Source: Thermodesulfobacteriota bacterium | GTDB taxonomy: Bacteria; Desulfobacterota; BSN033; UBA1163 | NCBI GenBank assembly: GCA_041947025.1 | Contig: JBHGBJ010000005.1 | Span: 26,382-90,381 of the forward strand | Length of the DNA stretch: 64,000 nt | Direction: 5' to 3' | In this document: positions 1 through 64,000 of the stretch, piece by piece | Layout: the number at the start of each line of letters is the position of its first letter | How positions within the stretch are numbered: the stretch's first letter is position 1 | Program-made: the position numbers and the translations under genes | Notes under the pieces: model-generated | Seen by the model: only the letters and a program-made list of their open reading frames with translations | What the model was told of the DNA's origin: nothing | The model's database searches: none

Positions 1-1015
1 ATGACACCGGATAACCCATGATCCTTCTCTTGACCGCTTCTTGGAGGAATTCCATCTTCGTCAGCCCGCTCAGGAACTTGGAGACCGGCTTCGTGAGCTG
101 ATCAAAATCTTCCTGGGTGGCCGGGCCGGGATCAAACTTATCCCAATCCTGTTTCTTCAACCACTCGGAGGTAATCCCCTTCTCCTGCATCCACTTCGCC
201 GTTTCCTTATTCGTGATGCCCCCGGACCTCGCCCCGTAGATCAGCCAGCAGATATAGCCGTCCTTACAGGGGTAAGCCGCCGGCATCACGGCTCCATGAA
301 TGCTCCGACCGGCAATCGCGTTTCCTACCCGCCCCGTCATGGTGCCATCCGCTTCCCAGTAAAAGGGAGCCGTGTCTGCGGACCAGGCTGCGCTCGCCTG
401 GGCGGATACATCCACATGCTGTCCTTTGCCGGTTATCTGTTGATGAAAAAAGGCCATCAGCGTCCCCAGGGCCGCATAAGAACCGGTCCACACATACGAT
501 ACCGGAATGCTGGTTCGGACCGGAGGCCGATCCGTATCACCCACGAGATGCATACACCCGCTCATGGCCATGATCCCGATATCAGAAGCCTTATAATTCT
601 TGTAAGGACCCTCCTGTCCAAAGGGGGTGATGGAGGTCATAATGATCTTGTCCTTCGTCATCTCGCTCAGCTTGGAATAACCCAACCCCAGACTGTCCAT
701 GTAGCCAGGGCTAAAGGACTCAATCAGAATGTCCGCAGACGCAATCAGCCGTTTGAGTATGTCCCGGCCGTCCGCGGTTTCAATGTTTAATGTGATCCCC
801 CTCTTATTATTGTTAAAGGCAAACCAGTAGAGACTCTTCTCGGGATGGGGAATATCCTTGTAAAAGGGCCCTAACTTCCGGGAAGGATCCCCGCCCGGAG
901 GTTCAATCTTAATGACATCGGCCCCTAAGTCGCCCATAATCTTTCCGCAAAGGAATCCTAATTCATTACTGAGATCAAGAACTCGACAGCTTTTTATCAA
1001 ATTTTTCTCTTCCAT
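1..1015 (-). CDS. Family III CoA-transferase (CaiB/BaiF-like); C-terminus cut by window start
   Basis: Not in the ORF track because it has no stop inside the window. Hand translation from ATG 1015..1013 gives MEEKNLIKSCRVLDLSNELGFLCGKIMGDLGADVIKIEPPGGDPSRKLGPFY..., the glycine-rich N-terminal signature of this family. I checked every codon and the frame is stop-free down to position 2. The listed 41..790 (+) ORF is its antisense shadow. Confidence 0.8.
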   Translation of the reverse strand, partial: MEEKNLIKSCRVLDLSNELGFLCGKIMGDLGADVIKIEPPGGDPSRKLGPFYKDIPHPEKSLYWFAFNNNKRGITLNIETADGRDILKRLIASADILIESFSPGYMDSLGLGYSKLSEMTKDKIIMTSITPFGQEGPYKNYKASDIGIMAMSGCMHLVGDTDRPPVRTSIPVSYVWTGSYAALGTLMAFFHQQITGKGQHVDVSAQASAAWSADTAPFYWEADGTMTGRVGNAIAGRSIHGAVMPAAYPCKDGYICWLIYGARSGGITNKETAKWMQEKGITSEWLKKQDWDKFDPGPATQEDFDQLTKPVSKFLSGLTKMEFLQEAVKRRIMGYPVS

Positions 1016-1104
1016 AGATTTTTCCTTTTTGCACTGAGTTTAGAGTATACGACAAACCATCGACCTTACTATTACTCAGACCACAAAACAGGTTGCGTTA
1101 AAGT

Positions 1105-1174
1105 GTCATTGCGAGCGAAGCGAAGGCCGATACGACCTTCGTTCGCTACCAACGCTACCACTCCTCGCAATGAC
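1105..1174. repeat. REP/MITE-like palindromic element with GTCATTGCGAG / CTCGCAATGAC termini
   Basis: Perfect 11-bp inverted termini (1105-1115 vs 1164-1174) enclose an inner CGAAGG/CCTTCG stem. It sits in the gap between two minus-strand CDSs. The GTCATT...AATGAC ends are shared with the element at 46377-46479. Confidence 0.6.
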
Positions 1175-1195
1175 AAACAATTGAAACCGCCTTCA

Positions 1196-2740
1196 TTAAA
1201 TTCCAGCTTCACCGAACCATTTCGCATAGGATTCCTGGAAGGATCTTGCCTTATCGATCTGCTGATCGGTGAAGAAATCCTTCAGGTTCACCACGTCGAT
1301 CGGGTAGCTGGCCCTCAAGAAGGCATCTCGATATTTATAGGGGACCGTCGCATCGAGTCCGATGGCGCCGGAAAACTTGATATTCGATTGGGTCCAGTCC
1401 TTTTCCCCGGCCGAGCTTCGCTCTGCAGGCTGGAAGGTCTGTCCCATGCCGCCCGGAGCAACGATGGTGATACCCTCTTTCGCATCCACGCGGGTCGCCA
1501 ATGCCCACATCAAGTCATCGGTTGAGTAGATATTGATGTCCGGATCGACGACCATGCCGAAACGGGCGCCGAGGGAGCAGGAAAGGGCCGCGTGCAGGAT
1601 GTTCTTCGGATACCCCTCGTCTCTCGCCCTTCTCTTTTTCACCTGAAAAACGACTCCACCCCAATCGGGAATACACATGGGAATGTGGGTATCGATGCAG
1701 AACCCCGGACTGATCCTTTCAGCCAATTCAAAGAAGCAGGCTTCCCGGCAGATGACATCGATATTGTGGTTATCGTAACCGTGGACAATCAGAGGATCGT
1801 AGATCGGTCTGTCTTTCCGGTGGGTGATCGCGGTCACATTGAATTGATAGGTCCGGTAGGCCTTTCCCATGTAGCCTGACCACTCCGGATGGAAGGGATA
1901 AACTCCCTGTCTCTGGTCCTTCTCAGCCAGGGGGCTTTCCCAGGCCTTCTTCGTTGTATCCAGGTACCCTTCAATGACATACTCGGCCTGGGCAATCGCA
2001 TAGGCATCGATGGTTTTGCATTTCACCATCTCCAGAGGGAATCCCTGCATGGAGCCTGCAATCCCCAACTCATCGCAACCTCTCGGAAGGATGGTGTACA
2101 TGAACCCCGATCCAGCAACCATCGTGGCCGCCGGAGGAATTCCCATGTTGATCGTAAATGGGATGGGTTCCTTCTTATAATATTTCGTTGCGATCTGGTC
2201 GGTATGGGATCCCGGGGAAATCTGAAAAGTGGAGTGATCCTTCCATCCAAGGTCTTCACGGAAATTCATCCGGTTGTAACTGATGTGCCATCCGCCCCAA
2301 AACTGCTTGGGAGAGGCAACGGTTTTGCCGCCGCCCAGGGTTCTTCCCGGGTCGGTGGGGGTGTGCTGGATCATCGGGATGACCGGCCAGACATCGATAT
2401 TCTTATCGATCACCACTTCCTGGCAGGGTGCCTTGTCCACGATCTGCGGCGGAGTCGGTTGAAGGATCGATTCGTGGATCTTGAACTTCAACTCTTTCCT
2501 GTCCTTACACCCAAACATTTTCGCGATGATTTTGTCCGAACCCATGACGTTGGTGGCGATCCTGCCGTTGGGATATCCCTTCACCTTATTGAAGAGCATG
2601 GGAGGTCCTCCATCCAGACGTTTCTGAATGGCCGCCACCTCCAGTTTCGGATTGACTTCACGGTCCGTCTCCAGAAGCGACCCTTCCTTTTTCAATGTTT
2701 CCAGCATTGCCCTCAAACTTCTTAACTCTTCTCTTGCCAT
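1196..2740 (-). CDS. UbiD-family (prenyl-FMN dependent) decarboxylase
   Basis: ORF track gives 1196..2776. I prefer ATG 2740 (MAREELRSLRAMLETLKKEG...), which has AAGGAGG about 8 nt upstream. Length ~514 aa. The C-terminal MVVDPDINIYSTDDLMWALATRVD block is typical of UbiD enzymes. Confidence 0.85.
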   Translation of the reverse strand: MAREELRSLRAMLETLKKEGSLLETDREVNPKLEVAAIQKRLDGGPPMLFNKVKGYPNGRIATNVMGSDKIIAKMFGCKDRKELKFKIHESILQPTPPQIVDKAPCQEVVIDKNIDVWPVIPMIQHTPTDPGRTLGGGKTVASPKQFWGGWHISYNRMNFREDLGWKDHSTFQISPGSHTDQIATKYYKKEPIPFTINMGIPPAATMVAGSGFMYTILPRGCDELGIAGSMQGFPLEMVKCKTIDAYAIAQAEYVIEGYLDTTKKAWESPLAEKDQRQGVYPFHPEWSGYMGKAYRTYQFNVTAITHRKDRPIYDPLIVHGYDNHNIDVICREACFFELAERISPGFCIDTHIPMCIPDWGGVVFQVKKRRARDEGYPKNILHAALSCSLGARFGMVVDPDINIYSTDDLMWALATRVDAKEGITIVAPGGMGQTFQPAERSSAGEKDWTQSNIKFSGAIGLDATVPYKYRDAFLRASYPIDVVNLKDFFTDQQIDKARSFQESYAKWFGEAGI

Positions 2741-2782
2741 TTTCCTAACCTCCTTGTTGAATATTTGTTGTTCCAATTCCCC

Positions 2783-3493
2783 TTAAATCCTGAGCCTATT
2801 CCTGACGTCCTTGAGGTGACTGTAGATCAGATCCCCAACCTGTTGGGCGTCTTTTCTCTTAATGCACTCGAGAATCTTGCGATGAAATTTGGCGATGCTC
2901 TGGTGGTCATCCAGGCTGAAGTGGAGCCTTTTGAAGCTCTCCAGGAGGATTTCGCCGATGGCATCCATGATCAGGATGTGCAACGGATTCTTTGTGGCCC
3001 TTGCAATGGCTTGATGAAAATCGATATTCGATACCACCGGGATCTTTCGGGCCTTGATCGCTCTCTCCCGCACCGAGATCATCTCTTCCATCTGTTTGAT
3101 ATCCCAGTCCGTCGATCGCTCAACTGCCAACCGGGCCATGCAGGGCTCATTCGACATCCGGAACTCCCAGATGTCGCTGTCGGTGATCTTTCCGAGCCGA
3201 ATCATATTGGAGAGGGAGTCGCTGACCGACTTGGTCCCCATCTGAGCGATGAAGGCCCCTCCCGAAACACCCGGACGGATGGTCACCAAACCCATCTCCT
3301 CCAAAGACCTGAGGGCTTCCCTTAAGGGAACCCGGCTCACATTGAATTGCTTTTTCAGCTCCTCTTCGGAGGGCAGCTTGTCCCCGGGGCGATAGGTCCC
3401 TGTGAAGATCGCGCCCTTGATCTGCGCCACGATATTGTCTGAAATTCTTCCCTTGCGAACCTGGTTGAAAACCAATGTCTCTTCCTTTTGCAC
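2783..3493 (-). CDS. GntR-family transcriptional regulator (FadR/FCD-type C-terminal domain)
   Basis: N-terminal winged-helix signature RPGDKLPSEEELKKQFNVSRVPLREALRSLEEMGLV, followed by a ~150 aa helical effector domain. It lies 42 nt upstream of the UbiD gene on the same strand. Confidence 0.85.
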   Translation of the reverse strand: MQKEETLVFNQVRKGRISDNIVAQIKGAIFTGTYRPGDKLPSEEELKKQFNVSRVPLREALRSLEEMGLVTIRPGVSGGAFIAQMGTKSVSDSLSNMIRLGKITDSDIWEFRMSNEPCMARLAVERSTDWDIKQMEEMISVRERAIKARKIPVVSNIDFHQAIARATKNPLHILIMDAIGEILLESFKRLHFSLDDHQSIAKFHRKILECIKRKDAQQVGDLIYSHLKDVRNRLRI

Positions 3494-3677
3494 GCCGTCG
3501 AAAGCCCAATCGGGGAAAAAGTAAACGTATTATTGTATAATGTATTACTGTTTGTCAAGAGAAAAATGAAGGGTTCTGAAAAAAATTTTCACCGCCCCTC
3601 ATGGCTCAGATTTTTCCTGTTTTTTGAATGACTTTCGTCTCTGTGCCGCCGGAGATTTCCGTGCTTCCTTAGAAATC

Positions 3678-5711
3678 TTATGAAGGATACAATCCTAACC
3701 AGACAAAAAGCTGACCTTGCGGGAAGGGAACGTGAAGAACACGATCGAAAATACCATAGATCAGGACCCAGGCCGTGGCGGTATAAATAAGACCGAGAAA
3801 CCATTTCTCTCGGCCAAAAATCTTAAGTTGGAGAAACGTGCATAAAGGCACCCCATACGAGAAACCCAGGAGCCAGATGGCTGCGAAATAGCCGAAGATC
3901 CAACCAAACATCGCCGCTGTCCGGCGATTCACCAAACCGGGCGGCAGGCTTACTTCCGCTTGATCCGGGTGCCCCCCGTTCTTTTTACTCCCTCTCCCCA
4001 GGAGTTCCATCACCAATTGGAAAAGAGTGAGAAAAAGGACGGGGAACCCGATCGCCCACGGGAAAAGCCCAGTTCTGAAATCGAAACGCCTGCTTTGCCA
4101 CAGGGCTAAGGCTATTACCACGATGATGAAGAGAGAGAAAACGTTCTCCCAGCTCAATCGCAATAAGGGCGACTCCTTATGGCTCACTTCCTCTCGGGAA
4201 GAGGCTTCAACCCTTTCCAGTCTTCTCCTTTGCCATCTCAATTTGAGAAGGGGGTAAAAGGCACCCACCAGGGTCAGCCCCATCAGTATCAATACACCCG
4301 GTCGTGAAAGCCATGCGAGACCATAGTTATCCGAAGAAAGGAAAAGTCTGTTTTCGGCAAGAGGTCCGAGGACAAGCCCGAGGATCAGAGGGGGACGCGG
4401 CCAGTCAAAGCGGACCAAAATCCAGCCCAGCACGCCAAAGAACAGGACGAGGATAAGGTCTTCAAAGGTATTCTTTTCCGCAAAGGCTCCGAGATAGATC
4501 AGCAGAAGAATAAAAGGGATGACAAGATTGCCCCGAATATAGGTGACTTTCACCAGTAGATTCAGAATGAGAAAGCAGATTCCCACTGTAACGAAATTGG
4601 AGGCCACATTGATCCAGACGAAAGAAAACGTTAATGCAAGGTGTCCTTTGGGTTCGGGGATGAGCATATCAGGGCCGGGGATAATCCCTTGGATCAGAAA
4701 GGCCCCCATTAGAATCGCCATGGTGACGCTGGCAGGTATGCCGAAGGCGATGGTTGTGATCAGGCTTCCGCCCAATGTGGAGTTGTTGGCCGCACCGGGA
4801 CCTAAGACCCCCTCCACAGCACCCTTTCCGAAACGCTCTTTGTCGGGGGAACTTTGTACGGCATGAGCATAGGCCAACCATTGGGTGGTGGCTCCTCCCA
4901 ACCCAGGAATGATGGCGATATAAGAACCGATGGCACTGCATCGGATGGTCAGCCAAAAGTGGCGAAAAGTGTCTTTCACTCCTTCCATCACACCGCCCAA
5001 TTTCCCCACGCGCTCCTCAGCAATGCTTGAACCATGGACGGCCAAATCGATGATTTCGGGAATCGCAAAGAACCCGATGGTGATCGGTACCAGACCGATG
5101 CCATCCCATAGAAAGGTTTGACCAAACGTATAACGCTGGACCCCGGACATTTGACAAAGTCCCACCGTAGCGAGAAACAAACCGATCCCTCCGGCGATAA
5201 TACCCTTCAACAGGGCTTCACCGCTCAAGGAGGCCACAAAGGTGATGCCCAGGATGGCGAGCATGAAGAACTCCGGAGACCCGAATGTGAGGACCAGGGG
5301 CCGGACAATCGGGATGGCGGAGGCTAAGGCAAAGGAGGCAAAAACTGCGCCCACCAGAGAACTCATCAGGGCCGCTCCCAATGCCCGGCCCGCCTCGCCC
5401 CTCTTGGCCATGGGATGGCCATCCACGATCGTAGCCGCGGCTGTTGGCTCGCCAGGAACCCCCAGGAGGATGGAGGTAATATCACCGGTGGTGTTGACCA
5501 CTGCCGCCATACCGATCAGGAATGCAAAGGCCTGAACCGGATTCATCTTGACAATGAAGGGAAGCATGAGGGCAAGGGCGGTCGGTCCGCCCAGCCCCGG
5601 AAGAATACCCACCATAAAACCGATGATAATGCCCAAGACCATCAGTCCAAAAGTGGTCCAGGTGAATATCTGCAAGAATCCCGAGACGAAGGAAACCCCT
5701 ATCTCTGCCAT
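3678..5711 (-). CDS. tctA: Tripartite tricarboxylate transporter permease, TctA with C-terminal TctB-like extension
   Basis: 677 aa polytopic membrane protein. The N-terminal ~500 aa has TctA-like motifs (GILPGLGGPTALALMLP, ITSILLGVPGEP). The C-terminal ~170 aa adds about 4 more hydrophobic segments. No separate tctB ORF lies between tctC and tctA. Confidence 0.8.
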   Translation of the reverse strand: MAEIGVSFVSGFLQIFTWTTFGLMVLGIIIGFMVGILPGLGGPTALALMLPFIVKMNPVQAFAFLIGMAAVVNTTGDITSILLGVPGEPTAAATIVDGHPMAKRGEAGRALGAALMSSLVGAVFASFALASAIPIVRPLVLTFGSPEFFMLAILGITFVASLSGEALLKGIIAGGIGLFLATVGLCQMSGVQRYTFGQTFLWDGIGLVPITIGFFAIPEIIDLAVHGSSIAEERVGKLGGVMEGVKDTFRHFWLTIRCSAIGSYIAIIPGLGGATTQWLAYAHAVQSSPDKERFGKGAVEGVLGPGAANNSTLGGSLITTIAFGIPASVTMAILMGAFLIQGIIPGPDMLIPEPKGHLALTFSFVWINVASNFVTVGICFLILNLLVKVTYIRGNLVIPFILLLIYLGAFAEKNTFEDLILVLFFGVLGWILVRFDWPRPPLILGLVLGPLAENRLFLSSDNYGLAWLSRPGVLILMGLTLVGAFYPLLKLRWQRRRLERVEASSREEVSHKESPLLRLSWENVFSLFIIVVIALALWQSRRFDFRTGLFPWAIGFPVLFLTLFQLVMELLGRGSKKNGGHPDQAEVSLPPGLVNRRTAAMFGWIFGYFAAIWLLGFSYGVPLCTFLQLKIFGREKWFLGLIYTATAWVLIYGIFDRVLHVPFPQGQLFVWLGLYPS

Positions 5712-5771
5712 GCGGGAAAGACTCCCCCGAACGATGAAAATCTAATCTTTCATCACCCTAATCTAACGCGC

Positions 5772-5806
5772 CCTCTTCCCCCTCTTAAATGAAGAGGGGG
5801 AGAGGA
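5772..5806. repeat. C-run/G-run hairpin (CCTCTTCCCCCTCTT aaatg AAGAGGGGGAGAGG)
   Basis: Near-perfect inverted repeat in the tctC-tctA intergenic gap. Same style as the hairpins at 9958, 14457 and 49689. Confidence 0.55.
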
Positions 5807-5845
5807 AGCGATAAGAGAGAAATATAGGCAATTACAGGCTCTGGA

Positions 5846-6874
5846 CTACTTGAACAGGATATCCTTCATCTTGGCTGTCATCGCAGCGTCCATCTTGAAG
5901 ATCCCGGCCACCGCTTTTTCAAGCTCTTCGCTGGAGACAGGAGCCAGATCCAATTTCGCCTTTTCCGTCTCCGCCAGGAATTCCTTGTCTTTCAGGGTTT
6001 CCTGGAAGGCTTTGCTCAAAATCTGCTCCCGATCCTCGGGAGTGCCCGGAGGCAGGACAAAGGGCCGGGCGAATATGCTTGGGCTATGGATGCCCAGCTC
6101 GACCAATTGGCGCGCCTCAGCCGTCTTTGCATAATTGATTGCGAGTGGAACTTTGGGGAGATCCGGAAACGCCTTAGGCACTGTCTGAAGCACGACAATG
6201 ACGTCGCCCGTCTCAATCGCCTTACGCCAGGTCACCCTCATCGACTGCCATCCCCAGGAAGTCCCTGCCAGCTCTCCGCTCTCACAAGCCAGACGGATAT
6301 CCGCGGTCCCTTTGTAGCCGGAGACCAGTTGAATGGGCAGATTGAGCGCCACCTTCACCAGCCGAATGACGTTATCCGGCGCATAGGCACCCGGCCCGAC
6401 ACCACCCATCTTGACTGGCGTTTTGGAAGCCATCCACTTTTCTATACTGGTAATGCCACTTGCCTTCGTAAAAGCAATGGCACAATCTTCTGTCACCGCA
6501 GCCCCGATGAACTGGAATTTTCTCGCATCAAACTCGATCCCCTGCTCTCCCAAAACCTGGTTAAAAAACAGTCCCCCGTTGAAATGGCCGATCGTAAGGC
6601 CGTCAGGCTTGGCCACCTTGTAAAGGTGGTTGGCCGAGATCAGACTTCCGGCCCCGGTCATATTCTCAACGATGATGGCGGGATTCCCCGGGATATGTCT
6701 GCCCATATGCCGGGAAAGAACCCTGGCATAGGTATCGTAGCCGCCCCCGGCGGAATAGCCCACGATGATCCGGATCGTCCTGCCTTCATAAAAGGGCGCA
6801 GCGGCAAAGGCAGGAGAAGAAATGAGAATAAGTCCGACGAAGATACCTCCTAACAAAAAACATTTCTTGCCCAT
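5846..6874 (-). CDS. tctC: TctC/Bug-family periplasmic substrate-binding protein
   Basis: Start moved to ATG 6874 (MGKKCFLLGGIFVGLILISSPAFAAAPFYEG...), which has AAAAGGAGG upstream. Signal peptide followed by the Bug-family core (IRIIVGYSAGGGYDTYARVL). Confidence 0.85.
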   Translation of the reverse strand: MGKKCFLLGGIFVGLILISSPAFAAAPFYEGRTIRIIVGYSAGGGYDTYARVLSRHMGRHIPGNPAIIVENMTGAGSLISANHLYKVAKPDGLTIGHFNGGLFFNQVLGEQGIEFDARKFQFIGAAVTEDCAIAFTKASGITSIEKWMASKTPVKMGGVGPGAYAPDNVIRLVKVALNLPIQLVSGYKGTADIRLACESGELAGTSWGWQSMRVTWRKAIETGDVIVVLQTVPKAFPDLPKVPLAINYAKTAEARQLVELGIHSPSIFARPFVLPPGTPEDREQILSKAFQETLKDKEFLAETEKAKLDLAPVSSEELEKAVAGIFKMDAAMTAKMKDILFK

Positions 6875-7029
6875 ACGTTCCTCCTTTTGATTGAAGTTTC
6901 TTTGTAAGCGCTGAAGAACGACAACGTGTTCGCTCAAATTTCCAGGTGATTTCATCAATATATCAAAAAAAAAAGTTTTGCAACAAATTTTTTGAAAACT
7001 CAGGGAATGATCCAAAGAACCTAATAAAG

Positions 7030-7058
7030 TTGACATCCCGTTTCTTTGGTGTTAAAGA
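7030..7058 (+). promoter_or_regulatory. Candidate sigma70-type promoter for the 7157 gene
   Basis: TTGACA (7030-7035), 17-nt spacer, TAAAGA (7053-7058). It lies in the divergent gap between tctC (-) and the NicX-like gene (+). Confidence 0.35.
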
Positions 7059-7065
7059 GCAAACG

Positions 7066-7091
7066 CATAATCGTATCACATCATCGTATCA
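7066..7091 (+). promoter_or_regulatory. Tandem 13-mer direct repeat, candidate repressor operator
   Basis: CATAATCGTATCA followed immediately by CATCATCGTATCA (1 mismatch). It starts 8 nt downstream of the candidate -10 box. A related CGTATTA occurs at 3526-3532 in the gntR upstream region. Confidence 0.35.
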
Positions 7092-7156
7092 GGTGATCGA
7101 TTACAATGAATACTATTGTTCAGCAGAAAGGCTGATAGAAAGGAGAACGTGGAAAG

Positions 7157-8380
7157 ATGGATGGAAAAGAGAAGTCTGAAAAAGTTTCAGCCCGGGCTTC
7201 GTTAGAGGACGAGGGGACAGGGGCGATGTCCCAGCACAAGGGACTCACCCTCGAGCTCCTTCAGGGTGCCCGTAATCTTGTCAAATACTCCCGTATCAAG
7301 CAAGGGACAGAGGTTGCCCTGGTTGCTTCGCGGGGCCAGGATGACGATGTGATCAACGCCCTGGTGATCGCCGCCGAGGAACAGGGAGCCCATGTGACCG
7401 TCATCCGGGTCAGAGGAAGATCGGAGAGGCACAATTTCCCGGGGTTGATGGAGGAGCCCTCGAGGGTGCTTCGAAAAGCATTGATCGGTGCCGACTTGAT
7501 TCTTCATGCCGGGATCGATCCGTTTTATGCCTACGGCATGAGGTACCGGGATGCGGAGTATATGAAAATCCCTCGGGCCGAATATGGGGCGATCGTCATC
7601 CGCAACGAGCTGATGAGCAGGCAGACCATGGAGTCGGACTTCGGCCGCATGCCGTGCGATATTGTTTATGAGATCGGTCGAAGGGTCATCTCCCTCTTGA
7701 AACAGGGAAAGAACGTCCGGGTGACAACCCCCCTGGGCACGGATATTTCCTTTGAGATTTATGCGGAAGGGATCATGGGGAGCCACGATCCTCTGCATAT
7801 GGCAGGCGATATCATAGGGGTCCCGGGCGGACGGGTGGGTTTGCTGCCTCGAAAAGGCTACGGCGTTCTCTATGCGGAAGCGATCAACCCCCAGCTTTCC
7901 CCTCCTGTCGTGTTTATGAGTAAACCGATCAAGATCGTATGGGATAACAATTGGGCTGTGGACATTTCAGGAGAGGGTGAGTCCACCGAATGGCTGATCA
8001 ATCTGGTAGAAACCGGAGACAAGAATGCGAGGTGGTGGGGCGAGTGCATGTTTGGGATCCACCCCAAATCGAATGCCTTCGGGTACCCGACGGCGCCGGT
8101 CGAGGCCTACTTCACCGGAATGCACTCGAGACCCGACACCCTGCACAACGCCCTGGGCCACGATGCCGCCGGCACCGACGTTGTATCCAACCGCCACATC
8201 GATACCTTTGTCCATAATCAGACCGTCTATGTGGACGGGGAAAAGCTGGTTGATAACGGCCGTCTTGTCATGCTCGACGACCCGGAGATGTGGGAATTTG
8301 CAAGCCGTTTTGGCGACCCGAGCCAGATTTTGCGCATGGATCCTATGCCGGATGGTCTATTTAAATGTAGGAGGGATTAA
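7157..8380 (+). CDS. M29 aminopeptidase-fold protein, NicX (2,5-dihydroxypyridine dioxygenase)-like
   Basis: 407 aa. The layout and blocks (GTDISFEI..., ...HNALGHDAAG..., NRHIDTFVHNQTVYVDGEKLV) resemble the NicX/AmpS family as I remember it. AGGAG lies 12 nt upstream. An alternative start exists at 7226. Confidence 0.5.
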   Translation: MDGKEKSEKVSARASLEDEGTGAMSQHKGLTLELLQGARNLVKYSRIKQGTEVALVASRGQDDDVINALVIAAEEQGAHVTVIRVRGRSERHNFPGLMEEPSRVLRKALIGADLILHAGIDPFYAYGMRYRDAEYMKIPRAEYGAIVIRNELMSRQTMESDFGRMPCDIVYEIGRRVISLLKQGKNVRVTTPLGTDISFEIYAEGIMGSHDPLHMAGDIIGVPGGRVGLLPRKGYGVLYAEAINPQLSPPVVFMSKPIKIVWDNNWAVDISGEGESTEWLINLVETGDKNARWWGECMFGIHPKSNAFGYPTAPVEAYFTGMHSRPDTLHNALGHDAAGTDVVSNRHIDTFVHNQTVYVDGEKLVDNGRLVMLDDPEMWEFASRFGDPSQILRMDPMPDGLFKCRRD

Positions 8381-8382
8381 TC

Positions 8383-8781
8383 ATGGAAAAAGAACTTGTG
8401 AAGCTGGCATCTGACCTATTTACCCGGGTCGGGCAGACAGAAGAGGCCCGCCGGGTGATTGATAATTATGAGCATCTCTATCAATTTGAAGTAGACGGAA
8501 AACCGTTGTTCTTTCTTGAGGTGAATCGAGGGGTTATCTCGGTCAAGACCGGGGTTCATGATAAGTGTGAATATGGGAAGATCTCTTTACAGGTCTCCAT
8601 GGTCAAGACAGATTCGAAAACCCTCATGAACATGTTGAAAGGAAAACTCAGGGCCCTTGACGCAGCCAATCAAGGGGCGTGGGTTATTCGAATTGTCAGC
8701 CACAGCGACCAGATGCTCTACACCCTTTTCCGGATCGGCAGGGAGCTCGTCATTCAAGACCTGCTTGCAGCCCAACCGTGA
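8383..8781 (+). CDS. SCP2 sterol-carrier-like domain protein
   Basis: 132 aa. AGGAGGG RBS 6 nt upstream, starting 3 nt after the previous stop. The pattern ...FEVDGKPLFFLEVNRGVISVKTG...DSKTLMNMLKGKL... fits the SCP2 fold family. Confidence 0.55.
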   Translation: MEKELVKLASDLFTRVGQTEEARRVIDNYEHLYQFEVDGKPLFFLEVNRGVISVKTGVHDKCEYGKISLQVSMVKTDSKTLMNMLKGKLRALDAANQGAWVIRIVSHSDQMLYTLFRIGRELVIQDLLAAQP

Positions 8782-8888
8782 CCAGGGAGGTTTTAATCCG
8801 ACAGGTTGCTAAAAAAGTCGATTTCCATCGGCTGCTCAAGAATGCCCAGAGGGGCGTTCTTGAGCAGCCTGCTAAAGGAGGTAAGGCC

Positions 8889-9908
8889 ATGAAACGACGT
8901 CTGTCTATGTGCTCTTATTGTTTGTTAATCAGTTTCTTTCTTCTCACACTGCTGATCCTTCCTTCGAAGCCCCAGGCAGCTCCCTACTATGAGGGCAAGG
9001 TTATGAAGATTATCGTCGGCGTTTCGCCGGGAGGGGGATTTGATATCGTCGCCAGAATTCTCGCAAGGCATCTCCCCAAATATATCCCCGGAAAACCTAC
9101 GATCATCGTCGAGAATATGGTCGGGGCGAGCACGATGATCGCCGCCAATCATGTCTATAACATCGCCAAACCCGATGGCCTCACCATTGCGACCGTTTTC
9201 CGTTCCCTTCTCGTCGCACAATTAATGAAGGTACAGGGGATGAGGTTTGATCTGAGGAAATTCTCGTGGGTCGGGGGATCGGGTCCGGAGGCTTATCTCT
9301 TTACGATTCGCTCGGATCTTCCTTACAAGACTTATGAAGAGCTGATCAAGTCCAAGAATCAAATCGTTCTGGGAGCAACCGGCGCGACGGATGCAACCTT
9401 TGTTTTTCCCACCCTTCTCAAAGTTTACACAGGGTTAAATATAAAGATTGCGATCTATCCTGCAAGCCCGGAAGTGATGCTTGCGATCGAGAGAAAAGAG
9501 GTGGATGGCAGGGCAGGATCGTTCAATTCACTCAAGCCCTTCATTGATCGAGGATTGGTGCGTCCCCTACTTCGCGGAAGGGTCTCCCAGAAAGGGGCCG
9601 AGAACCTGCCCGTGGATGAGAAATTTGCCTCCGATAAAATGGGCCAATCCATAATGGCAATGTATTCCGCAGGAAACCTGATCGGCCGGCCCTATGTCGC
9701 CCCGCCGGGGACACCTGCCGAGGTGATGAATATTTTAAGGAAGGCTTTTGCTGAGGTCGGTAAGGACCCCGAGTTCGTAAATGATGTCGAAAAAAATAAG
9801 ACGGACTTTGATTATGTTCCCGCAGACGAGTGCCTCAAGGTGGTCAATTTCACGCTCAATCAGCCTGAAGAGATCGTCAAAGAATTCGGAAAGTACGTCA
9901 AGTTTTGA
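8889..9908 (+). CDS. tctC: TctC/Bug-family periplasmic substrate-binding protein (second copy)
   Basis: Start moved to ATG 8889 (MKRRLSMCSYCLLISFFLLTLLILPSKPQAAPYYEG...) after AAAGGAGG. Bug-family core KIIVGVSPGGGFDIVARIL. Confidence 0.85.
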   Translation: MKRRLSMCSYCLLISFFLLTLLILPSKPQAAPYYEGKVMKIIVGVSPGGGFDIVARILARHLPKYIPGKPTIIVENMVGASTMIAANHVYNIAKPDGLTIATVFRSLLVAQLMKVQGMRFDLRKFSWVGGSGPEAYLFTIRSDLPYKTYEELIKSKNQIVLGATGATDATFVFPTLLKVYTGLNIKIAIYPASPEVMLAIERKEVDGRAGSFNSLKPFIDRGLVRPLLRGRVSQKGAENLPVDEKFASDKMGQSIMAMYSAGNLIGRPYVAPPGTPAEVMNILRKAFAEVGKDPEFVNDVEKNKTDFDYVPADECLKVVNFTLNQPEEIVKEFGKYVKF

Positions 9909-9957
9909 AATCGAGGATTATTAAAAATCCTCATTATACGATTCGCACGGAAACTTA

Positions 9958-9990
9958 AGAGGGGGGAGGGGCAATAGAATACCCCCCTCT
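9958..9990. terminator. Hairpin between convergent genes (AGAGGGGGG ... CCCCCCTCT + TTCAT)
   Basis: 9-bp G/C-run stem with a 15-nt loop, followed by a T-containing tail. It sits 50 nt after the tctC stop and 60 nt beyond the stop of the minus-strand FG-GAP ORF. Confidence 0.5.
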
Positions 9991-10051
9991 TTCATATTCT
10001 AAAGACTGAAATGGGAAAGGCAGGACATTCTATTCGCCCAATAGCCATTTT

Positions 10052-10504
10052 TCAATAGGATGAAAGAATTGTCCTTATAGGAATATCTGACGGATCTCCA
10101 CCCCATTGTACGTAGTAAGGGGGGTTCCCTCCCGAGGGGTAAATATACCAATTACCGTCACTGAATCTATAAACAGCCAGATCTGTCTTTTTATCTCCAT
10201 TATAGTCACCTGGTGCTGGGATATCGTTCATCGAGCCAGTGCCCCAGTTGGTCTGGATTACTCCCTGATCAGAAGAACGAAGAATGCGCCAGTAGCCGTC
10301 ACCAGGCCGCCACACCGCCAAATCTGTCTTCCCATCCCCATCATAGTCTCCGGGCACTGGAATATCAGTAGGAATACCCCGTGGATAACTATACGGAGCC
10401 CCCGGTGTTGAGGAAGGGATGATGTTCCAATAGCCGTAGCCAGTCGCAGTACGATAGATGGCAATATCGTTCATAGCATCCGCATCAAAATCAATCGTCT
10501 CCAT
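10052..10504 (-). CDS. FG-GAP/VCBS-like repeat protein fragment (no signal peptide of its own)
   Basis: Repeats of the [21 protein letters not shown] type (3-4 copies). It overlaps the upstream ORF by 34 nt in another frame and begins exactly at a degenerate repeat unit ([15 protein letters not shown]). Confidence 0.6.
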
Positions 10505-10947
10505 CGGTCTGCTTTATCATACGTGTAAATCACTGTCGTTTGATCATACACCGCACGAATCAGTCGGTTTAGGTCATCGTAAACAAAGATCGTCTTTCCG
10601 GCCCCCGGCCCTCCTGTCAGCAACCCCATGGGTTGGGACGCCACAGACGCCACAGAAACCCCCACCCCGCTCGGAGACCTGGGAGGAAAAATATACTTGG
10701 GTTGCATTGGTGCAGGAGAAAACTTTCCCCAGTTTCCAAGCTCCTTTAACTGCGCCGGAGACAGGTATTTCGGTTGCGGGACCTTCAGGCCGACCGTGAG
10801 TTTAGGATCGGATACGTATGGATTGCTATCAGCCCTGATGCTACTTGCCGATAAAAGAGAGATTACAATGAACGCTCCCATGAAAGAAACCTCAAACCAT
10901 TTTCCATGTCTTAATTTTCTCTTTGTCATATTAAGCTCCTTGCTCAC
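10471..10947 (-). CDS. Secreted protein fragment with a YD (Rhs-type) repeat
   Basis: N-terminal signal-like segment ([23 protein letters not shown]). The C-terminal part, [26 protein letters not shown], is a YD repeat. The ORF then runs into a short out-of-frame tail. Confidence 0.5.
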
Positions 10948-11095
10948 GAGCGTGGGATTACATCATGCAATAATTTGCAACAATGCAAACCTGACCCCGC
11001 ATCCACTTTATGTTCAGTTTTCAAAGAACGGATTTAAAGAGGTTAGTCAGGCCCGTCGATCGTCAAGACCGACCCTCGTTATCTTTACTTATCAC

Positions 11096-11470
11096 TTACC
11101 TCTTTATCTTCACCTTTTTTTCCAACGTATCGACAGCATAATTAAGAAACGCTCTGAGGCATTTGGTTGAACAGAAACTTATCTCGTACTGTCCTCCCTT
11201 AACATCTTTGGCGATTTCCAAGGGTTCATATACGTCCGGATATTTACCTTGCCCTCCCTCGTTTGTATGTGCTCCATGCCAAGTCAAAGATAAGAATCCA
11301 TCAAGTCTAGGATCAGGTCCTCCATCTCCGGTTTTCCGATTTACAAGCATGGCTCCTCCTGAAAGTGCAGCCATTGAATGGGGTTCAGATACCTTATCTC
11401 GCTTACACCATGCGCATTTATTTCTTGACGGATAACTAATTTTTTGGTTCTTCAATAATGGAAATCTCAT
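11096..11470 (-). CDS. Hypothetical small Cys-containing protein in the Rhs locus
   Basis: ATG 11470 has GGAGAGG upstream. 124 aa with CAWC ... FCSTKC (CxxC/CxxxC). I do not recognise a family. Confidence 0.45.
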   Translation of the reverse strand: MRFPLLKNQKISYPSRNKCAWCKRDKVSEPHSMAALSGGAMLVNRKTGDGGPDPRLDGFLSLTWHGAHTNEGGQGKYPDVYEPLEIAKDVKGGQYEISFCSTKCLRAFLNYAVDTLEKKVKIKR

Positions 11471-11533
11471 GATCCTCTCCAATAACTCCGTTCTTATTAG
11501 ACTCCATGAGTGGCTTGCATCTGATTGTTAATG

Positions 11534-11740
11534 TCATTTCTTCTTCTCTCCATCTTGAATCTCAATAAATTTATCAGGGTTGTTCTTAATAATCTCTTGT
11601 AACATTTTTTCTCTTTGATCTGCTCGTATTGGCTTGAGCATATATAAAAGGTTTTCAAGTGCCTGAGCCTCATCAGCAGTTATTGACTCATATGTTTCAT
11701 AGGCTGTCAGCGCAATACCCAGATAGCCTAAGGCCTTCAA
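11534..11740 (-). CDS. Candidate immunity protein for the Rhs C-terminal toxin
   Basis: 68-aa acidic/helical ORF starting 6 nt after the Rhs stop. The call is positional only: TTG start, no clear SD. Confidence 0.35.
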   Translation of the reverse strand: MKALGYLGIALTAYETYESITADEAQALENLLYMLKPIRADQREKMLQEIIKNNPDKFIEIQDGEKKK

Positions 11741-11746
11741 TACTTT

Positions 11747-12729
11747 TTAAAGCCTGCTAAGGGCCTTGGGACTAAGTTTCCCACAAACTGTTTTGCCTTT
11801 TGGGTCATAGATCTTGCCGGTCTCTGCGCCAACCTTTTCGCGCGTTTCTATATCATGCACATGAACCTCTGGTGGATTCACTCCATGGTGATCACTTGGA
11901 CGATATTCATATATATGCCCTCCTATCTTAATTCTTCGGCTTATTAAACCCCACGGATCATCCCATCTCACTGGGTTGCCTGCGACGTAGCTGAAGAGAT
12001 TAATCCCCCCCTCCAGCCCAATCGGGTCGGGGGTTACGTACCTCCCAGTTGTCGGATCATAATACCGGAAATAGTTATAATGCAGACCCGTCTCTTGATC
12101 ATAGTATTGGCCCGGGAAACGGAAGGGATTTTGAACCGTCTCAATTGAAATCATCGCTGCTCCAAAGGGGGCGTAATCGGCCCGCCAAACAACCTGCTGG
12201 CTTGAGTCTGTCAACACCCTCGGTGTCCCAGATGATCGTTATGGAAATAGTATACATTTTCTCCGGGCTTAATCATAGCGAGAAGTTGATCGCCAAGATA
12301 GACATACTCCGCAAGCATCGTTTCGTTCTGGTTGGTCTCGGCAATCAGATGGCCATTAAGATCGTAATGAAAGATTGTGGTCACTCCTCCAGCAACTTTC
12401 TTGATTCTCCGGCCCGCTCCGTTATAAGTGTATGCCGCTATCTCATTGCTGTTATATAGAACCTGCTTCAGCTGATTGGAGGCATCGTAAACGTAAGTTA
12501 AACCGTTCGGTGAGATGGTCTCTGAGGTGATGTTCCCATTGCGATCAGGATACCCATTATCATACTCAAAAGTGGTCGGAGGCGTCCCTGATATCTCGGT
12601 CAATCTGTTTGTCCCCGGCCCATAGGTGTAGGTTTCCAATGGCTGAAGGGCTGGGCCTGCCGGAGGATTGAGGCCATCCACAATGGAGATAACATTGCCG
12701 TTGGGGTCATAACCGTAGGACAGGTCCAA
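11747..12729 (-). pseudogene. Orphan Rhs C-terminal fragment (YD repeats + Rhs core end + 65-aa toxin tail), N-terminally truncated and frameshifted
   Basis: ORFs 12211..12729 and 11747..12217 join as ...YYFHNDHLG|TPRVLTDSSQQVVWRADYAPFG...RYYDPTTGRYVTPDPIGLEGGINLFSYVAGNPVRWDDPWGL if one G is restored in the C-run at 12227-12229. YD-repeat similarity stops about 12735, next to the udg promoter region. Confidence 0.75.
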
Positions 12730-12821
12730 TACGGAATTAACTCGGATAAAAGAATGAATGCTTGCCTTGACAGGGGGCGTTAAAAAGGCTATTTCAATCT
12801 TATCTTATTAGGTGAATCAAA

Positions 12822-13550
12822 ATGGATCAAGTCCTTCAAGAGATCGTTGCGGATCTCAAGTCCTATCTCGAATATCTGAAAGAAATGGGGATTGAAGATA
12901 TTCCTTTCTCCGAAGAAAGCCTGCAACAGCTTTCCCTTGATTCATCCGTTGCTCCCCCTACATCTCCCACCCTCGAAGAAGTGCGAAAGGAGTTGGGAGA
13001 TTGTCGGCGATGCAAGCTCCACAAGACACGGCGCACCCTCGTATTCGGAGAGGGAAATAAGAAGGCGACATTGATGGTCATCGGCGAAGGCCCCGGTTAT
13101 GAAGAAGACGTCCAGGGAAGACCTTTTGTCGGAAGGGCCGGACAACTCTTAACCAAGATTCTTCAGTCCATCCATCTTGAGAGAGAGGAGGTCTACATCG
13201 CCAATATCATCAAGTGCCGTCCTCCACAGAATCGAAATCCCGAGCCCGACGAGATCCAAACCTGCTCTCCTTTTCTCCTACGGCAGATTCAGGCAATCCA
13301 GCCAAAAATCATATGCGCCTTGGGAACCTTTGCAGCCCAGACCCTTCTCAAGACCGACGCAAAGATCACGAGCCTCAGGGGAAAGTTCTTTGACTTTTCG
13401 GGAATCAAAGTTGTTCCCACCTATCACCCTGCTTACCTGTTACGGAATCCCGATCGAAAGAGAGACGTCTGGGAGGATATGAAACAGATCTCCCAATGGA
13501 TGGCGGATGGGGGAGAAGCGCCTCATCCGGCCGGGGAGAAGACGCGATAG
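12822..13550 (+). CDS. Uracil-DNA glycosylase, family 4
   Basis: GEGPGYEEDVQGRPFVGRAGQLL and HPAYLLRNP motifs, plus the CRRC cluster typical of family 4 UDGs. Confidence 0.85.
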   Translation: MDQVLQEIVADLKSYLEYLKEMGIEDIPFSEESLQQLSLDSSVAPPTSPTLEEVRKELGDCRRCKLHKTRRTLVFGEGNKKATLMVIGEGPGYEEDVQGRPFVGRAGQLLTKILQSIHLEREEVYIANIIKCRPPQNRNPEPDEIQTCSPFLLRQIQAIQPKIICALGTFAAQTLLKTDAKITSLRGKFFDFSGIKVVPTYHPAYLLRNPDRKRDVWEDMKQISQWMADGGEAPHPAGEKTR

Positions 13551-14410
13551 TTCAATTCAAATCCCTTTTCACTTAAGACGTCGAGAAAGGTTGACGCCAT
13601 CTCTCTTACGAGAAGCTCCCAAACCGAAAGCCTCTTCCTCGGATAGATGACGTTCGGCTTTCCCTCGATGCCCACCTTCTTGGCCGTGATATCGATGGCA
13701 TCCTGAAGATTTCCGATGTAATCGACGAGCCCGGCCTCCTTGGCCTGCTCTCCGGTCAAGATCCGGCCGTCTGCAATCTGGGTCACCTTCTCCTGATCCA
13801 TCTTTCTTCCTTCTGCCACGGCCTGAATGAATTGGCGATGAACATTGTCGATCACCGTTTGCAGGATCTGTTTTTCTTCCGGGGTCATCTCCCGCAGCGG
13901 AGATCCAATATCTTTATGCTCGCCGCTCTTCACGACCACGCCTTTGATCCCGATTTTCTTGAAAAGCTCCTCGAGATTCGCAAATTCCATCAGGACACCA
14001 ATCGAACCCGTGATCGTCCCCGGATTGGCGACGATCAGATCGGAGGCACAGGCGATGTAGTAGCCCCCGGAGGCCGCAACAGATCCCATGGATGTGATCA
14101 CCGTCTTCTTCGATTTAATCCTCAATACCTCGCGGTGAATCTCCTGCGAGGGGCCTACGCCTCCCCCAGGAGAATCGATCCTCAGAATGATCGCTTTGAC
14201 CCTTTCATCCTCCTGGTATTGGTTGATCTCTTCAATCACTCCGGACGATTGGGTAATCACTCCCTTGATCTCCACGACAGCGATCTTATCCCCCCGGGCG
14301 AAATGACCGCGCTTCCCCGCGAACTGTCCAATGATCAAAAGAATCACCAAGAAGAAAATGAACAATGCGGCCATCACTCCGATTCCCACCAGGATTCGTT
14401 TGCGTTTCAT
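13523..14410 (-). CDS. sppA: Signal peptide peptidase SppA, 36K type
   Basis: Start at ATG 14410 (MKRKRILVGIG...) after GGAGGGG. One TM segment followed by the ClpP/crotonase-like core (DSPGGGV, SVAASGGYYIACASD). Confidence 0.85.
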   Translation of the reverse strand: MKRKRILVGIGVMAALFIFFLVILLIIGQFAGKRGHFARGDKIAVVEIKGVITQSSGVIEEINQYQEDERVKAIILRIDSPGGGVGPSQEIHREVLRIKSKKTVITSMGSVAASGGYYIACASDLIVANPGTITGSIGVLMEFANLEELFKKIGIKGVVVKSGEHKDIGSPLREMTPEEKQILQTVIDNVHRQFIQAVAEGRKMDQEKVTQIADGRILTGEQAKEAGLVDYIGNLQDAIDITAKKVGIEGKPNVIYPRKRLSVWELLVREMASTFLDVLSEKGFELNYRVFSPAG

Positions 14411-14456
14411 AGACCCCTCCAATCAAACAGGGAGTTTATCTCCCTTTCTCCCCATC

Positions 14457-14508
14457 ATAACCCCCCTCTATTCCCCCCTTAAATTAAGGGGGGAGGAAGG
14501 GGGGTTAT
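14457..14508. repeat. Long C-run/G-run palindrome (ATAACCCCCCTCTATTCCCCCCTTAA a TTAAGGGGGGAGGAAGGGGGGTTAT)
   Basis: About 25-bp imperfect inverted arms, in the gap between the sppA start and the scpA stop. Confidence 0.6.
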
Positions 14509-14521
14509 AGATTCACCTGCC

Positions 14522-15277
14522 CTAAGCCAGCGAGAGACGGATGGTCTCGAAAGGAGCCAATTGAAAGATGCGGATCAGTTTCATCTTGACCAATTCGAGG
14601 ACGGCCAAGAAAGTGATAATAATCATCCTCCGTGAGGCCTGCTCCGGGAAGAGGAGATGAAAAGCCATGCTCCGTTTCTCCCTTTGAAGGAGGGAAAGGA
14701 GTTCTTGAACCCTTTCTTCCACACTGAGGCGGTCTAAAACCACTTCGTGGAACTCCTCCTCCTTGGCTCGCTCCAGAACTTTACGAAAAGCCTCCACCAG
14801 CTCGAAGAGGCTCACTTCCACCCTTTCCTCCTCTTCTCCATCCTCTATCTCCATGGCAATCGAGCGAGCGAAGACATCCCGATCCAGCATGGGCCTTTTC
14901 TCCAACTCGGCTGCCGCCTCCTTGTATTTTTGGTACTCGAGTAGCCTTCGGATCAACTCGGCCCGGGGATCTTCCCCCTCCTCCGCTTCTTCCTCCGAAG
15001 AAGTGGGAAGTAAGGTCTTCGACTTGATATATAGGAGGGTGGAAGCCATCAGGAGGTATTCGCCGGCGACATCCAGATTGAGGACTTTCATCAGCCTGAG
15101 ATACTCCAGATACTGCTCCGTAATCAGGGCGATCGGGATATTGGTGATGTCCAATTCATTCTTATGGATGAGGTGGAGCAGGAGATCGAGGGGCCCTTCG
15201 AATATGTCCAAACGAAAGGTATAGGGGGTCTCCCCCGAGAATGATGAATCCATCTCCACGTGATCTTCTTCCATCAT
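14522..15277 (-). CDS. scpA: Segregation and condensation protein A
   Basis: FEGPLDLLLHLIHKNELDITNIPIALITEQYLEYL is the ScpA N-terminal signature. Its start overlaps the upstream stop (ATGA). Confidence 0.85.
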   Translation of the reverse strand: MMEEDHVEMDSSFSGETPYTFRLDIFEGPLDLLLHLIHKNELDITNIPIALITEQYLEYLRLMKVLNLDVAGEYLLMASTLLYIKSKTLLPTSSEEEAEEGEDPRAELIRRLLEYQKYKEAAAELEKRPMLDRDVFARSIAMEIEDGEEEERVEVSLFELVEAFRKVLERAKEEEFHEVVLDRLSVEERVQELLSLLQREKRSMAFHLLFPEQASRRMIIITFLAVLELVKMKLIRIFQLAPFETIRLSLA

Positions 15278-17916
15278 TCTGCCCCCTGGAACTTCGCGAT
15301 ATATTCCATTTCGTCCTGCCGCGTGGTCACCTGTTCATCCAACCTGGCTTGAAGAAGATGGGTCAAAGCCCTTTTGATGGAAGGACCCGGTTTGATCCCC
15401 ATTTGAATCAAATCGGCTCCCTTCAACAGGGGTTTCGTGTCCTTCAATTGCGTGAAATAGAGGGAGATGTAGCGCCGGGTTTCCACCTGGGTTGTCTTGG
15501 CCATCATATAGAGCTTTTCTTCGGTGGAGAGGGGATCAAGAACGGAATAGATTTCCGATCGTTTCGGAAGACGGTCCGCATTGATCCAGGAAAAGATCTG
15601 GAGCAGGACCTGATCCGCCTGACGCTTTCCCTCCGTCACCTTCTTGCGAAGCTTGTCATTGACCACCAATCGCTGACATAATTCCTCGATCTCGGCTTCT
15701 TTCAAGGAGTCGATCAGGCCATAAAAATAGGTCAGCCAGCGGTCATATTCCTCGTCCAAAAAAAGAAGATCGAACCAGGCGATGGCATGATGGATCCTTT
15801 CAAAAAGGAGCATCGCTTCTTCATCAAATCTGATCTGGGGGTGAAGGAAGTGGAAGAGGTTAAAATCTTTCATTCGCCTCAGAGCAGGGACCGGATTCTC
15901 CTCCTCGAGGATCAGGACGAGTTCAGAAAGGACCCTTCCTCCCGAGAGACGATCCATGAAACCCATCTTGACCGCATTCCGCATCAGGCTTTGGGTCGGT
16001 TTTCCAATCTGGAACCCCAGCCTCTGCTCGAAGCGGATCGCCCGAAAGACCCGGGTCGGATCCTCGACAAAGGAGAGGTTGTGAAGAACACGGACCACCT
16101 TGTCTTTGATATCTTTCACTCCGCCGAAAAAATCGATCAGCTCACCAAAGGCCTTCGGATTGAGCTGGATGGCCAGCGTGTTGATCGTAAAATCTCTCCG
16201 ATAGAGATCCATCCGGATCGACCCTCTTTCCACTGTGGGAAGGGCGGCCGGAGAGTCATAAACCTCCAGACGGGCGGTGGCCACATCGATTTTCAAATTG
16301 TCCGGAAAGAGAATGATCGCCGTGCCAAATTTCTTATGCGTTCGGATTCGGCAAGGAAACTTCTTTTCGAACTCTTCGGCCAAGCGAATACCGTCCCCTT
16401 CCACCACAATATCCACATCGAAGTTCTCCACTCTCATCAAGAGGTCCCTGACGAACCCTCCTACGGCATAGACCGAGTAGCCCAGTTCATCCCCTACCCT
16501 GCCAAATTCAACCAGCAGGTTATGAAGACGATCGGGAAATCTTTCTTTCATCAATTTGGAGATGATCTTCTTCCGAGCATAAAGGGGCTGACCTTCGAAG
16601 ACCGAGACCTCCTTGACCGATTTCATCATCTCCTCTTGGAGAACCCTCATCACATCCGCAATCGAAATCGTACCGACCAAGCGATCTTTCTCCATTACAG
16701 GAAGAAGGCTTTGATTCTGTCCGATGATCAGCTCCTGGACCTGAGAGAAAGGGGCTTCCGGGGAGACCGTAGAGAATTCCGTGGTCATATATTCTCTGAC
16801 CAAGGAACCCTTCAGCCCATGATGCACAGCCTTTTCGACCACCTGCTTGGAAATCAAACCCATGACCCTCTCTTCGTGAAGGACCGGAAGAATATTCAGA
16901 TTATATCGCCTCAGCACTTCCCCGGCCTCTTCCAAGGTCCGATCCGGTTCGATCGTCTTGACGGGATAGACCATCACGTCCTTAGCCGCCCTTTTGGGCT
17001 TGACCATCTCTCTGAGCGTCCTCATCAACCGGTCATGGGCCTCGGCCAGGGCCATCCCCTTGACCGTGGCCGATGCCGCAGTGGGATGTCCTCCGCCTCC
17101 AAATTCGCCTGCGATCTCCGCCGCATTGACCTCTTCGAGCCGGCTTCTTCCGATCAGGTAGATCCGGTCCTCCATGCGGACCAGAACGAAGAGGACATCC
17201 AGGTTTTCGATATCCTTTAATTTGTGAACAAGGATGGCAATGTCCCCGATATAATGGTCCAGGGAGGCCTGGGCAATGACGATATCGATGCCGTGAATGT
17301 TATATCGGGTGGCGGATTGGATCAGGTCATTCAACAAGAAGACTTGTTCGGCAGTCAGTTCCTTGGTGATGATATTGGAGAGGATGCTGAGATTGGCGCC
17401 CTTCTGAAGCAGGTACCCAGCCGCTTTGAAATCCTCCTCTCGGGTGGAGGGGAAAGTGAGATTTCCTGTGTCCTCATAAATGCCGACCATCATGACGGTG
17501 GCTTCATCGGGAGTAATCTGGATCTCCCTCTCCCGAAAGGCATTCAGAAGGAGTGTCACCGTTGCCCCGACCTCGGAGATCACCTCTAAAGAACCATGGA
17601 CATCTTCCGGAGACGGAGGGTGATGGTCATAGATGTGAATCTCCACCCCCGGATTGGATGCGATTTCAGCGAACTTCCCGATCCGGCTGATCTGCCGCGT
17701 GTCCACCAAGATCAGCCGTTTCACTTCTCGAAGATCGATATTCTTGATCCGCTCCACCTCGAACGCGTAAAGGGCGGAGTGGATGAAAAAATCCCGGAGG
17801 TTTCGTTCCTGGGAACCCGGAAAGACCAAGACCGCGTCGGGATATAGTTTCTTGGCTGCCAGCATCGAGGCCAGAGAATCGAAATCCGCATTGGTGTGGG
17901 TGGTGATCACTTCCAT
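15274..17916 (-). CDS. DHH/DHHA1 phosphoesterase - CBS pair - poly(A) polymerase/CCA-adding nucleotidyltransferase fusion
   Basis: 880 aa. N-terminus has HTNADFDSLASML plus a GGGHPTAASA (DHHA1) block. The middle has two CBS-like units. The C-terminal part has the GGFVRDLLM...DVDIVVEGD nucleotidyltransferase head. Confidence 0.75.
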   Translation of the reverse strand: MEVITTHTNADFDSLASMLAAKKLYPDAVLVFPGSQERNLRDFFIHSALYAFEVERIKNIDLREVKRLILVDTRQISRIGKFAEIASNPGVEIHIYDHHPPSPEDVHGSLEVISEVGATVTLLLNAFREREIQITPDEATVMMVGIYEDTGNLTFPSTREEDFKAAGYLLQKGANLSILSNIITKELTAEQVFLLNDLIQSATRYNIHGIDIVIAQASLDHYIGDIAILVHKLKDIENLDVLFVLVRMEDRIYLIGRSRLEEVNAAEIAGEFGGGGHPTAASATVKGMALAEAHDRLMRTLREMVKPKRAAKDVMVYPVKTIEPDRTLEEAGEVLRRYNLNILPVLHEERVMGLISKQVVEKAVHHGLKGSLVREYMTTEFSTVSPEAPFSQVQELIIGQNQSLLPVMEKDRLVGTISIADVMRVLQEEMMKSVKEVSVFEGQPLYARKKIISKLMKERFPDRLHNLLVEFGRVGDELGYSVYAVGGFVRDLLMRVENFDVDIVVEGDGIRLAEEFEKKFPCRIRTHKKFGTAIILFPDNLKIDVATARLEVYDSPAALPTVERGSIRMDLYRRDFTINTLAIQLNPKAFGELIDFFGGVKDIKDKVVRVLHNLSFVEDPTRVFRAIRFEQRLGFQIGKPTQSLMRNAVKMGFMDRLSGGRVLSELVLILEEENPVPALRRMKDFNLFHFLHPQIRFDEEAMLLFERIHHAIAWFDLLFLDEEYDRWLTYFYGLIDSLKEAEIEELCQRLVVNDKLRKKVTEGKRQADQVLLQIFSWINADRLPKRSEIYSVLDPLSTEEKLYMMAKTTQVETRRYISLYFTQLKDTKPLLKGADLIQMGIKPGPSIKRALTHLLQARLDEQVTTRQDEMEYIAKFQGAE

Positions 17917-18001
17917 AATAAATCAATTGAGGAACTATGAATGATGAGTTGTGAATTAGGAATTCTAAGTTCTTCACTCATAACTCTCAAACTTGTCCCC
18001 C

Positions 18002-18889
18002 TTAGCCTCTTGGGTGAAACTTCTGGTGAACCTTCTTCAATCGTTCGCCGGTGACATGGGTATAGATCTGAGTGGTCGAGATATCCACATGGCCGAGCAT
18101 CATCTGGACAGAACGGAGATCCGCCCCTCTCTCCAAAAGATGACTCGCGAAGGAATGACGCAGAAGATGGGGAGTAATCCTTTTTCGAATCCCTCCTCTC
18201 CGGCCGTAGGCCTTAATCATCTTCCAGAACTGCTGTCTGCTTAAACCATTTCCCATGCGGTTGACAAAAAGAAAGGGGCTCTCCTTTCTCTTCGCAAGTC
18301 TCCCTCTCGCCCCCCCTAAATAGTGGGTCACCCATTTCATCGCCTCGTTTCCGAGGGGGATGATCCTTTCTTTGGAACCTTTTCCCAAGACGAGAACATA
18401 CCCGGCCTCCAGGTTGACCTGATTGATCGGAAGCCGTGTCAGTTCGGAGACCCTCATTCCTGTCGCATAGAGCACTTCCAGCATGGCCCGATCTCTGATC
18501 CCCATGGGAGTCTTGGGATCAGGCTGTTCCAACAATCGCTCCACTTCCTTCAGGGTCAGGATTTCAGGCAAGGTTTTGGGTATTCTGGGAGATTCCAATT
18601 CCTCAATCGGGTTGGCTTCTAAAATTTCCTCTTGAATGAGAAAGTGAAAGAAGCTTCGAATGGCTGCCAGGTTTCTCACCACGGTCTTGGTCGAAAGTCC
18701 TTGTCTCTTCAAGGCCAGGAGGAATGCCCTGACGTCGAGCTTGCTCACCCTCGAAATCTCCTGGACCCCTTTGGCCTTCAGGTAATCCAAGAAACGATTC
18801 AAACCATGGCTGTAAGCATCAATCGTATTCCTGGAAAGACCTTTCTCAACGACGACGTAGTGGAGAAACTGATCGAGGAGTTGTTCCAT
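18002..18889 (-). CDS. xerD: Tyrosine recombinase XerD/XerC
   Basis: C-terminal HLLRHSFASHLLERGADLRSVQMMLGHVDISTTQIYTHV catalytic box and N-terminal SAM-like domain (LSRNTIDAYSHGLNRF). Confidence 0.8.
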   Translation of the reverse strand: MEQLLDQFLHYVVVEKGLSRNTIDAYSHGLNRFLDYLKAKGVQEISRVSKLDVRAFLLALKRQGLSTKTVVRNLAAIRSFFHFLIQEEILEANPIEELESPRIPKTLPEILTLKEVERLLEQPDPKTPMGIRDRAMLEVLYATGMRVSELTRLPINQVNLEAGYVLVLGKGSKERIIPLGNEAMKWVTHYLGGARGRLAKRKESPFLFVNRMGNGLSRQQFWKMIKAYGRRGGIRKRITPHLLRHSFASHLLERGADLRSVQMMLGHVDISTTQIYTHVTGERLKKVHQKFHPRG

Positions 18890-19033
18890 GGGTTGAACCC
18901 AGAAAAGATCTAAAAAGGATCAATGCAAAATGGAAAATTAGCATTGCAAAATTAACAGCGAGCTCCATCTTGAATCTTCTTCACAATGCGAAATGACCAT
19001 CGCGAATTGAGCCATTTGCATTGATGATTTGCC

Positions 19034-19483
19034 CTAACGGCCCGTGTGGCCAAATCCCCCCTCTTGTCTTCCGGTCGCAGGAAGTTCATCAACTTCTTCA
19101 AACTGGGAGCGAAAAACTCTGGAGATGACCATCTGGGCGATTCGGTCACCGTGACGGATGGCAAAAGACGATTTGCCGAAATTGATCAGAAGAACAGAGA
19201 TTTCCCCCCGATAATCGGCATCAATCGTCCCCGGACCATTGACCACACCGATTCCATGTTGAATCGCCAAACCGCTTCGGGCGCGGATCTGGCCCTCGAA
19301 TCCTTCAGGGATCGCTACGGCAATTCCGGTGGGAATCAGTTTCCTTTCTCCCGGCTCCAAAGTGATCTCTTTTTCAAGGCAGGCGAAGAGATCCATTCCG
19401 GAAGAACCATGGGTCATGTATTGCGGCAGGGGAAGGGGTCGATCTTTCTTCAAACGTCTAATAGGAATCTTCACTTCCTTCAT
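19034..19483 (-). CDS. dut: dUTP diphosphatase
   Basis: Motifs GSSGMDL, RSGLA, GTIDADYRGE and the C-terminal GGFGHTG. Confidence 0.9.
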   Translation of the reverse strand: MKEVKIPIRRLKKDRPLPLPQYMTHGSSGMDLFACLEKEITLEPGERKLIPTGIAVAIPEGFEGQIRARSGLAIQHGIGVVNGPGTIDADYRGEISVLLINFGKSSFAIRHGDRIAQMVISRVFRSQFEEVDELPATGRQEGGFGHTGR

Positions 19484-19544
19484 CGATCTGTTTCGAAGCC
19501 CGCCCCCTTTAGAATAAATGGGCCCCTGAAATTTGTAACAGGGT

Positions 19545-20858
19545 TTACGTCAACAGGTTCTTTTTAGCACCCTCTCCGTCAACCGGGCCTAAGACCGTCA
19601 GACAAAAGAATCGCTCATCAAAGATGTCCTTCGCTAAATCACGAACCGTTCTTTCCTCCACCTCATCAATCCCTTTGATGACCTGCTCCACGGGCAAGTA
19701 GGATTCAAAATAGATTTCGTTCTTGGCCAATCGCGCCATCAGATTATCAGAACTTTCGAGGCTGAGCAGAAGATTCCCCTTCAATTGCTCTTTGGCAATC
19801 TCCAGTTCCCCATTCTGAAGGGGTTCTGTCTTAAGGTGGTTGAACTCCTTGAGGATCAGTTCGATCGCTTCTTGAAAGGAGCTTTCATTCGTCCCTGCAT
19901 AGACCACGACCAAGCCGGTATCGATGTAAGCGGGAAGATAGGAGTAGACGGAGTAGGCCAAGCCGCGATTCTCCCGGATTTCCTGGAAAAGCCTCGAACT
20001 CATTCCGCCCCCCAAGATGGTATTGAGGACATACGAGGCGAACCGCAGCGAGTGGTTGTACTGGAGCCCTTTCGTCCCGAGGCAGAAGTGGACCTGCTCT
20101 AAGTCCCGTTTCAGGATGTTGGTCGTTGAGATCGCATCCGGTCTGACCCTTTCCTTGATCTGGTCCGACTTTGGAATCTGACCAAAGACGGCACCGATCG
20201 AATCGACCACCTCCTGATGATGGAGATTCCCTGCGGCACAAATGATGATCCGGTTGGGCAGATAGTTTTCCTTAAAGAACTGATAGATCCGGTCCCGCTT
20301 CAAGGATCGGACCAGATCAGAGGTTCCGAAGATTGGAAAACCCAACGGATGATTTCCCCAACAGGCCCGGTTAAAAAGATCATGGACGTAATCGTCAGGG
20401 GTGTCCTCCACCATCTTGATCTCCTGAAGGATGACCATTCTCTCCTTCTCCACATCTTGATCATCGATGAGAGAATGGAGGAAAATATCCGAAAGCAGAT
20501 CGATGGCCAGGGGGAGATTCTTGTCGATCACCTTGGCATAAAAACAGGTGTATTCCCTTCCGGTAAAGGCATTGAGCGTTCCGCCAACCGAGTCGATCTC
20601 TTTGGCGATGTCGAAGGCAGTTCTTCTCTCCGTCCCTTTGAAAAGAAGGTGCTCAATAAAATGGGAGATCCCATTTTCTTCAGGAGGTTCATCCCTCGAC
20701 CCCGTATTCACCCATATTCCGATGGAGGCAGATTTGAGATAGGGAATCTCTTCCGTGATCACTTTAATCCCGTTATCGAGAACGGTCTTCTGATAGCCTC
20801 TCCCCGAAGTGATCCAGGAAGGATCCAAAGATTCATGATTTTTTCGAATGGTCGTCAC
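19545..20858 (-). CDS. M16-family zinc peptidase (pitrilysin-like)
   Basis: HxxEH zinc motif (GISHFIEHLLFKGT). 437 aa two-domain layout. Confidence 0.85.
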   Translation of the reverse strand: MTTIRKNHESLDPSWITSGRGYQKTVLDNGIKVITEEIPYLKSASIGIWVNTGSRDEPPEENGISHFIEHLLFKGTERRTAFDIAKEIDSVGGTLNAFTGREYTCFYAKVIDKNLPLAIDLLSDIFLHSLIDDQDVEKERMVILQEIKMVEDTPDDYVHDLFNRACWGNHPLGFPIFGTSDLVRSLKRDRIYQFFKENYLPNRIIICAAGNLHHQEVVDSIGAVFGQIPKSDQIKERVRPDAISTTNILKRDLEQVHFCLGTKGLQYNHSLRFASYVLNTILGGGMSSRLFQEIRENRGLAYSVYSYLPAYIDTGLVVVYAGTNESSFQEAIELILKEFNHLKTEPLQNGELEIAKEQLKGNLLLSLESSDNLMARLAKNEIYFESYLPVEQVIKGIDEVEERTVRDLAKDIFDERFFCLTVLGPVDGEGAKKNLLT

Positions 20859-21019
20859 CTTCCTCTTGCCCCTTGTTCTCTCCGTCCCTTATAGATATGT
20901 CCAGAATGGTCACAAAATGTTGGCTCCGTTGCAAAGCGCCAATCCCCAAGCACCAGATCCCAAACAATACCCAAATTCCAATTTCGAATAAACCAAACCC
21001 GCTTGTCTTCTATCCCGGG

Positions 21020-23125
21020 CTAAGCCTTCCCTTCTGCTGAAGGTTTAATCTCTCTTAACGCCGCTTTCCGACTCAGGCGAATACGACCTTGCGGATCGAT
21101 ATCAAGAACTTTCACCCAAACGTCATCCCCTTCCTTCAGTACATCCGAGACCTCTTTGATCCGGTTCTCGGCTATTTGGGAGATATGGATGAGACCATCC
21201 GTTCCCGGGAAGAGTTCAACAATGGCGCCGAAGCCCAGAATGCGTTTTACTTTTCCATTGTACAATCCGCCGATTTCCACTTCCTGGGTCAGCCTTTTGA
21301 TCATATAAATCGCTTTCTCAATCGCCTCATAATTCGGAGACGCCAACTTCACAATTCCCGAGTCTTCCACATCGACCTTGACCCCTGTCTGTTCGACAAT
21401 GCCCCGGATATTCTTGCCCCCCGGACCGATGATATCCCGGATCTTCTCCTGCTTGACCTGGAGGCTGACAATCCTCGGAGCATGCCGAGAAAGGTCTTTC
21501 CGGGGTTCGGCAATCGTTTCTTTCATCCTCTCCAGAATATGGATTCGACCCTCCCGGGCCTGATCAAGAACGCTTCTCATGACCTCTTTGGAGATACCCC
21601 GGATCTTAATGTCCATCTGGATGGCTGTCACCCCTTCGGCGGTCCCTGCCACTTTGAAGTCCATATCTCCAAAATGGTCCTCATCACCGAGGATGTCTGA
21701 AAGAACGGCCGATTTTTCGTCTTCCAGGATCAAACCCATTGCAATTCCGGCCACAGGAGCCTTGATCGGAACACCGGCATCCATTAGTGAGAGGCTTGCT
21801 CCACACACCGTTGCCATCGACGAGGATCCGTTCGATTCCAGCACCTCTGAAACAATCCGTATGGTGTAAGGGAACTTCTCGTTCGAAGGAAGGACGGGTA
21901 GAATCGCCCTTTCCGCAAGGGCTCCATGTCCGATCTCCCGACGGCTGGGTGCTCTCAAAGGTGAAACCTCTCCCACGGAGAAAGGAGGAAAATTGTAATG
22001 GAGCATGAAAGACTTGTAGGTCTCGCCCGTCAGGGAGTTGATCTTCTGCTCATCCTCAGATGTTCCAAAGGTGACGACTGCAAGAACCTGGGTCTCCCCC
22101 CGCGTAAAGAGGGCAGAACCATGGGTCCGTGGAAGGATTCCCACTTCGCAGGAAATGGGACGAATCTCCGTAAGGCTTCTTCCGTCGATTCTCTTCTTTT
22201 CCTCCAGGATCAGCCGCCTGACCAGTTTTCGATTAAACTCATCGAGGGCAGCCTTCACGATTCTCTGAGAGCTTTCATCCTCTGCCCCGCACTCCTGAAA
22301 CGTCCGCTGGAGGGTCTCCTCTAAGTACTCTCTCCTTCTTGTCTTCTCTTTGATATAAAAAGCCTCTTTCAGCCTCTCTCGGGTAAGGGACTCCACTTTT
22401 TCATAGAGGGTCTCCTCAATCTTCTGAACTTCAAATGGCTTGGGAGTTACTCCCACCTTCAATTTGAGTTGATTCTGGAGATCGATCACGGGCTTGAGGG
22501 ATTGATGGCCGAATAAGATCGCCTCGAGAATCTCTGTTTCCCTCACCTCCTTGGCACTTCCCTCCACCATGATGATCGCATCTTCACTCCCTGCGACAAA
22601 GAGATCGATATCGCTCATCTCTAATTCGTCGTGAGTGGGGTTGAGCACAAACTCCCCGTCAATTCGGCCGACCTTGACTCCTGCAATCGGCCCATCGAAC
22701 GGAATATTCGATAGGGAGAGCGCGGCTGAAGCGCCGATCATTCCCAGGATGGAGGGATCATTATCCTGATCCGCTGAGAGGACGGTTGCAATAATCTGGA
22801 TCTCATTCTGGAAGCCCTTCGGGAAAAGGGGCCGGAGGGGCCGGTCAATAAACCGCGAGATCAGGGTCTCATGATCACTGGGTCTCCCTTCCCTCTTCAG
22901 GAAACCTCCCGGGATCCTCCCCGCCGCATAGGTCATCTCTTGATAGTTCACGGTCAGGGGAATAAAATCGAGTCCCTCACGCTTCTTGTCCGCTGTCACG
23001 GCGGTGACGAGAACGACCGTCTCCCCGTATCGGACCAAGACAGAACCGTTCGCCTGCTTTGCCACCCTCCCTGACTCAATGGAGAATGGCCTTCCGCCAA
23101 AATCAACTTGTTCGTTTTGAATCAT
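21020..23125 (-). CDS. pnp: Polyribonucleotide nucleotidyltransferase
   Basis: 701 aa with two RNase PH-like halves, KH and S1 tail ([28 protein letters not shown]). Confidence 0.95.
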
Positions 23126-23185
23126 ATAGTTCTACACACTCCTTTTATTTTAACTCATCTTCTCGGAAAAGAGAACCGACCGGTG

Positions 23186-23455
23186 CTATCTCCGGAGGCT
23201 CAGCCTATCGAGGATCACACGGTAGCGATCCACTTCTTTTGCCTTCAGGTAGTTGAGGAGCCTCCTTCGCTGTCCCACCAGCTTGAGCAGCCCTCTCCGA
23301 GAATGATGGTCTCGTTTGTGAGCTTTAAAATGTTCTGTGAGATACCGGATCCGTTCGCTGAGGAGAGCAATCTGAACCTCCGGCGAACCGGTGTCTTTCT
23401 CATGGGTCTTAAACTGCTCAATAATCTCTTTCTTCTTCTCCTGAACCATTGCCAT
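23186..23455 (-). CDS. rpsO: 30S ribosomal protein S15
   Basis: 89 aa. [45 protein letters not shown]. Confidence 0.95.
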
Positions 23456-23485
23456 GAAACTCCTCCTTTATGCTAACGTTGATCT

Positions 23486-24451
23486 TCAATGTATCGCTGT
23501 CTTTAATGGGTGAAACACCCTTACCGGCTGAAACGCAACCAGGTCCGGGTCCGTTCCATCGATTTCCGAGTTCTCAACCTCCGATCTCAAAATGGCAACC
23601 AACCCCTCTTCCGGAGATGTCAATTTCAGCCATTGCCCTTTTTCAAAAAACGGGAGGGGATGAGGGGAGAGGTCTCTCACGACCATCTTCTTGCCAAAAC
23701 GGAGCTTTTTCACTACATGTTCGTCTCCGATCAACTCGGGCAAACGAGGCAAGGCCTCCCTCAAGGAAATCAGCCAGGGGACAAGGTCTTCAGCCTTCCA
23801 AAGGTCCACCAGCCCCTTCCAGGAAATCGCCCTCTGGAGAGAGAAGGGGCCGCTTCGAACTCTTCTGAGGGAGAGGAGGTGTGCCCCACACCCGAGCTTC
23901 CTCCCGATATCCTTCGCCAAGGCCCGAATGTAAGTTCCCTTGGAGCAAGCAACGTTGAAGCGCACCCGCGGAAGGTCCATCCCTTCAACCCGGATATTGA
24001 AGATCGTTATTTCCCTTGCCCCCCGCTCAATCTCAATCCCCTTTCTTGCCAATCGATAAAGAGGCCTCCCGTTCACTTTCAGGGCTGAAAACATCGGAGG
24101 AACTTGCCGGATCTTTCCTGAGAACTCCTGAAAAACATGATCCACCATCTCAGGGGTAACGTGCTCCCAAGGCCCCCGGTAGCCGATCTCCCCGGTCAAA
24201 TCATCCGTGGTCGTCTCCTCCCCGAGTTTCATCACCCCCTCGTATTCTTTCGGTTCCTCTTCGAGAAATGGAATCAATTTTGTTCCCTCATTGATCGCAA
24301 CGGGCAGAACTCCTGTGGCAAAAGGATCGAGCGTTCCAATATGACCTGCCTTCCCGACATGAAACCGGCGCTTGATCTCCTTGACCACCTCCAGAGAGGT
24401 CATTCCATCCGGTTTGTCCACGACCAGCAGGCCGTCAATCTTCGCTTTCAT
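23486..24451 (-). CDS. truB: tRNA pseudouridine(55) synthase
   Basis: LVVDKPDGMTSLEVV...KAGHIGTLDPFATGVLPV motif with the catalytic Asp. Confidence 0.9.
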   Translation of the reverse strand: MKAKIDGLLVVDKPDGMTSLEVVKEIKRRFHVGKAGHIGTLDPFATGVLPVAINEGTKLIPFLEEEPKEYEGVMKLGEETTTDDLTGEIGYRGPWEHVTPEMVDHVFQEFSGKIRQVPPMFSALKVNGRPLYRLARKGIEIERGAREITIFNIRVEGMDLPRVRFNVACSKGTYIRALAKDIGRKLGCGAHLLSLRRVRSGPFSLQRAISWKGLVDLWKAEDLVPWLISLREALPRLPELIGDEHVVKKLRFGKKMVVRDLSPHPLPFFEKGQWLKLTSPEEGLVAILRSEVENSEIDGTDPDLVAFQPVRVFHPLKTAIH

Positions 24452-24803
24452 CCGCTCTCTCTTTTTCCCGCACGTGACGGATCACCTCATCCATGTGAAT
24501 CGCATACTCGATCGAGGGATCGAACTTGAAGACGATTTCGGGAGTATATCTCAACCGCACCCGCCGGCCCAACTCCTTGCGGATGTATCCCTTGGCACTA
24601 TTCAAGCCCTTCGCAGACCGATCTCTCTCTTCAGCGGTCCCTGCCACGCTGAAATAAACCTTGGCCAAGCGGCAATCTTCGGAAACCGTCACCCTCGTAA
24701 TGGTGACGAACCCGATCCGGGGATCCTTGACTGTCTTCACGAGCATCTCTGAGATCTCCTGCCGGACTAAATCGGCGACCTTATCCGAACGTTTGCCTTC
24801 CAT
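24435..24803 (-). CDS. rbfA: Ribosome-binding factor A
   Basis: Start moved to ATG 24803 (MEGKRSDKVADLVRQEISEML...), which avoids overlap with the upstream DUF503 gene. Typical RbfA KH-like core. Confidence 0.85.
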   Translation of the reverse strand: MEGKRSDKVADLVRQEISEMLVKTVKDPRIGFVTITRVTVSEDCRLAKVYFSVAGTAEERDRSAKGLNSAKGYIRKELGRRVRLRYTPEIVFKFDPSIEYAIHMDEVIRHVREKERADESED

Positions 24804-24807
24804 CTTT

Positions 24808-25095
24808 TTATACCGTGAGGATCTCGATTTCTGTGTGAACCATCTCAACCAGATTCATCTTCTCAACGAAATCGATCACCTTATCCAAACTCGAGTTGAT
24901 ATGCCTGCGATCATTGCCGACCGTGCAGATCCCAATCTGGGCCCTTTGCCAGAGATCATTATCACCCACTTCAGAAATGGCCACGTTGAATCGCGATTTC
25001 ACCCGATCAATCACTTTTCGAAGGACATGGCGTTTTTCCTTTAAGGAATGATTCTCAGGAATCCGAAGATCCAATTGACAAATCCCGACCACCAT
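24808..25095 (-). CDS. DUF503-family small protein
   Basis: 95 aa (LDLRIPENHSLKEKRHVLRKVIDRVKSRFNVAISEV). It sits in the position between infB and rbfA where I recall this family in several phyla. Confidence 0.7.
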   Translation of the reverse strand: MVVGICQLDLRIPENHSLKEKRHVLRKVIDRVKSRFNVAISEVGDNDLWQRAQIGICTVGNDRRHINSSLDKVIDFVEKMNLVEMVHTEIEILTV

Positions 25096-25190
25096 ATTTT
25101 CACCCAGAACAACGGACCCTAAACGATGTGCGATGAACCATAAACGAATAGACCGTCCATTGTATATTGTTCATCGTTCATTGTACCGCG

Positions 25191-27800
25191 TTAGGCTAGC
25201 CGAGGTTGAACTTCTTCCATCTCGTAAGACTCGATCACGTCCCCCAGTTTGACATCATTAAAATTTTCAATCTTGATTCCGCACTCCAGGCCTTGAGCAC
25301 AATCCTTCATATCTTCCTTGAATCGTTTGAGCGAGACGATTCGACCATCATAGATCACCACATTATCCCTGAGCAACCTTGCATGAGACCCTCTCACCAC
25401 TTTTCCATTCACAACCAAGCTGCCGGCAATCTGGCCCACCTTATGAATATTGAAAAGCGCGATCACCTCCGCCCTTCCCAGAATCTGTTCTTTATAGGTA
25501 GGCTCCAATAATCCCTCCAGCGCCTTCTTGATGTCGTCGATCGCGTCGTAAATGATCGAATAGGTCCGGACATCCACCTGCTCCTGGTCTGCCAATGTTT
25601 GGGCCTTCGGGCCCGGCCGGACATTGAAGCCGATGATGATCGCATTCGAAGCGGCCGCCAGATTGACATCCGTTTCAGTAATGCCGCCGACGCCGTCATG
25701 AAGAATATTGACCTTCACGACATCCGTAGAGATCTTTTTCAAGGCTTCTTTGACCGCCTCAATCGAGCCCTGGACATCGGCCTTGATGATCACATTGAGC
25801 TCTTTCACCTCCCCTTTCTTGATCTGTTCGTAAAGTTCTTCCAGGGAGACCTTGCTCAATTTTGAAAGTTCTTTTTCTCTGACCTTCTCTTGGCGGTAGA
25901 GACTGATCTGTTTGGCCATCCTCTCTTCGGAGATGACAATGAAGGTCTCGCCTGCTTCCGGAACATCGGTAAAACCCACCACTTCAACAGGCATCGAGGG
26001 AAGGGCCTCCTCAATCTTCTGTCCCTTATCATTCAGCATCGCCCTGACTCTCCCGTACTGGGAGCCCGCGACGAACACATCTCCGGCCTTGAGCATCCCC
26101 TCCTGAACCAGAAGGGTAGCCACCGGCCCTCTTCCTTTGTCCAACTTCGCCTCAATGATCACTCCCCGGGCAGGCTTATCCGGGTTCGCCCTCAATTCGA
26201 GGACTTCTGCCTGAAGGAGGATCAGCTCCAATAATTCCTTGATGCCTGTCTTCTGCTTGGCCGAAACCTCGGAAAAGAGGGTATTCCCACCCCATTTCTC
26301 CGGGACCAGACCATAGTCGGCCAGATCCTTCTTTACCTTCTCAGGGTTTGCATTCGGCTTATCGATTTTATTAACCGCCACGACAATGGGAACCTTTGCC
26401 GCACGAGCGTGATCGATTGCCTCTTTGGTTTGGGGCATCACCCCATCATCTGCAGCCACGACCAGAACAACGATATCGGTCACTTGAGCTCCCCTCGCCC
26501 TCATGGCTGTAAAGGCCTCATGGCCAGGGGTATCAATAAAGACGACATGGCCACTCTCAAGCTGGACATCGTAGGCCCCGATGTGCTGAGTGATTCCTCC
26601 TGCCTCTCCCTCGACCACATTCGTTTTTCGGATTGCATCCAGGAGCATGGTCTTCCCGTGATCGACGTGGCCCATGATGGTGACGACGGGCGGTCTGGGC
26701 TTCAACTGTTCGGGAAGGTCCTCTTTTCTTTCCAGTAAGTCCTGGCGTTCCAGGGAGATCTTTTCCACCTCGTAGCCGAATTCACTCGCCACCAAGGAAG
26801 CCACATCCGTATCGATCACCTGATTGATGTTGACGAAAACGCCCATCTCCATCAGTTTCTTGATCAAATCCCCTCCTTTGATCCCCATCCTCTTGGCCAG
26901 ATCTCCGACCGCAATGACCTCGGCAATTCGAATGATCCTCTTGATGGGTTTGGGGACGGTCACTTCCGTCTTTTTTGACGCCTTCAACACGACTTTCTTC
27001 TTCAAAGGTCTAAAAGGCCTTGGGGCAAATCCAATCTCGGTCTCTTGCGGCCCTTCTTTTTCGGGTTCCTCCTCCATCACCATTCTTTCCTCAATCATTC
27101 TCCTTTTCTTTCCAAACATCTTCTTCTTCGCGAGGAAGGGGGAAGGCTTTTTCTCTTCAAGGAGTTCTTCCTTTGGCACGGTTTTCAGATCCACTTTTTT
27201 GGGAGGAGCCTCCTTCGGTTCGGGCTTTTCGGCTTCTTTTTTCGCCTCGGGCTTTTTCTCTACCTCTTTCAAGACGGCCCGATCCGTCCGGGGTTCCCTG
27301 ATCTCCTCCACCGGTCCGGCGGGAATGGCTTCTTTCGCTTCGCCTTTAGCCTCAAGGGGTGCCACAGCCGGAGCAACAGTCTCAAGGGGTTCCTGTGCCT
27401 TTTTCCTGCCCCGACTCACCTTGGCAGCAGGCTTCTCCTCTTTCTTCTTGGCAATTCCCTTTTTGACCTTTTCCTCAGGCTCGGGCTTTGCTTCAACGGA
27501 TTCCGGAATCTCTTGCTTCTCGACGGGAGGCTCAACTGGAATGACAGGAGGGGGGGGAGGTTCGACTTTCACTTCAAGGGGCCTTGTCCTTCTTCGGATC
27601 ACAGTGGGATTGACCCGTTTTTCAACGACCTCTTTCTCGGAACCCTTTTCAATAATCCTTTCGTCGGATACAGGAGCTCTTTCAGGTTCCAAGGATTTCT
27701 TATCCTTCACCTTCACTCCCATCCGTTTCAATTTCTGAAGCAGCTTATCATCCTCCATCCCCACTTCCCGTGCGAGATCGAGGACTTTAATCTTGGCCAT
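25191..27800 (-). CDS. infB: Translation initiation factor IF-2
   Basis: 869 aa. Low-complexity K/E/P-rich N-terminus followed by the GTPase domain ([26 protein letters not shown]). Confidence 0.95.
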
Positions 27801-28059
27801 TCCCCTTCCTCCTTTGCTTCAAACCTTCCCTCAAAGGATCCATCGATTGCAGAGATCCAATCCCTCTCTCTTTCTTCTTCCCTTTTTCGAGACAGGAGAG
27901 ATCCGGACAGAGGTAGAACCCCCGGCCGCGAATCGGTCCCCTTTCATTCACAAAGATGACCCCATCGCTTCCCTTGACAAACTGGACCATCTCGTCCTTT
28001 CTCCTTTTCCTTCGGCATCCAATACAGGTGCGGATTGGAACATGCCTTCTCTTACTCAT
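27787..28059 (-). CDS. ylxR: YlxR/DUF448 family RNA-binding protein
   Basis: [19 protein letters not shown] signature, lying between nusA and infB. Confidence 0.85.
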
Positions 28060-29531
28060 TTCTTGCTTTCAACGTAGGATTGAGCGGCTTGAATCAATTT
28101 TTCAGCTTTCTTCGTACCGATGCCCGGAAGGGAGGAAAGCTTTTCCACATCCGCTTTTAAGATATCTTGAACGGTCTTAAACCCATTGGCCTGCAACACT
28201 TCCGCAAGCTTCTCCCCGACGCCTTCAACCTGGTCTACCGGGTCAATTTCCGGCCCTTCCGGGGGTGGACCGCTTTCCGGACTGACCTCCGTCCCTCCTT
28301 CCTTCTGAACGAACTCACGGGCCTTCTCTGTAATCTCTATTGCTTTCTCCTTTTCGATCTCTAAAAGCTTGGCCAGCTCTTCGGGATCCACCTCTGAAAT
28401 CTCTTTGATCGAGCGGAATCCTTCGTTATAAAGGACATGGCTATGAACGTCCCCAATATAAGGCAGGCCCTTGAACTTCTCCAGTATCTCACTGGAGATC
28501 TTCTCCATCCGGGACTCGCTTTTGATATCGATCTTCCAGCCGGTCAACTTGGATGCCAAACGGACATTCTGGCCCTTCTTCCCGATCGCCAATGAGAGTT
28601 GATCATCTGCCACCACCATCTCCATATACCGGTTTTCTTCGTCAATATAAACTCTGGAGATCTTTGCCGGTGACAGCGCATTACAGACATACTTGGCTTG
28701 ATCTTGGGCCCAAGGGATAATGTCAATCCTTTCCCCGCGAAGCTCTTGCACGACGTTCAGAACCCTCGATCCCTTCATCCCCACACAGGCCCCGACCGGA
28801 TCGACATCCCGGTTGGAACTATAGACAGAAATCTTGGCCCTCTCACCGGGCTCCCTCGCCGCGCTGATAATCTTGATCACCCCTTCGGAGATCTCCGGCA
28901 CCTCCATTTCGAAGAGTTTGATTAGGAAACCTGGATGGGTCCTCGACAGAAAGATCTGGGGGCCCTTCGAATTCTTTTGAACATCCAGAATATAAGCTCG
29001 GATACGCTCTCCCTGCCTGTAAACCTCGCCTGGAATCTGTTCCTTCGAAAGGAGAACAGCCTCCGCCCTCCCGATATTGACGTAGAGGGTTCCCTTCTCC
29101 ATACGTTGAACGGTCCCGCTGACCAGATCTCCTTTTCTGTCCTTAAACTCGTTATAAACATTCTCGCGCTCGGCGTCTCGGACCTTTTGGATGATCACCT
29201 GTTTCGCCGTTTGAGCACCGATGCGGCCAAAATCGGTATCGAGCTTAATCCCCAGACTGTCCCCGATCTGAGCCTCTTGATCCAGGACTCTTGCCTCCTT
29301 CAGAGAAATTTCAACCGACGGATTGGCTACTTCTTCGACGACTTGCTTGAACTGAAACAATTCGATTTCGCCGACCTCTTCATTATAGTGGACTTCGATC
29401 TCGCCTTGCTGTCCGTATTTCTTTCTTGAGGCGGTGAGCACGGCTTGCTCCAAGGCTTCGATGATCACCTTTCGGTCAATCCCTTTGTCCTTTCCTACCT
29501 GCTCAATGACGAAATTGAGATTGGATGGCAT
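28056..29531 (-). CDS. nusA: Transcription termination/antitermination factor NusA
   Basis: 491 aa with N-terminal domain, S1, two KH domains (GACVGMKGSRV; AIGKKGQNVRLASKLTGWKIDI) and C-terminal HhH repeats. Confidence 0.95.
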   Translation of the reverse strand: MPSNLNFVIEQVGKDKGIDRKVIIEALEQAVLTASRKKYGQQGEIEVHYNEEVGEIELFQFKQVVEEVANPSVEISLKEARVLDQEAQIGDSLGIKLDTDFGRIGAQTAKQVIIQKVRDAERENVYNEFKDRKGDLVSGTVQRMEKGTLYVNIGRAEAVLLSKEQIPGEVYRQGERIRAYILDVQKNSKGPQIFLSRTHPGFLIKLFEMEVPEISEGVIKIISAAREPGERAKISVYSSNRDVDPVGACVGMKGSRVLNVVQELRGERIDIIPWAQDQAKYVCNALSPAKISRVYIDEENRYMEMVVADDQLSLAIGKKGQNVRLASKLTGWKIDIKSESRMEKISSEILEKFKGLPYIGDVHSHVLYNEGFRSIKEISEVDPEELAKLLEIEKEKAIEITEKAREFVQKEGGTEVSPESGPPPEGPEIDPVDQVEGVGEKLAEVLQANGFKTVQDILKADVEKLSSLPGIGTKKAEKLIQAAQSYVESKK

Positions 29532-29609
29532 AACGAATCTCTCCCCTTTTCATAGGAAACTGCGAGGCCATCCCGCCGTGGGAGACCTGAGTTTCAGGCT
29601 ATTAGAATA

Positions 29610-30101
29610 TTATTTGACCGAACCCGCATTTCGGGCCATGTTCCAGTCCACTTCCAGATTGGCCTTTGCCACCTTGGATAGAGGGATGTGAAAAACCTTT
29701 CCTTCTATCTCAATTTCAATGCGATTTTCGGAGACCCCCAGAAGCTTCCCCTTGAACTGACGCCGATTTTCAATGGGTTCGACAGTCTTGACCTTAATGA
29801 TTCGGTCTCGATACCTCAGAAAGTCCTTTTCTTTCTTCAACGGACGGGCGAGTCCCGGGGATGAAACCTCTAAGGTGTAAGGAACCGAAATAAAATCTTC
29901 CACGTCCAAATTCCTTCCGACTTCCTGGCTGATGCGACTGCAGTCATCAAGACTGATTCCTTCCGGTTTATCAATGTAGAGACGGAGAACCCATCCTTTG
30001 GATTCCCTCCGATATTCCATCTCCACCAATTCCATCCCCTCGTCCGAAAGAATCGGGTCCGCTATCTCCCGCACACGACCCAGGATTTCGTTTGGCACCA
30101 T
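29610..30101 (-). CDS. rimP: Ribosome maturation factor RimP
   Basis: 163 aa (...GMELVEMEYRRESKGWVLRLYIDKPEGISLDDC...). Immediately upstream of nusA. Confidence 0.9.
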   Translation of the reverse strand: MVPNEILGRVREIADPILSDEGMELVEMEYRRESKGWVLRLYIDKPEGISLDDCSRISQEVGRNLDVEDFISVPYTLEVSSPGLARPLKKEKDFLRYRDRIIKVKTVEPIENRRQFKGKLLGVSENRIEIEIEGKVFHIPLSKVAKANLEVDWNMARNAGSVK

Positions 30102-30132
30102 TCCCGCGAGGCTCTCCCAATCTCCGTTTTTT

Positions 30133-30158
30133 AAAAAAAAAGCGGGCGTGCAGCCCGC
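30133..30158 (-). terminator. Strong intrinsic terminator hairpin (bidirectional shape)
   Basis: Minus strand reads GCGGGC tgcac GCCCGC followed by T8-9. An A-tract on the other side makes it symmetric. It lies between the LapA-like stop (30271) and the rimP start (30101). Confidence 0.8.
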
Positions 30159-30187
30159 TTTTTCAGCAGACCTATTTATGTTAGTTA

Positions 30188-30216
30188 TTTATACACCATT
30201 TCATTTCGGAATGCAA
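30188..30216 (-). promoter_or_regulatory. Candidate sigma70-type promoter of the rimP-nusA-infB operon
   Basis: Minus strand reads TTGCAT (30216-30211), 17-nt spacer, TATAAA (30193-30188). The terminator hairpin lies downstream of it, within the predicted leader. Confidence 0.45.
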
Positions 30217-30270
30217 GGAAAATTTTGGTGCTCACACTGCTGGAGCAGGTTTCCTGAAAGAGCAAAGGGG

Positions 30271-30597
30271 CTAATCTTCTTTCTTAAGAAAAGACGCTTG
30301 TTCTGACCTCGGACTGCGCGAAGACTCAATCTCTCGCTCCAGCCTCTCAATCATTCTTTGATTTTGGCGAAGGGTCCGTTTAAGCTGCAGCCGACCATAA
30401 AAATCACCGACCCCCCCAATCAGAACGCCCAAGAAAACGGAGCAGAGGATGATCAGGAAGATGGGAATTCTCCCCACTTCAAAGACTCTGATATTCTGGA
30501 TAGAATAGCGAATGCTGACCTCCTGACTGTTTTGTATCGAAAAATGGATCGCGAAAAAGAATGCCATCATCCAAAAAAGCGTCTTCACCCATCTCAT
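30271..30597 (-). CDS. LapA/DUF1049-like small inner-membrane protein
   Basis: Start at ATG 30597 overlaps the HIT stop (ATGA). Two TM segments followed by a charged coiled tail (RLQLKRTLRQNQRMIERLEREIE). Confidence 0.65.
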   Translation of the reverse strand: MRWVKTLFWMMAFFFAIHFSIQNSQEVSIRYSIQNIRVFEVGRIPIFLIILCSVFLGVLIGGVGDFYGRLQLKRTLRQNQRMIERLEREIESSRSPRSEQASFLKKED

Positions 30598-31115
30598 CTT
30601 TCTTGCCCTCCTTTTCGGCCCCTCTTTCTCCAAGAGAGCCCCTTAAAGGCAGCGTGAAGTTTGTCGTATGTCTTTCCCAAATACTCCGGAATAACCTTTG
30701 TCTCGCTCAGTACCGGCATAAAATTAATGTCTCCCTCCCATCGAGGGACGACGTGAAAATGAATGTGCTCTTCTCCTGCCCCTCCCACTTTTCCAATGTT
30801 CATGCCGATATTGAATCCATGGGGGTGCAGGCATTCTCTTAAGATCCGGCTGGAGGCCCTCAACAGACGAGCCAGTTCATGAATTTCCCGGTCATCCAAT
30901 TGAACCAGGTCGACGCAATGACGCCTGGGTACGACCATCAGATGCCCGCTATTGTAAGGGAACTTATTCATGATGACGAATGCATCCTCGCCTCGAAAAA
31001 GGATCAGATTCTTCTTATCCTTATTTTCCCGGGGTTTCTCGCAGAAAATACAGCCTTCTCTCTTCTCTTTCAAGATATAATCCATTCTCCACGGAGCCCA
31101 GAGATATTCCATCAT
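30594..31115 (-). CDS. HIT-family nucleotide hydrolase/transferase
   Basis: Start moved to ATG 31115 (MMEYLWAPWRMDYI...). Histidine triad HIHFHVVPR near the C-terminus. Confidence 0.8.
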   Translation of the reverse strand: MMEYLWAPWRMDYILKEKREGCIFCEKPRENKDKKNLILFRGEDAFVIMNKFPYNSGHLMVVPRRHCVDLVQLDDREIHELARLLRASSRILRECLHPHGFNIGMNIGKVGGAGEEHIHFHVVPRWEGDINFMPVLSETKVIPEYLGKTYDKLHAAFKGLSWRKRGRKGGQER

Positions 31116-31132
31116 CTGCACCTTCTCTTGAA

Positions 31133-31666
31133 TTACGACGTCAGCCCCAGGTTGAGATAGAGATAGTCCCTCCACGGCGCCGGAGGGTCTTCGATCCCAA
31201 GGCTCCTCGTCAATAGAGGGATCCAGATCGGCACCTTGGGTTTACGAATCAAGGACATCCCTGCTTCCTCAGGCGTCCTCCCTCCCTTCTTAAGATTACA
31301 GGCGGTACAGCACGTCACTACATTGGTCCAGTCGGTCTGTCCCCCCTTGGAACGGGGGATTACGTGATCATAGGTCAATTCCTTGGGTTCGAAAGGGGTT
31401 CCACAATACTGACATTTCCCTTTGTCTCGAACGTAGAGGTTCTGACGGGAAAACTTAACGACAGGGGTCCTCCTCTTGATAAAATGGTTCAATCGAATCA
31501 CCGCGGGAAGAGGCAGGGCAATACAGACCCCTCGAATAATGCGCTCGTATTCTTCTACTACTTCCACTTTTCCAAGCATGACCATGATCACTGCTTTTTT
31601 CCAGGTGATCACTTTTAAAGGTTCGAATGTTGAATTGAGAAGCAATGTCCACTGCATATGAAGCAT
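31133..31666 (-). CDS. HNH endonuclease domain protein
   Basis: CQYCGTPFEPKELTYDHVIPRSKGGQTDWTNVVTCCTACNLKKGG is a complete HNH/Zn-finger motif. 177 aa. Confidence 0.8.
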   Translation of the reverse strand: MLHMQWTLLLNSTFEPLKVITWKKAVIMVMLGKVEVVEEYERIIRGVCIALPLPAVIRLNHFIKRRTPVVKFSRQNLYVRDKGKCQYCGTPFEPKELTYDHVIPRSKGGQTDWTNVVTCCTACNLKKGGRTPEEAGMSLIRKPKVPIWIPLLTRSLGIEDPPAPWRDYLYLNLGLTS

Positions 31667-32287
31667 TAAAAATTCCCTTTGAATTTTAGGGTGGTATAGC
31701 GATTTTTCAGCAAAATGTCAAGTTCTTTTTTGAAAGATTTCCGAGAAAGGCGAGAAAGCTTTGATTACAACCCTTGCCCTGCCTGCGGGGGCAGTCAGGG
31801 GGTATATGCCGATTGCATAGATTCGAGGGAATTGGAACCCGAAAAAAATCTGTGTACTCCACTATAACAATTTTGTGACTTGATAACAATCTATGTCATT
31901 TTAGACTATCAGAAATGAATGATATCTTCCTCCATATGAAACATTTACATTTAAGATTCAATAGATTATCCCTATTCATCCTGAATTCATCATGTTTGGC
32001 CAAAAAATTGCTATTCTTTCATTGTGATTCGGTGGCAAGAAATTATGAGCAGCACAACCCATCAATATTTGAGATCAAGCTTTACGAGATTGATCATCCC
32101 ATGGTAAGATGGAAAAAAGAGGATCTGTTGGTCAATCTATGGTTAATCAGGATTCATTTCCGTATTGTTAAACGATTCATTCTCAGGGGAATCTCATCTT
32201 GGATCATGAAATTCCTTCATTAGGATCGACAGGATCGACTCGCTGTTGGATACTTCTACCCTTTCTCAAAAGAAGGTATTCAAAAGG

Positions 32288-32316
32288 TTGACAATCTATC
32301 TTTTTCTCAATATAGT
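32288..32316 (+). promoter_or_regulatory. Near-consensus sigma70 promoter for the 32350 gene
   Basis: TTGACA (32288-32293), 17-nt spacer, TATAGT (32311-32316). AAGGAGG RBS lies 7 nt before ATG 32350. Confidence 0.6.
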
Positions 32317-32349
32317 TGAACAAGGGTTGGTTATTAAGGAGGATGGGTT

Positions 32350-32658
32350 ATGAAAAGAGCAGGAAAGGTAACTTTACTGATCGTGGTCATGTCATTTGCC
32401 ATTGTGAATTTTTGTGCGACAGGCTGGGCAGAAGACAAGTGGACGAAAGATGATCCCGTTACCGACGAATGGAACATGATGGACCTATTGTTTGCCAGAC
32501 CGATGGGGGTTATCGCCGGGGTTCTCGGGACCGGTGTATTTATCCTGTCCCTACCCTTTACCATTCCTACGGGAAGCGTGAATGATGCGGCGGAGATGTT
32601 TGTCGAAAAACCGTTTAAGTTTTCCTTTGAGCGACAATTCCCGGACGAGAATATGTAA
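32350..32658 (+). CDS. Small exported/membrane protein (conserved hypothetical)
   Basis: 102 aa. Signal-like N-terminus (LLIVVMSFAIVNFCATGWA) and a second hydrophobic segment (GVIAGVLGTGVFILSLPF). Strong RBS and promoter. Confidence 0.65.
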   Translation: MKRAGKVTLLIVVMSFAIVNFCATGWAEDKWTKDDPVTDEWNMMDLLFARPMGVIAGVLGTGVFILSLPFTIPTGSVNDAAEMFVEKPFKFSFERQFPDENM

Positions 32659-32774
32659 GGGTTACCCTTTTCAGAAGTCGAGTGATATATGCTTCAGAGG
32701 GCTTCTGGCACTGCCACGAGGTGATTCTGCCGATGCTCCTTCAATGACTCATTGGCTATATCCTTGCCAGGAGT

Positions 32775-32963
32775 TCACCAGATTTCTTTTGCCTCCTGAT
32801 CCCCCTTCAATTTCCGGTGACAAAAAGGACAGGGTTTCCCCTCATGAATCAGGACCTCCTTCATCATCTCGATCAACTCGCTGTCTTCCAAAATCTGCTT
32901 CACAATATGAGGGTGGGGTTTTCGATCGTATTTGCGGTAAGGAAAGCTGCTTTTTCCGCTCAT
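32775..32963 (-). CDS. Small hypothetical protein (62 aa) with CPFC motif
   Basis: ATG 32963 is preceded by AAGGAG 8 nt upstream. MSGKSSFPYRKYDRKPHPHIVKQ...GKPCPFCHRKL. No family recognised. Confidence 0.4.
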   Translation of the reverse strand: MSGKSSFPYRKYDRKPHPHIVKQILEDSELIEMMKEVLIHEGKPCPFCHRKLKGDQEAKEIW

Positions 32964-33235
32964 GGCATCACTCCTTTTAGCCCAATTATAAGGCTTCTCA
33001 CTTCTTTTGACAAGAGAATGGAACCCCACGGGCAGGGCCCATGGTACCACCGCCAAGGAGTCACGGCTTCCATCTCGGTAAAGCCCCCTTTGCGCCTTGC
33101 TCCACGGGTAAAACCCGTGGTACCCGGCGGAGGCGGATGGAAGGATTGGATCTTTTAAGAATTTCAGAAGGAGGAATGTGGTGTTTGAAAAGAGGTGGAG
33201 AATTACGAAAGAACAGGGGAGAAGAGCAGAAACCC

Positions 33236-33664
33236 TTAATTTCCACTTTCCTTCAATAGGGCCACCAATCTGCTGTAATCTTTCTGCTCGATGTACTGAA
33301 ACTCCAACCCGTACCGGTGTTCGCTTTGCATGCCGCCATTGGCCATATCACTCCAGACCACCTTTGCAATCGTTTCAATAGATCCTATCTCCAGGCCTTT
33401 CAAATAGAAGATTTCAATCTTCAGTACGGCCCCGATCTCCATTCGCTCCGGTAGATAGACGAGGATCCCCCCACCGCTCGCATTGGCCACGATCCCACCG
33501 AATAATTCTTTATCATCGACCCGGGAATAACTCAACGGTAGGTCAACTGCAAACCTGGCGTGCTTCCTTCGGTCAACCGCGAGAACACCCATTTTGGACT
33601 GAGTTTTAGGCCCATGGTTCTCTTTCAACCTATTCATACGTACCTTGATAAGTTCCACTGACAA
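33236..33664 (-). CDS. PilZ domain protein
   Basis: RRKHARF ... (D/N)xSxxG-type pattern: DRRKHARFAVDLPLSY...GIVANASGGGILV. Confidence 0.7.
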   Translation of the reverse strand: MSVELIKVRMNRLKENHGPKTQSKMGVLAVDRRKHARFAVDLPLSYSRVDDKELFGGIVANASGGGILVYLPERMEIGAVLKIEIFYLKGLEIGSIETIAKVVWSDMANGGMQSEHRYGLEFQYIEQKDYSRLVALLKESGN

Positions 33665-33938
33665 TCAGAGCCATTGGTCCGATTTTTAAGCTCCTAAACA
33701 TAAGCAAAAATAGTACCAAATCAGGCTACTTAGCTACTTTTTATAGAATTTCCCAAATGACTAAGGAAGTCGCAGGATTTGGCTGACTCAGAAAGGAAAG
33801 AAACTTAATTTCTGATTACGAAAAGGCTCTAGTTTCGGGGATAACTTCTCTTCGGTAGATACTTTTTAAAAATCTATGAAATCTTTTCGCCCCATCAGGT
33901 TCGTTCCGATTCTATCGTACTGCAATCTCAAAAGGGTT

Positions 33939-34484
33939 TCATTGTTTGATCCATTCTTGCTTTGCTTTAAAAATCTCAGCCTCCTCTGGAATTTTGTTCT
34001 CCAGCATTTGTTTGGCTTCCTCAACCTCTCTCTTATATCGATCCATCTCGCTCTGGATCTTGTCTCTTTCTTTTCTGAGACTTATCCTTTCAATCGAATT
34101 CTTTGATCCATTAAACTTTTCCGTCAACTCATTATATTTAACTCTTAACCGATCCACCTTATCCTGAGACTCTCTCAACTTCTTGCTCCATTCTTCGACC
34201 CGACCTTTCCAATAATCTTCCCCCCTTCCCAACTGATCCCGGTAGGTTTCTCCCGTCGGTTTCTTCACTTTCTTCTCAGGTGAGGTCTCGGCATCTATCT
34301 TTGTCTCGGCTTCTTCTTCTTCGGATGTTCCGAGTCTCTCCACCTTCGGTCGATATTTTTCTGGAATTTGAATGAAGTCGTCGGTGAAGTGGACTCCCCC
34401 TTTTTCATCCACCCACTTGTAAACCTCTCCGTAAGAAAATTCTGCCAGGGACAAGATCAAAAATATGAACAAAATTCTTTTCAT
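33939..34484 (-). CDS. DUF4124-domain exported protein with coiled-coil tail
   Basis: Signal peptide followed by EVYKWVDEKGGVHFTD (DUF4124 signature). The rest is E/K-rich and helical. Confidence 0.7.
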   Translation of the reverse strand: MKRILFIFLILSLAEFSYGEVYKWVDEKGGVHFTDDFIQIPEKYRPKVERLGTSEEEEAETKIDAETSPEKKVKKPTGETYRDQLGRGEDYWKGRVEEWSKKLRESQDKVDRLRVKYNELTEKFNGSKNSIERISLRKERDKIQSEMDRYKREVEEAKQMLENKIPEEAEIFKAKQEWIKQ

Positions 34485-34779
34485 ATATTTAGATACTTAG
34501 CAAATCCTGTGCCAAAGATTAAATATACCCATTGATTTATTTGTTTTTTCGTATTATATTTAAGGTGTCAGTACATCAAAACCATATCACCTCCTTTTTT
34601 CACCCCTATTTGATGTGCTGATTGGGATCAGTTATGACCCTCCTCTAACTGATCCCTTTTAAATTTGTTAATATGATTAATAAGTTAATTGAAGATTAAC
34701 AGTCCGAAATTTTCTAGTGCCCATCACCCCTGCCGAAAAATCCAGATCCAAACCGAAAATTACAGAATTTGAAAGGGCA

Positions 34780-36444
34780 TTAACCTCTATTCATTGGAGA
34801 AAAGTATTCGCTGATGCTACCGAGGACGATGTGGGGAATATCTTCTTTCTTTTTGACCGTAAAGATACTGATATTCTTCTTCTTCTCAACCGCCTTTTCG
34901 AACCTTGCCGCATGGGGGTTCTCTCCAATGTGTACCGCTGTGATCCGGTTCTTTATCCTTCCAAAAAAGTTGATCAACACCTCCAAATTGGTGATCTTCA
35001 TGTCGGTGATGATGAAGAGGTCAAGGCTTTTTCTTCCTTGGATCAAAGGGATCAAATCGTCCAGTTCCAGGGCCGTACCTCCTCCGAAATACTTGCAAAG
35101 AACCCTGTAGATATCTTCCTTTTCATCGGTGTAGTCCAGGATGTCTTTCCCGCCCATGGGCGCATCACTAAAATTGTAGATGGCTACTTTTGAATCATTC
35201 CGGAGATAGGCATTGGCCGCACAGGCTGCTCCCAGAACTGCATAGGAGAGATTTTTTCGAGGGTTGATCATGCTTCCCGAAGAGTCAATCGCGATTAAAC
35301 AATCGGGAGCGCTCTCCATCTTTCCCCTCCCCTGGCCCATCTTCTTTTTCCAGATCTGAGTCAACCCTGGCATGATCTTCCCAAAGCTCGTCCAGATATC
35401 CACATCCTGGTAAGGGGCTCCGATCTCCCAGGGGGCATGGGAGTGCGGATGGAGGGAACCTTTCTTCTCCAAAGGCATCTTCTTCAAAGGCATGGAGTAA
35501 CTCTCAGCCAACTTCATATAGAAAAGGATATCGGCATCGATCGGCTGGGATCGGCCTCGTCCCATCGCCTCTTCAACGCCATAACCCGATTCCTTTAACT
35601 CATCCGAAAAATCCTCGATCAGCTCCTTGAATTCAGACAGGGCCATCTTTTTCTTGACGTAATCCCTCAATCCCTGGTCGATCTCCTCATTGGAATAATG
35701 GGTCAGATCATGGTCTCCTTGGGGGTTGGAACTCCCCTTCCCACCGCCCTCTGCGTCTTCTTCCTGTTCTTCAAAGAAGAGGGGCTTGAGAGATCGGGCA
35801 AACTTCTGAATACTCTCCGGCCATCGAGATCGATCCAAGTAAGGGATCCGTGCAAGTCTCCGGACAACCGCCTCATGTCTCTTTCCTTCTGTTGGAGAGA
35901 GGGAAACGCCCATGTCAATCCCCCAGATCTTCTGGTAAAGGGAAGCAATCACTTCTCCAACCATCCCTTTTTTCAGGCTTCGATGCAGTTCGGGGATCTC
36001 CGTCGACTTCTTCTTCACACAATGCGTGTCCGCGATCACGTCGATGAAGGTGTTCGCCACTTGTTTGGCCAAGGCTTTGTCGCCCATCACCTTTTTGGCT
36101 TCGGCATACAACAGGAGATGGGTATGAAAATCCCACGGGCAAAAGGTATAATGGGTGATCCCGTGATCGAGAAGAGCTTCGACCACCTGTTTCTCCGTCA
36201 TTTTCTCTTTCATTTGAGAAACAAAGACGGGGTTGACCCTCATCTGTTTCTGCTTCATCTCCAACCCGACGCCCTCGTTCTGCGCGCCGGGCCCGTCGCC
36301 GGAATCGGCGATCTTCCCGGCTTTGGGCACCGGGAGTTCCGGATAGTAATGCTTCTTCTTCAGCCGGGGCCAGACTTCATCAATGATGGCCTGCAAATTC
36401 TGCTCTTCCATTGTTGATGCTTTAGGTCCTTGAAAGTTCTTCAT
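34780..36444 (-). CDS. VWA (MIDAS) domain protein with His-rich N-terminal domain
   Basis: 554 aa. C-terminal VWA domain with DxSxS (LIAIDSSGSM), a later GGGTAL Thr and ITDM Asp. N-terminal domain contains LLDHGITHYTFCPWDFHTHL. Starts 9 nt after the stop of the previous gene. Confidence 0.8.
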   Translation of the reverse strand: MKNFQGPKASTMEEQNLQAIIDEVWPRLKKKHYYPELPVPKAGKIADSGDGPGAQNEGVGLEMKQKQMRVNPVFVSQMKEKMTEKQVVEALLDHGITHYTFCPWDFHTHLLLYAEAKKVMGDKALAKQVANTFIDVIADTHCVKKKSTEIPELHRSLKKGMVGEVIASLYQKIWGIDMGVSLSPTEGKRHEAVVRRLARIPYLDRSRWPESIQKFARSLKPLFFEEQEEDAEGGGKGSSNPQGDHDLTHYSNEEIDQGLRDYVKKKMALSEFKELIEDFSDELKESGYGVEEAMGRGRSQPIDADILFYMKLAESYSMPLKKMPLEKKGSLHPHSHAPWEIGAPYQDVDIWTSFGKIMPGLTQIWKKKMGQGRGKMESAPDCLIAIDSSGSMINPRKNLSYAVLGAACAANAYLRNDSKVAIYNFSDAPMGGKDILDYTDEKEDIYRVLCKYFGGGTALELDDLIPLIQGRKSLDLFIITDMKITNLEVLINFFGRIKNRITAVHIGENPHAARFEKAVEKKKNISIFTVKKKEDIPHIVLGSISEYFSPMNRG

Positions 36445-36453
36445 CTCTGGCTC

Positions 36454-37218
36454 TCAGTAATAGAGATTCGGGTGATGGGCCTTTCCGGGGTAAACCATCT
36501 TATCCCTCTCGAAGACTTTCCCTTCCACAATATTTCCCAGGCCTCTCACTCTTCCTCCCACATAGATCTCGCCGCCCATCATCCATTCACCCGTATGGAG
36601 ACCGATGTTCTTGCTGACCAGGATCTTCCCGCTTCTCATGCCTGCCCCCGTCCAGTTCTTTGCGTTCCCTTCGACTGCCAATTCGCCTCCTTCGAGGCCA
36701 ATGCCAGTGAAATCGCCCGTATCTCCTTCAATCATAAGCCGTTTTCCTTTGGGAAGGCGAAAGCCAAGCAGATTGATCTCCGTTTTCAGTTCGGTGAGTT
36801 TTAAGACGATCTCTTCTGCCTTCACATAGTTGCACAGAGCAGAAATATAGATCCCTGCAGGCCCCGGAATAAGGTACGGGATTTTCTGGGTGTTCTCAAA
36901 GGCAAAGCAAAAATCCTCAATATCCTCTGCGGTATAATCGATCTCCTTGATATATTTCTCCGCCACCTCGTAAGCCTTGATGATCGTATTGTACTGGACC
37001 ATCCAGACAAGTTCCTTCGCCTCTTCCTCCAAAAGCTTTTCATAACCCCATCGGATCCGTCCCATCACCTCCTCGGTAGATTGAACGATTGCGTCGAGGG
37101 GAAGATCATTCTTTTCCACGGCAAAGGCACGAAATTCTTCAAAGGGATTCTTCGTGATCCGGCCCATTTTGTCTCCTGACACGATGGGCCCTCTTTTCTC
37201 TTCAGGGGAATTCTTCAT
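36454..37218 (-). CDS. GXGXG-motif beta-helix protein (GltB domain 3 / FwdC-like)
   Basis: 254 aa. C-terminal GKRLMIEGDTGDFTGIGLEGGELAVEGNAKNWTGAGMRSGKILVSKNIGLHTGEWMMGGEIYVGGRV shows the repeated GxxGxxxG turns of that fold. The N-terminal ~150 aa is helical and unassigned. Confidence 0.7.
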   Translation of the reverse strand: MKNSPEEKRGPIVSGDKMGRITKNPFEEFRAFAVEKNDLPLDAIVQSTEEVMGRIRWGYEKLLEEEAKELVWMVQYNTIIKAYEVAEKYIKEIDYTAEDIEDFCFAFENTQKIPYLIPGPAGIYISALCNYVKAEEIVLKLTELKTEINLLGFRLPKGKRLMIEGDTGDFTGIGLEGGELAVEGNAKNWTGAGMRSGKILVSKNIGLHTGEWMMGGEIYVGGRVRGLGNIVEGKVFERDKMVYPGKAHHPNLYY

Positions 37219-37257
37219 CGTTCAACTCGCTCTGTTACAGGTGGCGCTCTTCTCGGT

Positions 37258-38640
37258 TCAGACGTGTCGGGTTTGGATGTCTTTTCTGATCTCAGCGTAG
37301 AGAGGATGATCTCCTTCCAAGGGTTCCAAGGACTCTCCCTGGAAAATTTTTGATCCAACAGCCAAGGCATCTTTCAAGTGCTCGTTCTGTTCTCCATATC
37401 GCTGAGAGACCGTTTTCACCGCCTCTTTTGCGAGGAAGATAGGAAATGGATCATCCCTTTTGGCCCCTTCCCTTTGGGAAAGGATCTCTTCTTTCCATTG
37501 GACGCGGTGAGCTAAGGTATAGGGGATAATGGATTTGACATGCTCAATATCGATTTCAGAGTCTTCCATGAGCCATGCGATTCCCTGGGCGAATTGCTTG
37601 ATAGAGATCGGGAGCCGGTTGGAAGCACAATTCTTGATTTCACGGCAGAGATATCCGGTATAGTGACATCCTTCTTCACAATTCTCCACGATCCGCTTCT
37701 GTCCGTAACGCTCGCAAAAAGAAAATTCTGCAAGAAGCATCCGGGTGAAGGCACTCGCATCGACGTCCATATCCAATGTTTCCATTTGGGCCCGAATCTG
37801 TTCACGATCTCTCCTCTGAAGGGGTTTGACGCCCACCGCATCGGCAAGATATTGGCCAAAGGCATTGCAGACCTCTTCCATCTTTGGAATCTTCTTTAAA
37901 TAAGGAACCTTGGATTTTAGGATCCGATGCAACTCCCGTTCATATTTCGGGTGTCTTAAGACTTGATCCTTTCTTCTGGTCTTCCCGATCATAAAGGAGA
38001 GGTTCGCCCCCGGATATCTCGATTCCACCATCACGTCAAATCGGTCCATCAGGGGAGGGATGACCGTGCTCGTTCCTCCGTCCGAGTAGTTTGAAGTGGC
38101 AAAGAGACAGTATTCGTCGTTGATCACCATCTCATTGAGGTATTCCCAATTCCCTCGATCCACTCCGTCCAGGATCATGCTCTGTTTGGTTTCTGGAAGC
38201 CGGTTGATCTCATCCACAATCTTCACAGGGATTTGGGAAAAATTGGTCCAAACCACATCCTCTTCTCCACGGTTCAATTTCCCCAAATCCGGTCTGCCGA
38301 TAATCTTTTCCTCTGTCTGTTCCGGGTGGCCTGATACTTCACTACCCCAAATCACGCCCACCGGAAATTGGTAGATCAAGGAACAGACAAACTCCGCTGA
38401 GGTGGTCTTCCCCAATCCCGGTTCTCCAATAATTAACTCCTTCCCTTTCTGAAGTCCGGTGATCAGGCTGAAGAGGATCGCCGAGTTAAATCGTTCCCCC
38501 TTAATTTCGACATCTGGACGGTTAAAGTAAAGATGGTTGCTAATGAACTCATAGATCTCCATCACCTGTTTCTGGTATCCGTTCTTTTCCACGCCTGCTG
38601 TCCTTTCCCTTTCTTCCGATTCTTCTGGGTGCCCACTCAT
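37258..38640 (-). CDS. MoxR-class AAA+ ATPase with Cys-rich C-terminal region
   Basis: 460 aa. Walker A GEPGLGKT, Walker B KIVDEINR, sensor ATSN, PPLMDRFD arginine-finger region. Also C-x11-C-x3-C-x6-C-x5-C at aa 309-338. Confidence 0.8.
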   Translation of the reverse strand: MSGHPEESEERERTAGVEKNGYQKQVMEIYEFISNHLYFNRPDVEIKGERFNSAILFSLITGLQKGKELIIGEPGLGKTTSAEFVCSLIYQFPVGVIWGSEVSGHPEQTEEKIIGRPDLGKLNRGEEDVVWTNFSQIPVKIVDEINRLPETKQSMILDGVDRGNWEYLNEMVINDEYCLFATSNYSDGGTSTVIPPLMDRFDVMVESRYPGANLSFMIGKTRRKDQVLRHPKYERELHRILKSKVPYLKKIPKMEEVCNAFGQYLADAVGVKPLQRRDREQIRAQMETLDMDVDASAFTRMLLAEFSFCERYGQKRIVENCEEGCHYTGYLCREIKNCASNRLPISIKQFAQGIAWLMEDSEIDIEHVKSIIPYTLAHRVQWKEEILSQREGAKRDDPFPIFLAKEAVKTVSQRYGEQNEHLKDALAVGSKIFQGESLEPLEGDHPLYAEIRKDIQTRHV

Positions 38641-38722
38641 GAAATTCCATCCCTCAGAAACTTTCCTTTACTTATTACGATAACACGGTCTCTATTGTGC
38701 CGCAAGATTTCCCATCGAAGGC

Positions 38723-40135
38723 CTAAACGTTTGTCTCAAAGGCCTCGAGATATCCCTCTGAGGTGAGGGCTCGCTGGGCCGCCCGGTTGAGCGCCCGGTC
38801 GTACCGGTGGGTGGAGGTATAGACCCGGCAGATGGCGACCTTCGCGGGGATATATTGAAACAATCGTCTGAGAGGCTCCCTCGAGATTCTCCTCGATCCC
38901 GGATCGAAAATCAGCAGGGTCGTTCCCTCGGACTCGTGCCACGGATTCAGGGGCCGCGGGTCATGATGAGCCATGTCGATGTGGAATTCAATCTCCCTCA
39001 CCTTCTTGGGTAAAAAGGCCTCCATCCTCTGTTTGACCTCTTGGGGTGTCAGGAAGCTCGGCCGCCCCAGCTCGATTTCGCGCAGGGTCAACTTCTCTTC
39101 AAAGACACTGCTCCACCTCAACTTTCTCGAAAGAATATCAGACCACTTCTTTCCTAACCGCCTCTCGGTCGCTGAGCCTGACTCTTTCCACTCCAAAACC
39201 TTTTCCATCAGAAACCAGTCTGTGAGCGCGAGGTAACGGTCTATCTCTTCCAGCGGATGAAAGGGACAGAGGATCTCCATCGTCTCTCTGAAAATCTCCT
39301 GAAGTTGAAGATCGATGGCACGGGTGGTTCGGTGGTAATACACATTGGAATAAAGGTAGAGCCGCGCGTTGAGAAACATGGCCAGCGCGTCCAGCCCCCT
39401 CTTATCCAGAATCAGCCCCTCCTTGCGGTAAGAGGTATAGTGTAGGAGTCGTCTCCAATCGATCGGCCCGATCGAGACGCCTGTCATATACGCGTCCCGC
39501 AATACGTAGTCAATATTGTCAAATGTGAAGATGCCGCGAAAGAGCTGCTGCAGGAGGTTCAACCATCTCGGGTGTTTCCGGTCTTCTCTCCCTGAGGGTC
39601 TTTTGATCAGAAAGGCAACCTGCTCTGGATCCAGAACCTCTCCCTCCTTAAAGGGTCCGTGGGGACTCCGACGGATTCTTTTCAGAAGGGGAGAAATTCT
39701 TTTTCGGATGATCTGCTGGCCGATCTCTTCGTGATTGGTTTTGAAGCGGGAGAGGTATTGCTCATCGAAAAAATGGCAGAAGGGGCCATGCCCGATATCA
39801 TGCAGGAGTCCGGCGAGCCGAAGGAGTTCTTCGATATAAAAAGGGGAGGGAAGGCCTGGGGACTCAACCCTGGCCAGGGACGGATAAAGCTGTTCCGCGA
39901 AGGCCCCGGCAACATGGAGTGTCCCAAGGGAGTGCTGAAAACGGGTATGTTCTGCCGAGGGGTAAACCCAGCGAGCGCTTTGAAGCTGGAAGACGCGCCG
40001 AAGCCGCTGAACCCAAGGGGTATCGATCACGTCTCGTTCCGTCTTCTCCCCTTCCACGCGGTCGGTCATCAGAATGTAGTGGTAGAGAGGGTCTGCGATC
40101 AATCCAGTTCCTTGAATCTCTTCCACGCCTCCCAT
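38723..40135 (-). CDS. HD-domain phosphohydrolase, SAMHD1/dGTPase-like
   Basis: RFQHSLGTLHVAG ... LLHDIGHGPFCHFFDE ... FDNIDYVLRDAYMTG are the motifs of dNTP triphosphohydrolase-type HD proteins. 470 aa. Confidence 0.8.
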   Translation of the reverse strand: MGGVEEIQGTGLIADPLYHYILMTDRVEGEKTERDVIDTPWVQRLRRVFQLQSARWVYPSAEHTRFQHSLGTLHVAGAFAEQLYPSLARVESPGLPSPFYIEELLRLAGLLHDIGHGPFCHFFDEQYLSRFKTNHEEIGQQIIRKRISPLLKRIRRSPHGPFKEGEVLDPEQVAFLIKRPSGREDRKHPRWLNLLQQLFRGIFTFDNIDYVLRDAYMTGVSIGPIDWRRLLHYTSYRKEGLILDKRGLDALAMFLNARLYLYSNVYYHRTTRAIDLQLQEIFRETMEILCPFHPLEEIDRYLALTDWFLMEKVLEWKESGSATERRLGKKWSDILSRKLRWSSVFEEKLTLREIELGRPSFLTPQEVKQRMEAFLPKKVREIEFHIDMAHHDPRPLNPWHESEGTTLLIFDPGSRRISREPLRRLFQYIPAKVAICRVYTSTHRYDRALNRAAQRALTSEGYLEAFETNV

Positions 40136-40253
40136 CCTTCTGGGCCCCTTTTGAAACCCCCGCTCCTACCTACCCCCGCTTGCCGAGGCCAGGGGCGGGC
40201 CCTCAACCGAATAGGGTACAGTCAGGCAGGCAAAAAAAAGGGGAAAGACACGA

Positions 40254-40484
40254 TCAAGGCACCTTGCCAGGAAGTTCGCGTTGCTCTTCCTTTTTCTTCG
40301 GATCAATAAATTTCACTTTTGAGGCGGCCACCTCCCTCAATGCAGTCACAATCGGCCGATTATCGGCTTCGACCAATGGCTTCGCTCCCTTCATGATCAT
40401 CTTTGCTCTTCTTGCACCCAAGATAACCAGCTCAAACCGACTCTCTACCTTTTTCAGACAATCCTCAACGGTAATTCTTGCCAT
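40254..40484 (-). CDS. rpoZ: DNA-directed RNA polymerase subunit omega
   Basis: [30 protein letters not shown]. Confidence 0.9.
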
Positions 40485-41115
40485 GACGTTCCTCCCATTC
40501 CCTCTTCTTCTTTTCGAGGATTGAGCTTTTGAGCTTTCGGCACCTTTCGGCGACGATGATCGCCTTCAGTTTCTCGATCGCATCCTCGACCTTATCATTA
40601 ACGATCACATAATGATACCAGTGGGCCTCTTCAACATCTTTCCTGGCACCTGCCAAGCGCAATTGAATCATTTCAGGCGAATCGAGGCCTCTCTTGACCA
40701 GTCGCTCCCGAAGGGCCTCCACGGAAGGGGGAAGGATGTAAATCAACACCGTCTGCTCCACCCTCTCCAATATCTTCCTCGCTCCCTGGGTGTCGATATC
40801 CAAAATCAGGTCGATCCCCTTAAGAGACAGGTCTTTTATCGTAGCGAGAGCGGTCCCATAACGATTCCCCAGGACTTCCGCCCACTCCAAAAATTCATCC
40901 CTTTCAACCATCTTCTGGAAAAGAGAGGGAGAGACGAAATAGTAGTCCTCGCCCTCCCGCTCGTTGGCCCGTGGGGTACGTGTCGTATAGGAAATGGAGA
41001 AATGAAGGTTTGGCAGCTGTTTCATCACAGCTCGAACCAGGGTCGTTTTTCCCGCGCCGGACGGAGCGGAAATGACAAAGACCAAACCTTTCTCGCTATC
41101 CTCTTCGAATCTCAC
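40465..41115 (-). CDS. gmk: Guanylate kinase
   Basis: P-loop [11 protein letters not shown] and the [19 protein letters not shown] block. Confidence 0.9.
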
Positions 41116-41196
41116 GTTGGCCCCGATGGTTTCCGAGTCCTTGGGTCATTCGCCATTAGGTTATTCAGCTATTAAACCCCTATGCGTTTGCCTCTC

Positions 41197-42084
41197 TCAT
41201 TCAATATTCTGCACTTGCTCGCGAATCTTTTCAAGCTCGCTCTTGATCTCAACCACTCTCCGGGAGATCTCTGCATCGTTGGCTTTCGCGCTGATGGTGT
41301 TCACCTCCCGGTGAATCTCCTGAAGCAAGAAATCCATTTTTCGGCCGACAGGCTCCTCCCCTTCGAAGAGGAGAACAAATTGGGCAAGATGGCTTTCCAT
41401 CCGAACAGTCTCCTCCGTGATGTCGGCGCGCTCCGCTAAGAAGGCAATCTCCTGTTCGAATCGATTCGGATCCACCTCAACTCCTCCCAGAAAGGAGCGG
41501 ATCCTCTCATGGAGTCGCTTCTGAAACAGTTCGAGGCGTAAGGGAAAGAGGCTCTTGATCTCTCCCAGCTCTCGGGCGATAATTTCTAATCGGACTTGAA
41601 GATCCTTTGCAAGGACCTCTCCTTCGGACCGCTTCATCCTATCCATCTCATGGAAGGATTGTTTCAGGATCGGGGTCATCTCCTGCCAGTAAGGTTCAAT
41701 ATCTCCACTCTCTTCCTTCGCCGTAATGATATCCTTTGCTCCCGCGAACAAGGATAAGGTGATATCGTCCTTAAGTTCAAGTTTCTCTTTCAAGGCGCGA
41801 AGGGCTTTGTAATACTGGTCGGCCAGATGGAGGTCCACGTTGAGCTCAACCCTTTCTTCCTCCCCGCTCCCTGCCTTCAATGAAACATCGATCCTCCCTC
41901 TTGAAACCATGGAGCGGATGAGCTCTTTGATCCGGGATTCCAAAGGTGCTAACCGTTTGGGGAGCTTGATATTGATGTCGCAATAACGATGATTTACAGA
42001 ACGGATTTCAACCGATAATCTCCCCAGCGTGGTCTCCCCTTCCGCTCTCCCATAACCCGTCATCGATTTCAGCATAATTGGCAT
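41197..42084 (-). CDS. yicC: YicC-family stress-induced protein
   Basis: MLKSMTGYGRAEGE N-terminus. 295 aa with C-terminal DUF1732-like EIxRExNTIxxK block. Confidence 0.85.
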   Translation of the reverse strand: MPIMLKSMTGYGRAEGETTLGRLSVEIRSVNHRYCDINIKLPKRLAPLESRIKELIRSMVSRGRIDVSLKAGSGEEERVELNVDLHLADQYYKALRALKEKLELKDDITLSLFAGAKDIITAKEESGDIEPYWQEMTPILKQSFHEMDRMKRSEGEVLAKDLQVRLEIIARELGEIKSLFPLRLELFQKRLHERIRSFLGGVEVDPNRFEQEIAFLAERADITEETVRMESHLAQFVLLFEGEEPVGRKMDFLLQEIHREVNTISAKANDAEISRRVVEIKSELEKIREQVQNIE

Positions 42085-42181
42085 AGCCTCGCTCTTAAGA
42101 TTTTTGAAAGCCTGGAAACCTCTGAATCCCTTCAGCCCGTAACCCCCTTAACCGAAGGGGCGTTAAAGAGTGCGATCTTTC

Positions 42182-42715
42182 TTAGATCTCTCCTTTCAAG
42201 TCCTCTGCATATCTCTTTCGAAACTGGTTAAAAAGATCAATGATCTCTTCCTGGCGGTAATCCGGATAGGTCCACTCCAAAGGTTGAAACGACTTATTCC
42301 GATAGATTAATGTCAAATCGGCGTAGATGCCATCCCGAAGGTAGGGCCGATGACCGTACCCTTTTGTCGTCGCAAGGATAATATGTTCAAAGCAGATATA
42401 TCCCGGATCAATATTGAGCCGACGGTTTCCCGAAGGAGTGGCATACTTTGCTTCAAGACGATTGGTTGATTGCTTGATATCAGCCAGAAGAGGGATGGAG
42501 ATCAGATTCTTAAAAGTGATGAAATGGCGAAACAGATCTTCCCCCATCTCCGGATTGTAATAGTCTGTGAAGTCAAAGGGCATTCTCGGGCTCTTAAAAT
42601 CCATCTCTCCAAAGTCTGAGCAAAGGTCTTCGAATCCCTTTTGGAGGTACTCATCCCCTGAAGCAATCAGGCTCATGAAGAGTTTAGCTGGTTTGGGCTC
42701 CTTGGGTCTGCCCAT
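42182..42715 (-). CDS. Conserved hypothetical protein, DUF4416-like
   Basis: 177 aa (...PKPAKLFMSLIAS...DFTDYYNPEMGEDLFRHFITF...). Family assignment from memory only. Confidence 0.5.
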   Translation of the reverse strand: MGRPKEPKPAKLFMSLIASGDEYLQKGFEDLCSDFGEMDFKSPRMPFDFTDYYNPEMGEDLFRHFITFKNLISIPLLADIKQSTNRLEAKYATPSGNRRLNIDPGYICFEHIILATTKGYGHRPYLRDGIYADLTLIYRNKSFQPLEWTYPDYRQEEIIDLFNQFRKRYAEDLKGEI

Positions 42716-43457
42716 CCAGTGGATCCTCCTTTTTTAGATAGATAAAAAATTCTTTGTTCCCTTTTGGGCCGAGGACGGGGGACTCCGTCACTCCAAGGAT
42801 ACGCAGTCCCAGTCCCCGGCTGAAGGCGGAAATCCTCTCGATCACCTTTTGATGCAAAGCGGCATCTCTCACCACCCCTCCTTTTCCAACCTCTCCCTTT
42901 CCCACTTCGAACTGCGGTTTGAGCAAGCCGATGATCGCTCCCCCCTTTTTCAAGAATTGAAGGAGGTGGAAGAGGAATTTCTCAACGGAGATGAAAGACG
43001 TATCGATGAGGACCAAATCGATTTCATCCTCGATCTCTTCCCTTTTGAGATATCGGATATTCCTTCTCTCTAAGTTCACCACTCGGGGATCTTTTTGAAG
43101 TTTCCAAGCTAACTGCCCGTATCCCACGTCCACGGCATAGACTTTCCTTGCGCCTGCCTGGAGGATGCAATCCGTAAAGCCTCCTGTCGAGGCCCCCACA
43201 TCCATCACCACCATTCCTTTTGGATCAAACTGAAAAGCACGGAGAGCCCCCTCCAATTTAATGCCTCCCCGGCTGACATAAGGTTGATCCTCCCCTCGAA
43301 GCTGGACTCTCGCCCCTATCTCTATGGGCGTACCGGGTTTATCAATGATTTTGTCCTCGACGGTCACTCGACCGGCCAAGATCAAAGCCCTTCCTCTTTC
43401 CCTACTTTGGACGATCCCTTTTTCAAGCAGGAGTTTGTCAAGGCGTTCCTTTCTCAC
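42684..43457 (-). CDS. tlyA: TlyA-family rRNA 2'-O-methyltransferase
   Basis: S4-like N-terminus (RLDKLLLEKGIVQSRERGRALILAGRV) and FtsJ-type SAM motif (VMDVGASTGGFTDC). Confidence 0.85.
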   Translation of the reverse strand: MRKERLDKLLLEKGIVQSRERGRALILAGRVTVEDKIIDKPGTPIEIGARVQLRGEDQPYVSRGGIKLEGALRAFQFDPKGMVVMDVGASTGGFTDCILQAGARKVYAVDVGYGQLAWKLQKDPRVVNLERRNIRYLKREEIEDEIDLVLIDTSFISVEKFLFHLLQFLKKGGAIIGLLKPQFEVGKGEVGKGGVVRDAALHQKVIERISAFSRGLGLRILGVTESPVLGPKGNKEFFIYLKKEDPLDGQTQGAQTS

Positions 43458-43471
43458 GATGGCAGGCCGTC

Positions 43472-45418
43472 TTATTTCGAGTTTTGGGAAACTCTTCTCA
43501 CAGAGGTCTTGTTATGGTTCGAACGAGGCTGTAAAGATCTTTGCTTAACCATCGCCATGATTTCCCTAAAAATTCCGTTCTCATCGATCCCGTATTTTGA
43601 TCTCAGCAGAGATTGGGAACCGTGTTCCACAAAGACGTCCGGAATACCCATTCGCTTCATTTGAACGGAGAAGAGACCTCTCTCCTGAAGGAGCTCAAGC
43701 ACTGCGCTCCCAAAACCTCCTTGGAGCACATTTTCTTCGACGGTTAGAACCTTTGCCGTCCTCTTCGCCCAATCACAGATCAGGTCTCCGTCCAGAGGCT
43801 TCAAGAAGCGGCTGTTGATCACTGCGGCATGGACCCCTGCATCCTCCGCTCTCTTCACCGCCTGAAGGGCGGGATAGACGGTCGCCCCGATTGCCAAAAC
43901 GAGAATATCGATTCCCTCTCTCAGAACTTCCCCCCGGCCGATTTCGATGGCCCTGAGCGGGGTCTCCGATTTTACACCCGTGCCCTTTCCTCTTGGGTAC
44001 CGAAAGGCTACCGGTGCAGGGCATTCGATGGCGGTCTTAATCATATGCCGGAATTCCTCTTCATCTTTGGGGGCCATGACCACGAGGTTCGGGATGTGAC
44101 GGAGATAAGAAAAATCGAATAGCCCCTGATGGGTTGGACCATCCTCTCCCACAATCCCTCCCCGGTCTAATGCAAAAACAACAGGAAGGTTCTGAAGGCA
44201 AACATCATGAAGAACCTGGTCATAGGCCCTTTGGAGAAAGGTGGAGTAGATCGCCACCACGGGTTTCATCCCCTCGAGGGCAAGACCGGCAGCAAAGGTC
44301 ACCGCATGTTGTTCTGCAATGCCGATATCGTAAAACCGTTCTGGGAATTTCCTCGCAAATTCTTCCAGTCCTGTCCCGCTCTGCATTGCCGCTGTAATGG
44401 CGATCAGATGGGGGTATTCCTCTGCCAACCGGCAAAGGGTTTCTCCAAATACCTCCGAGTAGGTAGGAGGGTTCTTCTTGGGGTCACTGACAGGCTCACC
44501 GGTCTCTTCGATAAAAGGGCCTACCCCATGAAAAAGAGCAGGATCCATCTCCGCGGGCCGATATCCCTTCCCCTTCTGGGTGATCACGTGGACGAGAATC
44601 GGGCCTTTCAGTTTCCTCACATTCTGAAAAGTTTCGATCAGATAATCCAAACGATGGCCATCGATCGGGCCGATGTACTTGAGGCCTAATTCTTCAAAAA
44701 GGAGCCCGGGGATCAACAGCCCTTTCAATGATTCTTCTGCCTGTTTGGCAAAACGGAGGGCAGGTTTGCCGATTCTCGGAAAGGTCTCGAGAAAGGACTT
44801 AATCTCGTCCCGGAATCGATTGACGAACTGGCCGGTCATCAGTCGGTTGAGGTAAGAGGAAAGAGCTCCGACATTGGGGGAAATGGACATCTCATTGTCA
44901 TTGAGGACAACGATGAGATCCTGATCGATATGCCCGGTCTGATTCAGCCCTTCAAAGGCAAGGCCAGCCGTCATCGATCCATCACCGATGATGGCGACCA
45001 CCTTCCCTTCCTCACCCTTCTGTCTTCGCGCCTCTGCCATCCCCAAAGCCGATGAGATCGAAGTACCGCTGTGGCCCGAGTCGAACGTATCGTAAGGGCT
45101 TTCCTCCCTTTTTGGGAATCCGCTGATCCCTTCGTACTGTCTCAGAGTATGAAACCGGTCCCGCCTCCCTGTCAAAAGTTTGTGCGTATAAGTCTGGTGG
45201 CCGACATCCCATACCAGTTTATCCGTTGGAAGATCGAAGACGTGATGAAGGGCAATGGTGAGCTCTACGATCCCCAGATTGGAAGCGAGATGTCCTCCAT
45301 TCTTTGAGACCGTGGAGATAATCTCCTTCCGTATCTCCCTGCAAAGCCGCTCCAGTTCCTCAAAATCTAATTTCTTAACATCCTGAGGGGCTTCAATCCG
45401 ATCTAATATTCGATCCAT
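43472..45418 (-). CDS. dxs: 1-deoxy-D-xylulose-5-phosphate synthase
   Basis: 648 aa. [22 protein letters not shown] (TPP motif), transketolase-like C-terminus. Confidence 0.95.
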
Positions 45419-45421
45419 CTT

Positions 45422-46336
45422 CTAATATTCCCTTGAAACGATGAAATGGGCGATCTCCCTGAGGGGATCGGCTTCCGGTCCGAAAGGATCCAGCGCTTCG
45501 ATCGCTGATTTCACCAGCTCATTGGCCCTCCTCTTTGATTCTTCGAGACCCAGCAAGGAAGGATAGGTTGCCTTTCTTCTGAAAAGATCACTGCCCGTCC
45601 TCTTGCCGAGCAACACCGCCTTGCCCTCAACGTTTAAAATATCATCCGCAATTTGAAAGGCAAGCCCGATGTGCTCCCCATAACGGGTGAAGGCCTCCAA
45701 GGATCCCTCGTCGGCAGAACCTAACTTGACTCCCAATCGAACCGAAGCCAGGATTAGCGCCCCCGTCTTATGGGTATGGATATATTGAAGGGTGGGAAAA
45801 TCGATCTCCTTCCCTTCCGATTCAATGTCCACCACCTGTCCGCCAATCATTCCGGAGATGCCTGCAGCCCGAGCCACCTCATGAATGATCTCAAGAATCA
45901 GCCATTCGTTACGGAAGAGTCCCCCGTGGAGTTTCCGGTTTGTCAACAATTTAAAGGCCTCGGTCAGAAGGGCATCTCCAGCCAGGATGCCGATGGCCTC
46001 GCCAAATAGCTTATGGCAGGTGGGCTGACCTCTACGATAGTCATCATTATCAATGGCAGGCAGGTCATCATGAATGAGAGAATAAGTATGGATCATCTCC
46101 AAGGCGCAAGCAAAGGGAAGGATCCCATCTCCCTTCCCCCCTACGGCCTCAAATGCGGCGATGGACAGAATCGGTCGAATCCGCTTTCCTCCGCTAAAGA
46201 GACTATGCCGAACCGCCATATGGAGAGATCGAGGGATGCCCGCTTCTCCTTCTGATTTGGGATGCCTTGATAAATATTTCTCCAGCGATGCATCGACAAT
46301 CTCTTTTTTTTCCTGGAGATATTTTCTGATATCCAT
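45422..46336 (-). CDS. ispA: Polyprenyl (farnesyl/geranylgeranyl) diphosphate synthase
   Basis: First DDxxD-type motif LIHDDLPAIDNDDYRRG and second motif FQIADDILN. I prefer ATG 46336 (MDIRKYLQEKK...) over 46381, which lies inside a repeat element. Confidence 0.85.
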   Translation of the reverse strand: MDIRKYLQEKKEIVDASLEKYLSRHPKSEGEAGIPRSLHMAVRHSLFSGGKRIRPILSIAAFEAVGGKGDGILPFACALEMIHTYSLIHDDLPAIDNDDYRRGQPTCHKLFGEAIGILAGDALLTEAFKLLTNRKLHGGLFRNEWLILEIIHEVARAAGISGMIGGQVVDIESEGKEIDFPTLQYIHTHKTGALILASVRLGVKLGSADEGSLEAFTRYGEHIGLAFQIADDILNVEGKAVLLGKRTGSDLFRRKATYPSLLGLEESKRRANELVKSAIEALDPFGPEADPLREIAHFIVSREY

Positions 46337-46376
46337 TAAGCCGCTCAATGCTGAAAGGTCAAAGTGAGTAAAGATG

Positions 46377-46479
46377 GTCATTCCTGCGAAAGCTCGCCTC
46401 GGCGAAGCCTGGGCAGGAATCCAGTGTCTTCTGGGTTCCGGGTCGCTCCCGGCTCAAGGCCGGGGTTGCCCGGAATGAC
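46377..46479. repeat. REP/MITE-like element with GTCATTCC ... GGAATGAC termini and internal GCAGGAAT arm
   Basis: GTCATTCCTGC (46377-46387) pairs with GCAGGAAT (46413-46420) and with GGAATGAC (46472-46479). G/C-rich filler continues to about 46556. Same GTCATT/AATGAC ends as 1105-1174. Confidence 0.55.
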
Positions 46480-46556
46480 GATCCTACTCCCGGAAATGTC
46501 AACCCCGCACTCGATACGGGTCCCCCGGCAAAGCCGGGGCTTTACCTATATGCTAA

Positions 46557-46823
46557 TTATTTTATTTCGTCCTCCCCTTCTGAGTTCTTTTCTGCGTTAG
46601 CCGAGGGTTCGAAGCGCTGGGGTCTCAGGACACCTTCCTTGTCCTTGAGAAGGATCTCCACCCTCTTCTCCACCTCGTCGAGTTTCTGGTTACAGATGCG
46701 CGAAAGTCGAATTCCCTCTTCAAAGAGCTTCAACGATTCTTCCAGAGGAATGTCCCCTTCTTCTAATTGGGAAACGATCTTTTCCAATTTATTCAATGCA
46801 TCTTCGAACCTATCCTTTGGCAT
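46557..46823 (-). CDS. xseB: Exodeoxyribonuclease VII small subunit
   Basis: 88 aa. FEDALNKLEKIVSQLEEGDIPLEESLKLFEEGIRL. Confidence 0.9.
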   Translation of the reverse strand: MPKDRFEDALNKLEKIVSQLEEGDIPLEESLKLFEEGIRLSRICNQKLDEVEKRVEILLKDKEGVLRPQRFEPSANAEKNSEGEDEIK

Positions 46824-46874
46824 CTTTTCCTCTTCGTTGCAACCCCTAATATTAAATCTTTAAGTCCTTAATCG

Positions 46875-48215
46875 TCAAGAGGTTTCCCTTTTCTCGACAG
46901 CACAGAGCAGGGCTCCTTTGTGGAGCTTCACCTCCACCTTATCCCCCTCTTCTACCTGGACCGCATCCCTTAAAATCTGCAGGGAGGGCAGCTTACGAGT
47001 TATACTATACCCCCTCTGAAGAATTGAAAGAGGACTCAAGGATTCCAACTTTCCAAAAATTCCTTCCTCCCGGTGTCTCCGGATCTCGATCGAGTGGCCC
47101 ATGGCTTGGCTGAGGCGCCTCCTCATCTCCAAAATGATGCCCTTAAGGTTCTTGACCCTCTGACCGGGATTTTGAAGAATTAGTCTTTCTCCGAGATGGA
47201 AGAATTCATCCCTTCTCCTCTTAATCGTCCAGGAAATGAGAACGCGGAATCGGTTAAGAAGGTCGTCTACCCTCAAAAAGTATTTCTCTATCGCCTTTCG
47301 AGGGTCCACGAGTATCTTTTCCAGATGGGATACATGGGTCCGATTCTCTTTAAGTGTCTGGAAAATTTGATTCTCCAGGCGGTCCTTTAGGTAATGAAGG
47401 GTTTTTTCGAGTTCCCGCTTATCTTTTACGACTAACTCTGCGGCAGCAGAGGGTGTGGGTGCCCTCAAATCTGAAACAAAGTCTGAAATGGTGTAATCGG
47501 TTTCGTGACCCACGGCAGAGATAATGGGGATCTTGGAACGATAGATCGCCCGGGCCACAATCTCCTCATTAAAGGACCATAGATCTTCGAGCGATCCTCC
47601 TCCCCTCCCCACGATGATGACATCGACATTCTTCCAACGATTGAAGTCCTCGATCGCCCTTGCAATCTCAAATGATGCCCCCTCGCCTTGGACGCGAACG
47701 GGGTGAAGCAGGATACGGACGTTTTCGAATCGCCTGTGGATGATGTGGAGCATATCCCTGATCACCGCTCCTGTAGGAGAGGTGACGATACCAATGGTTT
47801 GAGGAACCACCGGTATCTTCTTCTTACGGACAGGATCAAAAAACCCTTCTTTCTCAAGCCTGTCCTTCAACCGGAGAAAGGCAAGTTGAAGGGCCCCAAT
47901 TCCCTTGGGCTCCACCTCATCCAGGATGAGTTGATATTCCCCTCTCTTTTCGTAGAGGGTCAGCCTTCCCCGACAGATCACATGAAGACCATCCTCAGGA
48001 AGAAACCGGAGCGTTCGGGCCTGCATCTTAAAAAGGACGGCGCGGATCTGACTGAAGTCATCCTTCAAGGTGAAATAGACGTGTCCCGAAGGCGGGATTC
48101 TCAGGTTCGAGATCTCTCCTTCAATCCAGACCTCAGGGAACTTCATCTCAAGAATATCTTTGATCTCTTGAGTGAGTTCCGTGACAGTCAGAATATACCG
48201 GAAAGGAAGTTCCAT
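46875..48215 (-). CDS. xseA: Exodeoxyribonuclease VII large subunit
   Basis: Start at ATG 48215 (MELPFRYILTVTELTQEIK...). OB-fold N-terminus (VWIEGEISN), catalytic core and coiled C-terminus. Confidence 0.9.
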   Translation of the reverse strand: MELPFRYILTVTELTQEIKDILEMKFPEVWIEGEISNLRIPPSGHVYFTLKDDFSQIRAVLFKMQARTLRFLPEDGLHVICRGRLTLYEKRGEYQLILDEVEPKGIGALQLAFLRLKDRLEKEGFFDPVRKKKIPVVPQTIGIVTSPTGAVIRDMLHIIHRRFENVRILLHPVRVQGEGASFEIARAIEDFNRWKNVDVIIVGRGGGSLEDLWSFNEEIVARAIYRSKIPIISAVGHETDYTISDFVSDLRAPTPSAAAELVVKDKRELEKTLHYLKDRLENQIFQTLKENRTHVSHLEKILVDPRKAIEKYFLRVDDLLNRFRVLISWTIKRRRDEFFHLGERLILQNPGQRVKNLKGIILEMRRRLSQAMGHSIEIRRHREEGIFGKLESLSPLSILQRGYSITRKLPSLQILRDAVQVEEGDKVEVKLHKGALLCAVEKRETS

Positions 48216-48322
48216 GGTGACGTTACTATAACAGAAAGGGCTTAAAGAGTAAAACAGCATGGTATGATTGACGAAGAAGTGAATAAAGCTTAAAATCTAT
48301 CTATCCTTTTGGGGTTGGAACT

Positions 48323-49672
48323 GTGGGAACATTTTCACTGCAGGAAATGGACCGGAAAGCAAGGGCCATCTTTTCAAAGGCAATCGAGGCGGTTGATCCT
48401 TTCGGCAGGCTGAAGTCCTGCGTCCGGATTGAGCGGGGTTGCTTATGGATGAAAGGGGAAGATTCGGAAAAGACCTTCGACCTAAATGCCTTTAAGAGGA
48501 TATTTCTTATTGGAACCGGAAAGGCCTCCGCATCCATGGCGCAGGCCATCGAGGAAATCTTTGGAGATCGGATTGCGCAAGGACTGGTCACCACAAAATA
48601 TGGCCATTCCCTCTCCTTAAAGAGAACGGAGATCATTGAGTCCGGGCATCCCCTTCCGGATCAGAAAGGTCTCGAAGGAGCAAGAAAGATTCAGAGCTTG
48701 CTCAAAGGATCCGGACCCGATGATTTGATCATCTTTCTTCTCTCCGGCGGCGGATCGGCTCTTCTTCCACTCCCGGCGAATGGAATCACACTCGAGGAAA
48801 AACAGATCGTCACCCAGCTTCTTCTCGATTGCGGAGCGGATATTCGGGAGATCAATACGATCCGAAAACATATCTCCCAGGTCAAGGGAGGGTGGCTTGC
48901 CAAATGGGCCTATCCTTCCACCGTGATCGGTTTCATCCTATCCGATGTGGTGGGGGATCCCCTCGACGTGATCGCATCCGGTCCTGCGGTTCCCGATTCT
49001 TCCACGTTCGATGAGGCTTGGGAGATATTGAAAAAATACGACCTCGTTGAGAAGATTCCTCTATCGGTTCGAAACCATCTCCTTCTGGGAAAAGAAGGAA
49101 GGGTCGAAGAAACACCCAAGCCGACAGATCCCGCCTTCGAGAAAGTTCACCACATCCTTATCGGGTCAAACATCCTTGCCCTTCGTGCGGCTGAAAGAGA
49201 GGCAGCCTCCCTGGGGTTTCATACACTCATCCTTTCCTCTTCAATCGTAGGAGAGACGAGAGAGGCGGCCCGGTTCCATGCAGCGATTGCAAGAGAGGTG
49301 ATTTCAAGCGGCAACCCGATTCCAAGGCCTGCTTGCATCATCTCTGGAGGCGAAACCACCGTGACGATCAAGGGCCCTGGCTTCGGGGGAAGAAACCAGG
49401 AGTTTGCTTTAGCAGGCGCCCTTGAGATTAGCGGGATGGAAAAGGTTCTTCTTTTGAGCGGAGGAACGGATGGAACCGACGGCCCCACCGATGCGGCTGG
49501 AGCGATTGCCGATCACACGACGATCAGCCGGGCACGGGCAATGGGTTTGGATGCGAGGGCCCATCTTGAGAATAACGACGCTTACCCATTTTTTCAGAAG
49601 CTGGGAGACCTCCTGATCACCGGGCCCACCCATACCAATGTGATGGATGTGAGGATTTTGTTGGTGGACTAA
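48323..49672 (+). CDS. Glycerate 2-kinase / hydroxypyruvate reductase-like (DUF4147 + MOFRL)
   Basis: 449 aa. ...GTGKASASMAQA... and the C-terminal GGETTVTIKG...GGRNQEF...SGGTDGTDGPTDAAGA block. GTG 48323 or ATG 48347 start. Confidence 0.8.
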   Translation: MGTFSLQEMDRKARAIFSKAIEAVDPFGRLKSCVRIERGCLWMKGEDSEKTFDLNAFKRIFLIGTGKASASMAQAIEEIFGDRIAQGLVTTKYGHSLSLKRTEIIESGHPLPDQKGLEGARKIQSLLKGSGPDDLIIFLLSGGGSALLPLPANGITLEEKQIVTQLLLDCGADIREINTIRKHISQVKGGWLAKWAYPSTVIGFILSDVVGDPLDVIASGPAVPDSSTFDEAWEILKKYDLVEKIPLSVRNHLLLGKEGRVEETPKPTDPAFEKVHHILIGSNILALRAAEREAASLGFHTLILSSSIVGETREAARFHAAIAREVISSGNPIPRPACIISGGETTVTIKGPGFGGRNQEFALAGALEISGMEKVLLLSGGTDGTDGPTDAAGAIADHTTISRARAMGLDARAHLENNDAYPFFQKLGDLLITGPTHTNVMDVRILLVD

Positions 49673-49688
49673 ACGAAATCCCTCCGAA

Positions 49689-49709
49689 CCTCCCTTTTGC
49701 AAAGGGAGG
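49689..49709. repeat. Short C/G-run hairpin (CCTCCCTTT tgc AAAGGGAGG)
   Basis: Perfect 9-bp stem just after the glycerate kinase stop. A second, looser TCCCCC...GAGGGGGA unit follows, to about 49750. Confidence 0.5.
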
Positions 49710-49770
49710 AATGTCAACTTCCCCCTTTTCTAAAGAGGGATTGAGGGGGATTACAAAAAAGGAGTCTGTC

Positions 49771-50142
49771 ATGTACGAACTAACCGTCTTTTCTCATTTC
49801 TCAGGCGCTCATCGCCTGCGTTACCTTCATGGAAAATGCGAAGAACTCCACGGCCACAACTGGAAGGTTGAGCTTGTCGTGGTGTCGGATCGGCTGAACA
49901 ACGAAGGGGTCGTCATTGACTTCCAGATCCTAAAGCAGAAGCTGGAAAAAACATTAAAGTCCTTGGACCATACGTACCTCAACGATCTCCCCCATTTTTC
50001 AGGGAAGGAACCTTCCTCTGAAAATATCGCAAAATATATTTTCGATAAAATGAAACAAGAGTTGAAAGGGCACCGCGTGACACTCAAAAAGGTAACCGCA
50101 TGGGAATCCGAGAACGCCTGCGCCGCGTATTCCGGGAGATGA
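49771..50142 (+). CDS. queD: 6-carboxytetrahydropterin / 6-pyruvoyl-tetrahydropterin synthase family (QueD-like)
   Basis: Start at ATG 49771 after AAAAGGAG. MYELTVFSHFSGAHRL...CEELHGHNW motif. Confidence 0.8.
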   Translation: MYELTVFSHFSGAHRLRYLHGKCEELHGHNWKVELVVVSDRLNNEGVVIDFQILKQKLEKTLKSLDHTYLNDLPHFSGKEPSSENIAKYIFDKMKQELKGHRVTLKKVTAWESENACAAYSGR

Positions 50143-50912
50143 GAATGGACGACATTCAAAGCCGAAAGGATCATCGAAAAATTGAGATCAATAAAGTGGG
50201 AGTGAAGAATATTCGTTATCCCATCACCGTATTGGACAAGGCCAAGGGGGTCCAGCATACCGTCGCCAGCGTCAATATGTATGTCGACCTTCCGCATCGT
50301 TTCAAGGGGACCCACATGAGCCGTTTTGTGGAGATTTTGAACCAATACAAAGGGGATATCGCCATCAAGAACCTTTCAAAGATTTTGAGGGAGGTGAAGA
50401 AGAAACTGAAGGCAAAGACCGCCCATCTGGAAGTGGAATTCTCCTACTTCATTGAGAAAGAAGCTCCCGTTACCAAAGCGAAAAGCCTGATGGAATATAT
50501 CTGCCGGTTCTCGGGATCGAGCAACGAAAAGGAAGACTTCTCTGTGGGAATCGTTGTTCCGATCACCACGGTTTGCCCTTGTTCAAAGGAGATCAGTCAG
50601 TTCGGTGCACACAATCAGAGGTCCCTCGTCACGGTCAACCTCCGGTTCAAGAAGTTCATCTGGATCGAGGATATCATTCAGCTGGTCGAAGACTGCGCCT
50701 CCTGCGATCTCTATTCCATCTTGAAGAGACCGGATGAAAAATTCGTGACGGAGAAAGCTTACGAAAACCCGATGTTTGTTGAGGATGTGGTGAGGGAGAT
50801 TGCAAAGAAACTTAAGGCCGATTCAAACATCACCTGGTTTACAGTCGAGTCAGAAAACTTCGAATCCATTCATAATCACAGCGCCTACGCCTATGTGGAA
50901 AGAGGAGAATGA
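50139..50912 (+). CDS. folE2: GTP cyclohydrolase type IB (FolE2/MptA family)
   Basis: ATG 50139 overlaps the queD stop (ATGA). ...INKVGVKNIRYPITV...VASVNMYVDLPHRFKGTHMSRF... Confidence 0.8.
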   Translation: MRMDDIQSRKDHRKIEINKVGVKNIRYPITVLDKAKGVQHTVASVNMYVDLPHRFKGTHMSRFVEILNQYKGDIAIKNLSKILREVKKKLKAKTAHLEVEFSYFIEKEAPVTKAKSLMEYICRFSGSSNEKEDFSVGIVVPITTVCPCSKEISQFGAHNQRSLVTVNLRFKKFIWIEDIIQLVEDCASCDLYSILKRPDEKFVTEKAYENPMFVEDVVREIAKKLKADSNITWFTVESENFESIHNHSAYAYVERGE

Positions 50913-50927
50913 TACTTTCGTCAGCTA

Positions 50928-51009
50928 GTCTTATAGTCACATAGTCTGGTAGCCATTTCAGGATCATCGTTCTTCACCATACGACTATGCGACCATAAGA
51001 CTATAAGAC
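50928..51009. repeat. Nested imperfect inverted repeat between convergent genes
   Basis: Outer arms GTCTTATAGTC (50928-50938) / GACTATAAGAC (50999-51009). Inner arms CATAGTC (50940-50946) / GACTATG (50973-50979). Confidence 0.5.
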
Positions 51010-51019
51010 CAGTCATTCC

Positions 51020-51688
51020 TTAGATTTTTCTGCCGGTCCTTGTTCTCGCAAGATCCCAGCAATAGTCATAGAGATGGAGTCCCTTGCTCGCGGCGATGAT
51101 CTCTCCATCCTCCACGCCGATCTCCTTCGCCATATATTCTTTCAGAAGCTGAATGCCGGCAAGATTCGAAGGAAACCCTGCCCACAAATCCCAGGAGCGA
51201 AAGTAGAGCATGAAATGGAGCTTCCCATAACGAATCCGGGTGTCGATGCCGCGAAGACACTGGGGATCCTCAAGCAGCAGAGACCCCGCATTGCCCACGG
51301 CCATATAGGCCTGATTGGTATTGTGCCCATCCTCCCGATACATCCGGATCACCTCATCGATCTGTTTCTCCAAATCCTCGCCGTAGGTATAGGTTTCATG
51401 AGGAGCCTTGATCGAGGTGATCAGTTTTTCCAGATACTGTTCGACATAATCCATGGATGTAGGTGGAGGAACACCGCATCCCGGAGGAATATCGGGAATC
51501 AAGGGCCTTGTTCCGGGGTGGGCGATTTGCACAACCACATAGTCGTACTCGAGCCTCTGATGACCTTGGAAGCTTCCTCGATCGATCGTATATTCATGAC
51601 CGCTCTCAAAAATGCGGTAGATGCATTGGAACCAGGCATCCGGCAAGTCCCTTGCTTGAATGAACTCAATCTTCATCTCTGCCATCAC
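51020..51688 (-). CDS. Thymidylate synthase-like protein (short, archaeal-type ThyA family)
   Basis: 222 aa. Resemblance to short ThyA-family proteins (…YFRSWDLWAGFPSNLAGIQLL…). Assignment is from memory and only moderately secure. Confidence 0.55.
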   Translation of the reverse strand: MMAEMKIEFIQARDLPDAWFQCIYRIFESGHEYTIDRGSFQGHQRLEYDYVVVQIAHPGTRPLIPDIPPGCGVPPPTSMDYVEQYLEKLITSIKAPHETYTYGEDLEKQIDEVIRMYREDGHNTNQAYMAVGNAGSLLLEDPQCLRGIDTRIRYGKLHFMLYFRSWDLWAGFPSNLAGIQLLKEYMAKEIGVEDGEIIAASKGLHLYDYCWDLARTRTGRKI

Positions 51689-52011
51689 AATTCCTTTATT
51701 CTTTTCTTGCTATTAACCCAATTCTCCAGAAATTGTCAACATAAGGGCAAAAAGAGGTAAGCATCTTTTTTCCCGTGATAAACGGCCTGGAGCCTATCAT
51801 CGACTTAGAAGCGGAAAGGCCGGGTTGAGAAAGTTTTAGAGCGCCACCTCTAATCGATTCACCTCTCACGCCGGAAAAAAGACGAAAAACCATGATTTAA
51901 CTGGACAGGAAGGTTTCCCATACATTTCAAAACGCCCGCAGAAGTTATTTTCTCTCCTGGATGCCTGCCCGGTAGGCAGGGAGAGAGAATAACTCTAATC
52001 GATGATCGACC

Positions 52012-53328
52012 TCAGCCCTGTACGAGGTGGTTTTTTCTCACTCCCTGAGCCTCGGATTTGTCTCCTGAAATAATTCCTTTGTTAAGGTAGATTGGCCGAC
52101 TGACCCTCCTCAACAGCGGGAGTTTCCGAGCAAACAGAAGACTTCCCCCCAGGGAGCAGATGCCGCCGATCAATACGGTTTGAGGTGCTCCAATGGCGTG
52201 TGCCAACATGCCCGACAGCAAGCTCCCGAAGGGCATCATCCCCATACCCGCCATGGTATAAAAACTCATCACCCTGCCGAGTTTATCCTCCTCCGAAAGA
52301 GTCTGCAGGACGATATTACTCGACGAGAACTGCACCATCATTCCAAACCCAACAACCATCATCAACGCCAAAGAGATCGGGAGAGCGCGTGAGAAAGAGA
52401 AGCCAATGAGACCGCTCCCAAAGACGATCGATGCGATGACGATGATTTTCCCCAGCCCCAAGACGCTTTTCCTTGAAGCAAGATAGTATGCCCCCGTGAG
52501 TGCCCCCACGCCCACGCTTGCTAAAAGAAAGCCAAGGGTTCGGGGGTCTCCGTGGAGAATATCTTTGGCAAATATCGGCATGAGTGTCGTGAATGGCATT
52601 CCCATGAAACTGACCAGCCCCACCAGCAACAACAGTGCTCGGATGGGTGGAAAACCGAAAGCATAGGAAAATCCTTCTCTCAATTTTTCCAAAACGTGGG
52701 GATGTTGTGTTTCTCTTCTCGTCACTCTTACCTTCATTGCTAACAGGGATGCAACGACAGCCAAAAAACTGAGACCATTGAGAAGAAAGCAGACTCCTTC
52801 TCCCACAGCGGCAATCAACAAACCTGCGAAAGAGGGCCCAACCAATCGGGCCCCATTGTTCATGGAAGAGTTCAAGGCAATGGCATTCCCGAGGTCTTCC
52901 CTTTTTTCAATCATGTCCACAACAAAAGCCTGACGGGCTGGCGTGTCAAGGGCATTGATCAAACCAAGAGCGATGCTCAAAGAGATGATATGCCAAACCA
53001 CGACCTTGCTGGTCAGAACGAGAACGGCTAAAGTCAAAGCCTGTATCATTGACAGGATTTGAGTCACGATAAGAATCCGGTGACGGTTCCATCGATCAAC
53101 GAACACACCGGCCAAGGGAGAAAATACAAACGTGGGAATTCGACTACTAAAACCGACCACGCCGAGAAGAAAAGCCGAACCGGTCAGCCGGTACACCAGC
53201 CAATTCATGGCCATTTGCTGCATCCAGGTACCGATGAGAGAGATGCCCTGGCCACCAAAGAAGAGCCGGTAATTTCGATGGATCAGGGAACGGAAGACGA
53301 GTTTCAAACCCTTTGGATCGGATTCCAT
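52012..53328 (-). CDS. MFS transporter (EntS/MFS_3-like)
   Basis: About 12 hydrophobic segments. N-terminal FRSLIHRNYRLFFGGQGISLIGTWMQ is typical of this MFS subgroup. I prefer ATG 53328 over 53388. Confidence 0.8.
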   Translation of the reverse strand: MESDPKGLKLVFRSLIHRNYRLFFGGQGISLIGTWMQQMAMNWLVYRLTGSAFLLGVVGFSSRIPTFVFSPLAGVFVDRWNRHRILIVTQILSMIQALTLAVLVLTSKVVVWHIISLSIALGLINALDTPARQAFVVDMIEKREDLGNAIALNSSMNNGARLVGPSFAGLLIAAVGEGVCFLLNGLSFLAVVASLLAMKVRVTRRETQHPHVLEKLREGFSYAFGFPPIRALLLLVGLVSFMGMPFTTLMPIFAKDILHGDPRTLGFLLASVGVGALTGAYYLASRKSVLGLGKIIVIASIVFGSGLIGFSFSRALPISLALMMVVGFGMMVQFSSSNIVLQTLSEEDKLGRVMSFYTMAGMGMMPFGSLLSGMLAHAIGAPQTVLIGGICSLGGSLLFARKLPLLRRVSRPIYLNKGIISGDKSEAQGVRKNHLVQG

Positions 53329-53559
53329 GAAGAGATCGTTGGCGCTTTCGAACGCCTCAGTATGAATTAAACAAGATGAATTAAACAAGAATACTCATTC
53401 GATGCCTGCAAAAAACGCTTTCAAATGTTATTCTAAAACATGAATTGGAGAACCGCTATCGCTGTACCTTCGATTCGCTTTGAGTCTACATGAACGCTGA
53501 TCCGGAAATGACTCTGGTTAGGTGTCCGAACGGAATACGGGGGAATGTCGCTATTGGTC

Positions 53560-53588
53560 TTGAAAAATTCCTTTGCATATGATAAGTT
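53560..53588 (+). promoter_or_regulatory. Candidate promoter of tRNA-Pro
   Basis: TTGAAA (53560-53565), 17-nt spacer ending in TGa, TAAGTT (53583-53588). This is about 10 nt before the mature tRNA 5' end. Confidence 0.35.
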
Positions 53589-53598
53589 AGAAAACAAT

Positions 53599-53675
53599 CG
53601 GGGAGTAGCGCAGCCTGGTAGCGCGCTTGGTTCGGGACCAAGAGGCCGCCGGTTCAACTCCGGTCTCCCCGACCA
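53599..53675 (+). tRNA. tRNA-Pro (anticodon CGG)
   Basis: Hand-folded cloverleaf. Acceptor CGGGGAG/CTCCCCG, D-arm GCGC/GCGC, anticodon stem CTTGG/CCAAG with loop TTCGGGA (CGG, G37), T-arm GCCGG/CCGGT, encoded CCA. Confidence 0.9.
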
Positions 53676-53681
53676 GTTTTT
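53661..53681 (+). repeat. attL-like direct repeat (tRNA 3' end + 6 nt)
   Basis: CGGTCTCCCCGACCAGTTTTT, identical to 63687-63707. The flanking bases differ on both sides. Confidence 0.85.
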
Positions 53682-53924
53682 CCATCTCACTCCAACCTGC
53701 TATCCTTGCCCTCCGGCTTGAAAGGGGCCTCCTACAATGAGACCTACCCTTCTCCCTCATGAGTTTCCTTCCATTCGCCAGAGGTAAACCATTTAGAAGT
53801 TGCTCTAATTTCAGCTTTTTGGTATAAATAGGTCAACTTCCGGGGTGATTTGCATTCTTTAGAATTCTTTGGGCCATATTGGATTCCTTCTACAGGAAAA
53901 AGAGGCGTTCTTGGAGCCGTGAAT

Positions 53925-54245
53925 ATGCAACTGACCGACTACCACGCCAAATACTTCGCTCACGAGCTAACCAAACGATGCCCCTCCGACAGTACTGAGA
54001 AACTGGCCGGTGCTTTGGTTGGACTTCTATGCCTTCACCTCTTCACCGTGGAATCCCTCGACCAGGGGGAAAACTACCGCATCTTTTCCGGCGTAACCGA
54101 TCAGGGCGTACCCTTACAGGAGGAGGTTATCCGACGGTTCTTTACCTTATCGGTCAGAGTGGGGAATCCTTTACTTGGATCTCCTGAAGATTCAATCCTT
54201 GAGTCAGAAGTCAATGCACACCGGGCCGCGAACGTAGTCAATTAG
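53925..54245 (+). pseudogene. Remnant of an SNF2-type helicase gene (N-terminal ~30 aa fused to a C-terminal tail)
   Basis: MQLTDYHAKYFAHELTKRCPSDSTEKLAGAL is the N-terminus I associate with a widespread defence-island SNF2 helicase family. The ATPase motifs are entirely missing and only ~75 further residues follow. Confidence 0.45.
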
Positions 54246-54368
54246 ATCAAAGATAGCTTGAGAACATTCAGCAAACCCAATTCGCTGTGATTGCAACATA
54301 TTGTTTAATAAAGTGATATGTTGTATAGAGCCGTATTAGATTAGATTAAATCCAATCGAGGAAATCAA

Positions 54369-54584
54369 ATGAATCTAATCCTGCGGCAGGGTGTCGTAGA
54401 AATTCGCTGGAGGCAGAATCTCCACCTTCTGGATAACAAGCCGGTCGGGATATCCGGTTATGTCACCAGGTTGACAGAATCCCTTCCAAAGAAGCTTAAG
54501 GGATTATTACCCAGTCCAGAAGAACTTGAAGCTGTATTGAGCGAAACAAAGGTGGAAAGTAGTGGGCATGAAGGTCGAAGCTAA
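54369..54584 (+). pseudogene. Remnant resembling the C-terminal end of a DUF1016/YhcG-type PDDEXK nuclease
   Basis: ...KPVGISGYVTRLTESLPKKLKGLLPSPEELEAVL matches the characteristic tail of that family. The nuclease core is absent. Confidence 0.4.
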
Positions 54585-54619
54585 GATACTTTCGATCCCC
54601 TAGTATATTGGAGAAATAA

Positions 54620-55909
54620 ATGGCAGAACCAACGATCATTTGTCCGAAATGTAAGACTGAGATTAAGTTGACGGAATCGCTTGCAGCGCCACTCGTCGAG
54701 TCAATCCGCCGTGACTATGAGGAACGTTTGCTTCAAAAGGACACCGACATCGCCAAGCGGGAGGCTTTGCTTAGGCAGCGGGAAGAAATTTTGTCCAGGG
54801 CAAGAGAGAACATTGAGAGCCAAATCACTGAAAAACTTCGAGAGGAACGCACAAAAATTGCCTCAGAGGAAGCGCGGAAAGCAAAACTTGCTCTGGCGAT
54901 CGACATTGAGCAGAAAGATAAGGAGATTACCAACCTTCAAGACATTGTTAAACTGCGGGACGTGAAGCTCATAGAGGCGCAGAAAGCACAGGCTGAAGTC
55001 ATTCGAAAACAGCGCGAGCTCGATGATACCAAACGTGAGATGGAACTCACCATTGAAAAACGGATTCAAGAGGGGATCTCTACAGTGCGAGAACAGGCTC
55101 AGAGGGAGGCCGAGGACCAACTGAAACTCAAGGTAATGGAAAAGGAACAAACTATTGCCTCAATGCAGAAGCAGATTGAGGATCTTAAACGTAGATCTGA
55201 GCAAGGATCACAGCAGCTTCAAGGTGAGGTTCAAGAACTGGAGCTTGAAGCCCTGCTCCGGACAAACTTTCCACGTGATACAATCGAGCCCGTCCCGAAA
55301 GGAGAGCATGGCGGCGACGTAATACAAAGGGTCATCGGGCCACTGGGTCAGACCTGTGGGACGATTTTGTGGGAGTCCAAACGTACAAAGAACTGGAGTG
55401 ATGGATGGCTCACTAAGCTCCGTGAAGACCAACGAACCGCGAAGGCGGAAGTCGCCGTGATCGTCAGCCGGGCACTCCCGAAGGAAGTCCAATCGTTTGA
55501 CCTAATAGATGGAGTGTGGGTAACCCATCCAAAAGCCGCGCTTCCCGTGGCTGTGAGCCTTCGCCATACTCTGATTGAGGTGACGTGCGCTCGTCAGGCA
55601 ATCCAAGGACAGGAAACAAAGATGGAGATAATATACCAGTATCTTACTGGACCGCGCTTCCGTCAACGCATCCAGGCCATCGTCGAAGCCTTCTCGTCTA
55701 TGCATGAGGATCTCGAAAAAGAGAAGAAAGTCATCACTAAACAGTGGGCGAAGCGTGAGGAGCAAATAGAACGGGTAATGCAGGCCACTGTCGGAATGTA
55801 CGGTGATTTACAAGGAATTGCAGGGAAGACACTGCAAGAAATTGAGGGCCTGGAATTCCTTGCCCTAGAGGATTCGACTTCCGGCGAGGAAGAAGCTGGC
55901 AGTAAGTAG
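54620..55909 (+). CDS. DUF2130-like protein: CxxC N-terminus, long coiled coil, C-terminal nuclease-like domain
   Basis: 429 aa. GGAG RBS. IICPKCKTEIKL, then an E/K/R/Q-rich helical region to about aa 205, then GEHGGDVIQRV...GTILWESKRTKNWSDGWLTKLREDQ (D...ExK pattern). Confidence 0.75.
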   Translation: MAEPTIICPKCKTEIKLTESLAAPLVESIRRDYEERLLQKDTDIAKREALLRQREEILSRARENIESQITEKLREERTKIASEEARKAKLALAIDIEQKDKEITNLQDIVKLRDVKLIEAQKAQAEVIRKQRELDDTKREMELTIEKRIQEGISTVREQAQREAEDQLKLKVMEKEQTIASMQKQIEDLKRRSEQGSQQLQGEVQELELEALLRTNFPRDTIEPVPKGEHGGDVIQRVIGPLGQTCGTILWESKRTKNWSDGWLTKLREDQRTAKAEVAVIVSRALPKEVQSFDLIDGVWVTHPKAALPVAVSLRHTLIEVTCARQAIQGQETKMEIIYQYLTGPRFRQRIQAIVEAFSSMHEDLEKEKKVITKQWAKREEQIERVMQATVGMYGDLQGIAGKTLQEIEGLEFLALEDSTSGEEEAGSK

Positions 55910-55946
55910 TTCTTAATGCCGATAGCCTGCTCTTAAGGAGGGTGAG

Positions 55947-57809
55947 ATGAGAATCGTCCAACTTAAGGTATCCAATTTCCGTTGTTTCAAAGATGAGACC
56001 GTTGTTAGCCTTGACAATCTCGTTCTATTCATCGGTAAGAACGATTCTGGGAAATCCTCCCTGCTTGATGCGATGGATATCTTTTTTAACGAAGTACCTG
56101 AACAAGATGATGTTTGTGTTCATGGAAGTGACAAGAAAGTCAGTATTACATGCGTGTTTGACGAGCTTCCTACAGAATTGGTAATTGATGAACAGCATCC
56201 AACGAATCTGTCAGCGGAATATCTTCTAAATCGGGATGGGAGGTTAGAAGTTGTTAAGGTATTCAACTGTTCTGGCTCGGGAAAGGTAAGGGCGGCAAGT
56301 GTGTTTGCACGAGCAAAACACCCAACCGCTGACAAGTTCAATGACCTGCTAACTCTCACTAATGCAAAATTAAAACAAAGGGCAAAAGAGTTAGGTGTTG
56401 ATGTTACCAACGTGAATCAAACAATCAACACTGAACTTAGGCGCGCTATCTGGGCACAGGCTCCTGATCTTCAGTGCAAAGAAATTGACATCGAACTAAA
56501 ATCCGAAACGGCTGAGAAGATTTGGGAGCAATTGAAGAAGCATCTTCCTGTCTTCGCCCTTTTTAAATCCGACCGACCTAGCACGGATCAAGACGCGGAA
56601 GCTCAAGATCCGATGAAATCGGCTATTAAGGAAGCAATTAAAGGGCAAGAGATATTGCTCAATGATCTTGCAGAAAAGGTGAAAAAGGAGGTTCAAGAGA
56701 TTGCAAATCGTACCGTGGAAAAAATCCGAGAAATGGCTCCTGATTTGGCGAATCAACTAACTCCTCGGGTGACAAATAAGAATTGGGAAAGTCTTTTCTC
56801 GGTGAGCCTTACAGGAGATGAAGACATTCCAATCAATAAGCGTGGTAGTGGCACGAGACGCTTGGTACTTCTTAACTTTTTCCGAGCAAAGGCAGAGAGG
56901 GATGCCGAAGGAAAAGGGGCAGGTATCATCTATGCGATAGAAGAGCCCGAAACTAGTCAGCATCCAAATAACCAGAAAATGATCATCGAAGCTTTTGATG
57001 ACCTGGCAAGCCGGACCGGTTGCCAAGTATTCTTAACAACCCATACCCCAACGTTAGCACGGAAATTTTCTCAAACAGCACTTCGATATGTCACATGGAA
57101 AGACGGACAACCCATCGTCTATGAAGGACGCAATGATGAAACCCTTGCCGAAATTGCTAACTCGCTGGGCGTTCTCCCGGACCATAACATTAGGACGTTT
57201 TTTGGCGTAGAAGGAAGAAATGATATCACATTTCTTACAACTGTGTCCAAAATACTCCACGATATGGGGGAAGATGTACCCAACCTTGGAGAAGTAGAAG
57301 ACAACGGCCACTTGGTCTTTGTTCCGCTGGGTGGAAGTAGCCTAGACTTGTGGGTATCAAGGCTCCGGGGATTCAATAGGCCGGAATTCTATCTTATGGA
57401 TAGGGATACGTGTCCACCAGAAAAGCCCAGATACTACAACATTGCTGAAGAATTGGGTAAGCGTACGAACTGCACTGTCTGGACAACCGGCCGAAAAGAG
57501 CTGGAGAACTACATCCATCCCGATCTTATTAAGGCCAGCTACCCCGGATATTCTGGTGTTGGTAATGAATTTGAAGATGTGCCCATGCTTTTAGCCCAAG
57601 CGGTCCACGAGGCCAGTGGTAGCGGTCAAACCTGGGCGGATATCCTTTCTGATCCTGAGAAGTTAAGCAAGAAAATTTCGAACGCCAAACGCCGCTTATG
57701 TACGGAATTCGTATCCAAGATGACATCGGATTTGCTTGCCAAAATTGATCTCAATAAAGAGGTTATAGCTTGGTTAAAGGCAATCGGTGTGGCATTGCAA
57801 GCTGCATAA
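55947..57809 (+). CDS. OLD-family nuclease: ABC-type ATPase fused to TOPRIM domain
   Basis: 620 aa. AAGGAGG RBS. Walker A GKNDSGKSS, Walker B IYAIEEPETSQHP, H-loop FLTTHTP. C-terminal FGVEGRNDITF ... FVPLGGSS ... YLMDRDT (TOPRIM Glu and DxD). Confidence 0.8.
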   Translation: MRIVQLKVSNFRCFKDETVVSLDNLVLFIGKNDSGKSSLLDAMDIFFNEVPEQDDVCVHGSDKKVSITCVFDELPTELVIDEQHPTNLSAEYLLNRDGRLEVVKVFNCSGSGKVRAASVFARAKHPTADKFNDLLTLTNAKLKQRAKELGVDVTNVNQTINTELRRAIWAQAPDLQCKEIDIELKSETAEKIWEQLKKHLPVFALFKSDRPSTDQDAEAQDPMKSAIKEAIKGQEILLNDLAEKVKKEVQEIANRTVEKIREMAPDLANQLTPRVTNKNWESLFSVSLTGDEDIPINKRGSGTRRLVLLNFFRAKAERDAEGKGAGIIYAIEEPETSQHPNNQKMIIEAFDDLASRTGCQVFLTTHTPTLARKFSQTALRYVTWKDGQPIVYEGRNDETLAEIANSLGVLPDHNIRTFFGVEGRNDITFLTTVSKILHDMGEDVPNLGEVEDNGHLVFVPLGGSSLDLWVSRLRGFNRPEFYLMDRDTCPPEKPRYYNIAEELGKRTNCTVWTTGRKELENYIHPDLIKASYPGYSGVGNEFEDVPMLLAQAVHEASGSGQTWADILSDPEKLSKKISNAKRRLCTEFVSKMTSDLLAKIDLNKEVIAWLKAIGVALQAA

Positions 57810-57826
57810 AGTGGGAAAGAAGCTAA

Positions 57827-59539
57827 ATGACTAAGAAAACCAAACTTGAACTGACATGGATTGGGAAGGAGAACCGGCCACGGCTGGAGCCGCGCATCCT
57901 TCTTGAAGATCCGGAAAAATCTTATCACGCTCCACACCGATTGACAGACCATGACTTTTTCGACAACCGCCTTATCTTCGGAGATAATCTCCTCGCGCTT
58001 AAAGCGCTGGAACAGGAATTTACGGGAAAGATCAAGTGTATTTATATCGATCCTCCGTATAATACCGGTTCGGCGTTCGAACATTACGAGGATGGCATCG
58101 AACATTCCATGTGGTTGTGCCTCATGCGTGATCGAATGGAGATGCTTCGTCGATTACTGACGAGTGATGGTAGTGTGTGGATATCCATCGACGACAATGA
58201 GTGTCATTACTTCAAGGTCATGATGGACGAGATATTTGGGCGGCAGAACTTTGTCGCAACTATCATTTGGCAAAAGGTGTTCACTGTAAAAAACTCCGCC
58301 CGCCACTTTTCCGATATGCATGACTATATTTTGGTCTACGCAAGAGACATTTCGCGATGGGAGCGCAACCTCCTGCCGAGGACTGAAGCATTAGATAGCA
58401 CTTACTCGAACCCCGACATTGATCCACGTGGAGCATGGACGACCAATGCAGTCCAGGCAAGGAATTATTACAGCCAAGGCTCTTACGAAATAAGATCACC
58501 GAGTGGCCGTGTATTCCTCCCCCCCAAAGGGACATACTGGAGAATTTCGGAAGAGACCTTTAAAGAACTCGATTCCGATGGCCGTGTTTGGTGGGGTAGG
58601 AGCGGCAACAGCATTCCGCGAATCAAGAAGTTTCTTTCAGAAGCAAAACAAGGCGTGGTGCCAGCTACGTTTTGGGCACATGAGGAGTGCGGGACTAACG
58701 CCGAGGCGAAGACCGAGATGCGATCTTTGATTGCCGACGTTGAAGAGACTGAGATGTTCTTGACGCCAAAGCCTGAACGATTGCTGAAACGCGTCTTGGA
58801 TCTGGCAAGCAACCCTGGTGATTGGGTGCTTGACTCTTTCGCAGGTTCCGGTACGGCTGGTGCAGTAGCCCACAAGATGGGGCGGCGATGGATCATGGTG
58901 GAGTTGGGGGAACACTGTCACACGCACATTATCCCACGTATGAAGAAGGTTATTGATGGTACGGACAAGGGCGGGATCACAGAATCCGTCGGCTGGAAGG
59001 GGGGTGGCGGATTTCGGTACTACCGGCTGGGTCCTTCGTTGCTTGAGAAAGACCGGTTTGGCAATTGGATCATCAACAAAAAGTATAATGCCGCTATGCT
59101 TGCAGAGGCTATCTGCAAGCTGGAGGGGTTTACGTACGCGCCAAGTGAGGAGGTTTATTGGCAGCATGGCCATTCCACTGAGAATGATTTCATCTACGTC
59201 ACCACGCAGACGCTGACCCGTGAACAGTTTCAGAGACTTTCGGACGAGGTTGGCGAGGGCCGGAGCTTACTTGTCATGTGTGGCGCGTTTCGTGTGAAAA
59301 ACCTTGATGACTTCCCTAATCTTACCGTCAAGAAGATTCCCAAGGCTGTGATGAGCCGTTGCGAGTGGGGAAAGGACGACTACAGCCTCGAAATTAGAAA
59401 CCTTCAGATGAAGGAGATGGAACCGGCTGAGGAAAAAGATGAACTAGCGCCGAATGCCAGTGATAAAAGCGCACCCAGCCCAAAACAGGCCACTCTTTTT
59501 GACCTGACCGGACGGAAAGGCGGGAAGAAAAATGACTGA
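57827..59539 (+). CDS. mod: Type III R-M DNA methyltransferase (Mod), beta-class N6A/N4C MTase
   Basis: Motif IV IYIDPPYNTGSAF precedes motif I LDSFAGSGTAGAVA. 570 aa. Followed in the operon by a Res helicase-nuclease. Confidence 0.85.
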   Translation: MTKKTKLELTWIGKENRPRLEPRILLEDPEKSYHAPHRLTDHDFFDNRLIFGDNLLALKALEQEFTGKIKCIYIDPPYNTGSAFEHYEDGIEHSMWLCLMRDRMEMLRRLLTSDGSVWISIDDNECHYFKVMMDEIFGRQNFVATIIWQKVFTVKNSARHFSDMHDYILVYARDISRWERNLLPRTEALDSTYSNPDIDPRGAWTTNAVQARNYYSQGSYEIRSPSGRVFLPPKGTYWRISEETFKELDSDGRVWWGRSGNSIPRIKKFLSEAKQGVVPATFWAHEECGTNAEAKTEMRSLIADVEETEMFLTPKPERLLKRVLDLASNPGDWVLDSFAGSGTAGAVAHKMGRRWIMVELGEHCHTHIIPRMKKVIDGTDKGGITESVGWKGGGGFRYYRLGPSLLEKDRFGNWIINKKYNAAMLAEAICKLEGFTYAPSEEVYWQHGHSTENDFIYVTTQTLTREQFQRLSDEVGEGRSLLVMCGAFRVKNLDDFPNLTVKKIPKAVMSRCEWGKDDYSLEIRNLQMKEMEPAEEKDELAPNASDKSAPSPKQATLFDLTGRKGGKKND

Positions 59540-60575
59540 TCATCTTCCGGAAAAAAGGGGACCTTCATCAGAGATTCTATTCTATCAAACCGAAGACGGC
59601 CGGAATCGAATCGAAGTGCATCTGGAGAATGAAACGGTTTGGTTAACTCAAGCCTCAATGGCGGAACTCTTTCAAACTACTCCGCAAAACATCACACTTC
59701 ACCTCAAGAACATCTACGGAGAAGGCGAACTCCATGAGGCAGCAACCTGTAAGGATTACTTACAAGTTCAAAATGAGGGTTCTCGTCAAGTCCGGAGAAG
59801 CAGACGGTTTTATAACCTTGAAGCCATCATCGCTGTGGGCTACCGTGTGAAGTCTCATCGCGGCACGCAGTTCCGAAGATGGGCAACCGAGCGGTTGCGT
59901 GAGTATCTGGTCAAGGGCTTCGCGATGGATGATGAGCGGCTCAAGGAAGGTAGGAACATCGGGGCGGATTATTTTGATGAACTGCTTGAGCGCATTCGTG
60001 ACATCCGTGCATCCGAGAAACGTTTCTACCAGAAAATCAGGGATATCTACAAATTGGCCATTGACTACGACCCGGAGGCGGAGGAAACAAAAGAGTTTTT
60101 CCAGATCGTGCAGAACAAACTCCACTGGGCAATTACCGGCAAGACGGCAGCGGAGTTGATTGCGGAAAGGGCGGATTCTTCCAAACCGAACATGGGGCTA
60201 ACGAGTTGGAAGGGCATTAAAGTTCGCAGAACCGATGTCGTTGTTGCAAAGAATTACCTGAATATCGAGGAGATTGGTGAACTTAACAGGATCGTCGTCA
60301 TGTATCTTGATTATGCCGAGGATCAGGCTCACCGTCGAAAACCCCTTTACATGCGTGATTGGCGAGAAAAAATTGATGCATTTTTGAAATTTAACGAGCG
60401 TGCCATCCTGGGGGATGCAGGAAAAGTGTCCATGGAAGTTGCCAAGGCCCTGGCTACAGAGGAATATGACAAATTTAACCAGCGCCGCCTGGCCGAAGAA
60501 GCGGGCAAGGAAGAAGAGGAATTTGAGAAGATCGCGGAGCAGATTGAACGAAAAGGCCGGAGGAGGAAGAAATGA
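59532..60575 (+). CDS. rhuM: RhuM-family protein inserted between mod and res
   Basis: ILFYQTEDGRNRIEVHLENETVWLTQASMAELFQTTPQNITLHLKNIY...AVGYRVKSHRGTQFRRWATERLREYLVKGF is the RhuM signature. It overlaps mod by 8 nt and res by 4 nt. Confidence 0.8.
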   Translation: MTDHLPEKRGPSSEILFYQTEDGRNRIEVHLENETVWLTQASMAELFQTTPQNITLHLKNIYGEGELHEAATCKDYLQVQNEGSRQVRRSRRFYNLEAIIAVGYRVKSHRGTQFRRWATERLREYLVKGFAMDDERLKEGRNIGADYFDELLERIRDIRASEKRFYQKIRDIYKLAIDYDPEAEETKEFFQIVQNKLHWAITGKTAAELIAERADSSKPNMGLTSWKGIKVRRTDVVVAKNYLNIEEIGELNRIVVMYLDYAEDQAHRRKPLYMRDWREKIDAFLKFNERAILGDAGKVSMEVAKALATEEYDKFNQRRLAEEAGKEEEEFEKIAEQIERKGRRRKK

Positions 60576-63280
60576 ACGACTCCTACGTCAATACGATCGC
60601 CAATCGCCTGAGCCTGCGTCGACCTCAACGCATATCGCTTGAGATCCTCCATAGGATTTGTGATCTCATCCCTCTTGAGAAAAACGCGGACATCGTGCAG
60701 GCACTCCGGGTAATTCAGTCGGAATTTCCTTCGGTCTCTGATTTTGAGCGCGATTTTCCATCCCTTTGCTTTGCACTCGCAACCGGAGTTGGCAAAACCC
60801 GCCTCATGGGAGCCTTCATTTCATACCTCTTCAAGACCAGGGATATCCGGCATTTCTTTGTGCTTGCACCTAACCTCACCATTTACAACAAGCTGACCAC
60901 GGATTTTACCCCCAATACGCCTAAGTATGTCTTTCAGGGCATCGCGGAGTTCGCCGTTACACCGCCAGAGATCATCACCGGCGACAACTACGAAACCGGC
61001 CGCGGTATCCGACAAAAAGGTTACCTGCCGGGGATAGAATGGGAAACCCCGATCCATATCAACATCTTTAACATCTCCAAGATCACGAGCACGGAAACAC
61101 CGAAAGGAGCCGTCAAAAGTAATATCCCGCGATTCCGGCGCCTCCAAGAATACATTGGCCAGAGCTATTTTGAATACCTTTCGAATCTGGACGATTTGGT
61201 GCTCCTGATGGACGAATCGCACCGGTACAGGGCGTCAGCGGGTATGAAAGCGATCAGCGAGCTTACACCGATCCTGGGACTTGAGCTTACGGCAACGCCC
61301 CAGGTGGAAAAAGGTGGCACCCAGGAACCGTTCAGGAACGTCATCTATAGCTATCCTCTTTCAAATGCAATGGCAGACGGATTTGTTAAAGAGCCCGCCG
61401 TGGCGACCCGTGAGAATTTCGATATCCGTAACTACGATGATGCTGGATTGGAGCGGTTAAAATTAGAGGATGGGGTACGCATCCATGAAAACACCAAAGT
61501 GGAGCTGGAAATTTACGCCCGGGAGAATAGTAGGCCCATTGTGAAGCCGTTCCTGCTGGTCATTGCGCGCGATACGGACCACGCTAATTCCCTTCTGAAG
61601 ATAATCGAAGATGAAACATTCTTTGAGGGCCGTTACAAGGGAAAGGTTATCCAGGTCCATTCTAAGCAGAGCGGGGAGGAGAGGGATGAAACCATCGAGC
61701 AGCTGATCAACGTGGAGAAACCCCAAAATCCGACTGAAATCGTCATTCACGTAAACATGCTGAAAGAAGGGTGGGATGTTACGAACCTCTATACCATCGT
61801 TCCGCTCCGGGCTGCAAACTCGAAAACGCTTGTGGAGCAGTCGATTGGCCGGGGGCTACGCCTTCCTTATGGAAAGAGGACGGAAGTGGGTGCGGTAGAC
61901 CGTCTGACCATCGTCTCCCACGATAAGTTCCAGGAGATCGTGGATTATGCCAACAGCCCGGATTCCATCATCCGGGGAGGCTTGAAGGTTATCCACATCA
62001 CCGACGAGCGAAACAAGGTCTATGTAGCCGAACCGGAGATCATAAGCCGAGTTTCGGAGGGCTTATCCACCTACGCCGGGTCAGAAAGCACGGGAAAACA
62101 GACAGCGCTCTTTGAGAACCCGAAAGAGCAGGAGGCAGCAAAGGCTACACTTGAAGTTATCCGGAGAGAATTCGAGCGTTTGCCGCGTTCCTCTGATCTG
62201 ACTAAACCTGAAATTCAGGAAAAGATTGTCGACAAGGTGAAGGAGATCATAACTCCTGCCCAGAAGGAGCTGGAAGGCATCGCTGAAAAGGTGGACGTGG
62301 CCAGGGTGGTCGCCTCTACGATTACCCTTCGCAATGAGCTATCCATTGATATCCCACGCATCATCGTCCAGCCGGTCGGCGAGGTAACTCGGGGGTACCG
62401 GGAATTCGGTCTCGATTTGTCCTCCATTCATCTCTTGCCGGTAGATAACGAAATTCTTATCCAGGAACTGCACCGGCGAGAGCAACACCGGCTGATGAGC
62501 GGCACCGGCATCCTACCGGAAGAACGGTTTGAAGACTACCTTGTCCGGGGTCTCATCGATTTTAATGACATTTGCTACGACGATCATGCGGAATTACTTT
62601 ATAAACTGGCCGGACAGGTTGTGGCGCACCTCCGATCCTACCTCAACAGCGAAGAAGAGGTGGTCAATGTCCTGCAATACCACCAGCAGGCCTTAGTGAA
62701 CCTGGTCCATGCGCAGATGCAAGAGCATTACGAAGAAAAAGCAACCTCCTTTGAGGCACACGTGAGCAAAGGATTCACAACGCTCCGGCCTAACAACTAT
62801 TCCGCTCCTGCCGGTGAATCCGAACGTGACTTCCGGGCACCGGTATCTGATAAACATGATATCTGCAAGATGCTTTTTAGCGGCTTCAGAAAGTGTCTGT
62901 ATCGAATTCAAAAATTCGACTCCGATTCGGAGCGCCGATTTGCCGTGATCCTTGAGAACGACAAGGAAGTGATGAAGTGGTTCAAGCCAGCCAAAGGGAA
63001 CCTCCAGATTCACTACACCGGCGATGCGTCCTACGAACCGGACTTCGTAGTGGAGGCAAAATCGACCAAATTTCTTTGTGAGGCAAAGAGCGCTGCCGAA
63101 ATGACAGACAAAGAAGTGCAGGCCAAGGCCAGGGCTGCCCTGGAATGGTGCAAGAACGCAACCGCTCATGAACTGAAACACGGCGGAAAGTCCTGGTCAT
63201 ACTTGCTCGTTCCACATGACATCATCTCAGACAACAAGACATTGCAGGGATTGGCCGCAAGCTGTACGTATAGCGAATAG
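60572..63280 (+). CDS. res: Type III restriction enzyme Res subunit (SF2 helicase + PD-(D/E)xK nuclease)
   Basis: 902 aa. Motif I LATGVGKTRL, motif II LLMDESHRY, motif VI QSIGRGLRL. C-terminal YEPDFVVEAKSTKFLCEAKS nuclease motif. Confidence 0.85.
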   Translation: MNDSYVNTIANRLSLRRPQRISLEILHRICDLIPLEKNADIVQALRVIQSEFPSVSDFERDFPSLCFALATGVGKTRLMGAFISYLFKTRDIRHFFVLAPNLTIYNKLTTDFTPNTPKYVFQGIAEFAVTPPEIITGDNYETGRGIRQKGYLPGIEWETPIHINIFNISKITSTETPKGAVKSNIPRFRRLQEYIGQSYFEYLSNLDDLVLLMDESHRYRASAGMKAISELTPILGLELTATPQVEKGGTQEPFRNVIYSYPLSNAMADGFVKEPAVATRENFDIRNYDDAGLERLKLEDGVRIHENTKVELEIYARENSRPIVKPFLLVIARDTDHANSLLKIIEDETFFEGRYKGKVIQVHSKQSGEERDETIEQLINVEKPQNPTEIVIHVNMLKEGWDVTNLYTIVPLRAANSKTLVEQSIGRGLRLPYGKRTEVGAVDRLTIVSHDKFQEIVDYANSPDSIIRGGLKVIHITDERNKVYVAEPEIISRVSEGLSTYAGSESTGKQTALFENPKEQEAAKATLEVIRREFERLPRSSDLTKPEIQEKIVDKVKEIITPAQKELEGIAEKVDVARVVASTITLRNELSIDIPRIIVQPVGEVTRGYREFGLDLSSIHLLPVDNEILIQELHRREQHRLMSGTGILPEERFEDYLVRGLIDFNDICYDDHAELLYKLAGQVVAHLRSYLNSEEEVVNVLQYHQQALVNLVHAQMQEHYEEKATSFEAHVSKGFTTLRPNNYSAPAGESERDFRAPVSDKHDICKMLFSGFRKCLYRIQKFDSDSERRFAVILENDKEVMKWFKPAKGNLQIHYTGDASYEPDFVVEAKSTKFLCEAKSAAEMTDKEVQAKARAALEWCKNATAHELKHGGKSWSYLLVPHDIISDNKTLQGLAASCTYSE

Positions 63281-63686
63281 GATCAGTTGTCAATGTGAGG
63301 AGACGCAAGATCCATTCCGGCCTTTTGAATGGTTTATCCTGAGGACCCTCATAATACTGTATTTCCTGTGGGGGCGGACCAAGGCAAGGGTTTGAATCTT
63401 CAACAACGTGATCTTGAAGACCTTGAGGAAGCGCAAAGCCTGACATGCTTACCAGAGATCGACAAGGACTTTTCTACTTCCGCAAAATCAAGATTCACCC
63501 CTTCAACGGCTGTTGAAGAGACGATTGTCCTGGTTAACAAGATCTCTCGCTGTTTTGAATCTCTTAGGTAAGGGTTTGTATTGATAAGAGCATCCTTCCG
63601 CATGATTTTTCATAACATATTCTGAAAGCTCAGTCCATCTAATCTACGACCTTTGATACCTCGTGCGAGCATCGTGGCCTGGCAAT

Positions 63687-63707
63687 CGGTCTCCCCGACC
63701 AGTTTTT
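63687..63707 (+). repeat. attR-like direct repeat
   Basis: Exact copy of 53661-53681. It ends 3 nt before the stop codon (63711-63713) of the next minus-strand gene. Confidence 0.85.
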
Positions 63708-63710
63708 ATC

Positions 63711-64000
63711 TTATCCAAAAAGCACCTTCCACCACTTCTCCATCACTTTTTTTCTCAGGACCGGATCCGATTCATTGACCTCCGGGAATTGGTCTCTCCA
63801 TTCATAGGGTCTCGTCGCATCAATGACGACTCTTGAATTGAAGCACTCATCCTTCTTTTTCCACGGAGGGATGATCGGATCAAGAGGAGTGCTCAGGCTT
63901 CTCTTGACAAGGTGGATATCGTTTTCCGGATCGGAACGGGTGCACATAGCCCACAAAACTTCCTGGGTATTTGACGGATCGACATCCTCATCCACGACGA
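63711..64000 (-). CDS. Second UbiD-family decarboxylase, C-terminal end only (N-terminus beyond window)
   Basis: ...DEDVDPSNTQEVLWAMCTRSDPENDIHLV... parallels MVVDPDINIYSTDDLMWALATRVD of the 1196..2740 protein. The frame is open to the window end. Confidence 0.75.
   Translation of the reverse strand, partial: VVDEDVDPSNTQEVLWAMCTRSDPENDIHLVKRSLSTPLDPIIPPWKKKDECFNSRVVIDATRPYEWRDQFPEVNESDPVLRKKVMEKWWKVLFG

Follow-up and report, generated by a model that had tools for sequence, protein, structure and literature searches.

Three tightly packed genes on the minus strand of the window (the whole 64,000-nt stretch of DNA that was analysed) encode a MoxR-type AAA+ ATPase, a GXGXG beta-helix protein and a VWA protein with a MIDAS site. 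We propose, at about even chances, that they form one dedicated ATP-driven protein machine and a new branch of the MoxR/VWA remodelling chaperones, whose partners are tagged beta-helix proteins. The trio occurs in archaea and, among bacteria, in one large group of uncultured anaerobes. The gaps that the original prediction had described, 39 nt (between the ATPase and GXGXG genes) and 9 nt (between the GXGXG and VWA genes), separate ORFs of 460, 254 and 554 aa, and every ATPase, GXGXG and MIDAS motif that it quoted is found in the translations (Table 1). Because each gene has hundreds of homologues at 75–93% identity, the three are real genes and not chance ORFs. Domain calls on all three proteins support the view of an uncharacterised MoxR-type AAA+/GXGXG/VWA-MIDAS cassette, and the claim that no equivalent of this trio has been described holds.

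Table 1. Features of the three genes and their products (res, residue)
Feature	Position	Strand	Evidence or remark
MoxR/ChlI-branch AAA+ ATPase	37258..38640	-	AAA_5, AAA_lid_2, family profile vs MoxR 2r44
Walker A GEPGLGKTT, res 72-80	38401..38427	-	G72, G75, K78, T79 family-invariant
Family signature GHPEQTEEKIIGRPDLG, res 104-120	38281..38331	-	best-conserved stretch of ATPase family
Walker B VDEINR, res 142-147	38200..38217	-	D143 invariant; E144, N146, R147 nearly so
PPLMDRFD, res 195-202, incl. conserved D199-R200	38035..38058	-	R200 invariant
Cys cluster C309/C321/C325(H326)/C332/C338	37627..37716	-	insert immediately before sensor-2 (S340, R342)
Tagged GXGXG beta-helix partner, 254 aa	36454..37218	-	GXGXG/FwdC-type repeats
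N-terminal tag NPFEEF, res 24-29, behind variable ~22-aa leader	37132..37149	-	N24, P25, F26, F29 invariant in close clade
GXGXG beta-helix coils, res 163-228	36535..36732	-	repeat matches; AF2 pLDDT about 80
VWA protein, 554-aa ORF	34780..36444	-	helical N-domain, acidic/Gly linker, VWA domain with complete MIDAS
HGITH, ORF res 94-98 (H83/H87 in 543-aa numbering)	36151..36165	-	HExxH with Gly for catalytic Glu
Acidic/Gly-rich linker EEQEEDAEGGGKGSSNPQGDHD	35707..35772	-	poorly conserved; pLDDT below 35
MIDAS DxSxS (DSSGS), ORF res 387-391	35272..35286	-	D, S, S invariant in 69 sequences
Other MIDAS residues: T457 of GGGT (res 454-457), D481 of ITDMK (res 479-483)	34996..35085	-	T446, D470 (543-aa numbering) invariant

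The three genes travel together. Their order and tight packing are kept in 81/81 Thermodesulfobacteriota loci where the contig permits the comparison, and a locus from Deltaproteobacteria at 49% identity keeps all three around an inserted GGDEF gene. In Archaeoglobales MAGs a single 620-aa polypeptide comprises both the ATPase and the GXGXG protein, and an overlapping VWA gene comes next; this fusion is represented by four distinct sequences from several contigs, and P0400 is a second ATPase-GXGXG fusion. As a point against the model of a tagged target, the fusion suggests that the partner is a stable subunit and not a transient client. In all 13 archaeal contigs with enough flank the ATPase is accompanied by 1 to 7 or more GXGXG paralogs, and the VWA gene is present in six distinct archaeal loci. 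A Woesearchaeota-type locus contains the ATPase, the VWA protein and 11 tagged paralogs, and archaeal ATPase loci overall have 1 to 11 tandem partner paralogs, with a VWA gene where detected. Deep branches without the partner also exist and likewise weigh against the model: loci L128 and L121 have only the ATPase and VWA genes nearby, and L127 the ATPase alone. The association of the ATPase, VWA and GXGXG genes is ancient.

The assignment of the ATPase to the MoxR class is confirmed by Pfam matches to AAA_5 (8e-5) and AAA_lid_2 and by the family profile, whose best PDB match is the MoxR structure 2r44 (E 1e-13), with ChlI/BchI next. The family is a bounded one, comprising 444 clusters at 50% identity that align over their full length, and GHPEQTEEKIIGRPDLG served as its search pattern. 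Lying between Walker A and Walker B, this signature would sit where MoxR-clade ATPases have the helix-2 insert, and D199-R200 is a candidate for the arginine-finger position. Since most homologues are 444 aa long, translation probably starts at the GTG of V17 (nt 38592), giving 444 aa. The supposedly unusual C-terminal region of ~230 aa turned out to contain an ordinary AAA lid (PF17863, residues 339-384, sensor-2 S340/R342), with a variable helical insert and the Cys cluster before it and, after it, a helical extension with a conserved terminal DHP motif. The Cys cluster (C309-x11-C321-x3-C325-H-x5-C332-x5-C338) is lineage-specific, occurring in ~22 of 115 full-length family representatives, and an archaeal subgroup has SxDxHD in its place. 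The cluster is probably a structural metal site.

The beta-helix of the middle protein, recognised in the original prediction, is borne out by matches to TIGR03122 (2e-19) and to FwdC in the PDB (2e-10). It had been considered that the protein might prove to be a stray enzyme subunit; this fails, as the protein scores 69.6 bits against the FwdC equivalog cut-off of 130.65 bits and in Archaeoglobales forms one polypeptide with the ATPase. Common to all partner proteins are a short Phe-centred N-terminal peptide and a predicted helical domain, the AF2 models being poor (pLDDT 60 for the middle protein and 48 for the VWA protein). The pattern NPF..F is invariant across the bacterial clade, and every archaeal paralog has a related Phe-centred peptide. 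The acidic residues within the tag vary (NPFLDF, NPFVRF and NPFFKF in some clades), and because they are not invariant the MIDAS ligand is uncertain. An HMM of the tag alone, run against ~3,600 ORFs, found one further protein (E 4e-5; locus L083), which is not a beta-helix, adjoins the VWA gene and has its own tagged paralog. At this locus, then, the peptide is attached to a different domain, as a portable tag would be.

In the database the VWA protein begins at M12 (nt 36411; 543 aa), which is the probable start. Its N-terminal domain had been called His-rich. A His site is indeed present, but in this protein it is really the degenerate form of an HExxH-type (zincin-like) motif: the Glu is absent in 64/64 bacterial members (H[GA]xxH). 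H83, H87 and D124 (543-aa numbering) are conserved, and a zincin-like fold is predicted from the motif, the model of this protein being poor. The linker that follows is probably disordered and stands at the same position as the linker of NorD (PMC9976466). VWA_2 was matched in 29/30 family members, fold matches are exclusively to VWA domains, and the MIDAS is complete, as originally described, and invariant across 69 sequences.

How could such a machine work? In our model the ATPase, presumably as a ring, would supply force, and the VWA protein would be the adaptor, its VWA domain docking on the ring in the fashion of NorQ/NorD; precedents for a MoxR-VWA mechanism are available (PMC13036017, PMC9976466). 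The target would be held by the MIDAS site together with the zincin-like N-terminal domain, both of them candidates for reading the tag. This target, or regulated partner, would be a cytoplasmic beta-helix protein, whether as client or as adaptor, recognised through its Phe-centred tag (NPFEEF) and an acidic residue ~15 residues further on (PLD). ATP hydrolysis would then alter how the tagged protein is assembled or which conformation it adopts. A single archaeal ATPase, usually along with a VWA protein whose HExxH is intact, is encoded beside up to 11 tagged paralogs, and the intact motif possibly trims the tag. The Thermodesulfobacteriota clade of the window would be reduced to one partner and, having lost the peptidase Glu, would therefore retain binding and remodelling alone.

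A different role, somewhat unlikely in our judgement, is metal-cofactor insertion or enzyme activation of the NorQ/NorD, CbbQ/CbbO or CoxD/E type, with the client metalloenzyme elsewhere in the genome and the beta-helix protein as specificity adaptor. No role of MoxR/VWA pairs is better documented (PMC13036017, PMC9976466), and the VWA protein is laid out like NorD (N-domain, disordered linker, VWA). Moreover, metalloenzyme complexes have GXGXG beta-helices among their structural subunits (FwdC, GltS), His/Cys-rich sites occur in the VWA N-domain and in the ATPase, and a CobW-type GTPase lies close to one trio locus. However, the missing adjacent client noted at the outset is a general property: no enzyme is constant beside the trio in >100 loci across bacteria and archaea, in a survey that covered gene neighbourhoods, so that a client enzyme may lie further off. 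Up to 11 tagged paralogs are also hard to square with single-enzyme adaptors, and the low FwdC score of the middle protein points the same way.

The leaders in front of the tag bring up tag-dependent processing, which we consider quite improbable: the zincin-like domain would cleave the leader or tag, the ATPase would feed or release the partner, and the matured beta-helix proteins would assemble by themselves into a scaffold or filament in the cytoplasm; the bacterial clade would be a derived one without proteolysis. Archaeal and other distant VWA members have the motif intact (HE[IFVTL]xH), in 9/10 distinct loci examined outside Thermodesulfobacteriota (L083, L085, L087, L088, L100, L118, L121, L125 and L128; not L107). 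Leaders of 5-45 residues precede the tag on archaeal paralogs, and in the Glu-less bacterial clade at 60-67% identity the partner begins directly at MKNPF with no leader. There is also the precedent of a MoxR/VWA pair aiding a filament-forming protein in the ATV tail system, as cited in PMC7159879. Yet the clade of the window is Glu-less and retains its ~22-aa leader, searches of Pfam and the PDB gave no peptidase match to the N-domain, and the third zinc ligand is assigned by inference.

Regarding the genomic setting, the trio is chromosomal, vertically inherited and constrained at housekeeping level. Median identities over 34 genomes are 80% for the ATPase, 81% for the GXGXG protein and 74% for the VWA protein, as compared to 78% for Dxs, 74% for TlyA, 69% for YicC and 63% for Gmk in the same genomes, which puts the trio level with Dxs. 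The flanks are variable housekeeping genes, and synteny with gmk, rpoZ, dxs, nusA and infB is stable. This constraint and synteny speak against an NTP-dependent conflict or anti-phage system of the MoxR-vWA ternary type (Kaur et al. 2020, PMC7159879), which we disfavour as very improbable even though there is a MoxR and vWA core with a third component, the paralog arrays can be read as diversification, and the window has an HD (dGTPase-like) gene upstream of the trio. The conflict context mentioned earlier is unsupported: PADLOC models gave the three proteins nothing beyond an insignificant E 0.013, the trio had no match in phage, plasmid or viral-contig (IMG/VR) collections, and the ATPase of the window has no bpMoxR or VMAP match, nor are there effector domains. 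The HD gene, raised as a possible companion of the trio, is clade-specific and was rejected as a component, since 35/35 loci at 60-67% identity and part of the close clade lack it. A system like the class I chelatases, inserting metal into a tetrapyrrole (a ChlI/ChlD/ChlH or CobS/CobT/CobN analogue), is scarcely credible, for although the ATPase lid region matches ChlI/BchI (E 1e-9) and the acidic linker resembles that of ChlD, the locus has neither a ChlH/CobN-like large subunit nor adjoining tetrapyrrole genes, and an AAA-like N-domain is missing from the VWA protein. The trio looks like a core cellular system, neither a defence system nor a helper of a neighbouring enzyme.

The remodelling machine that we propose can be compared with several known systems. 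With the MoxR-vWA ternary conflict systems (Kaur, Burroughs, Iyer and Aravind 2020; PMC7159879), where a metallopeptidase is occasionally fused to the vWA protein, it has three components around MoxR and vWA in common, but it lacks VMAP, iSTAND and effector modules as well as a mobile or defence-island context, and it evolves very slowly. The p618 (MoxR) and p892 (VWA) proteins of Acidianus two-tailed virus are a similar pair, proposed to act on an archaeal structural filament-forming protein (as cited in PMC7159879); these tail-development chaperones belong to a viral, extracellular system, unlike the trio with its empty viral searches. FwdC/FmdC and the C-terminal domain of glutamate synthase (PF01493 GXGXG) share with the partner the repeated G-x-x-G-x-x-x-G beta-helix coils. 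The partner, in contrast, has merely ~4-5 coils, preceded by the tag and helical domain, which are missing from FwdC and GltS, and scores under the family cut-offs; its gene is never beside Fwd or GltS genes and always beside the ATPase. Midasin (Rea1) with Rsa4/Ytm1 also combines an AAA_5-type ATPase and a MIDAS that grips and pulls a short conserved N-terminal substrate element. This eukaryotic protein, one giant polypeptide that works on pre-ribosomes, offers a functional analogy for the tag model, with homology seen at the domain level. As in NorQ/NorD, CbbQ/CbbO, CoxD/CoxE and RavA/ViaA, the gene of a helix-2-insert (MoxR/chelatase) clade ATPase stands beside that of a VWA protein. Unlike in these pairs, the ATPase falls outside the named MoxR subfamilies (AAA_3 14.9 vs cut-off 27) and is marked by a signature of its own, GHPEQTEEKxxGRPDLG, and by a lid insert; an HExxH-type motif is found in the VWA N-domain, and a constant third partner, the tagged GXGXG protein, sometimes ATPase-fused, stands where these pairs would have an adjacent client enzyme. 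The VWA protein is nevertheless built in the same way, from a specificity domain at the N-terminus through a disordered linker to a VWA domain with complete MIDAS at the C-terminus, and by analogy the ring-plus-plug architecture and MIDAS-mediated target binding are probably common to both.

On the evidence, the cassette is best read as a dedicated MoxR/VWA remodelling machine that has a tagged partner of its own, the GXGXG protein, which co-evolves as the third component. The three minus-strand ORFs, their packing (gaps of 39 and 9 nt) and every motif quoted for them are exactly as the original prediction described. Database homologues number in the hundreds for each protein (75-93% identity). 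Their sources are bins of uncultured Thermodesulfobacteriota, Syntrophaceae or 'Deltaproteobacteria', and their labels read hypothetical, 'MoxR-like ATPase', 'AAA family ATPase' or 'Mg-chelatase subunit ChlI', with two stray labels in addition for the middle protein. The ATPase probably starts at a GTG codon (V17) because most homologues are 444 aa long. M12 is the probable start of the VWA protein, and residues of this protein are numbered below from that start (543 aa). Long plus-strand ORFs, for example one of 239 aa, run antisense to the trio; they are probably spurious since the minus-strand frames are strongly conserved. Scans for promoters and terminators found no excess of sites over shuffled sequence.

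Coordinates of the trio, its neighbours and features of related loci (L numbers denote loci compared with the window trio)
Sequence	Feature	Length (aa)	Coordinates	Strand	Source
Window	ATPase ORF	460	37258-38640	minus	ORF calling in window
Window	GXGXG (middle) protein ORF	254	36454-37218	minus	ORF calling in window
Window	VWA protein ORF	554	34780-36444	minus	ORF calling in window
Window	Antisense ORF over trio		35698-36417	plus	
Window	Antisense ORF over trio		37540-37899	plus	
Window	HD-domain protein	470	38723-40135	minus	
Window	rpoZ		40254-40484		
Window	DUF4124 and PilZ-domain genes		33236-34484	minus	
L057	Lon (example)		9944-12289		
L083	Tagged paralog flanking VWA gene		10887-11753		
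L083	Tagged paralog flanking VWA gene		14020-15156		
L087	Archaeal 16S rRNA gene		1613-3105		
L088	Archaeal 16S rRNA gene		2591-4129		
L093	HEFDH-motif protein	333	1830-2828		
L121	Protein with Gly-rich hydrophobic segment	452	6630-7988		
L125	Array of small overlapping genes		7429-13529		
L127	Radical SAM gene		6042-7004		
L127	Radical SAM gene		8929-9927		

Relatives of the ATPase are encoded in 349 reference species genomes, according to a scan that took one genome for each GTDB species. In the best 80 of these loci and one fetched directly, the genes follow one another as ATPase, GXGXG and VWA on every contig long enough to show it, which answers the question whether the three genes travel together. 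The trio evolves as slowly as essential housekeeping genes in this large group of uncultured anaerobes: across 34 genomes its conservation is about that of Dxs and exceeds that of Gmk, YicC and TlyA. The system is clearly important to its hosts. The flanking genes vary by sub-clade and are of the housekeeping type (gmk-rpoZ, dxs, Lon, PBP1A, UvrA, KdsB, PyrF, the Mla operon and pilins); in archaea they are Trm10, SUI1, S8e and rRNA genes. Neither a metalloenzyme nor a defence island lies beside the trio in the flanks examined, and the expectation that no client enzyme is adjacent thus holds in both bacterial and archaeal loci. This bears on the alternative that the trio serves a distal metalloenzyme in the manner of NorQD, CbbQO or CoxDE. 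Those pairs are encoded beside their client metalloenzyme, whereas the trio sits among variable housekeeping genes with no such enzyme next to it, and we regard a distal client as rather doubtful.

Several neighbours were considered individually. The HD-domain gene (PF01966 and HD_assoc_2, with weak dGTPase/SAMHD1-like matches) lies between rpoZ and the trio, and the original prediction asked whether it travels with the three genes. Only part of the closest clade has it, with about 78% conservation, and it is missing from all 35 loci at 60-67% identity; we therefore rejected it as a fourth component, and it looks like a clade-specific insertion. In 11 loci of one sub-clade (L054, L057, L060-L066, L069, L077) the next gene downstream of the VWA gene, on the same strand, encodes Lon, and an ArsA-like ATPase often comes after it. 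Because it is confined to these loci, Lon was set aside as a partner and treated as synteny. Its position beside a VWA protein with a dead peptidase-like motif is notable, though it may be simple synteny. Downstream of the trio, synteny in the close clade extends to the DUF4124 and PilZ-domain genes, which are much less conserved (about 57% identity).

The ATPase has the hallmarks of the MoxR clade, namely Walker A, Walker B, sensor-1, a putative arginine finger and an AAA lid bearing sensor-2. Thirty diverse members share G72, G75, K78, T79, D143, N184, R200 and R342 without exception, and E144 almost without exception. Pfam matches are weak: AAA_5 (PF07728) passes narrowly (E 8e-5, 23.1 bits, cut-off 22), and AAA_lid_2 (PF17863) scores 20.1 bits on the window protein against a cut-off of 22.7, which homologues pass. 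AAA_3 (PF07726), the model for the MoxR proper/MRP subfamily, reaches 14.9 bits on the window ATPase, with a cut-off of 27, and bpMoxR (PF20030) and NCBIfam families do not match it. The family profile finds 2r44, a MoxR-type protein, as the best PDB match (E 1e-13), followed by ChlI/BchI (1e-9 to 2e-8). Hence the protein is assigned, on sequence grounds, to the MoxR/chelatase branch, outside every named subfamily (RavA, CbbQ/NorQ/GvpN, bpMoxR, MoxR proper); its predicted MoxR-type AAA+ identity is supported by the same profile search and by the AAA_5 score. Between Walker A and Walker B, where the helix-2 insert would be expected, is a conserved segment of 17 residues that may correspond to it. 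The C-terminal region, previously described as unusual, resolves into a normal lid and insert, a lineage-specific Cys cluster and a helical tail. The family is bounded: among 1.84 billion representatives searched exhaustively, it comprises 444 clusters (E up to 1e-3, full-length alignment, down to about 25% identity). Its signatures are GExGxGKTT, GHPEQTEEKxxGRPDLG, DExNR, DRFD, SxR, PYxLxHR and a C-terminal DHP. An initial alignment of the whole family proved too divergent for use in locus searches.

How old is the association? A GGDEF gene has inserted into the locus of a Deltaproteobacteria MAG (49% identity), yet all three genes are still there. A scan with a distant ATPase subgroup (24-33% identical) returned loci in which the ATPase lies beside one to seven or more tandem GXGXG-family paralogs, in 13 of the 13 contigs with enough flank; a VWA homologue was seen in six distinct loci of this subgroup. 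Two of the loci, on metagenomic contigs, carry archaeal 16S rRNA genes at most about 5 kb from the system (L087 and L088). Archaeoglobales MAGs encode ATPase and GXGXG protein as a single polypeptide of 620 aa (four distinct sequences, several contigs), followed by an overlapping VWA gene, among housekeeping genes. A Woesearchaeota-type locus contains the ATPase, the VWA protein and eleven small paralogs. These eleven genes overlap one another and follow the ATPase and VWA genes (L125, also L126); ten of them open with a peptide of the [DE][IL]ARQFxR type. Clear GXGXG coils are present in only two, and two more give weak matches, the others being short domains that match neither our family models nor the precomputed Pfam listing. 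Judged from these sequences, the association is ancestral and widespread but not universal, because some branches have the ATPase and VWA genes only (L121, L128) or the ATPase alone (L127).

Two of these exceptions deserve description. L127 is the one sampled branch with neither a VWA nor a GXGXG neighbour; here radical SAM genes flank the ATPase, and the upstream one overlaps its start by 4 nt. In L121, whose clade yielded no GXGXG partner, a protein without a Pfam match is encoded immediately upstream of the ATPase and VWA genes; it could take the place of the third component. A NosD-like beta-helix protein in the same locus was judged unrelated, since its gene is on the opposite strand and its sequence includes a signal peptide.

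The predicted GXGXG beta-helix at the C-terminus of the middle protein is borne out by PF01493 (E 2e-5), TIGR03122 (E 2e-19), FwdC chains in the PDB (E 2e-10 to 1e-8) and the AF2 model, in which the beta-helix is the sole confident half (pLDDT about 80). Foldseek on this model was weak, with FwdC at E 0.27. One archaeal family member passes the Pfam GXGXG cut-off (54.5 versus 32.5 bits). Each partner protein opens with a short Phe-centred N-terminal peptide, the tag. In bacteria it reads NPF[ED][ED]F and stands at the extreme N-terminus in the 60-67% clade and behind a variable leader of about 22 aa in the window's clade; tags of the archaeal arrays are SKRFGKYK, ARQFxR or NPFxG. A conserved acidic residue follows about 15 residues downstream, and then a helical domain (YTAxDIExF ... 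aGxFLSALIN). Since only some Woese-type paralogs keep the beta-helix, the constant core of the partner family, as far as sequence comparison goes, is the tag with the helical domain. When about 3,600 ORFs were searched with an HMM of the tag alone, a single additional protein emerged. This protein, which is not a beta-helix, is encoded next to the L083 VWA gene, and a paralog with a similar tag is encoded across that gene from it. On this basis the Phe-centred peptide behaves as a portable tag. The two L083 paralogs are 49% identical and share a non-beta-helix domain; Pfam gave no match for one of them and the PDB none for the other.

The VWA domain with a complete MIDAS is confirmed: D376, S378, S380, T446 and D470 (DxSxS...T...D) are invariant in 69 sequences, archaeal ones included, and VWA_2 matches 29 of 30 members (best E 2e-6, each under the gathering score). 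An AF2 model from a shallow alignment has low confidence (pLDDT 48); the top Foldseek matches to it are all VWA domains, NorD (9qhe_G) among them, with probability 1.00 and TM about 0.55 on the target. The N-terminal region of about 360 residues matches nothing in Pfam (member-by-member scans) or the PDB (family profile). Its motif, described earlier as His-rich, aligns with a canonical HExxH and reads HGITH in the window. A predicted helix further on carries D124, which 68 of 69 sequences conserve. This pattern suggests a zincin-like domain that may be active in archaea but has lost catalysis in the clade of the window. The window protein lacks the intact HExxH that, with a third ligand, marks zincin-like metallopeptidases. 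Bacterial Cys91/Cys131 as a replacement for the lost Glu was rejected, because Archaeoglobales has HExxH plus the same cysteines. In one archaeal locus without a visible VWA gene (L093), a protein with a HEFDH motif and no Pfam match is encoded upstream of the ATPase; it could be a stand-alone zincin-like component.

Could the system therefore be one of proteolytic maturation in archaea? As an ancestral state this is plausible, and HExxH is intact in 9 of 10 distinct distant loci (archaeal and other distant homologues). However, all 64 bacterial-clade proteins have lost the Glu (H[GA]xxH) and no Pfam or PDB peptidase matches the domain, and we consider this explanation unlikely. A conflict or anti-phage defence system of the MoxR-vWA ternary type, part of the context in the original prediction, is disfavoured and very improbable: no effector, VMAP or iSTAND was found, PADLOC models gave no significant match for the trio, relatives are absent from the phage, plasmid and IMG/VR viral-contig collections, and conservation equals that of Dxs. 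The viral-contig matches L116 and L117 proved to be generic AAA+ proteins (317 aa) that lack partner genes. A class I chelatase (ChlIDH/CobNST) is also disfavoured and very improbable, as neither the window nor related loci encode a large ChlH/CobN subunit or an AAA-like N-domain in the VWA subunit.

For the remodelling machine with its own tagged partner, NorQ/NorD provides the mechanistic model (PMC13036017, PMC9976466). By analogy, the ATPase would form a hexamer, the VWA domain would dock on its ring, and the tag would be held by the MIDAS site together with the N-domain of the VWA protein; ATP hydrolysis would then alter the state of the partner. The partner may be a client, such as a beta-helix scaffold that assembles itself, or an adaptor for another target. 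The ATPase-partner fusion favours a stable association, and the paralog arrays favour multiple clients or adaptors. More tentatively, the system may be an ancient tag-directed AAA+/VWA machine common to archaea and bacteria, with the Phe-centred tag as a portable address that would bring beta-helix proteins, occasionally other domains, to a MoxR-type ring and a zincin/VWA adaptor for ATP-driven processing, assembly or disassembly. If true, this would be a previously unrecognised prokaryotic protein-handling system of housekeeping importance in a large uncultured Thermodesulfobacteriota clade and several archaeal lineages, and a possible functional counterpart of midasin-type MIDAS-and-pull mechanisms.

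Very few of the widespread MoxR/VWA pairs have a known client. In this system the operon itself includes the likely partner, which is joined to the ATPase in one lineage, present up to eleven-fold in others, and tagged. What a MoxR/VWA machine grips, and how, is thereby testable with three small soluble proteins. Pfam and NCBIfam have no family for the whole ATPase, the VWA N-domain or the N-terminal half of the partner; together with the slow evolution and the 349 genomes, this means that a substantial piece of core biology in these organisms is unannotated.

In agreement with the claim that no MoxR-VWA system with a GXGXG partner has been described, our full-text literature search found no paper linking MoxR with GXGXG or FwdC proteins, and the eLife survey of MoxR-vWA ternary systems (PMC7159879) does not mention a partner of this type. 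The middle protein also differs from FwdC itself. It stays below the TIGR03122 equivalog cut-off (69.6 versus 130.65 bits, repeat region alone covered), and no Fwd genes adjoin the trio in any locus. What is new within the MoxR/VWA chaperone kind is the ATPase subfamily, the VWA N-domain and the tagged partner family. In the known MoxR/VWA pairs the client is an adjacent enzyme, whereas here the third component is the system's own tagged partner.

Follow-up and report, generated by a model that had tools for sequence, protein, structure and literature searches.

A 10-kb island at tRNA-Pro(CGG) with a Type III restriction operon and no integrase gene, probably the remains of an integrated element, in an uncultured soil Thermodesulfobacteriota bacterium

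A 10-kb island lies between a tRNA-Pro(CGG) gene and a UbiD-family gene in a 64-kb stretch of DNA (the window) and is bounded by an exact 21-bp direct repeat. It probably represents the remains of a horizontally acquired element that had integrated at tRNA-Pro, decayed and lost its integrase, while its defence operon was kept. This reading builds on what was observed: the repeat, the tRNA gene, the cargo, the absence of a recombinase, a deviant composition, relatives free of the island, and the occurrence of the cargo cassette elsewhere. We regard the island as akin to a cis-mobilisable element (CIME), i.e. as a real but ordinary decayed genomic island of a kind already known; it opens no new mechanism.

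The single tRNA gene of the window, an intact tRNA-Pro(CGG) at 53599–53675 on the plus strand, was identified by ARAGORN and scored 65 bits with the Rfam tRNA model; the Rfam search gave no match beyond the tRNA. The 21-mer CGGTCTCCCCGACCAGTTTTT occurs exactly twice in the window. The left copy (53661–53681, an attL-like core) consists of 15 nt of the tRNA 3' end followed by GTTTTT, as the first-pass annotation had described. The right, attR-like copy (63687–63707), a displaced tRNA fragment in the same direction, matches it exactly, and neither shows decay. The count remains at two when three mismatches are allowed, 100 shuffles gave no match, and between 53400 and 64000 the 21-mer is the sole exact long direct repeat. 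Downstream of the right copy follow ATC and then TTA, the stop of the minus-strand UbiD_C gene, which confirms the earlier placement of the copy 3 nt outside that coding sequence. A tRNA gene with a displaced fragment is the signature used by Islander for tDNA integration, and the exact, correctly oriented repeat of a tRNA end plus 6 nt is read as a specific product of this process (PMC4383910). In the soil runs X3 and X11, the same tRNA end with GTTTTT occurs in other organisms, and there the resemblance to the window breaks off at 53682, which is the start of the island.

The left flank is of housekeeping character (gmk, yicC, dxs, ispA, xseA, queD, folE2, ThyA-like) and contains, upstream of the tRNA, a gene for an MFS transporter (52012–53388, minus strand; Pfam MFS_3/MFS_1). 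The right flank comprises the last 95 codons of a UbiD-family decarboxylase (63711–63998, minus strand; Pfam UbiD_C), the full gene being present on contig L138 (the genome's own protein, P0002, has 479 residues). The island had been expected to differ from its flanks in composition. This holds for tetranucleotide usage, by which it is the most deviant 10 kb (distance 0.211 versus 0.134 ± 0.021, maximum 0.179, for 44 equal-sized flank windows), but not for GC content, which equals that of the flanks.

The two repeat copies are separated by 10,005 bp, which hold a promoter-like element, two gene remnants and five intact plus-strand genes. For the left arm (53682–53786, 105 nt), no relative and no coding signal were found: there was no blastn match in any fetched locus and no Pfam match in six frames. 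It is followed by the conserved element (53787–53850, plus strand) with TTGCTC, a 17-nt spacer, TGGTATAAA and then the invariant AGGTCAACTTCCGGGGTGATT, which, judged from its hexamers, may be a promoter. Two copies of this element, 84% identical, are found in each of six other loci (L149, L150, L152–L155), and it is also present on another contig of the source run, X1; IMG/VR contains no exact match to it. The first remnant (53925–54245, plus strand) derives from an SNF2-family helicase gene. It joins the N-terminal 33 residues to a C-terminal tail of about 70 residues and lacks the ATPase motifs; residues 1–33 match the N-termini of SNF2-rel_dom or Helicase_C proteins (phmmer, 1.84 billion representatives). 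The second (54369–54584, plus strand) is the C-terminal tail of a PDC-S02-type protein, matching only the final 35–40 positions of the PADLOC PDC-S02 models; within it, positions 54419–54565 share 86% identity with a segment, not called as a gene, that precedes the cassette in L149 and L151. The two gene remnants noticed earlier near the tRNA are confirmed.

At the other end, the right arm (63281–63686, 406 nt) holds an unsupported 80-aa open reading frame (63329–63571, plus strand) and, on the minus strand, a 13-bp hairpin with a T-run (63524–63495). No Pfam, NCBIfam or PADLOC match was obtained for it, and its relatives in run X3, about 91% identical and located in a different context, carry substitutions without third-position bias; for these two reasons the right arm is probably non-coding. 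The plasmids of PLSDB yielded no match to the island by megablast and none to the right arm by blastn.

All five long open reading frames between the repeats share the plus strand, and each matches a known family strongly, in agreement with the nuclease and restriction–modification (R-M) cargo and the uniform orientation first reported. The first gene (54620–55909, plus strand) encodes a DUF2130 protein (Pfam PF09903, 2.4e-78), whose translation suggests a CxxC pattern, a long coiled coil and a PD-(D/E)XK-type domain (GGDV...ESK). The family is listed as PD-(D/E)XK with function unknown (PMC3424549). The second (55947–57809, plus strand) encodes a putative OLD-family ABC-ATPase nuclease of 620 residues (Pfam AAA_15, 4.7e-78; PADLOC AriA, Old and GajA), which matches the OLD structure PDB 6p74 (2.7e-09) and GajA. 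In its C-terminus, Toprim-like motifs (VEGRND...DRD) were recognized by eye, without an HMM match to Toprim. Then follow the genes for the Type III R-M methyltransferase Mod (57827–59539, plus strand; PADLOC MTase_III, 6e-227; Pfam N6_N4_Mtase), a RhuM-family protein (59532–60575, plus strand; Pfam Virulence_RhuM, 9.6e-119; PADLOC PDC-S05, 1.6e-151) and the restriction subunit Res (60572–63280, plus strand; PADLOC REase_III, 1.1e-233; Pfam ResIII, Helicase_C and RE_endonuc). The rhuM gene overlaps mod by 8 nt and res by 4 nt, and the order mod–rhuM–res also occurs in L149, L151, L163, L181 and L189. Res homologues of equal length are 89–96% identical, and the target-recognition region of Mod (approximately 58276–58816) is replaced in every relative, as seen from gaps in the blastn matches.

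Mod and Res are predicted to be the two subunits of a Type III system encoded in one operon. Their clustering with RhuM/PDC-S05 and an OLD/AriA/GajA-like ATPase in DNA of deviant composition is that of a defence island. Phage structural, conjugation, relaxase and T4SS genes were not found; the only domains are DUF2130, AAA_15, N6_N4_Mtase, RhuM and ResIII/Helicase_C/RE_endonuc. DUF2130 and OLD as a conserved pair was rejected, the two genes being adjacent in L189/L190 and apart in three DUF2130 and three OLD loci on viral contigs.

The five genes form a cassette of 8.7 kb (boundaries 54573–63271) which is 82–84% identical in L189/L190 and L149–L156, in contexts other than tRNA genes and with no integrase there. 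A Res gene with 93% nucleotide identity is located on contig L148 together with a GH108 lysozyme gene and a gene for a 3,848-residue helicase-like protein. The upstream slot of the cassette is swappable, holding either AIPR or DUF2130 plus OLD. The presence of the cassette away from tRNAs in other genomes argues that it spreads by recombination, independently of att sites, and points to a modular unit.

Relatives were analysed for an empty site. Two of them, L058 and L147, have UbiD proteins with 91.6% and 91.2% identity, respectively (about 90% at the nucleotide level over the 290 UbiD nucleotides that the window covers). In both, 239–245 bp separate the UbiD stop from a tRNA-Pro(CGG) in the same orientation; the tRNA end is present once and the island is missing. 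The same 10 kb in all relatives, which had been named as an outcome that would count against an island, was thus not found, and the predicted single tRNA end was; a clean empty site, also predicted, was seen in no relative. All nine UbiD relatives keep 11–35 conserved nt right after the stop (ATCCTGCTTTG...), whereas the window has ATC alone before the repeat, so that integration has to be combined with either an additional deletion or another ancestral spacing. The spacer of L058 and L147 has no counterpart in the window, and the T-stem of the window's tRNA differs from that of L058 by compensatory changes. What follows UbiD varies through rearrangement in nearly all relatives (tRNA-Pro, tRNA-Arg-Ser-Ser, an amidohydrolase gene or other), which leaves the synteny evidence thin. 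Via the left flank, the best MFS relatives (one genome per species) are at most 69% identical, with no tRNA nearby and no shared neighbours. Against the preferred explanation stand the lack of a clean empty site, the thin synteny, the T-stem changes, the unchanged GC content, a displaced fragment with only 15 nt of tRNA and a left junction that runs through a shared tRNA node. A parent element carrying both an integrase and this att core was not found either, and the 21-mer is absent from IMG/VR.

It is the variability of this region and the behaviour of the cassette that bring in an origin of the repeat other than by an integrase. The right copy might be what is left of a second tRNA-Pro, or might have arisen through illegitimate or homologous recombination when the cassette was inserted into a rearrangement-prone tRNA-Pro–UbiD spacer. 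The cassette does move without att sites or tRNAs, microhomology deletions occur in its family, at least four neighbour types among the nine relatives mark the region after UbiD as a rearrangement hotspot, and the missing conserved sequence after the UbiD stop is not predicted by simple integration. We nevertheless consider such an origin improbable. An exact, oriented 21-bp repeat of a tRNA end is what tDNA integration specifically produces (PMC4383910). The repeat also bounds more than the cassette, as homology to the other loci breaks off 891 bp short of the left copy and 415 bp short of the right one. Finally, nothing resembling the remainder of a second tRNA lies to the left of the right copy: a longer, decayed tRNA similarity there was rejected as chance level, 793 of 2000 shuffles reaching its alignment score.

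The two junctions differ in their assembly support. One independent Logan contig of the source run, L138, spans the right junction together with the right repeat. At the left junction, the k=31 Logan graph passes through a tRNA node common to several organisms, so that this join rests on matching depth (45.6 versus 48) and on the original assembly. In the source run, the path from left flank to island leads through nodes (53599–53657) with several entries and exits and a summed depth of 58–124, as might be expected if the left flank and the island plus UbiD came from different organisms or loci and had been joined through the common tRNA sequence. Such a chimera is very improbable, because the depth of the left flank (45.6) agrees with the values for the island and UbiD contig (48, 43.8, 41.5 and 42.5), the minor branch of the graph reaches only about 11–13x, and relatives independently place tRNA-Pro(CGG) beside UbiD. 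Even in a chimera, the tRNA fragment beside UbiD would remain.

The absence of a recombinase between the repeats, already stated in the first-pass annotation, was borne out by six-frame HMM searches, in which neither PF00589 (tyrosine integrase) nor any other recombinase matched inside the island. The two non-coding ends gave no Pfam match at E≤10 in six frames, and the remaining stop-free segments of at least 45 residues in all six frames gave no recombinase or other Pfam match at E≤1. Mobility was assessed in the contigs of the source run, which drop rare variants; they contain no joints from excision, skipping or circle formation. In a raw-read run of the same study the organism is absent. 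Contig depth in the source run is even across flank and island (42–48), and this, together with the missing excision joints, suggests that the island is presently immobile; its integrase was presumably lost.

An island of this structure could also still be functional. CIMEs have lost integration and transfer genes, keep attL and attR, and are mobilized after accretion with an incoming element (PMC5704250). With intact attL and attR usable by an integrase in trans, here a tRNA-Pro-specific one from a sibling ICE, IME or prophage that either resides at another place in the genome or arrives later, the island could be excised or co-mobilized by accretion. Its two identical 21-bp copies would suit this, and its tRNA-Pro variant, shared by many abundant soil organisms, is a common target. 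But the source run, within the limits of contigs that drop rare variants, contains neither an excision or circle joint nor an empty-site contig. Nothing in the 64-kb window was recognized as a helper element, and the 21-mer, looked for as a viral attP, has no exact match among the 2.9 million viral contigs of IMG/VR. Continued mobility in trans is therefore unlikely. Quite improbable, too, is a wider reading in which the island would be an integrase-less 'defence satellite', its perfectly conserved att cores serving a tRNA-Pro-specific integrase from another locus. Inside it, a conserved promoter-like leader, a swappable front slot, a Mod specificity region that can likewise be swapped, RhuM and Res would make up a plug-and-play operon, which uncultured Syntrophaceae-type (Thermodesulfobacteriota) bacteria of soil and peat and their mobile elements would exchange. 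If this were true, DUF2130 plus OLD could be an undescribed two-gene add-on to Type III restriction.

On the preferred reading of a decayed tRNA-Pro-integrated element, site-specific recombination, presumably via an integrase, would have brought the element into the 3' end of tRNA-Pro(CGG). To our knowledge, tyrosine-integrase chemistry applies in every known tRNA-targeting case. As the element would have carried its own copy of the tRNA end, the tRNA gene would have been rebuilt at the left junction, and the original 15-nt end with 6 flanking nt pushed to the right junction beside UbiD. Genes for integration and excision would later have been lost, leaving a promoter-like element and two gene stumps in the tRNA-proximal 0.9 kb. 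What persists would be a plus-strand defence operon for a DUF2130 PD-(D/E)XK-type protein, a putative OLD-family ATPase–Toprim nuclease and the Type III pair, with rhuM probably translationally coupled between mod and res. The island appears to be fixed and single-copy in the source population.

The island is a well-delimited case of defence genes in an uncultured soil anaerobe, linked to a tRNA but without mobility genes. Its restriction and nuclease cassette seems still to be exchanged between genomes by recombination while the mobility genes of the island itself are gone. For annotation, it represents 10 kb of acquired DNA missed by island finders that require an integrase. The cassette boundaries (54573–63271) and the swapped Mod specificity region are useful for studies of Type III diversification.

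Among known systems, the OLD-family protein resembles the Class 1 OLD-family nucleases, GajA (Gabija) and AriA (PARIS), in having an AAA_15 ABC-ATPase followed by Toprim-like motifs in one chain, although its Toprim was recognized from motifs rather than by HMM. In contrast to Gabija and PARIS, no GajB, UvrD-type, AriB or retron partner adjoins it. R-M operons with embedded toxin genes (RhuM or DOC, PMC3710099; PDC-S05) likewise have RhuM between mod and res, with adjoining nuclease genes and a Mod specificity region that differs between relatives. Unlike these, the island operon is headed by DUF2130 and OLD-family genes, a pairing kept only in the close relatives L189/L190 and missing from six more distant loci.

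The tDNA islands of Islander (Hudson, Lau & Williams 2015, PMC4383910; Williams 2002, NAR 30:866) pair an intact tRNA at one border with a directly oriented, displaced piece of its 3' end at the opposite border. The island shares both features, with the fragment outside a conserved coding sequence, and likewise lies downstream of the tRNA with cargo unrelated to the flanks. It differs in that the displaced fragment reaches only 15 nt into the tRNA, an active parent element was not found, and no tyrosine integrase gene is inside, so that it would not pass Islander's integrase filter. The host, an uncultured Syntrophaceae-type soil bacterium (Thermodesulfobacteriota), is unlike that of the Streptococcus CIMEs such as CIME19258 and CIME302 (PMC5704250), and for the island neither a cognate ICE or IME nor any sign of accretion or of a tandem structure was found. 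As in these CIMEs, attL/attR flanks are located at the 3' end of a conserved gene; the identical copies are kept, recombinase, relaxase and T4SS domains are absent, and with the integration and transfer modules lost, adaptive cargo, often R-M genes, has been retained.

The window holds a single tRNA gene, that for tRNA-Pro(CGG), at 53599–53675 on the plus strand (Rfam score 65 bits). The 21-mer CGGTCTCCCCGACCAGTTTTT is present in two exact copies, at 53661–53681 and 63687–63707, and this pair is the sole exact long direct repeat of the island region; no further match was found in the window, even with three mismatches allowed, and none in 100 shuffles. The left copy consists of the final 15 nt of the tRNA gene, including CCA, plus GTTTTT. 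After the right copy come ATC and the stop codon of a UbiD-family gene on the minus strand. tRNA calling and repeat search thus confirm this junction as it was located and described in the first-pass annotation. On contigs from two other soil runs (X3 and X11), the 3' part of the tRNA gene and GTTTTT are identical, and the likeness to the window ends at 53682, where the island starts. Integrase-mediated insertion into tRNA genes is defined by this signature, a tRNA gene accompanied by a displaced fragment of it (PMC4383910), and we consider a decayed, fixed tRNA-Pro island the probable reading of this locus.

The tRNA gene shares its 5' 49 nt with the closest relatives and differs from them in the T-stem (53640–53660; 1766–1786 of the metagenome contig L058) by compensatory changes, GCCGG/CCGGT versus GGGAG/CTCCT. 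The variant seen in the window abounds in several further soil metagenomes.

The 13 kb on the left side of the island carry housekeeping genes (gmk, yicC, FtsJ-type methyltransferase, dxs, ispA, xseA, glycerate-kinase-like, queD, folE2, ThyA-like and MFS transporter); close syntenic relatives of the MFS gene were not found. The UbiD fragment led to L058 in the JGI metagenomes, whose UbiD is 94% identical at the amino acid level over the last 95 residues and 91.6% over its full length, with ∼90% nucleotide identity across the 290 nt of the gene inside the window. On L058, tRNA-Pro(CGG) lies 245 bp from the UbiD stop codon in the same orientation as in the window. The arrangement recurs on an independent contig from ENA (L147), and both contigs carry a single copy of the tRNA end. 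They are island-free versions of the window locus, though not clean empty sites: in all nine members of the UbiD 90% cluster, 11–35 conserved nt (ATCCTGCTTTGCTTCA...) directly follow the stop codon, which the window lacks, and the 239-nt spacer of L058 has no match within the window. The proposed empty-site comparison therefore yielded tRNA-Pro next to UbiD without the island, but not the clean junction.

In nearly every one of nine UbiD relatives (84–92% amino acid identity) the DNA just past the stop codon is rearranged. The breakpoints lie 11–35 nt from the stop (window 63708–63711; L058, L139–L147), followed by tRNA-Pro in L058 and L147, tRNA-Arg-Ser-Ser in L141–L143 and L145, an amidohydrolase gene in L139, L140 and L144, and something else in L146. 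As the neighbours differ, the spot is a rearrangement hotspot. For the window, one has to posit either a further deletion or an ancestral spacing unlike that of the relatives. Such a hotspot would also suit a repeat of non-integrase origin, an explanation that we regard as improbable. Composition, named earlier as a further check, sets the island apart in tetranucleotide usage (distance 0.211, against 0.134 ± 0.021 and a maximum of 0.179 for 44 flank windows of equal size), but not in GC content (0.489 versus 0.502 in the flank).

Six-frame translations of both non-coding island ends gave no Pfam match at E ≤ 10, and the other stop-free segments of at least 45 residues in the six frames of the island (n = 98) gave none at E ≤ 1, which bears out the claim that no recombinase lies between the repeats. 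[quoted passage not shown] An island-skipping joint would read ...CCGACCAGTTTTT followed directly by ATCTTATCC..., and a circle would join 63686 to 53682; neither joint occurs among the contigs of the source run X1 (SRR29307520), and we think a CIME unlikely. The strain was found in this run only. Logan contig depth there is 45.6 for the left flank and 48, 43.8, 41.5 and 42.5 for the island and UbiD. The right junction lies within one contig (L138), and the left one is reached via tRNA nodes common to other organisms (summed depth 58–124); because these nodes are shared, its support is depth matching plus the original assembly. An assembly chimera could enter at these nodes, and with such depths and a continuous right junction we hold it to be very improbable. 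The interpretation as a tRNA-Pro island, probably immobilised, is supported, with caveats on the unclean empty site and the shared tRNA nodes of the left junction.

Next to the left repeat copy, an arm of 105 nt, for which no relative was found, precedes a promoter-like element of 64 nt (53787–53850) and two gene remnants. The element (∼55–64 nt) consists of TTGCTA, 17 nt, TGGTATAAA and then the invariant AGGTCAACTTCCGGGGTGATT. Further copies are found in L149 (3216–3274 and 4454–4517) and on another source-sample contig; in loci of peat Thermodesulfobacteriota it precedes the R-M cassette and also various small ORFs. That the 20 nt following the −10 box are invariant points to an operator or a leader RNA. 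The first remnant (53925–54245, 106 codons) combines the N-terminus of an SNF2-family helicase (residues 1–33) with its C-terminal tail, and ATPase motifs are absent. The 33-residue N-terminus (MQLTDYHAKYFAHELTKRCPSDS...) starts most of the 150 matches listed of 471, most of which are short (43–200 residues), and several proteins of 117–129 residues have the same N-terminus plus tail architecture. The pattern is a hint that the helicase gene has repeatedly undergone internal deletion, although some cases may be contig-edge artefacts. The second remnant (54369–54584, 71 codons) matches only the last 35–40 positions of the PADLOC PDC-S02 models. The right arm, the 406 nt that follow Res, has no family match. 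Relatives ∼91% identical to part of it (63395–63646) occur in run X3, where they lie at the end of a contig of 4.7 kb whose left context differs; their substitutions are not biased towards any codon position. On the minus strand, a 13-bp hairpin and its T-run (63524–63495) may now serve as a terminator of UbiD transcripts.

The five intact island genes are all on the plus strand and tightly spaced. They encode a DUF2130 protein (Pfam 2.4e-78; CxxC, coiled coil and D...ESK motif), a family entered as PD-(D/E)XK in PMC3424549; an OLD/GajA/AriA-type AAA_15 ATPase of 620 residues with VEGRND...DRD Toprim-like motifs; Type III Mod (PADLOC 6e-227); RhuM (9.6e-119), whose gene shares 8 nt with mod and 4 nt with res; and Type III Res (PADLOC 1.1e-233).

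Many metagenomes from wetlands, peat and soil contain homologues of Res with 89–96% identity. Two loci (L189, L190) contain the full DUF2130-OLD-Mod-RhuM-Res cassette at ∼82% nucleotide identity, with homology ending sharply at window positions 54573 and 63271 (L189 510–9212); both loci lack tRNA genes and the 21-mer, and their flanks are unrelated to the window. The peat Thermodesulfobacteriota loci L149–L156, in which no tRNA or integrase was found, have Mod-RhuM-Res (84% nucleotide identity), the PDC-S02 tail and the promoter-like element in common with the window, with an AIPR gene in place of DUF2130 and OLD. L150 and L149 are strain variants that are 99.98% identical apart from a clean deletion of 4,238 bp at 2 nt of microhomology (L150 8934 versus L149 4695–8932), which removed AIPR and Mod and left RhuM and Res. 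In L148, Mod-Res occurs without RhuM (Res 93% identical at the nucleotide level), on a contig that also bears a GH108 lysozyme gene and a helicase-like gene of 3,848 residues. The middle, target-recognition region of Mod (∼58276–58816) is replaced in every relative, and DUF2130-OLD adjacency was not seen in six more distant loci. The five-gene cassette is evidently a discrete unit that moves on its own. The segment enclosed by the repeats exceeds it by 891 bp at the left end and by 415 bp at the right, consistent with an older integrative scaffold that has a modular defence operon as its present interior.

Modest interest attaches to the cassette, for its modularity and conserved leader, and to the front slot taken by DUF2130/OLD. 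R-M operons with embedded RhuM-like genes are an already described pattern (PMC3710099), and the decayed tRNA island is a kind of object already well known.

Follow-up and report, generated by a model that had tools for sequence, protein, structure and literature searches.

Two co-directional genes, one for a DUF2130 protein (gene 1) and one for an OLD-family nuclease (gene 2), stand at the head of a type III restriction-modification (R-M) operon in the 64,000-nt stretch of Thermodesulfobacteriota DNA analyzed here (the window). The locus raises the question of whether they form a two-gene defence system, belong to the R-M system, or are independent genes that share a location. The observation of the two neighbouring genes is confirmed: the ORF layout and the SD-like sites (GGAG ahead of gene 1, AGGAGG ahead of gene 2) agree with the spacings first described, 37 nt between gene 1 and gene 2 and 17 nt between gene 2 and mod. 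The interpretation given to it in the preliminary description, that of a candidate undescribed defence module, is partly supported.

The operon lies in an island of ∼10 kb flanked by 21-bp repeats of the 3′ end of tRNA-Pro (Table 1). Two perfect copies of the repeat are present in the window, with 0 expected by chance, which bears out the description of a tRNA-Pro island. Nearly the whole island is occupied by the DUF2130-OLD-mod-rhuM-res block, five genes in a single operon, and no terminator-like sites were found on the + strand from gene 1 to about 62.4 kb. Both Pfam and PADLOC recognised Mod and Res, an SF2 helicase with endonuclease, within this operon, which identifies a type III R-M system; rhuM is nested between them, with overlaps of 8 nt and 4 nt. 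The central segment of mod (about 58275-58817) diverges from its closest relatives, with a break in DNA homology to loci L161 and L162 (L numbers denote the compared loci), and is probably the target-recognition region. Ahead of the block, the short ORF aligns to positions 305-341 of the 346-position PDLC04831 profile. In the SNF2 remnant, residues about 2-36 are joined in frame to residues about 762-836, and the helicase core is therefore deleted. The intact SNF2 proteins used to recognise it match PADLOC DrmD (PDLC02619, E about 1e-204 to 1e-216). DISARM was considered and rejected, as the island has just this internally deleted DrmD-like remnant and PADLOC gave no DrmA, DrmB or DrmC as a top family.

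Table 1. Features of the tRNA-Pro island, in window coordinates or amino acid (aa) positions
Feature	Position	Strand	Evidence or detail
tRNA-Pro (CGG), island integration site	53599..53675	+	ARAGORN; Rfam tRNA, 65 bits
Left 21-bp direct repeat CGGTCTCCCCGACCAGTTTTT, attL-like	53661..53681	+	tRNA 3′ end + 6 nt
DrmD-like SNF2 helicase gene remnant	53931..54230	+	tblastn with intact ∼950-aa SNF2 proteins of L008, L085, L100
71-aa ORF, fragment like C terminus of PADLOC candidate PDC-S02	54369..54584	+	PDLC04831, E 7.4e-6
Gene 1, DUF2130 protein, 429 aa	54620..55909	+	PF09903, E 2.4e-78
Gene 1 CxxC beta-hairpin, CPKC at aa 8-11	aa 5-16 (C8, C11; 54641-54652)		
Gene 1 single long helix	aa 19-216 (54674-55267)		AlphaFold2
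Gene 1 alpha/beta core	aa 221-330 (55280-55609)		
Gene 1 D233	55316-55318		
Gene 1 E252	55373-55375		
Gene 1 K254	55379-55381		
Gene 1 C-terminal long helix	aa 346-417		
Gene 2, OLD-family ABC ATPase + TOPRIM nuclease, 620 aa	55947..57809	+	AAA_15, E 4.7e-78
Gene 2 Walker A, G30-S37 with K36	56034-56057		
Gene 2 Walker B-like EEPE	aa 332-335 (56940-56951)		
Gene 2 H366 (H-loop)	57042-57044		
Gene 2 TOPRIM-like domain	about aa 415-525 (57189-57521)		
Gene 2 TOPRIM E422	57210-57212		
Gene 2 TOPRIM D485-R-D487	57399-57407		
Gene 2 E520-N-Y522 motif			
Gene 2 helical C-terminal region	aa 545-618		
Type III R-M methyltransferase Mod	57827..59539	+	N6_N4_Mtase, E 1.8e-45; PADLOC MTase_III, E 6e-227
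RhuM-family gene, PADLOC candidate PDC-S05	59532..60575	+	PF13310, E 9.6e-119; PDC-S05, E 1.6e-151
Type III Res, helicase + C-terminal endonuclease	60572..63280	+	ResIII, Helicase_C, RE_endonuc; PADLOC REase_III, E 1.1e-233
Right 21-bp direct repeat copy, attR-like, island end	63687..63707	+	

The gene 1 product belongs to DUF2130 and is highly conserved; a CxxC hairpin precedes a ∼200-residue helix and then a D-ExK core. The PF09903 match scores 263.4 bits (cut-off 26.7) and covers aa 169-412, positions 2-251 of the 255-position profile, and identity across phyla is unusually high (70-87%). The CPKC, GGD233 and W-E252-S-K254-RTK motifs are invariant across 40 homologues, and in the AlphaFold2 model (mean pLDDT 77.5) D233 opens strand 233-239 and E252 closes strand 245-252. 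Foldseek gave no significant match (best E-value 0.14); its weak matches included DdmD (probability 0.77), Bax1 and chains of the SPARDA and McrBC complexes, whose matched chains or domains we take to be PD-(D/E)xK superfamily members. The invariant residues and their placement on modelled strands are those of a PD-(D/E)xK nuclease, the superfamily in which DUF2130 has been listed (PMC3424549), and the first assignment of gene 1 as DUF2130-like with such a motif is upheld by them and by the PF09903 match. Its description as RmuC-like survives as an architectural analogy only. In RmuC and other coiled-coil PD-(D/E)xK proteins, as in DUF2130, a D...ExK core comes after a long N-terminal helix, but DUF2130 has the N-terminal CxxC hairpin, and homology to RmuC was rejected: with a 40-sequence DUF2130 profile, hhalign aligned 21 columns to E. 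coli RmuC at E 0.31, and a Pfam search gave no PF02646 match in gene 1. No PADLOC-DB v2 or NCBIfam model matched gene 1, and open papers naming DUF2130, PF09903 or COG4487 assign it no function, as had been claimed.

Gene 2 is Class-1-like: a single gene encodes an OLD-family enzyme that combines an ABC ATPase with a divergent TOPRIM domain in which the catalytic residues are intact. The AAA_15 match spans aa 1-371, and the OLD ABC-ATPase motifs G30-S37, E332-E335 and H366 are invariant in the alignment. By sequence, 6p74, a Class 1 OLD from Thermus scotoductus, is the top match in the PDB; like GajA, it aligns with gene 2 across the EEPE...TH region. The top Foldseek matches, all full-length, are GajA, Ts OLD and the retron-Eco8 OLD (E 1e-15 to 1e-17), with about 650-670 columns aligned to GajA and Ts OLD. 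The AlphaFold2 model has a pLDDT of 81, rising above 90 for most of the C-terminal domain, which is built of four alternating strands and helices and carries the invariant residues E422, G462-G463, D485-x-D487 and E520-N-Y. The catalytic Glu and DxD of an OLD TOPRIM are thus present, despite the failure of PF20469 and the PADLOC models to match the window protein and the weak hhalign match to canonical OLD TOPRIM (E 0.013, in the correct register). In a full-length plasmid homologue 33% identical to gene 2, the C terminus matches the GajA, Old and AriB TOPRIM models. The reading of gene 2 as an OLD-type ATPase with TOPRIM is sustained by this evidence, and, as also stated at the outset, no GajB, retron or AriB partner was detected among the island genes.

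Comparison with known systems places gene 2 closest to Class 1 OLD proteins (P2 Old, Ts OLD 6P74, Vc OLD), which likewise join an ABC ATPase at the N terminus to a TOPRIM (E...DxD) at the C terminus in a single chain and have no helicase, retron or AriB partner; the relatives of gene 2, too, are usually single genes. Vc OLD is a nickase that requires both ATPase and nuclease residues, and Class 1 OLD can defend alone (PMC12392090). Gene 2 differs in its putatively active TOPRIM, which has diverged too far for PF20469 or the PADLOC models to recognise, and in being nested in an R-M operon; Class 1 OLD genes have been described as lying away from other defence genes (PMC10568477). The GajA and AriA models also recognise the ATPase, and structurally the protein matches GajA, but Gabija (OLD Class 2) was rejected: the gene 3′ of gene 2 is the type III mod, and no UvrD-like ORF that could be a GajB is present between 50 and 64 kb in the window. 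PARIS (OLD Class 4) was rejected as no DUF4435/AriB was found in the C-terminal 221-250 aa of gene 2 (E up to 1-10) or its neighbours, and OLD Class 3 as the island genes contain no reverse transcriptase domain and Rfam matched the tRNA alone in 53-64 kb, with no retron RNA.

Co-conservation had been set beforehand as a test of the pair, and an obligate pair largely fails it. DUF2130 is directly upstream of gene 2 relatives in 6/55 loci (those with at least 1.3 kb of upstream sequence), that is, in 6/18 at 50% identity or above and 0/37 below. Conversely, only 3/80 DUF2130 loci have a gene 2 orthologue (one intact, one frameshifted, one a fragment), and an ATPase partner is absent in 42/65; in Campylobacterota DUF2130 has a syntenic chromosomal site, and on rhizobial plasmids it is solitary. 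No conserved partner was found among the variable neighbours of 80 gene 2 relatives, as is the case for OLD Class 1. On plasmids the relatives form monocistronic units (381 records, 247 of them near full length, thus at least 247 plasmids); others precede type III mod without DUF2130 (L083, L085, L090) or occur in Hma systems: between HmaA and HmaB (L084), upstream of HmaB (L087) and directly downstream of HmaA (L088). These settings indicate that gene 2 behaves as a Class-1-like, self-contained OLD and as an embedded cassette.

Genes of this type have been surveyed in Hma, BREX, DISARM and type I R-M systems; type III was not included, and DUF2130 is absent from the main text and supplements (10.1101/2024.01.29.577857). 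ABC ATPase-TOPRIM genes were found to be common cargo within multi-gene defence systems, and one ATPase-TOPRIM fusion, HEC-04, was validated experimentally (10.1101/2024.01.29.577857); HEC-04 is not among the best 25 PADLOC matches of gene 2. As with the Hma-embedded HEC-01 to HEC-04 and PDCs, and with PrrC/RloC in type I R-M, an ABC-ATPase nuclease is here nested co-directionally in a methylase/helicase system, with RhuM (PDC-S05) between mod and res as gene 2 relatives are between HmaA and HmaB. The window differs in its host system, type III R-M, and in its DUF2130 gene, which is also missing from PADLOC-DB. The nearest parallel to the pair is HEC-02, an ABC ATPase with a NERD nuclease, both genes being needed (10.1101/2024.01.29.577857). 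There too an ABC ATPase gene accompanies a separate gene for a PD-(D/E)xK-superfamily protein, but in the window the ATPase has its own TOPRIM, the nuclease gene comes first, and each family mostly occurs without the other. PADLOC recognised the type III mod and res and PDC-S05, and left gene 1 and the gene 2 TOPRIM unmatched. No named two-gene defence system with DUF2130 was found in PADLOC, NCBIfam or open papers naming DUF2130.

The position of ABC-ATPase genes around DUF2130 is not random. In searches with queries taken from the +1 neighbours themselves, which could miss divergent ATPases elsewhere, they accounted for 20/54 ORFs at +1 and a further 5 at +2 or +3, and for 0/129 upstream and 0/437 distant ORFs (0/566 combined); Pfam censuses of the other neighbours speak against a large query bias. 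All are co-directional, often with a 4-nt overlap (gap −4 nt). The pattern recurs across several phyla, and in roughly half of the cases no type III mod/res could be detected downstream. No description of this arrangement was found in a literature search of limited reach. Such placement would also be expected of a functional partnership, which counts against a view of stacked cassettes.

The slot after DUF2130 is occupied by canonical OLD, SIR2-HerA (SIR2+HerA), PDC-S06-related, Ppl-like or AAA_13/LmuB-like genes, and some of these cassettes match PADLOC candidates or defence systems that already have a name. DUF2130 proteins that are 88-97% identical precede differing downstream genes. In L029 versus L018, and L021 versus L030, synteny is kept on both sides and homology breaks at the DUF2130 3′ end, and in L026 and L022 orphan 5′ remnants of mod lie beside inserted cassettes. 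The 3′ end of DUF2130 is thus a junction for defence-cassette exchange, most cassettes being ABC-ATPase genes. On a larger scale, at least eight loci share the gene order SNF2 - (DUF2130) - (variable) - Mod - (variable) - Res (among them L008, L009, L014, L026, L099, L100 and L103, with the window as a remnant). Both genes fill variable slots of this DrmD-like SNF2 - mod - res arrangement, which matches the published pattern of embedded defence genes (10.1101/2024.01.29.577857). The DUF2130-OLD-Mod-RhuM-Res block moves as a single unit. Its shared part in L161 and L162 begins 47 nt upstream of DUF2130, so DUF2130 was transferred, and is presumably transcribed, with the remainder. This co-transfer is an observation that runs counter to independent stacking.

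The explanation we consider somewhat probable is that genes 1 and 2 are separate, self-contained nuclease genes stacked with RhuM in the variable slots of a type III R-M operon, which formerly had an upstream DrmD-like SNF2 gene, now a remnant. Since each usually occurs without the other, they look like stacked independent defence cassettes and not like a new obligate two-gene system; the exchange junction and the movement of the block as a unit suggest that their pairing reflects shared location and co-transfer and not a two-protein machine. Between the two options originally offered, the evidence is closer to an accessory layer of the R-M system, through the variable SNF2-mod-res slots, than to an independent two-gene module. 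By analogy with the Class 1 enzymes that have been studied (P2 Old, Ts OLD, Vc OLD), gene 2 may multimerise, ATP binding and hydrolysis would license the TOPRIM site (E422, D485, D487), and DNA would be nicked or degraded during infection, so that gene 2 would back up the R-M system as a second layer. Gene 1, judged from its motifs, could be a dimeric coiled-coil, metal-dependent DNA nuclease acting on its own.

A closer relationship to the host operon would place genes 1 and 2, as accessory subunits, in a larger system of DrmD-like SNF2, Mod and Res; they might, for example, process DNA for that machine or guard it, and would be functionless outside it. The recurrent gene order and the type III mod immediately 3′ of about 11 gene 2 relatives agree with such a role. 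It is nevertheless improbable: SNF2/Mod/Res occurs with OLD and without DUF2130 in L083 and L085, and with DUF2130 and without OLD in L008 and L009, type III R-M is missing from about 65/80 DUF2130 loci and most gene 2 relative loci, and the window has five intact genes 3′ of an SNF2 gene that is itself destroyed. Highly improbable is a role of DUF2130 outside defence, as a nuclease in DNA recombination or repair, or as a factor favouring the capture and exchange of neighbouring cassettes, with gene 2 alone being immune-related. The unusual conservation, the recombination junctions at the 3′ end, direct repeats of 170-270 nt flanking DUF2130 in L030 and L065, and its near absence from phage genomes would fit, as would the syntenic chromosomal site in Campylobacterota (ABC transporter - DUF2130 - YkuD - Mfd) and the housekeeping genes that are the larger neighbours of solitary copies. 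DUF2130 often adjoins toxin-antitoxin, KilA-N, nuclease, Schlafen/AlbA_2, TIR and Fic genes or R-M systems, however, its plasmid copies are located in accessory regions, and hhalign detected no RmuC homology; the idea also overlaps the stacked-cassette explanation and is compatible with it.

A facultative two-component module is possible but doubtful. Here DUF2130 would be the shared nuclease or sensor partner of whichever ABC-ATPase is encoded directly 3′, analogous to ABC ATPase + NERD (HEC-02) or ABC ATPase + TOPRIM (HEC-01, PARIS). A strict +1 co-directional ABC-ATPase is present in 23/65 DUF2130 loci, where stop and start codons often overlap, and across Nitrospirota, Verrucomicrobiota, Planctomycetota, Binatia and a Bathyarchaeia MAG; DUF2130 is kept through cassette swaps in which most replacements are again ABC ATPases; the conserved block starts with it; and HEC-02 is a tested precedent for an ABC ATPase that requires a separate PD-(D/E)xK protein. 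Against this, the majority of each family is found without the other, partner type does not track DUF2130 phylogeny, and the DUF2130 C-terminal tail has no partner-specific signature. The +1 proteins have nuclease domains of their own, canonical OLD and Ppl have been named as systems of a single gene, PADLOC lists PDC-S06 as a single-gene candidate, the slot in L009 holds SIR2+HerA, and in L008 mod comes directly after DUF2130. If the module did exist, it would define a new family, "DUF2130 + ABC ATPase", with the window pair as one of its variants and in effect a further OLD context class. In a related and rather unlikely reading, DUF2130 would be a conserved hub for interchangeable 3′-encoded ABC-ATPase effectors (OLD-type, Ppl-like, AAA_13/LmuB-like, PDC-S06-related); DUF2130 + ABC ATPase would then constitute a new defence family of modular build, with the window pair as a new OLD context class. 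Alternatively, DUF2130 might itself drive cassette capture at the junction.

The second gene of the pair (gene 2) encodes an OLD-family ATPase-TOPRIM nuclease, as the preliminary description had proposed. AAA_15 matches its first 371 residues (E 4.7e-78), and among solved structures the closest in sequence are the Class 1 OLD protein of Thermus scotoductus (Ts; 6p74) and GajA. An AlphaFold2 model (mean pLDDT 81, >90 across most of the C-terminal domain) gave full-length GajA, Ts OLD and retron-Eco8 OLD as the top Foldseek matches, with E values of 1e-15 to 1e-17 over ∼650–670 columns. The C-terminal 220–250 residues matched nothing in Pfam (E up to 10) or PADLOC (E up to 1), and therefore the evidence for TOPRIM comes from motifs, from the fold and from a transitive homolog. 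Residues E422-G423, G462-G463, D485-R-D487 and E520-N-Y522 are invariant, and these motifs lie in register with the canonical OLD TOPRIM signature VEG...GGK...DxD, in a weak alignment (hhalign E 0.013). A Citrobacter plasmid protein, 33% identical to gene 2 over residues 1–599, matches the TOPRIM parts of the GajA, Old and AriB models with its own C terminus. The TOPRIM domain of gene 2 is divergent and escapes current models, so pipelines label its relatives only as "ATP-binding protein." A fused PARIS protein was considered and rejected, there being no DUF4435/AriB match in the C terminus and no such neighbor. Gene 2 is thus a new, divergent member of the OLD nucleases, a known kind of enzyme. 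P2 Old, Ts OLD and Vc OLD require both their ATPase and their TOPRIM residues and show nicking or exonuclease activity (PMC12392090, PMC10568477); by analogy with the studied Class 1 enzymes, gene 2 may act in a similar manner.

Gene 1 belongs to DUF2130 (PF09903, E 2.4e-78), as had been recognized from the sequence, and matched no model in PADLOC-DB v2 or NCBIfam. The family is conserved and large, with >8000 clusters at 90% identity matching gene 1; the best 120 of these are 61%–87% identical where identity is given, and where a source is named, it is Nitrospirota, Planctomycetota or a Crenarchaeota MAG. A genome scan added Verrucomicrobiota, Binatia, Chlamydiota and a Bathyarchaeia MAG. Residues C8, C11, D233, E252 and K254 are invariant among homologs. 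The AlphaFold2 model (mean pLDDT 77.5) has four elements: a short N-terminal β-hairpin bearing the CxxC motif, a single unbroken helix (residues 19–216), an α/β core in which D233 opens one strand and E252 closes the next, and a long C-terminal helix. The geometry of this core and its motif fit the assignment of DUF2130 to the PD-(D/E)xK superfamily (PMC3424549), in keeping with the nuclease-like domain suggested earlier. A comparison with E. coli RmuC by hhalign detected no relationship. A Foldseek search of the PDB gave no significant match (best E 0.14; weak matches to DdmD, Bax1, SPARDA and McrBC chains), and a sequence search of the PDB returned only a spurious coiled-coil match. No function is assigned to DUF2130 in the open-access papers found to name the family. 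Four isoforms (P0001, P0004, P0011 and P0048) have 552–613 residues, because part of their long helix is duplicated in tandem; therefore the length of the coiled coil is evolutionarily variable. A phage origin was rejected, since just seven phage records match DUF2130, all Helicobacter prophage-like, and three weak phage records match gene 2.

An ORF check placed both genes exactly where the preliminary description had them, with the same gaps of 37 nt between gene 1 and gene 2 and 17 nt between gene 2 and mod, and with Shine-Dalgarno-like sites before gene 1 (GGAG) and gene 2 (AGGAGG). The starts and stops of mod, the RhuM-family gene and res overlap, and no terminator-like site was found on the plus strand between gene 1 and ∼62.4 kb. 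The direct repeat that bounds the island consists of the last 15 nt of the tRNA-Pro gene and the next 6 nt; its perfect recurrence therefore defines an island of ∼10.0 kb, which consists almost wholly of the DUF2130-to-res operon. Because it contains no integrase ORF, the island looks like an immobilized integrative element with the defense operon as its entire cargo. Apart from the tRNA, no Rfam family was found in it.

Positions of features in the window and in loci from other genomes
Feature	Locus	Position	Strand	Remark
tRNA-Pro gene	window	53599-53675		
21-bp perfect direct repeat	window	53661-53681 and 63687-63707		bounds island
SNF2 gene remnant (DrmD-like)	window	53931-54230		in frame; residues ∼2-36 joined to ∼762-836
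71-aa ORF	window	54369-54584		matches only C-terminal ∼37 residues of PADLOC PDC-S02
Gene 1 (DUF2130), 429 aa	window	54620-55909	+	ORF
Gene 2 (OLD), 620 aa	window	55947-57809	+	ORF
mod	window	57827-59539		downstream of gene 2
RhuM-family gene (PADLOC PDC-S05)	window	59532-60575		between mod and res; overlaps of 8 nt and 4 nt
res	window	60572-63280		downstream of RhuM-family gene
Compared Nitrospira segments	L029 vs L018	4587-8221 vs 9834-14916		
Orphan type III mod N-terminal fragments	L026; L022	13954-14103; 13086-13229		beside inserted ATPase cassettes
Direct repeats around DUF2130	L030	8737-9008 and 11291-11562		272 nt, 83% identical
Direct repeats around DUF2130	L065	9572-9744 and 11299-11471		173 nt, 87% identical
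Slot after DUF2130	L001, L010, L047			canonical OLD
Slot after DUF2130	L009			SIR2+HerA
Slot after DUF2130	L026			PDC-S06 plus OLD
Slot after DUF2130	L013/L014			LmuB-like ATPase
Slot after DUF2130	L025, L003			Ppl-like protein
Slot after DUF2130	L008			empty

The operon conforms to a wider arrangement. At least eight loci share one gene order, in which a DrmD-like SNF2 gene comes first, followed by optional gene(s) and DUF2130, then by one variable slot, Mod, another variable slot and Res; this suggests a recurrent three-gene system of SNF2 with type III Mod and Res and two variable slots. The window matches this scheme with SNF2 reduced to a remnant; intact SNF2 copies in other genomes precede the same DUF2130/Mod/Res arrangement. 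The 71-residue ORF ahead of gene 1 probably represents what is left of another embedded gene. In relatives, the position of RhuM between mod and res is occupied by different small genes or is empty (L008, L014, L025). DISARM was rejected as a reading, since only the internally deleted DrmD-like remnant is present and DrmA, DrmB and DrmC are not top matches. The closest relatives of the block, L161 and L162, have the same five genes, with proteins 84%–87% identical, and their DNA homology with the window is confined to 54573-63271, in blocks ∼82% identical; therefore DUF2130-OLD-Mod-RhuM-Res travels as one block with DUF2130 first. The exception is the central mod segment at 58275-58817, probably a swapped target-recognition domain judging from its lack of DNA homology to either relative; the recognition sequence would then differ.

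Beyond these relatives, the co-conservation of DUF2130 and OLD expected of an obligate pair largely failed to appear. Among the 80 close DUF2130 loci (69%–78% identical) obtained from a scan that took one genome from each species, three have a gene 2 ortholog: intact in L042, frameshifted in L023 and a fragment in L020. Conversely, in a metagenome scan that gave 80 full-length gene 2 relatives (42%–86% identical), 55 have upstream sequence of 1.3 kb or more, and six of these have DUF2130 immediately 5′ (6/18 at ≥50% identity, 0/37 below 50%). Their recurrent neighbors are a type III mod directly 3′ (∼11 loci), res, and a large SNF2 gene 5′ (nine loci). Most of the SNF2 proteins match PADLOC DrmD (E ∼1e-204 to 1e-216); those of L084 and L088 match HmaA instead (E ∼1e-166 to 1e-168), and HmaB follows the OLD-like gene in L084 and L087. 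The family also occurs on hundreds of plasmids, mostly enterobacterial and conjugative (381 records, 247 near full length), where it is annotated just as "AAA family ATPase" or "ATP-binding protein." Full-length plasmid relatives (H41–H55; e.g., L178 5001-6827) are 33%–47% identical to gene 2, and all three plasmid contexts read are monocistronic. On Citrobacter pUMH16 the gene sits between parAB and the sil operon. Variable neighbors and monocistronic plasmid copies thus indicate that the family behaves as a single-gene, Class-1-like OLD, in agreement with Class 1 as defined, like the other OLD classes, by gene context (PMC7049728, PMC10568477). It is often nested within larger methylase/helicase systems, the pattern described in the "guilt-by-embedding" study for Hma, BREX, DISARM and type I R-M, where ABC ATPases were the most frequent cargo and one of the validated candidates, HEC-04, is an ATPase-TOPRIM fusion (10.1101/2024.01.29.577857). 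OLD-type genes nested in type III R-M extend this known pattern.

We lean toward the view that gene 1 and gene 2 are tied by location and co-transfer and not by obligate cooperation. Gene 2 would be a self-contained Class-1-like OLD nuclease, a second layer embedded in the type III R-M operon; gene 1 would be an autonomous, conserved coiled-coil predicted nuclease, whose 3′ end marks a cassette-exchange junction. The main alternative, a facultative module of DUF2130 with an ABC ATPase, seems rather unlikely, although the arrangement of the genes lends it some weight. An ABC-type ATPase is very often found directly 3′ of DUF2130: the 36 co-directional +1 neighbors include 13 with AAA_15 and seven with an OLD-like TOPRIM; AAA_13 occurs in seven cases, with further matches to Ppl-like and LmuB-like proteins and the PADLOC candidate PDC-S06. 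When ORFs of at least 150 residues were counted by position, ATPase-like ORFs made up 20 of 54 at +1, with five more at +2 or +3, against 0/129 upstream and 0/437 at more distant positions. The gaps are small, often −4 nt, so that stop and start codons overlap; this strict +1 placement in the same orientation, restricted to ABC ATPases, is stronger than expected for mere island co-residents. A tested precedent also exists in HEC-02, whose ABC ATPase requires a separate PD-(D/E)xK protein (10.1101/2024.01.29.577857).

Against such a module, the ATPase gene is present in 23 and absent in 42 of the 65 loci with enough downstream sequence, and DUF2130 proteins 88%–97% identical to each other are followed by unrelated genes or none. 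In two pairs of Nitrospira contigs (L029 and L018, L021 and L030), synteny holds on both sides of different ATPase cassettes; homology is lost ∼30 nt short of the stop codon of DUF2130 and returns 2–6 kb downstream, so the 3′ end of DUF2130 is a precise exchange junction. The orphan mod pieces adjoining inserted cassettes in L026 and L022 look like recombination scars at the mod 5′ end. The direct repeats flanking DUF2130 in L030 and L065 are copies of a HEAT-repeat gene's 3′ end, those of L030 also enclosing a Gp49-like toxin and an HTH gene, and insertion as a small cassette may have brought DUF2130 to these sites. Larger neighbors of solitary copies are mostly housekeeping genes, and small toxin-antitoxin and mobile-element genes often adjoin. 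In three Campylobacterota genomes (L170, L172, L174), more remote DUF2130 genes (33% identity) occupy a syntenic chromosomal position without an ATPase, in the order ABC transporter (L170, L174), DUF2130, YkuD and Mfd (L170, L172); the stretch just 5′ varies, with a HepT/MNT toxin-antitoxin pair and rve in L174 and NYN and SNase in L172. Plasmid copies of DUF2130 likewise stand alone. No general pattern of a partner-specific C-terminal tail was seen among DUF2130 homologs. A conserved toxin-antitoxin pair 5′ of DUF2130 was also rejected, the Gp49-like/HTH pair occurring in only 2–4 of the 80 loci. On the conjugative Mesorhizobium plasmid pMLa (L164), DUF2130 (6980-8275) lies near relaxase, ParA, DUF736 and zincin-like metallopeptidase genes, a region that resembles the leading/maintenance regions that often carry anti-defense genes.

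Gene 2 adds a large, widespread Class-1-like OLD subfamily, with at least 247 near-full-length plasmid copies, most of them enterobacterial, and its position in a type III R-M operon provides a convenient case for asking whether Class 1 OLD enzymes defend alone, a question raised previously (PMC10568477). No description of the DUF2130/ABC-ATPase junction was found in the open-access literature searched. As a recurrent and precise site, the junction could help find new cassettes, and the guilt-by-embedding approach would then also cover type III R-M and DUF2130 as an anchor gene. If DUF2130 does cooperate with these ATPases, a role would be assigned to a conserved family.
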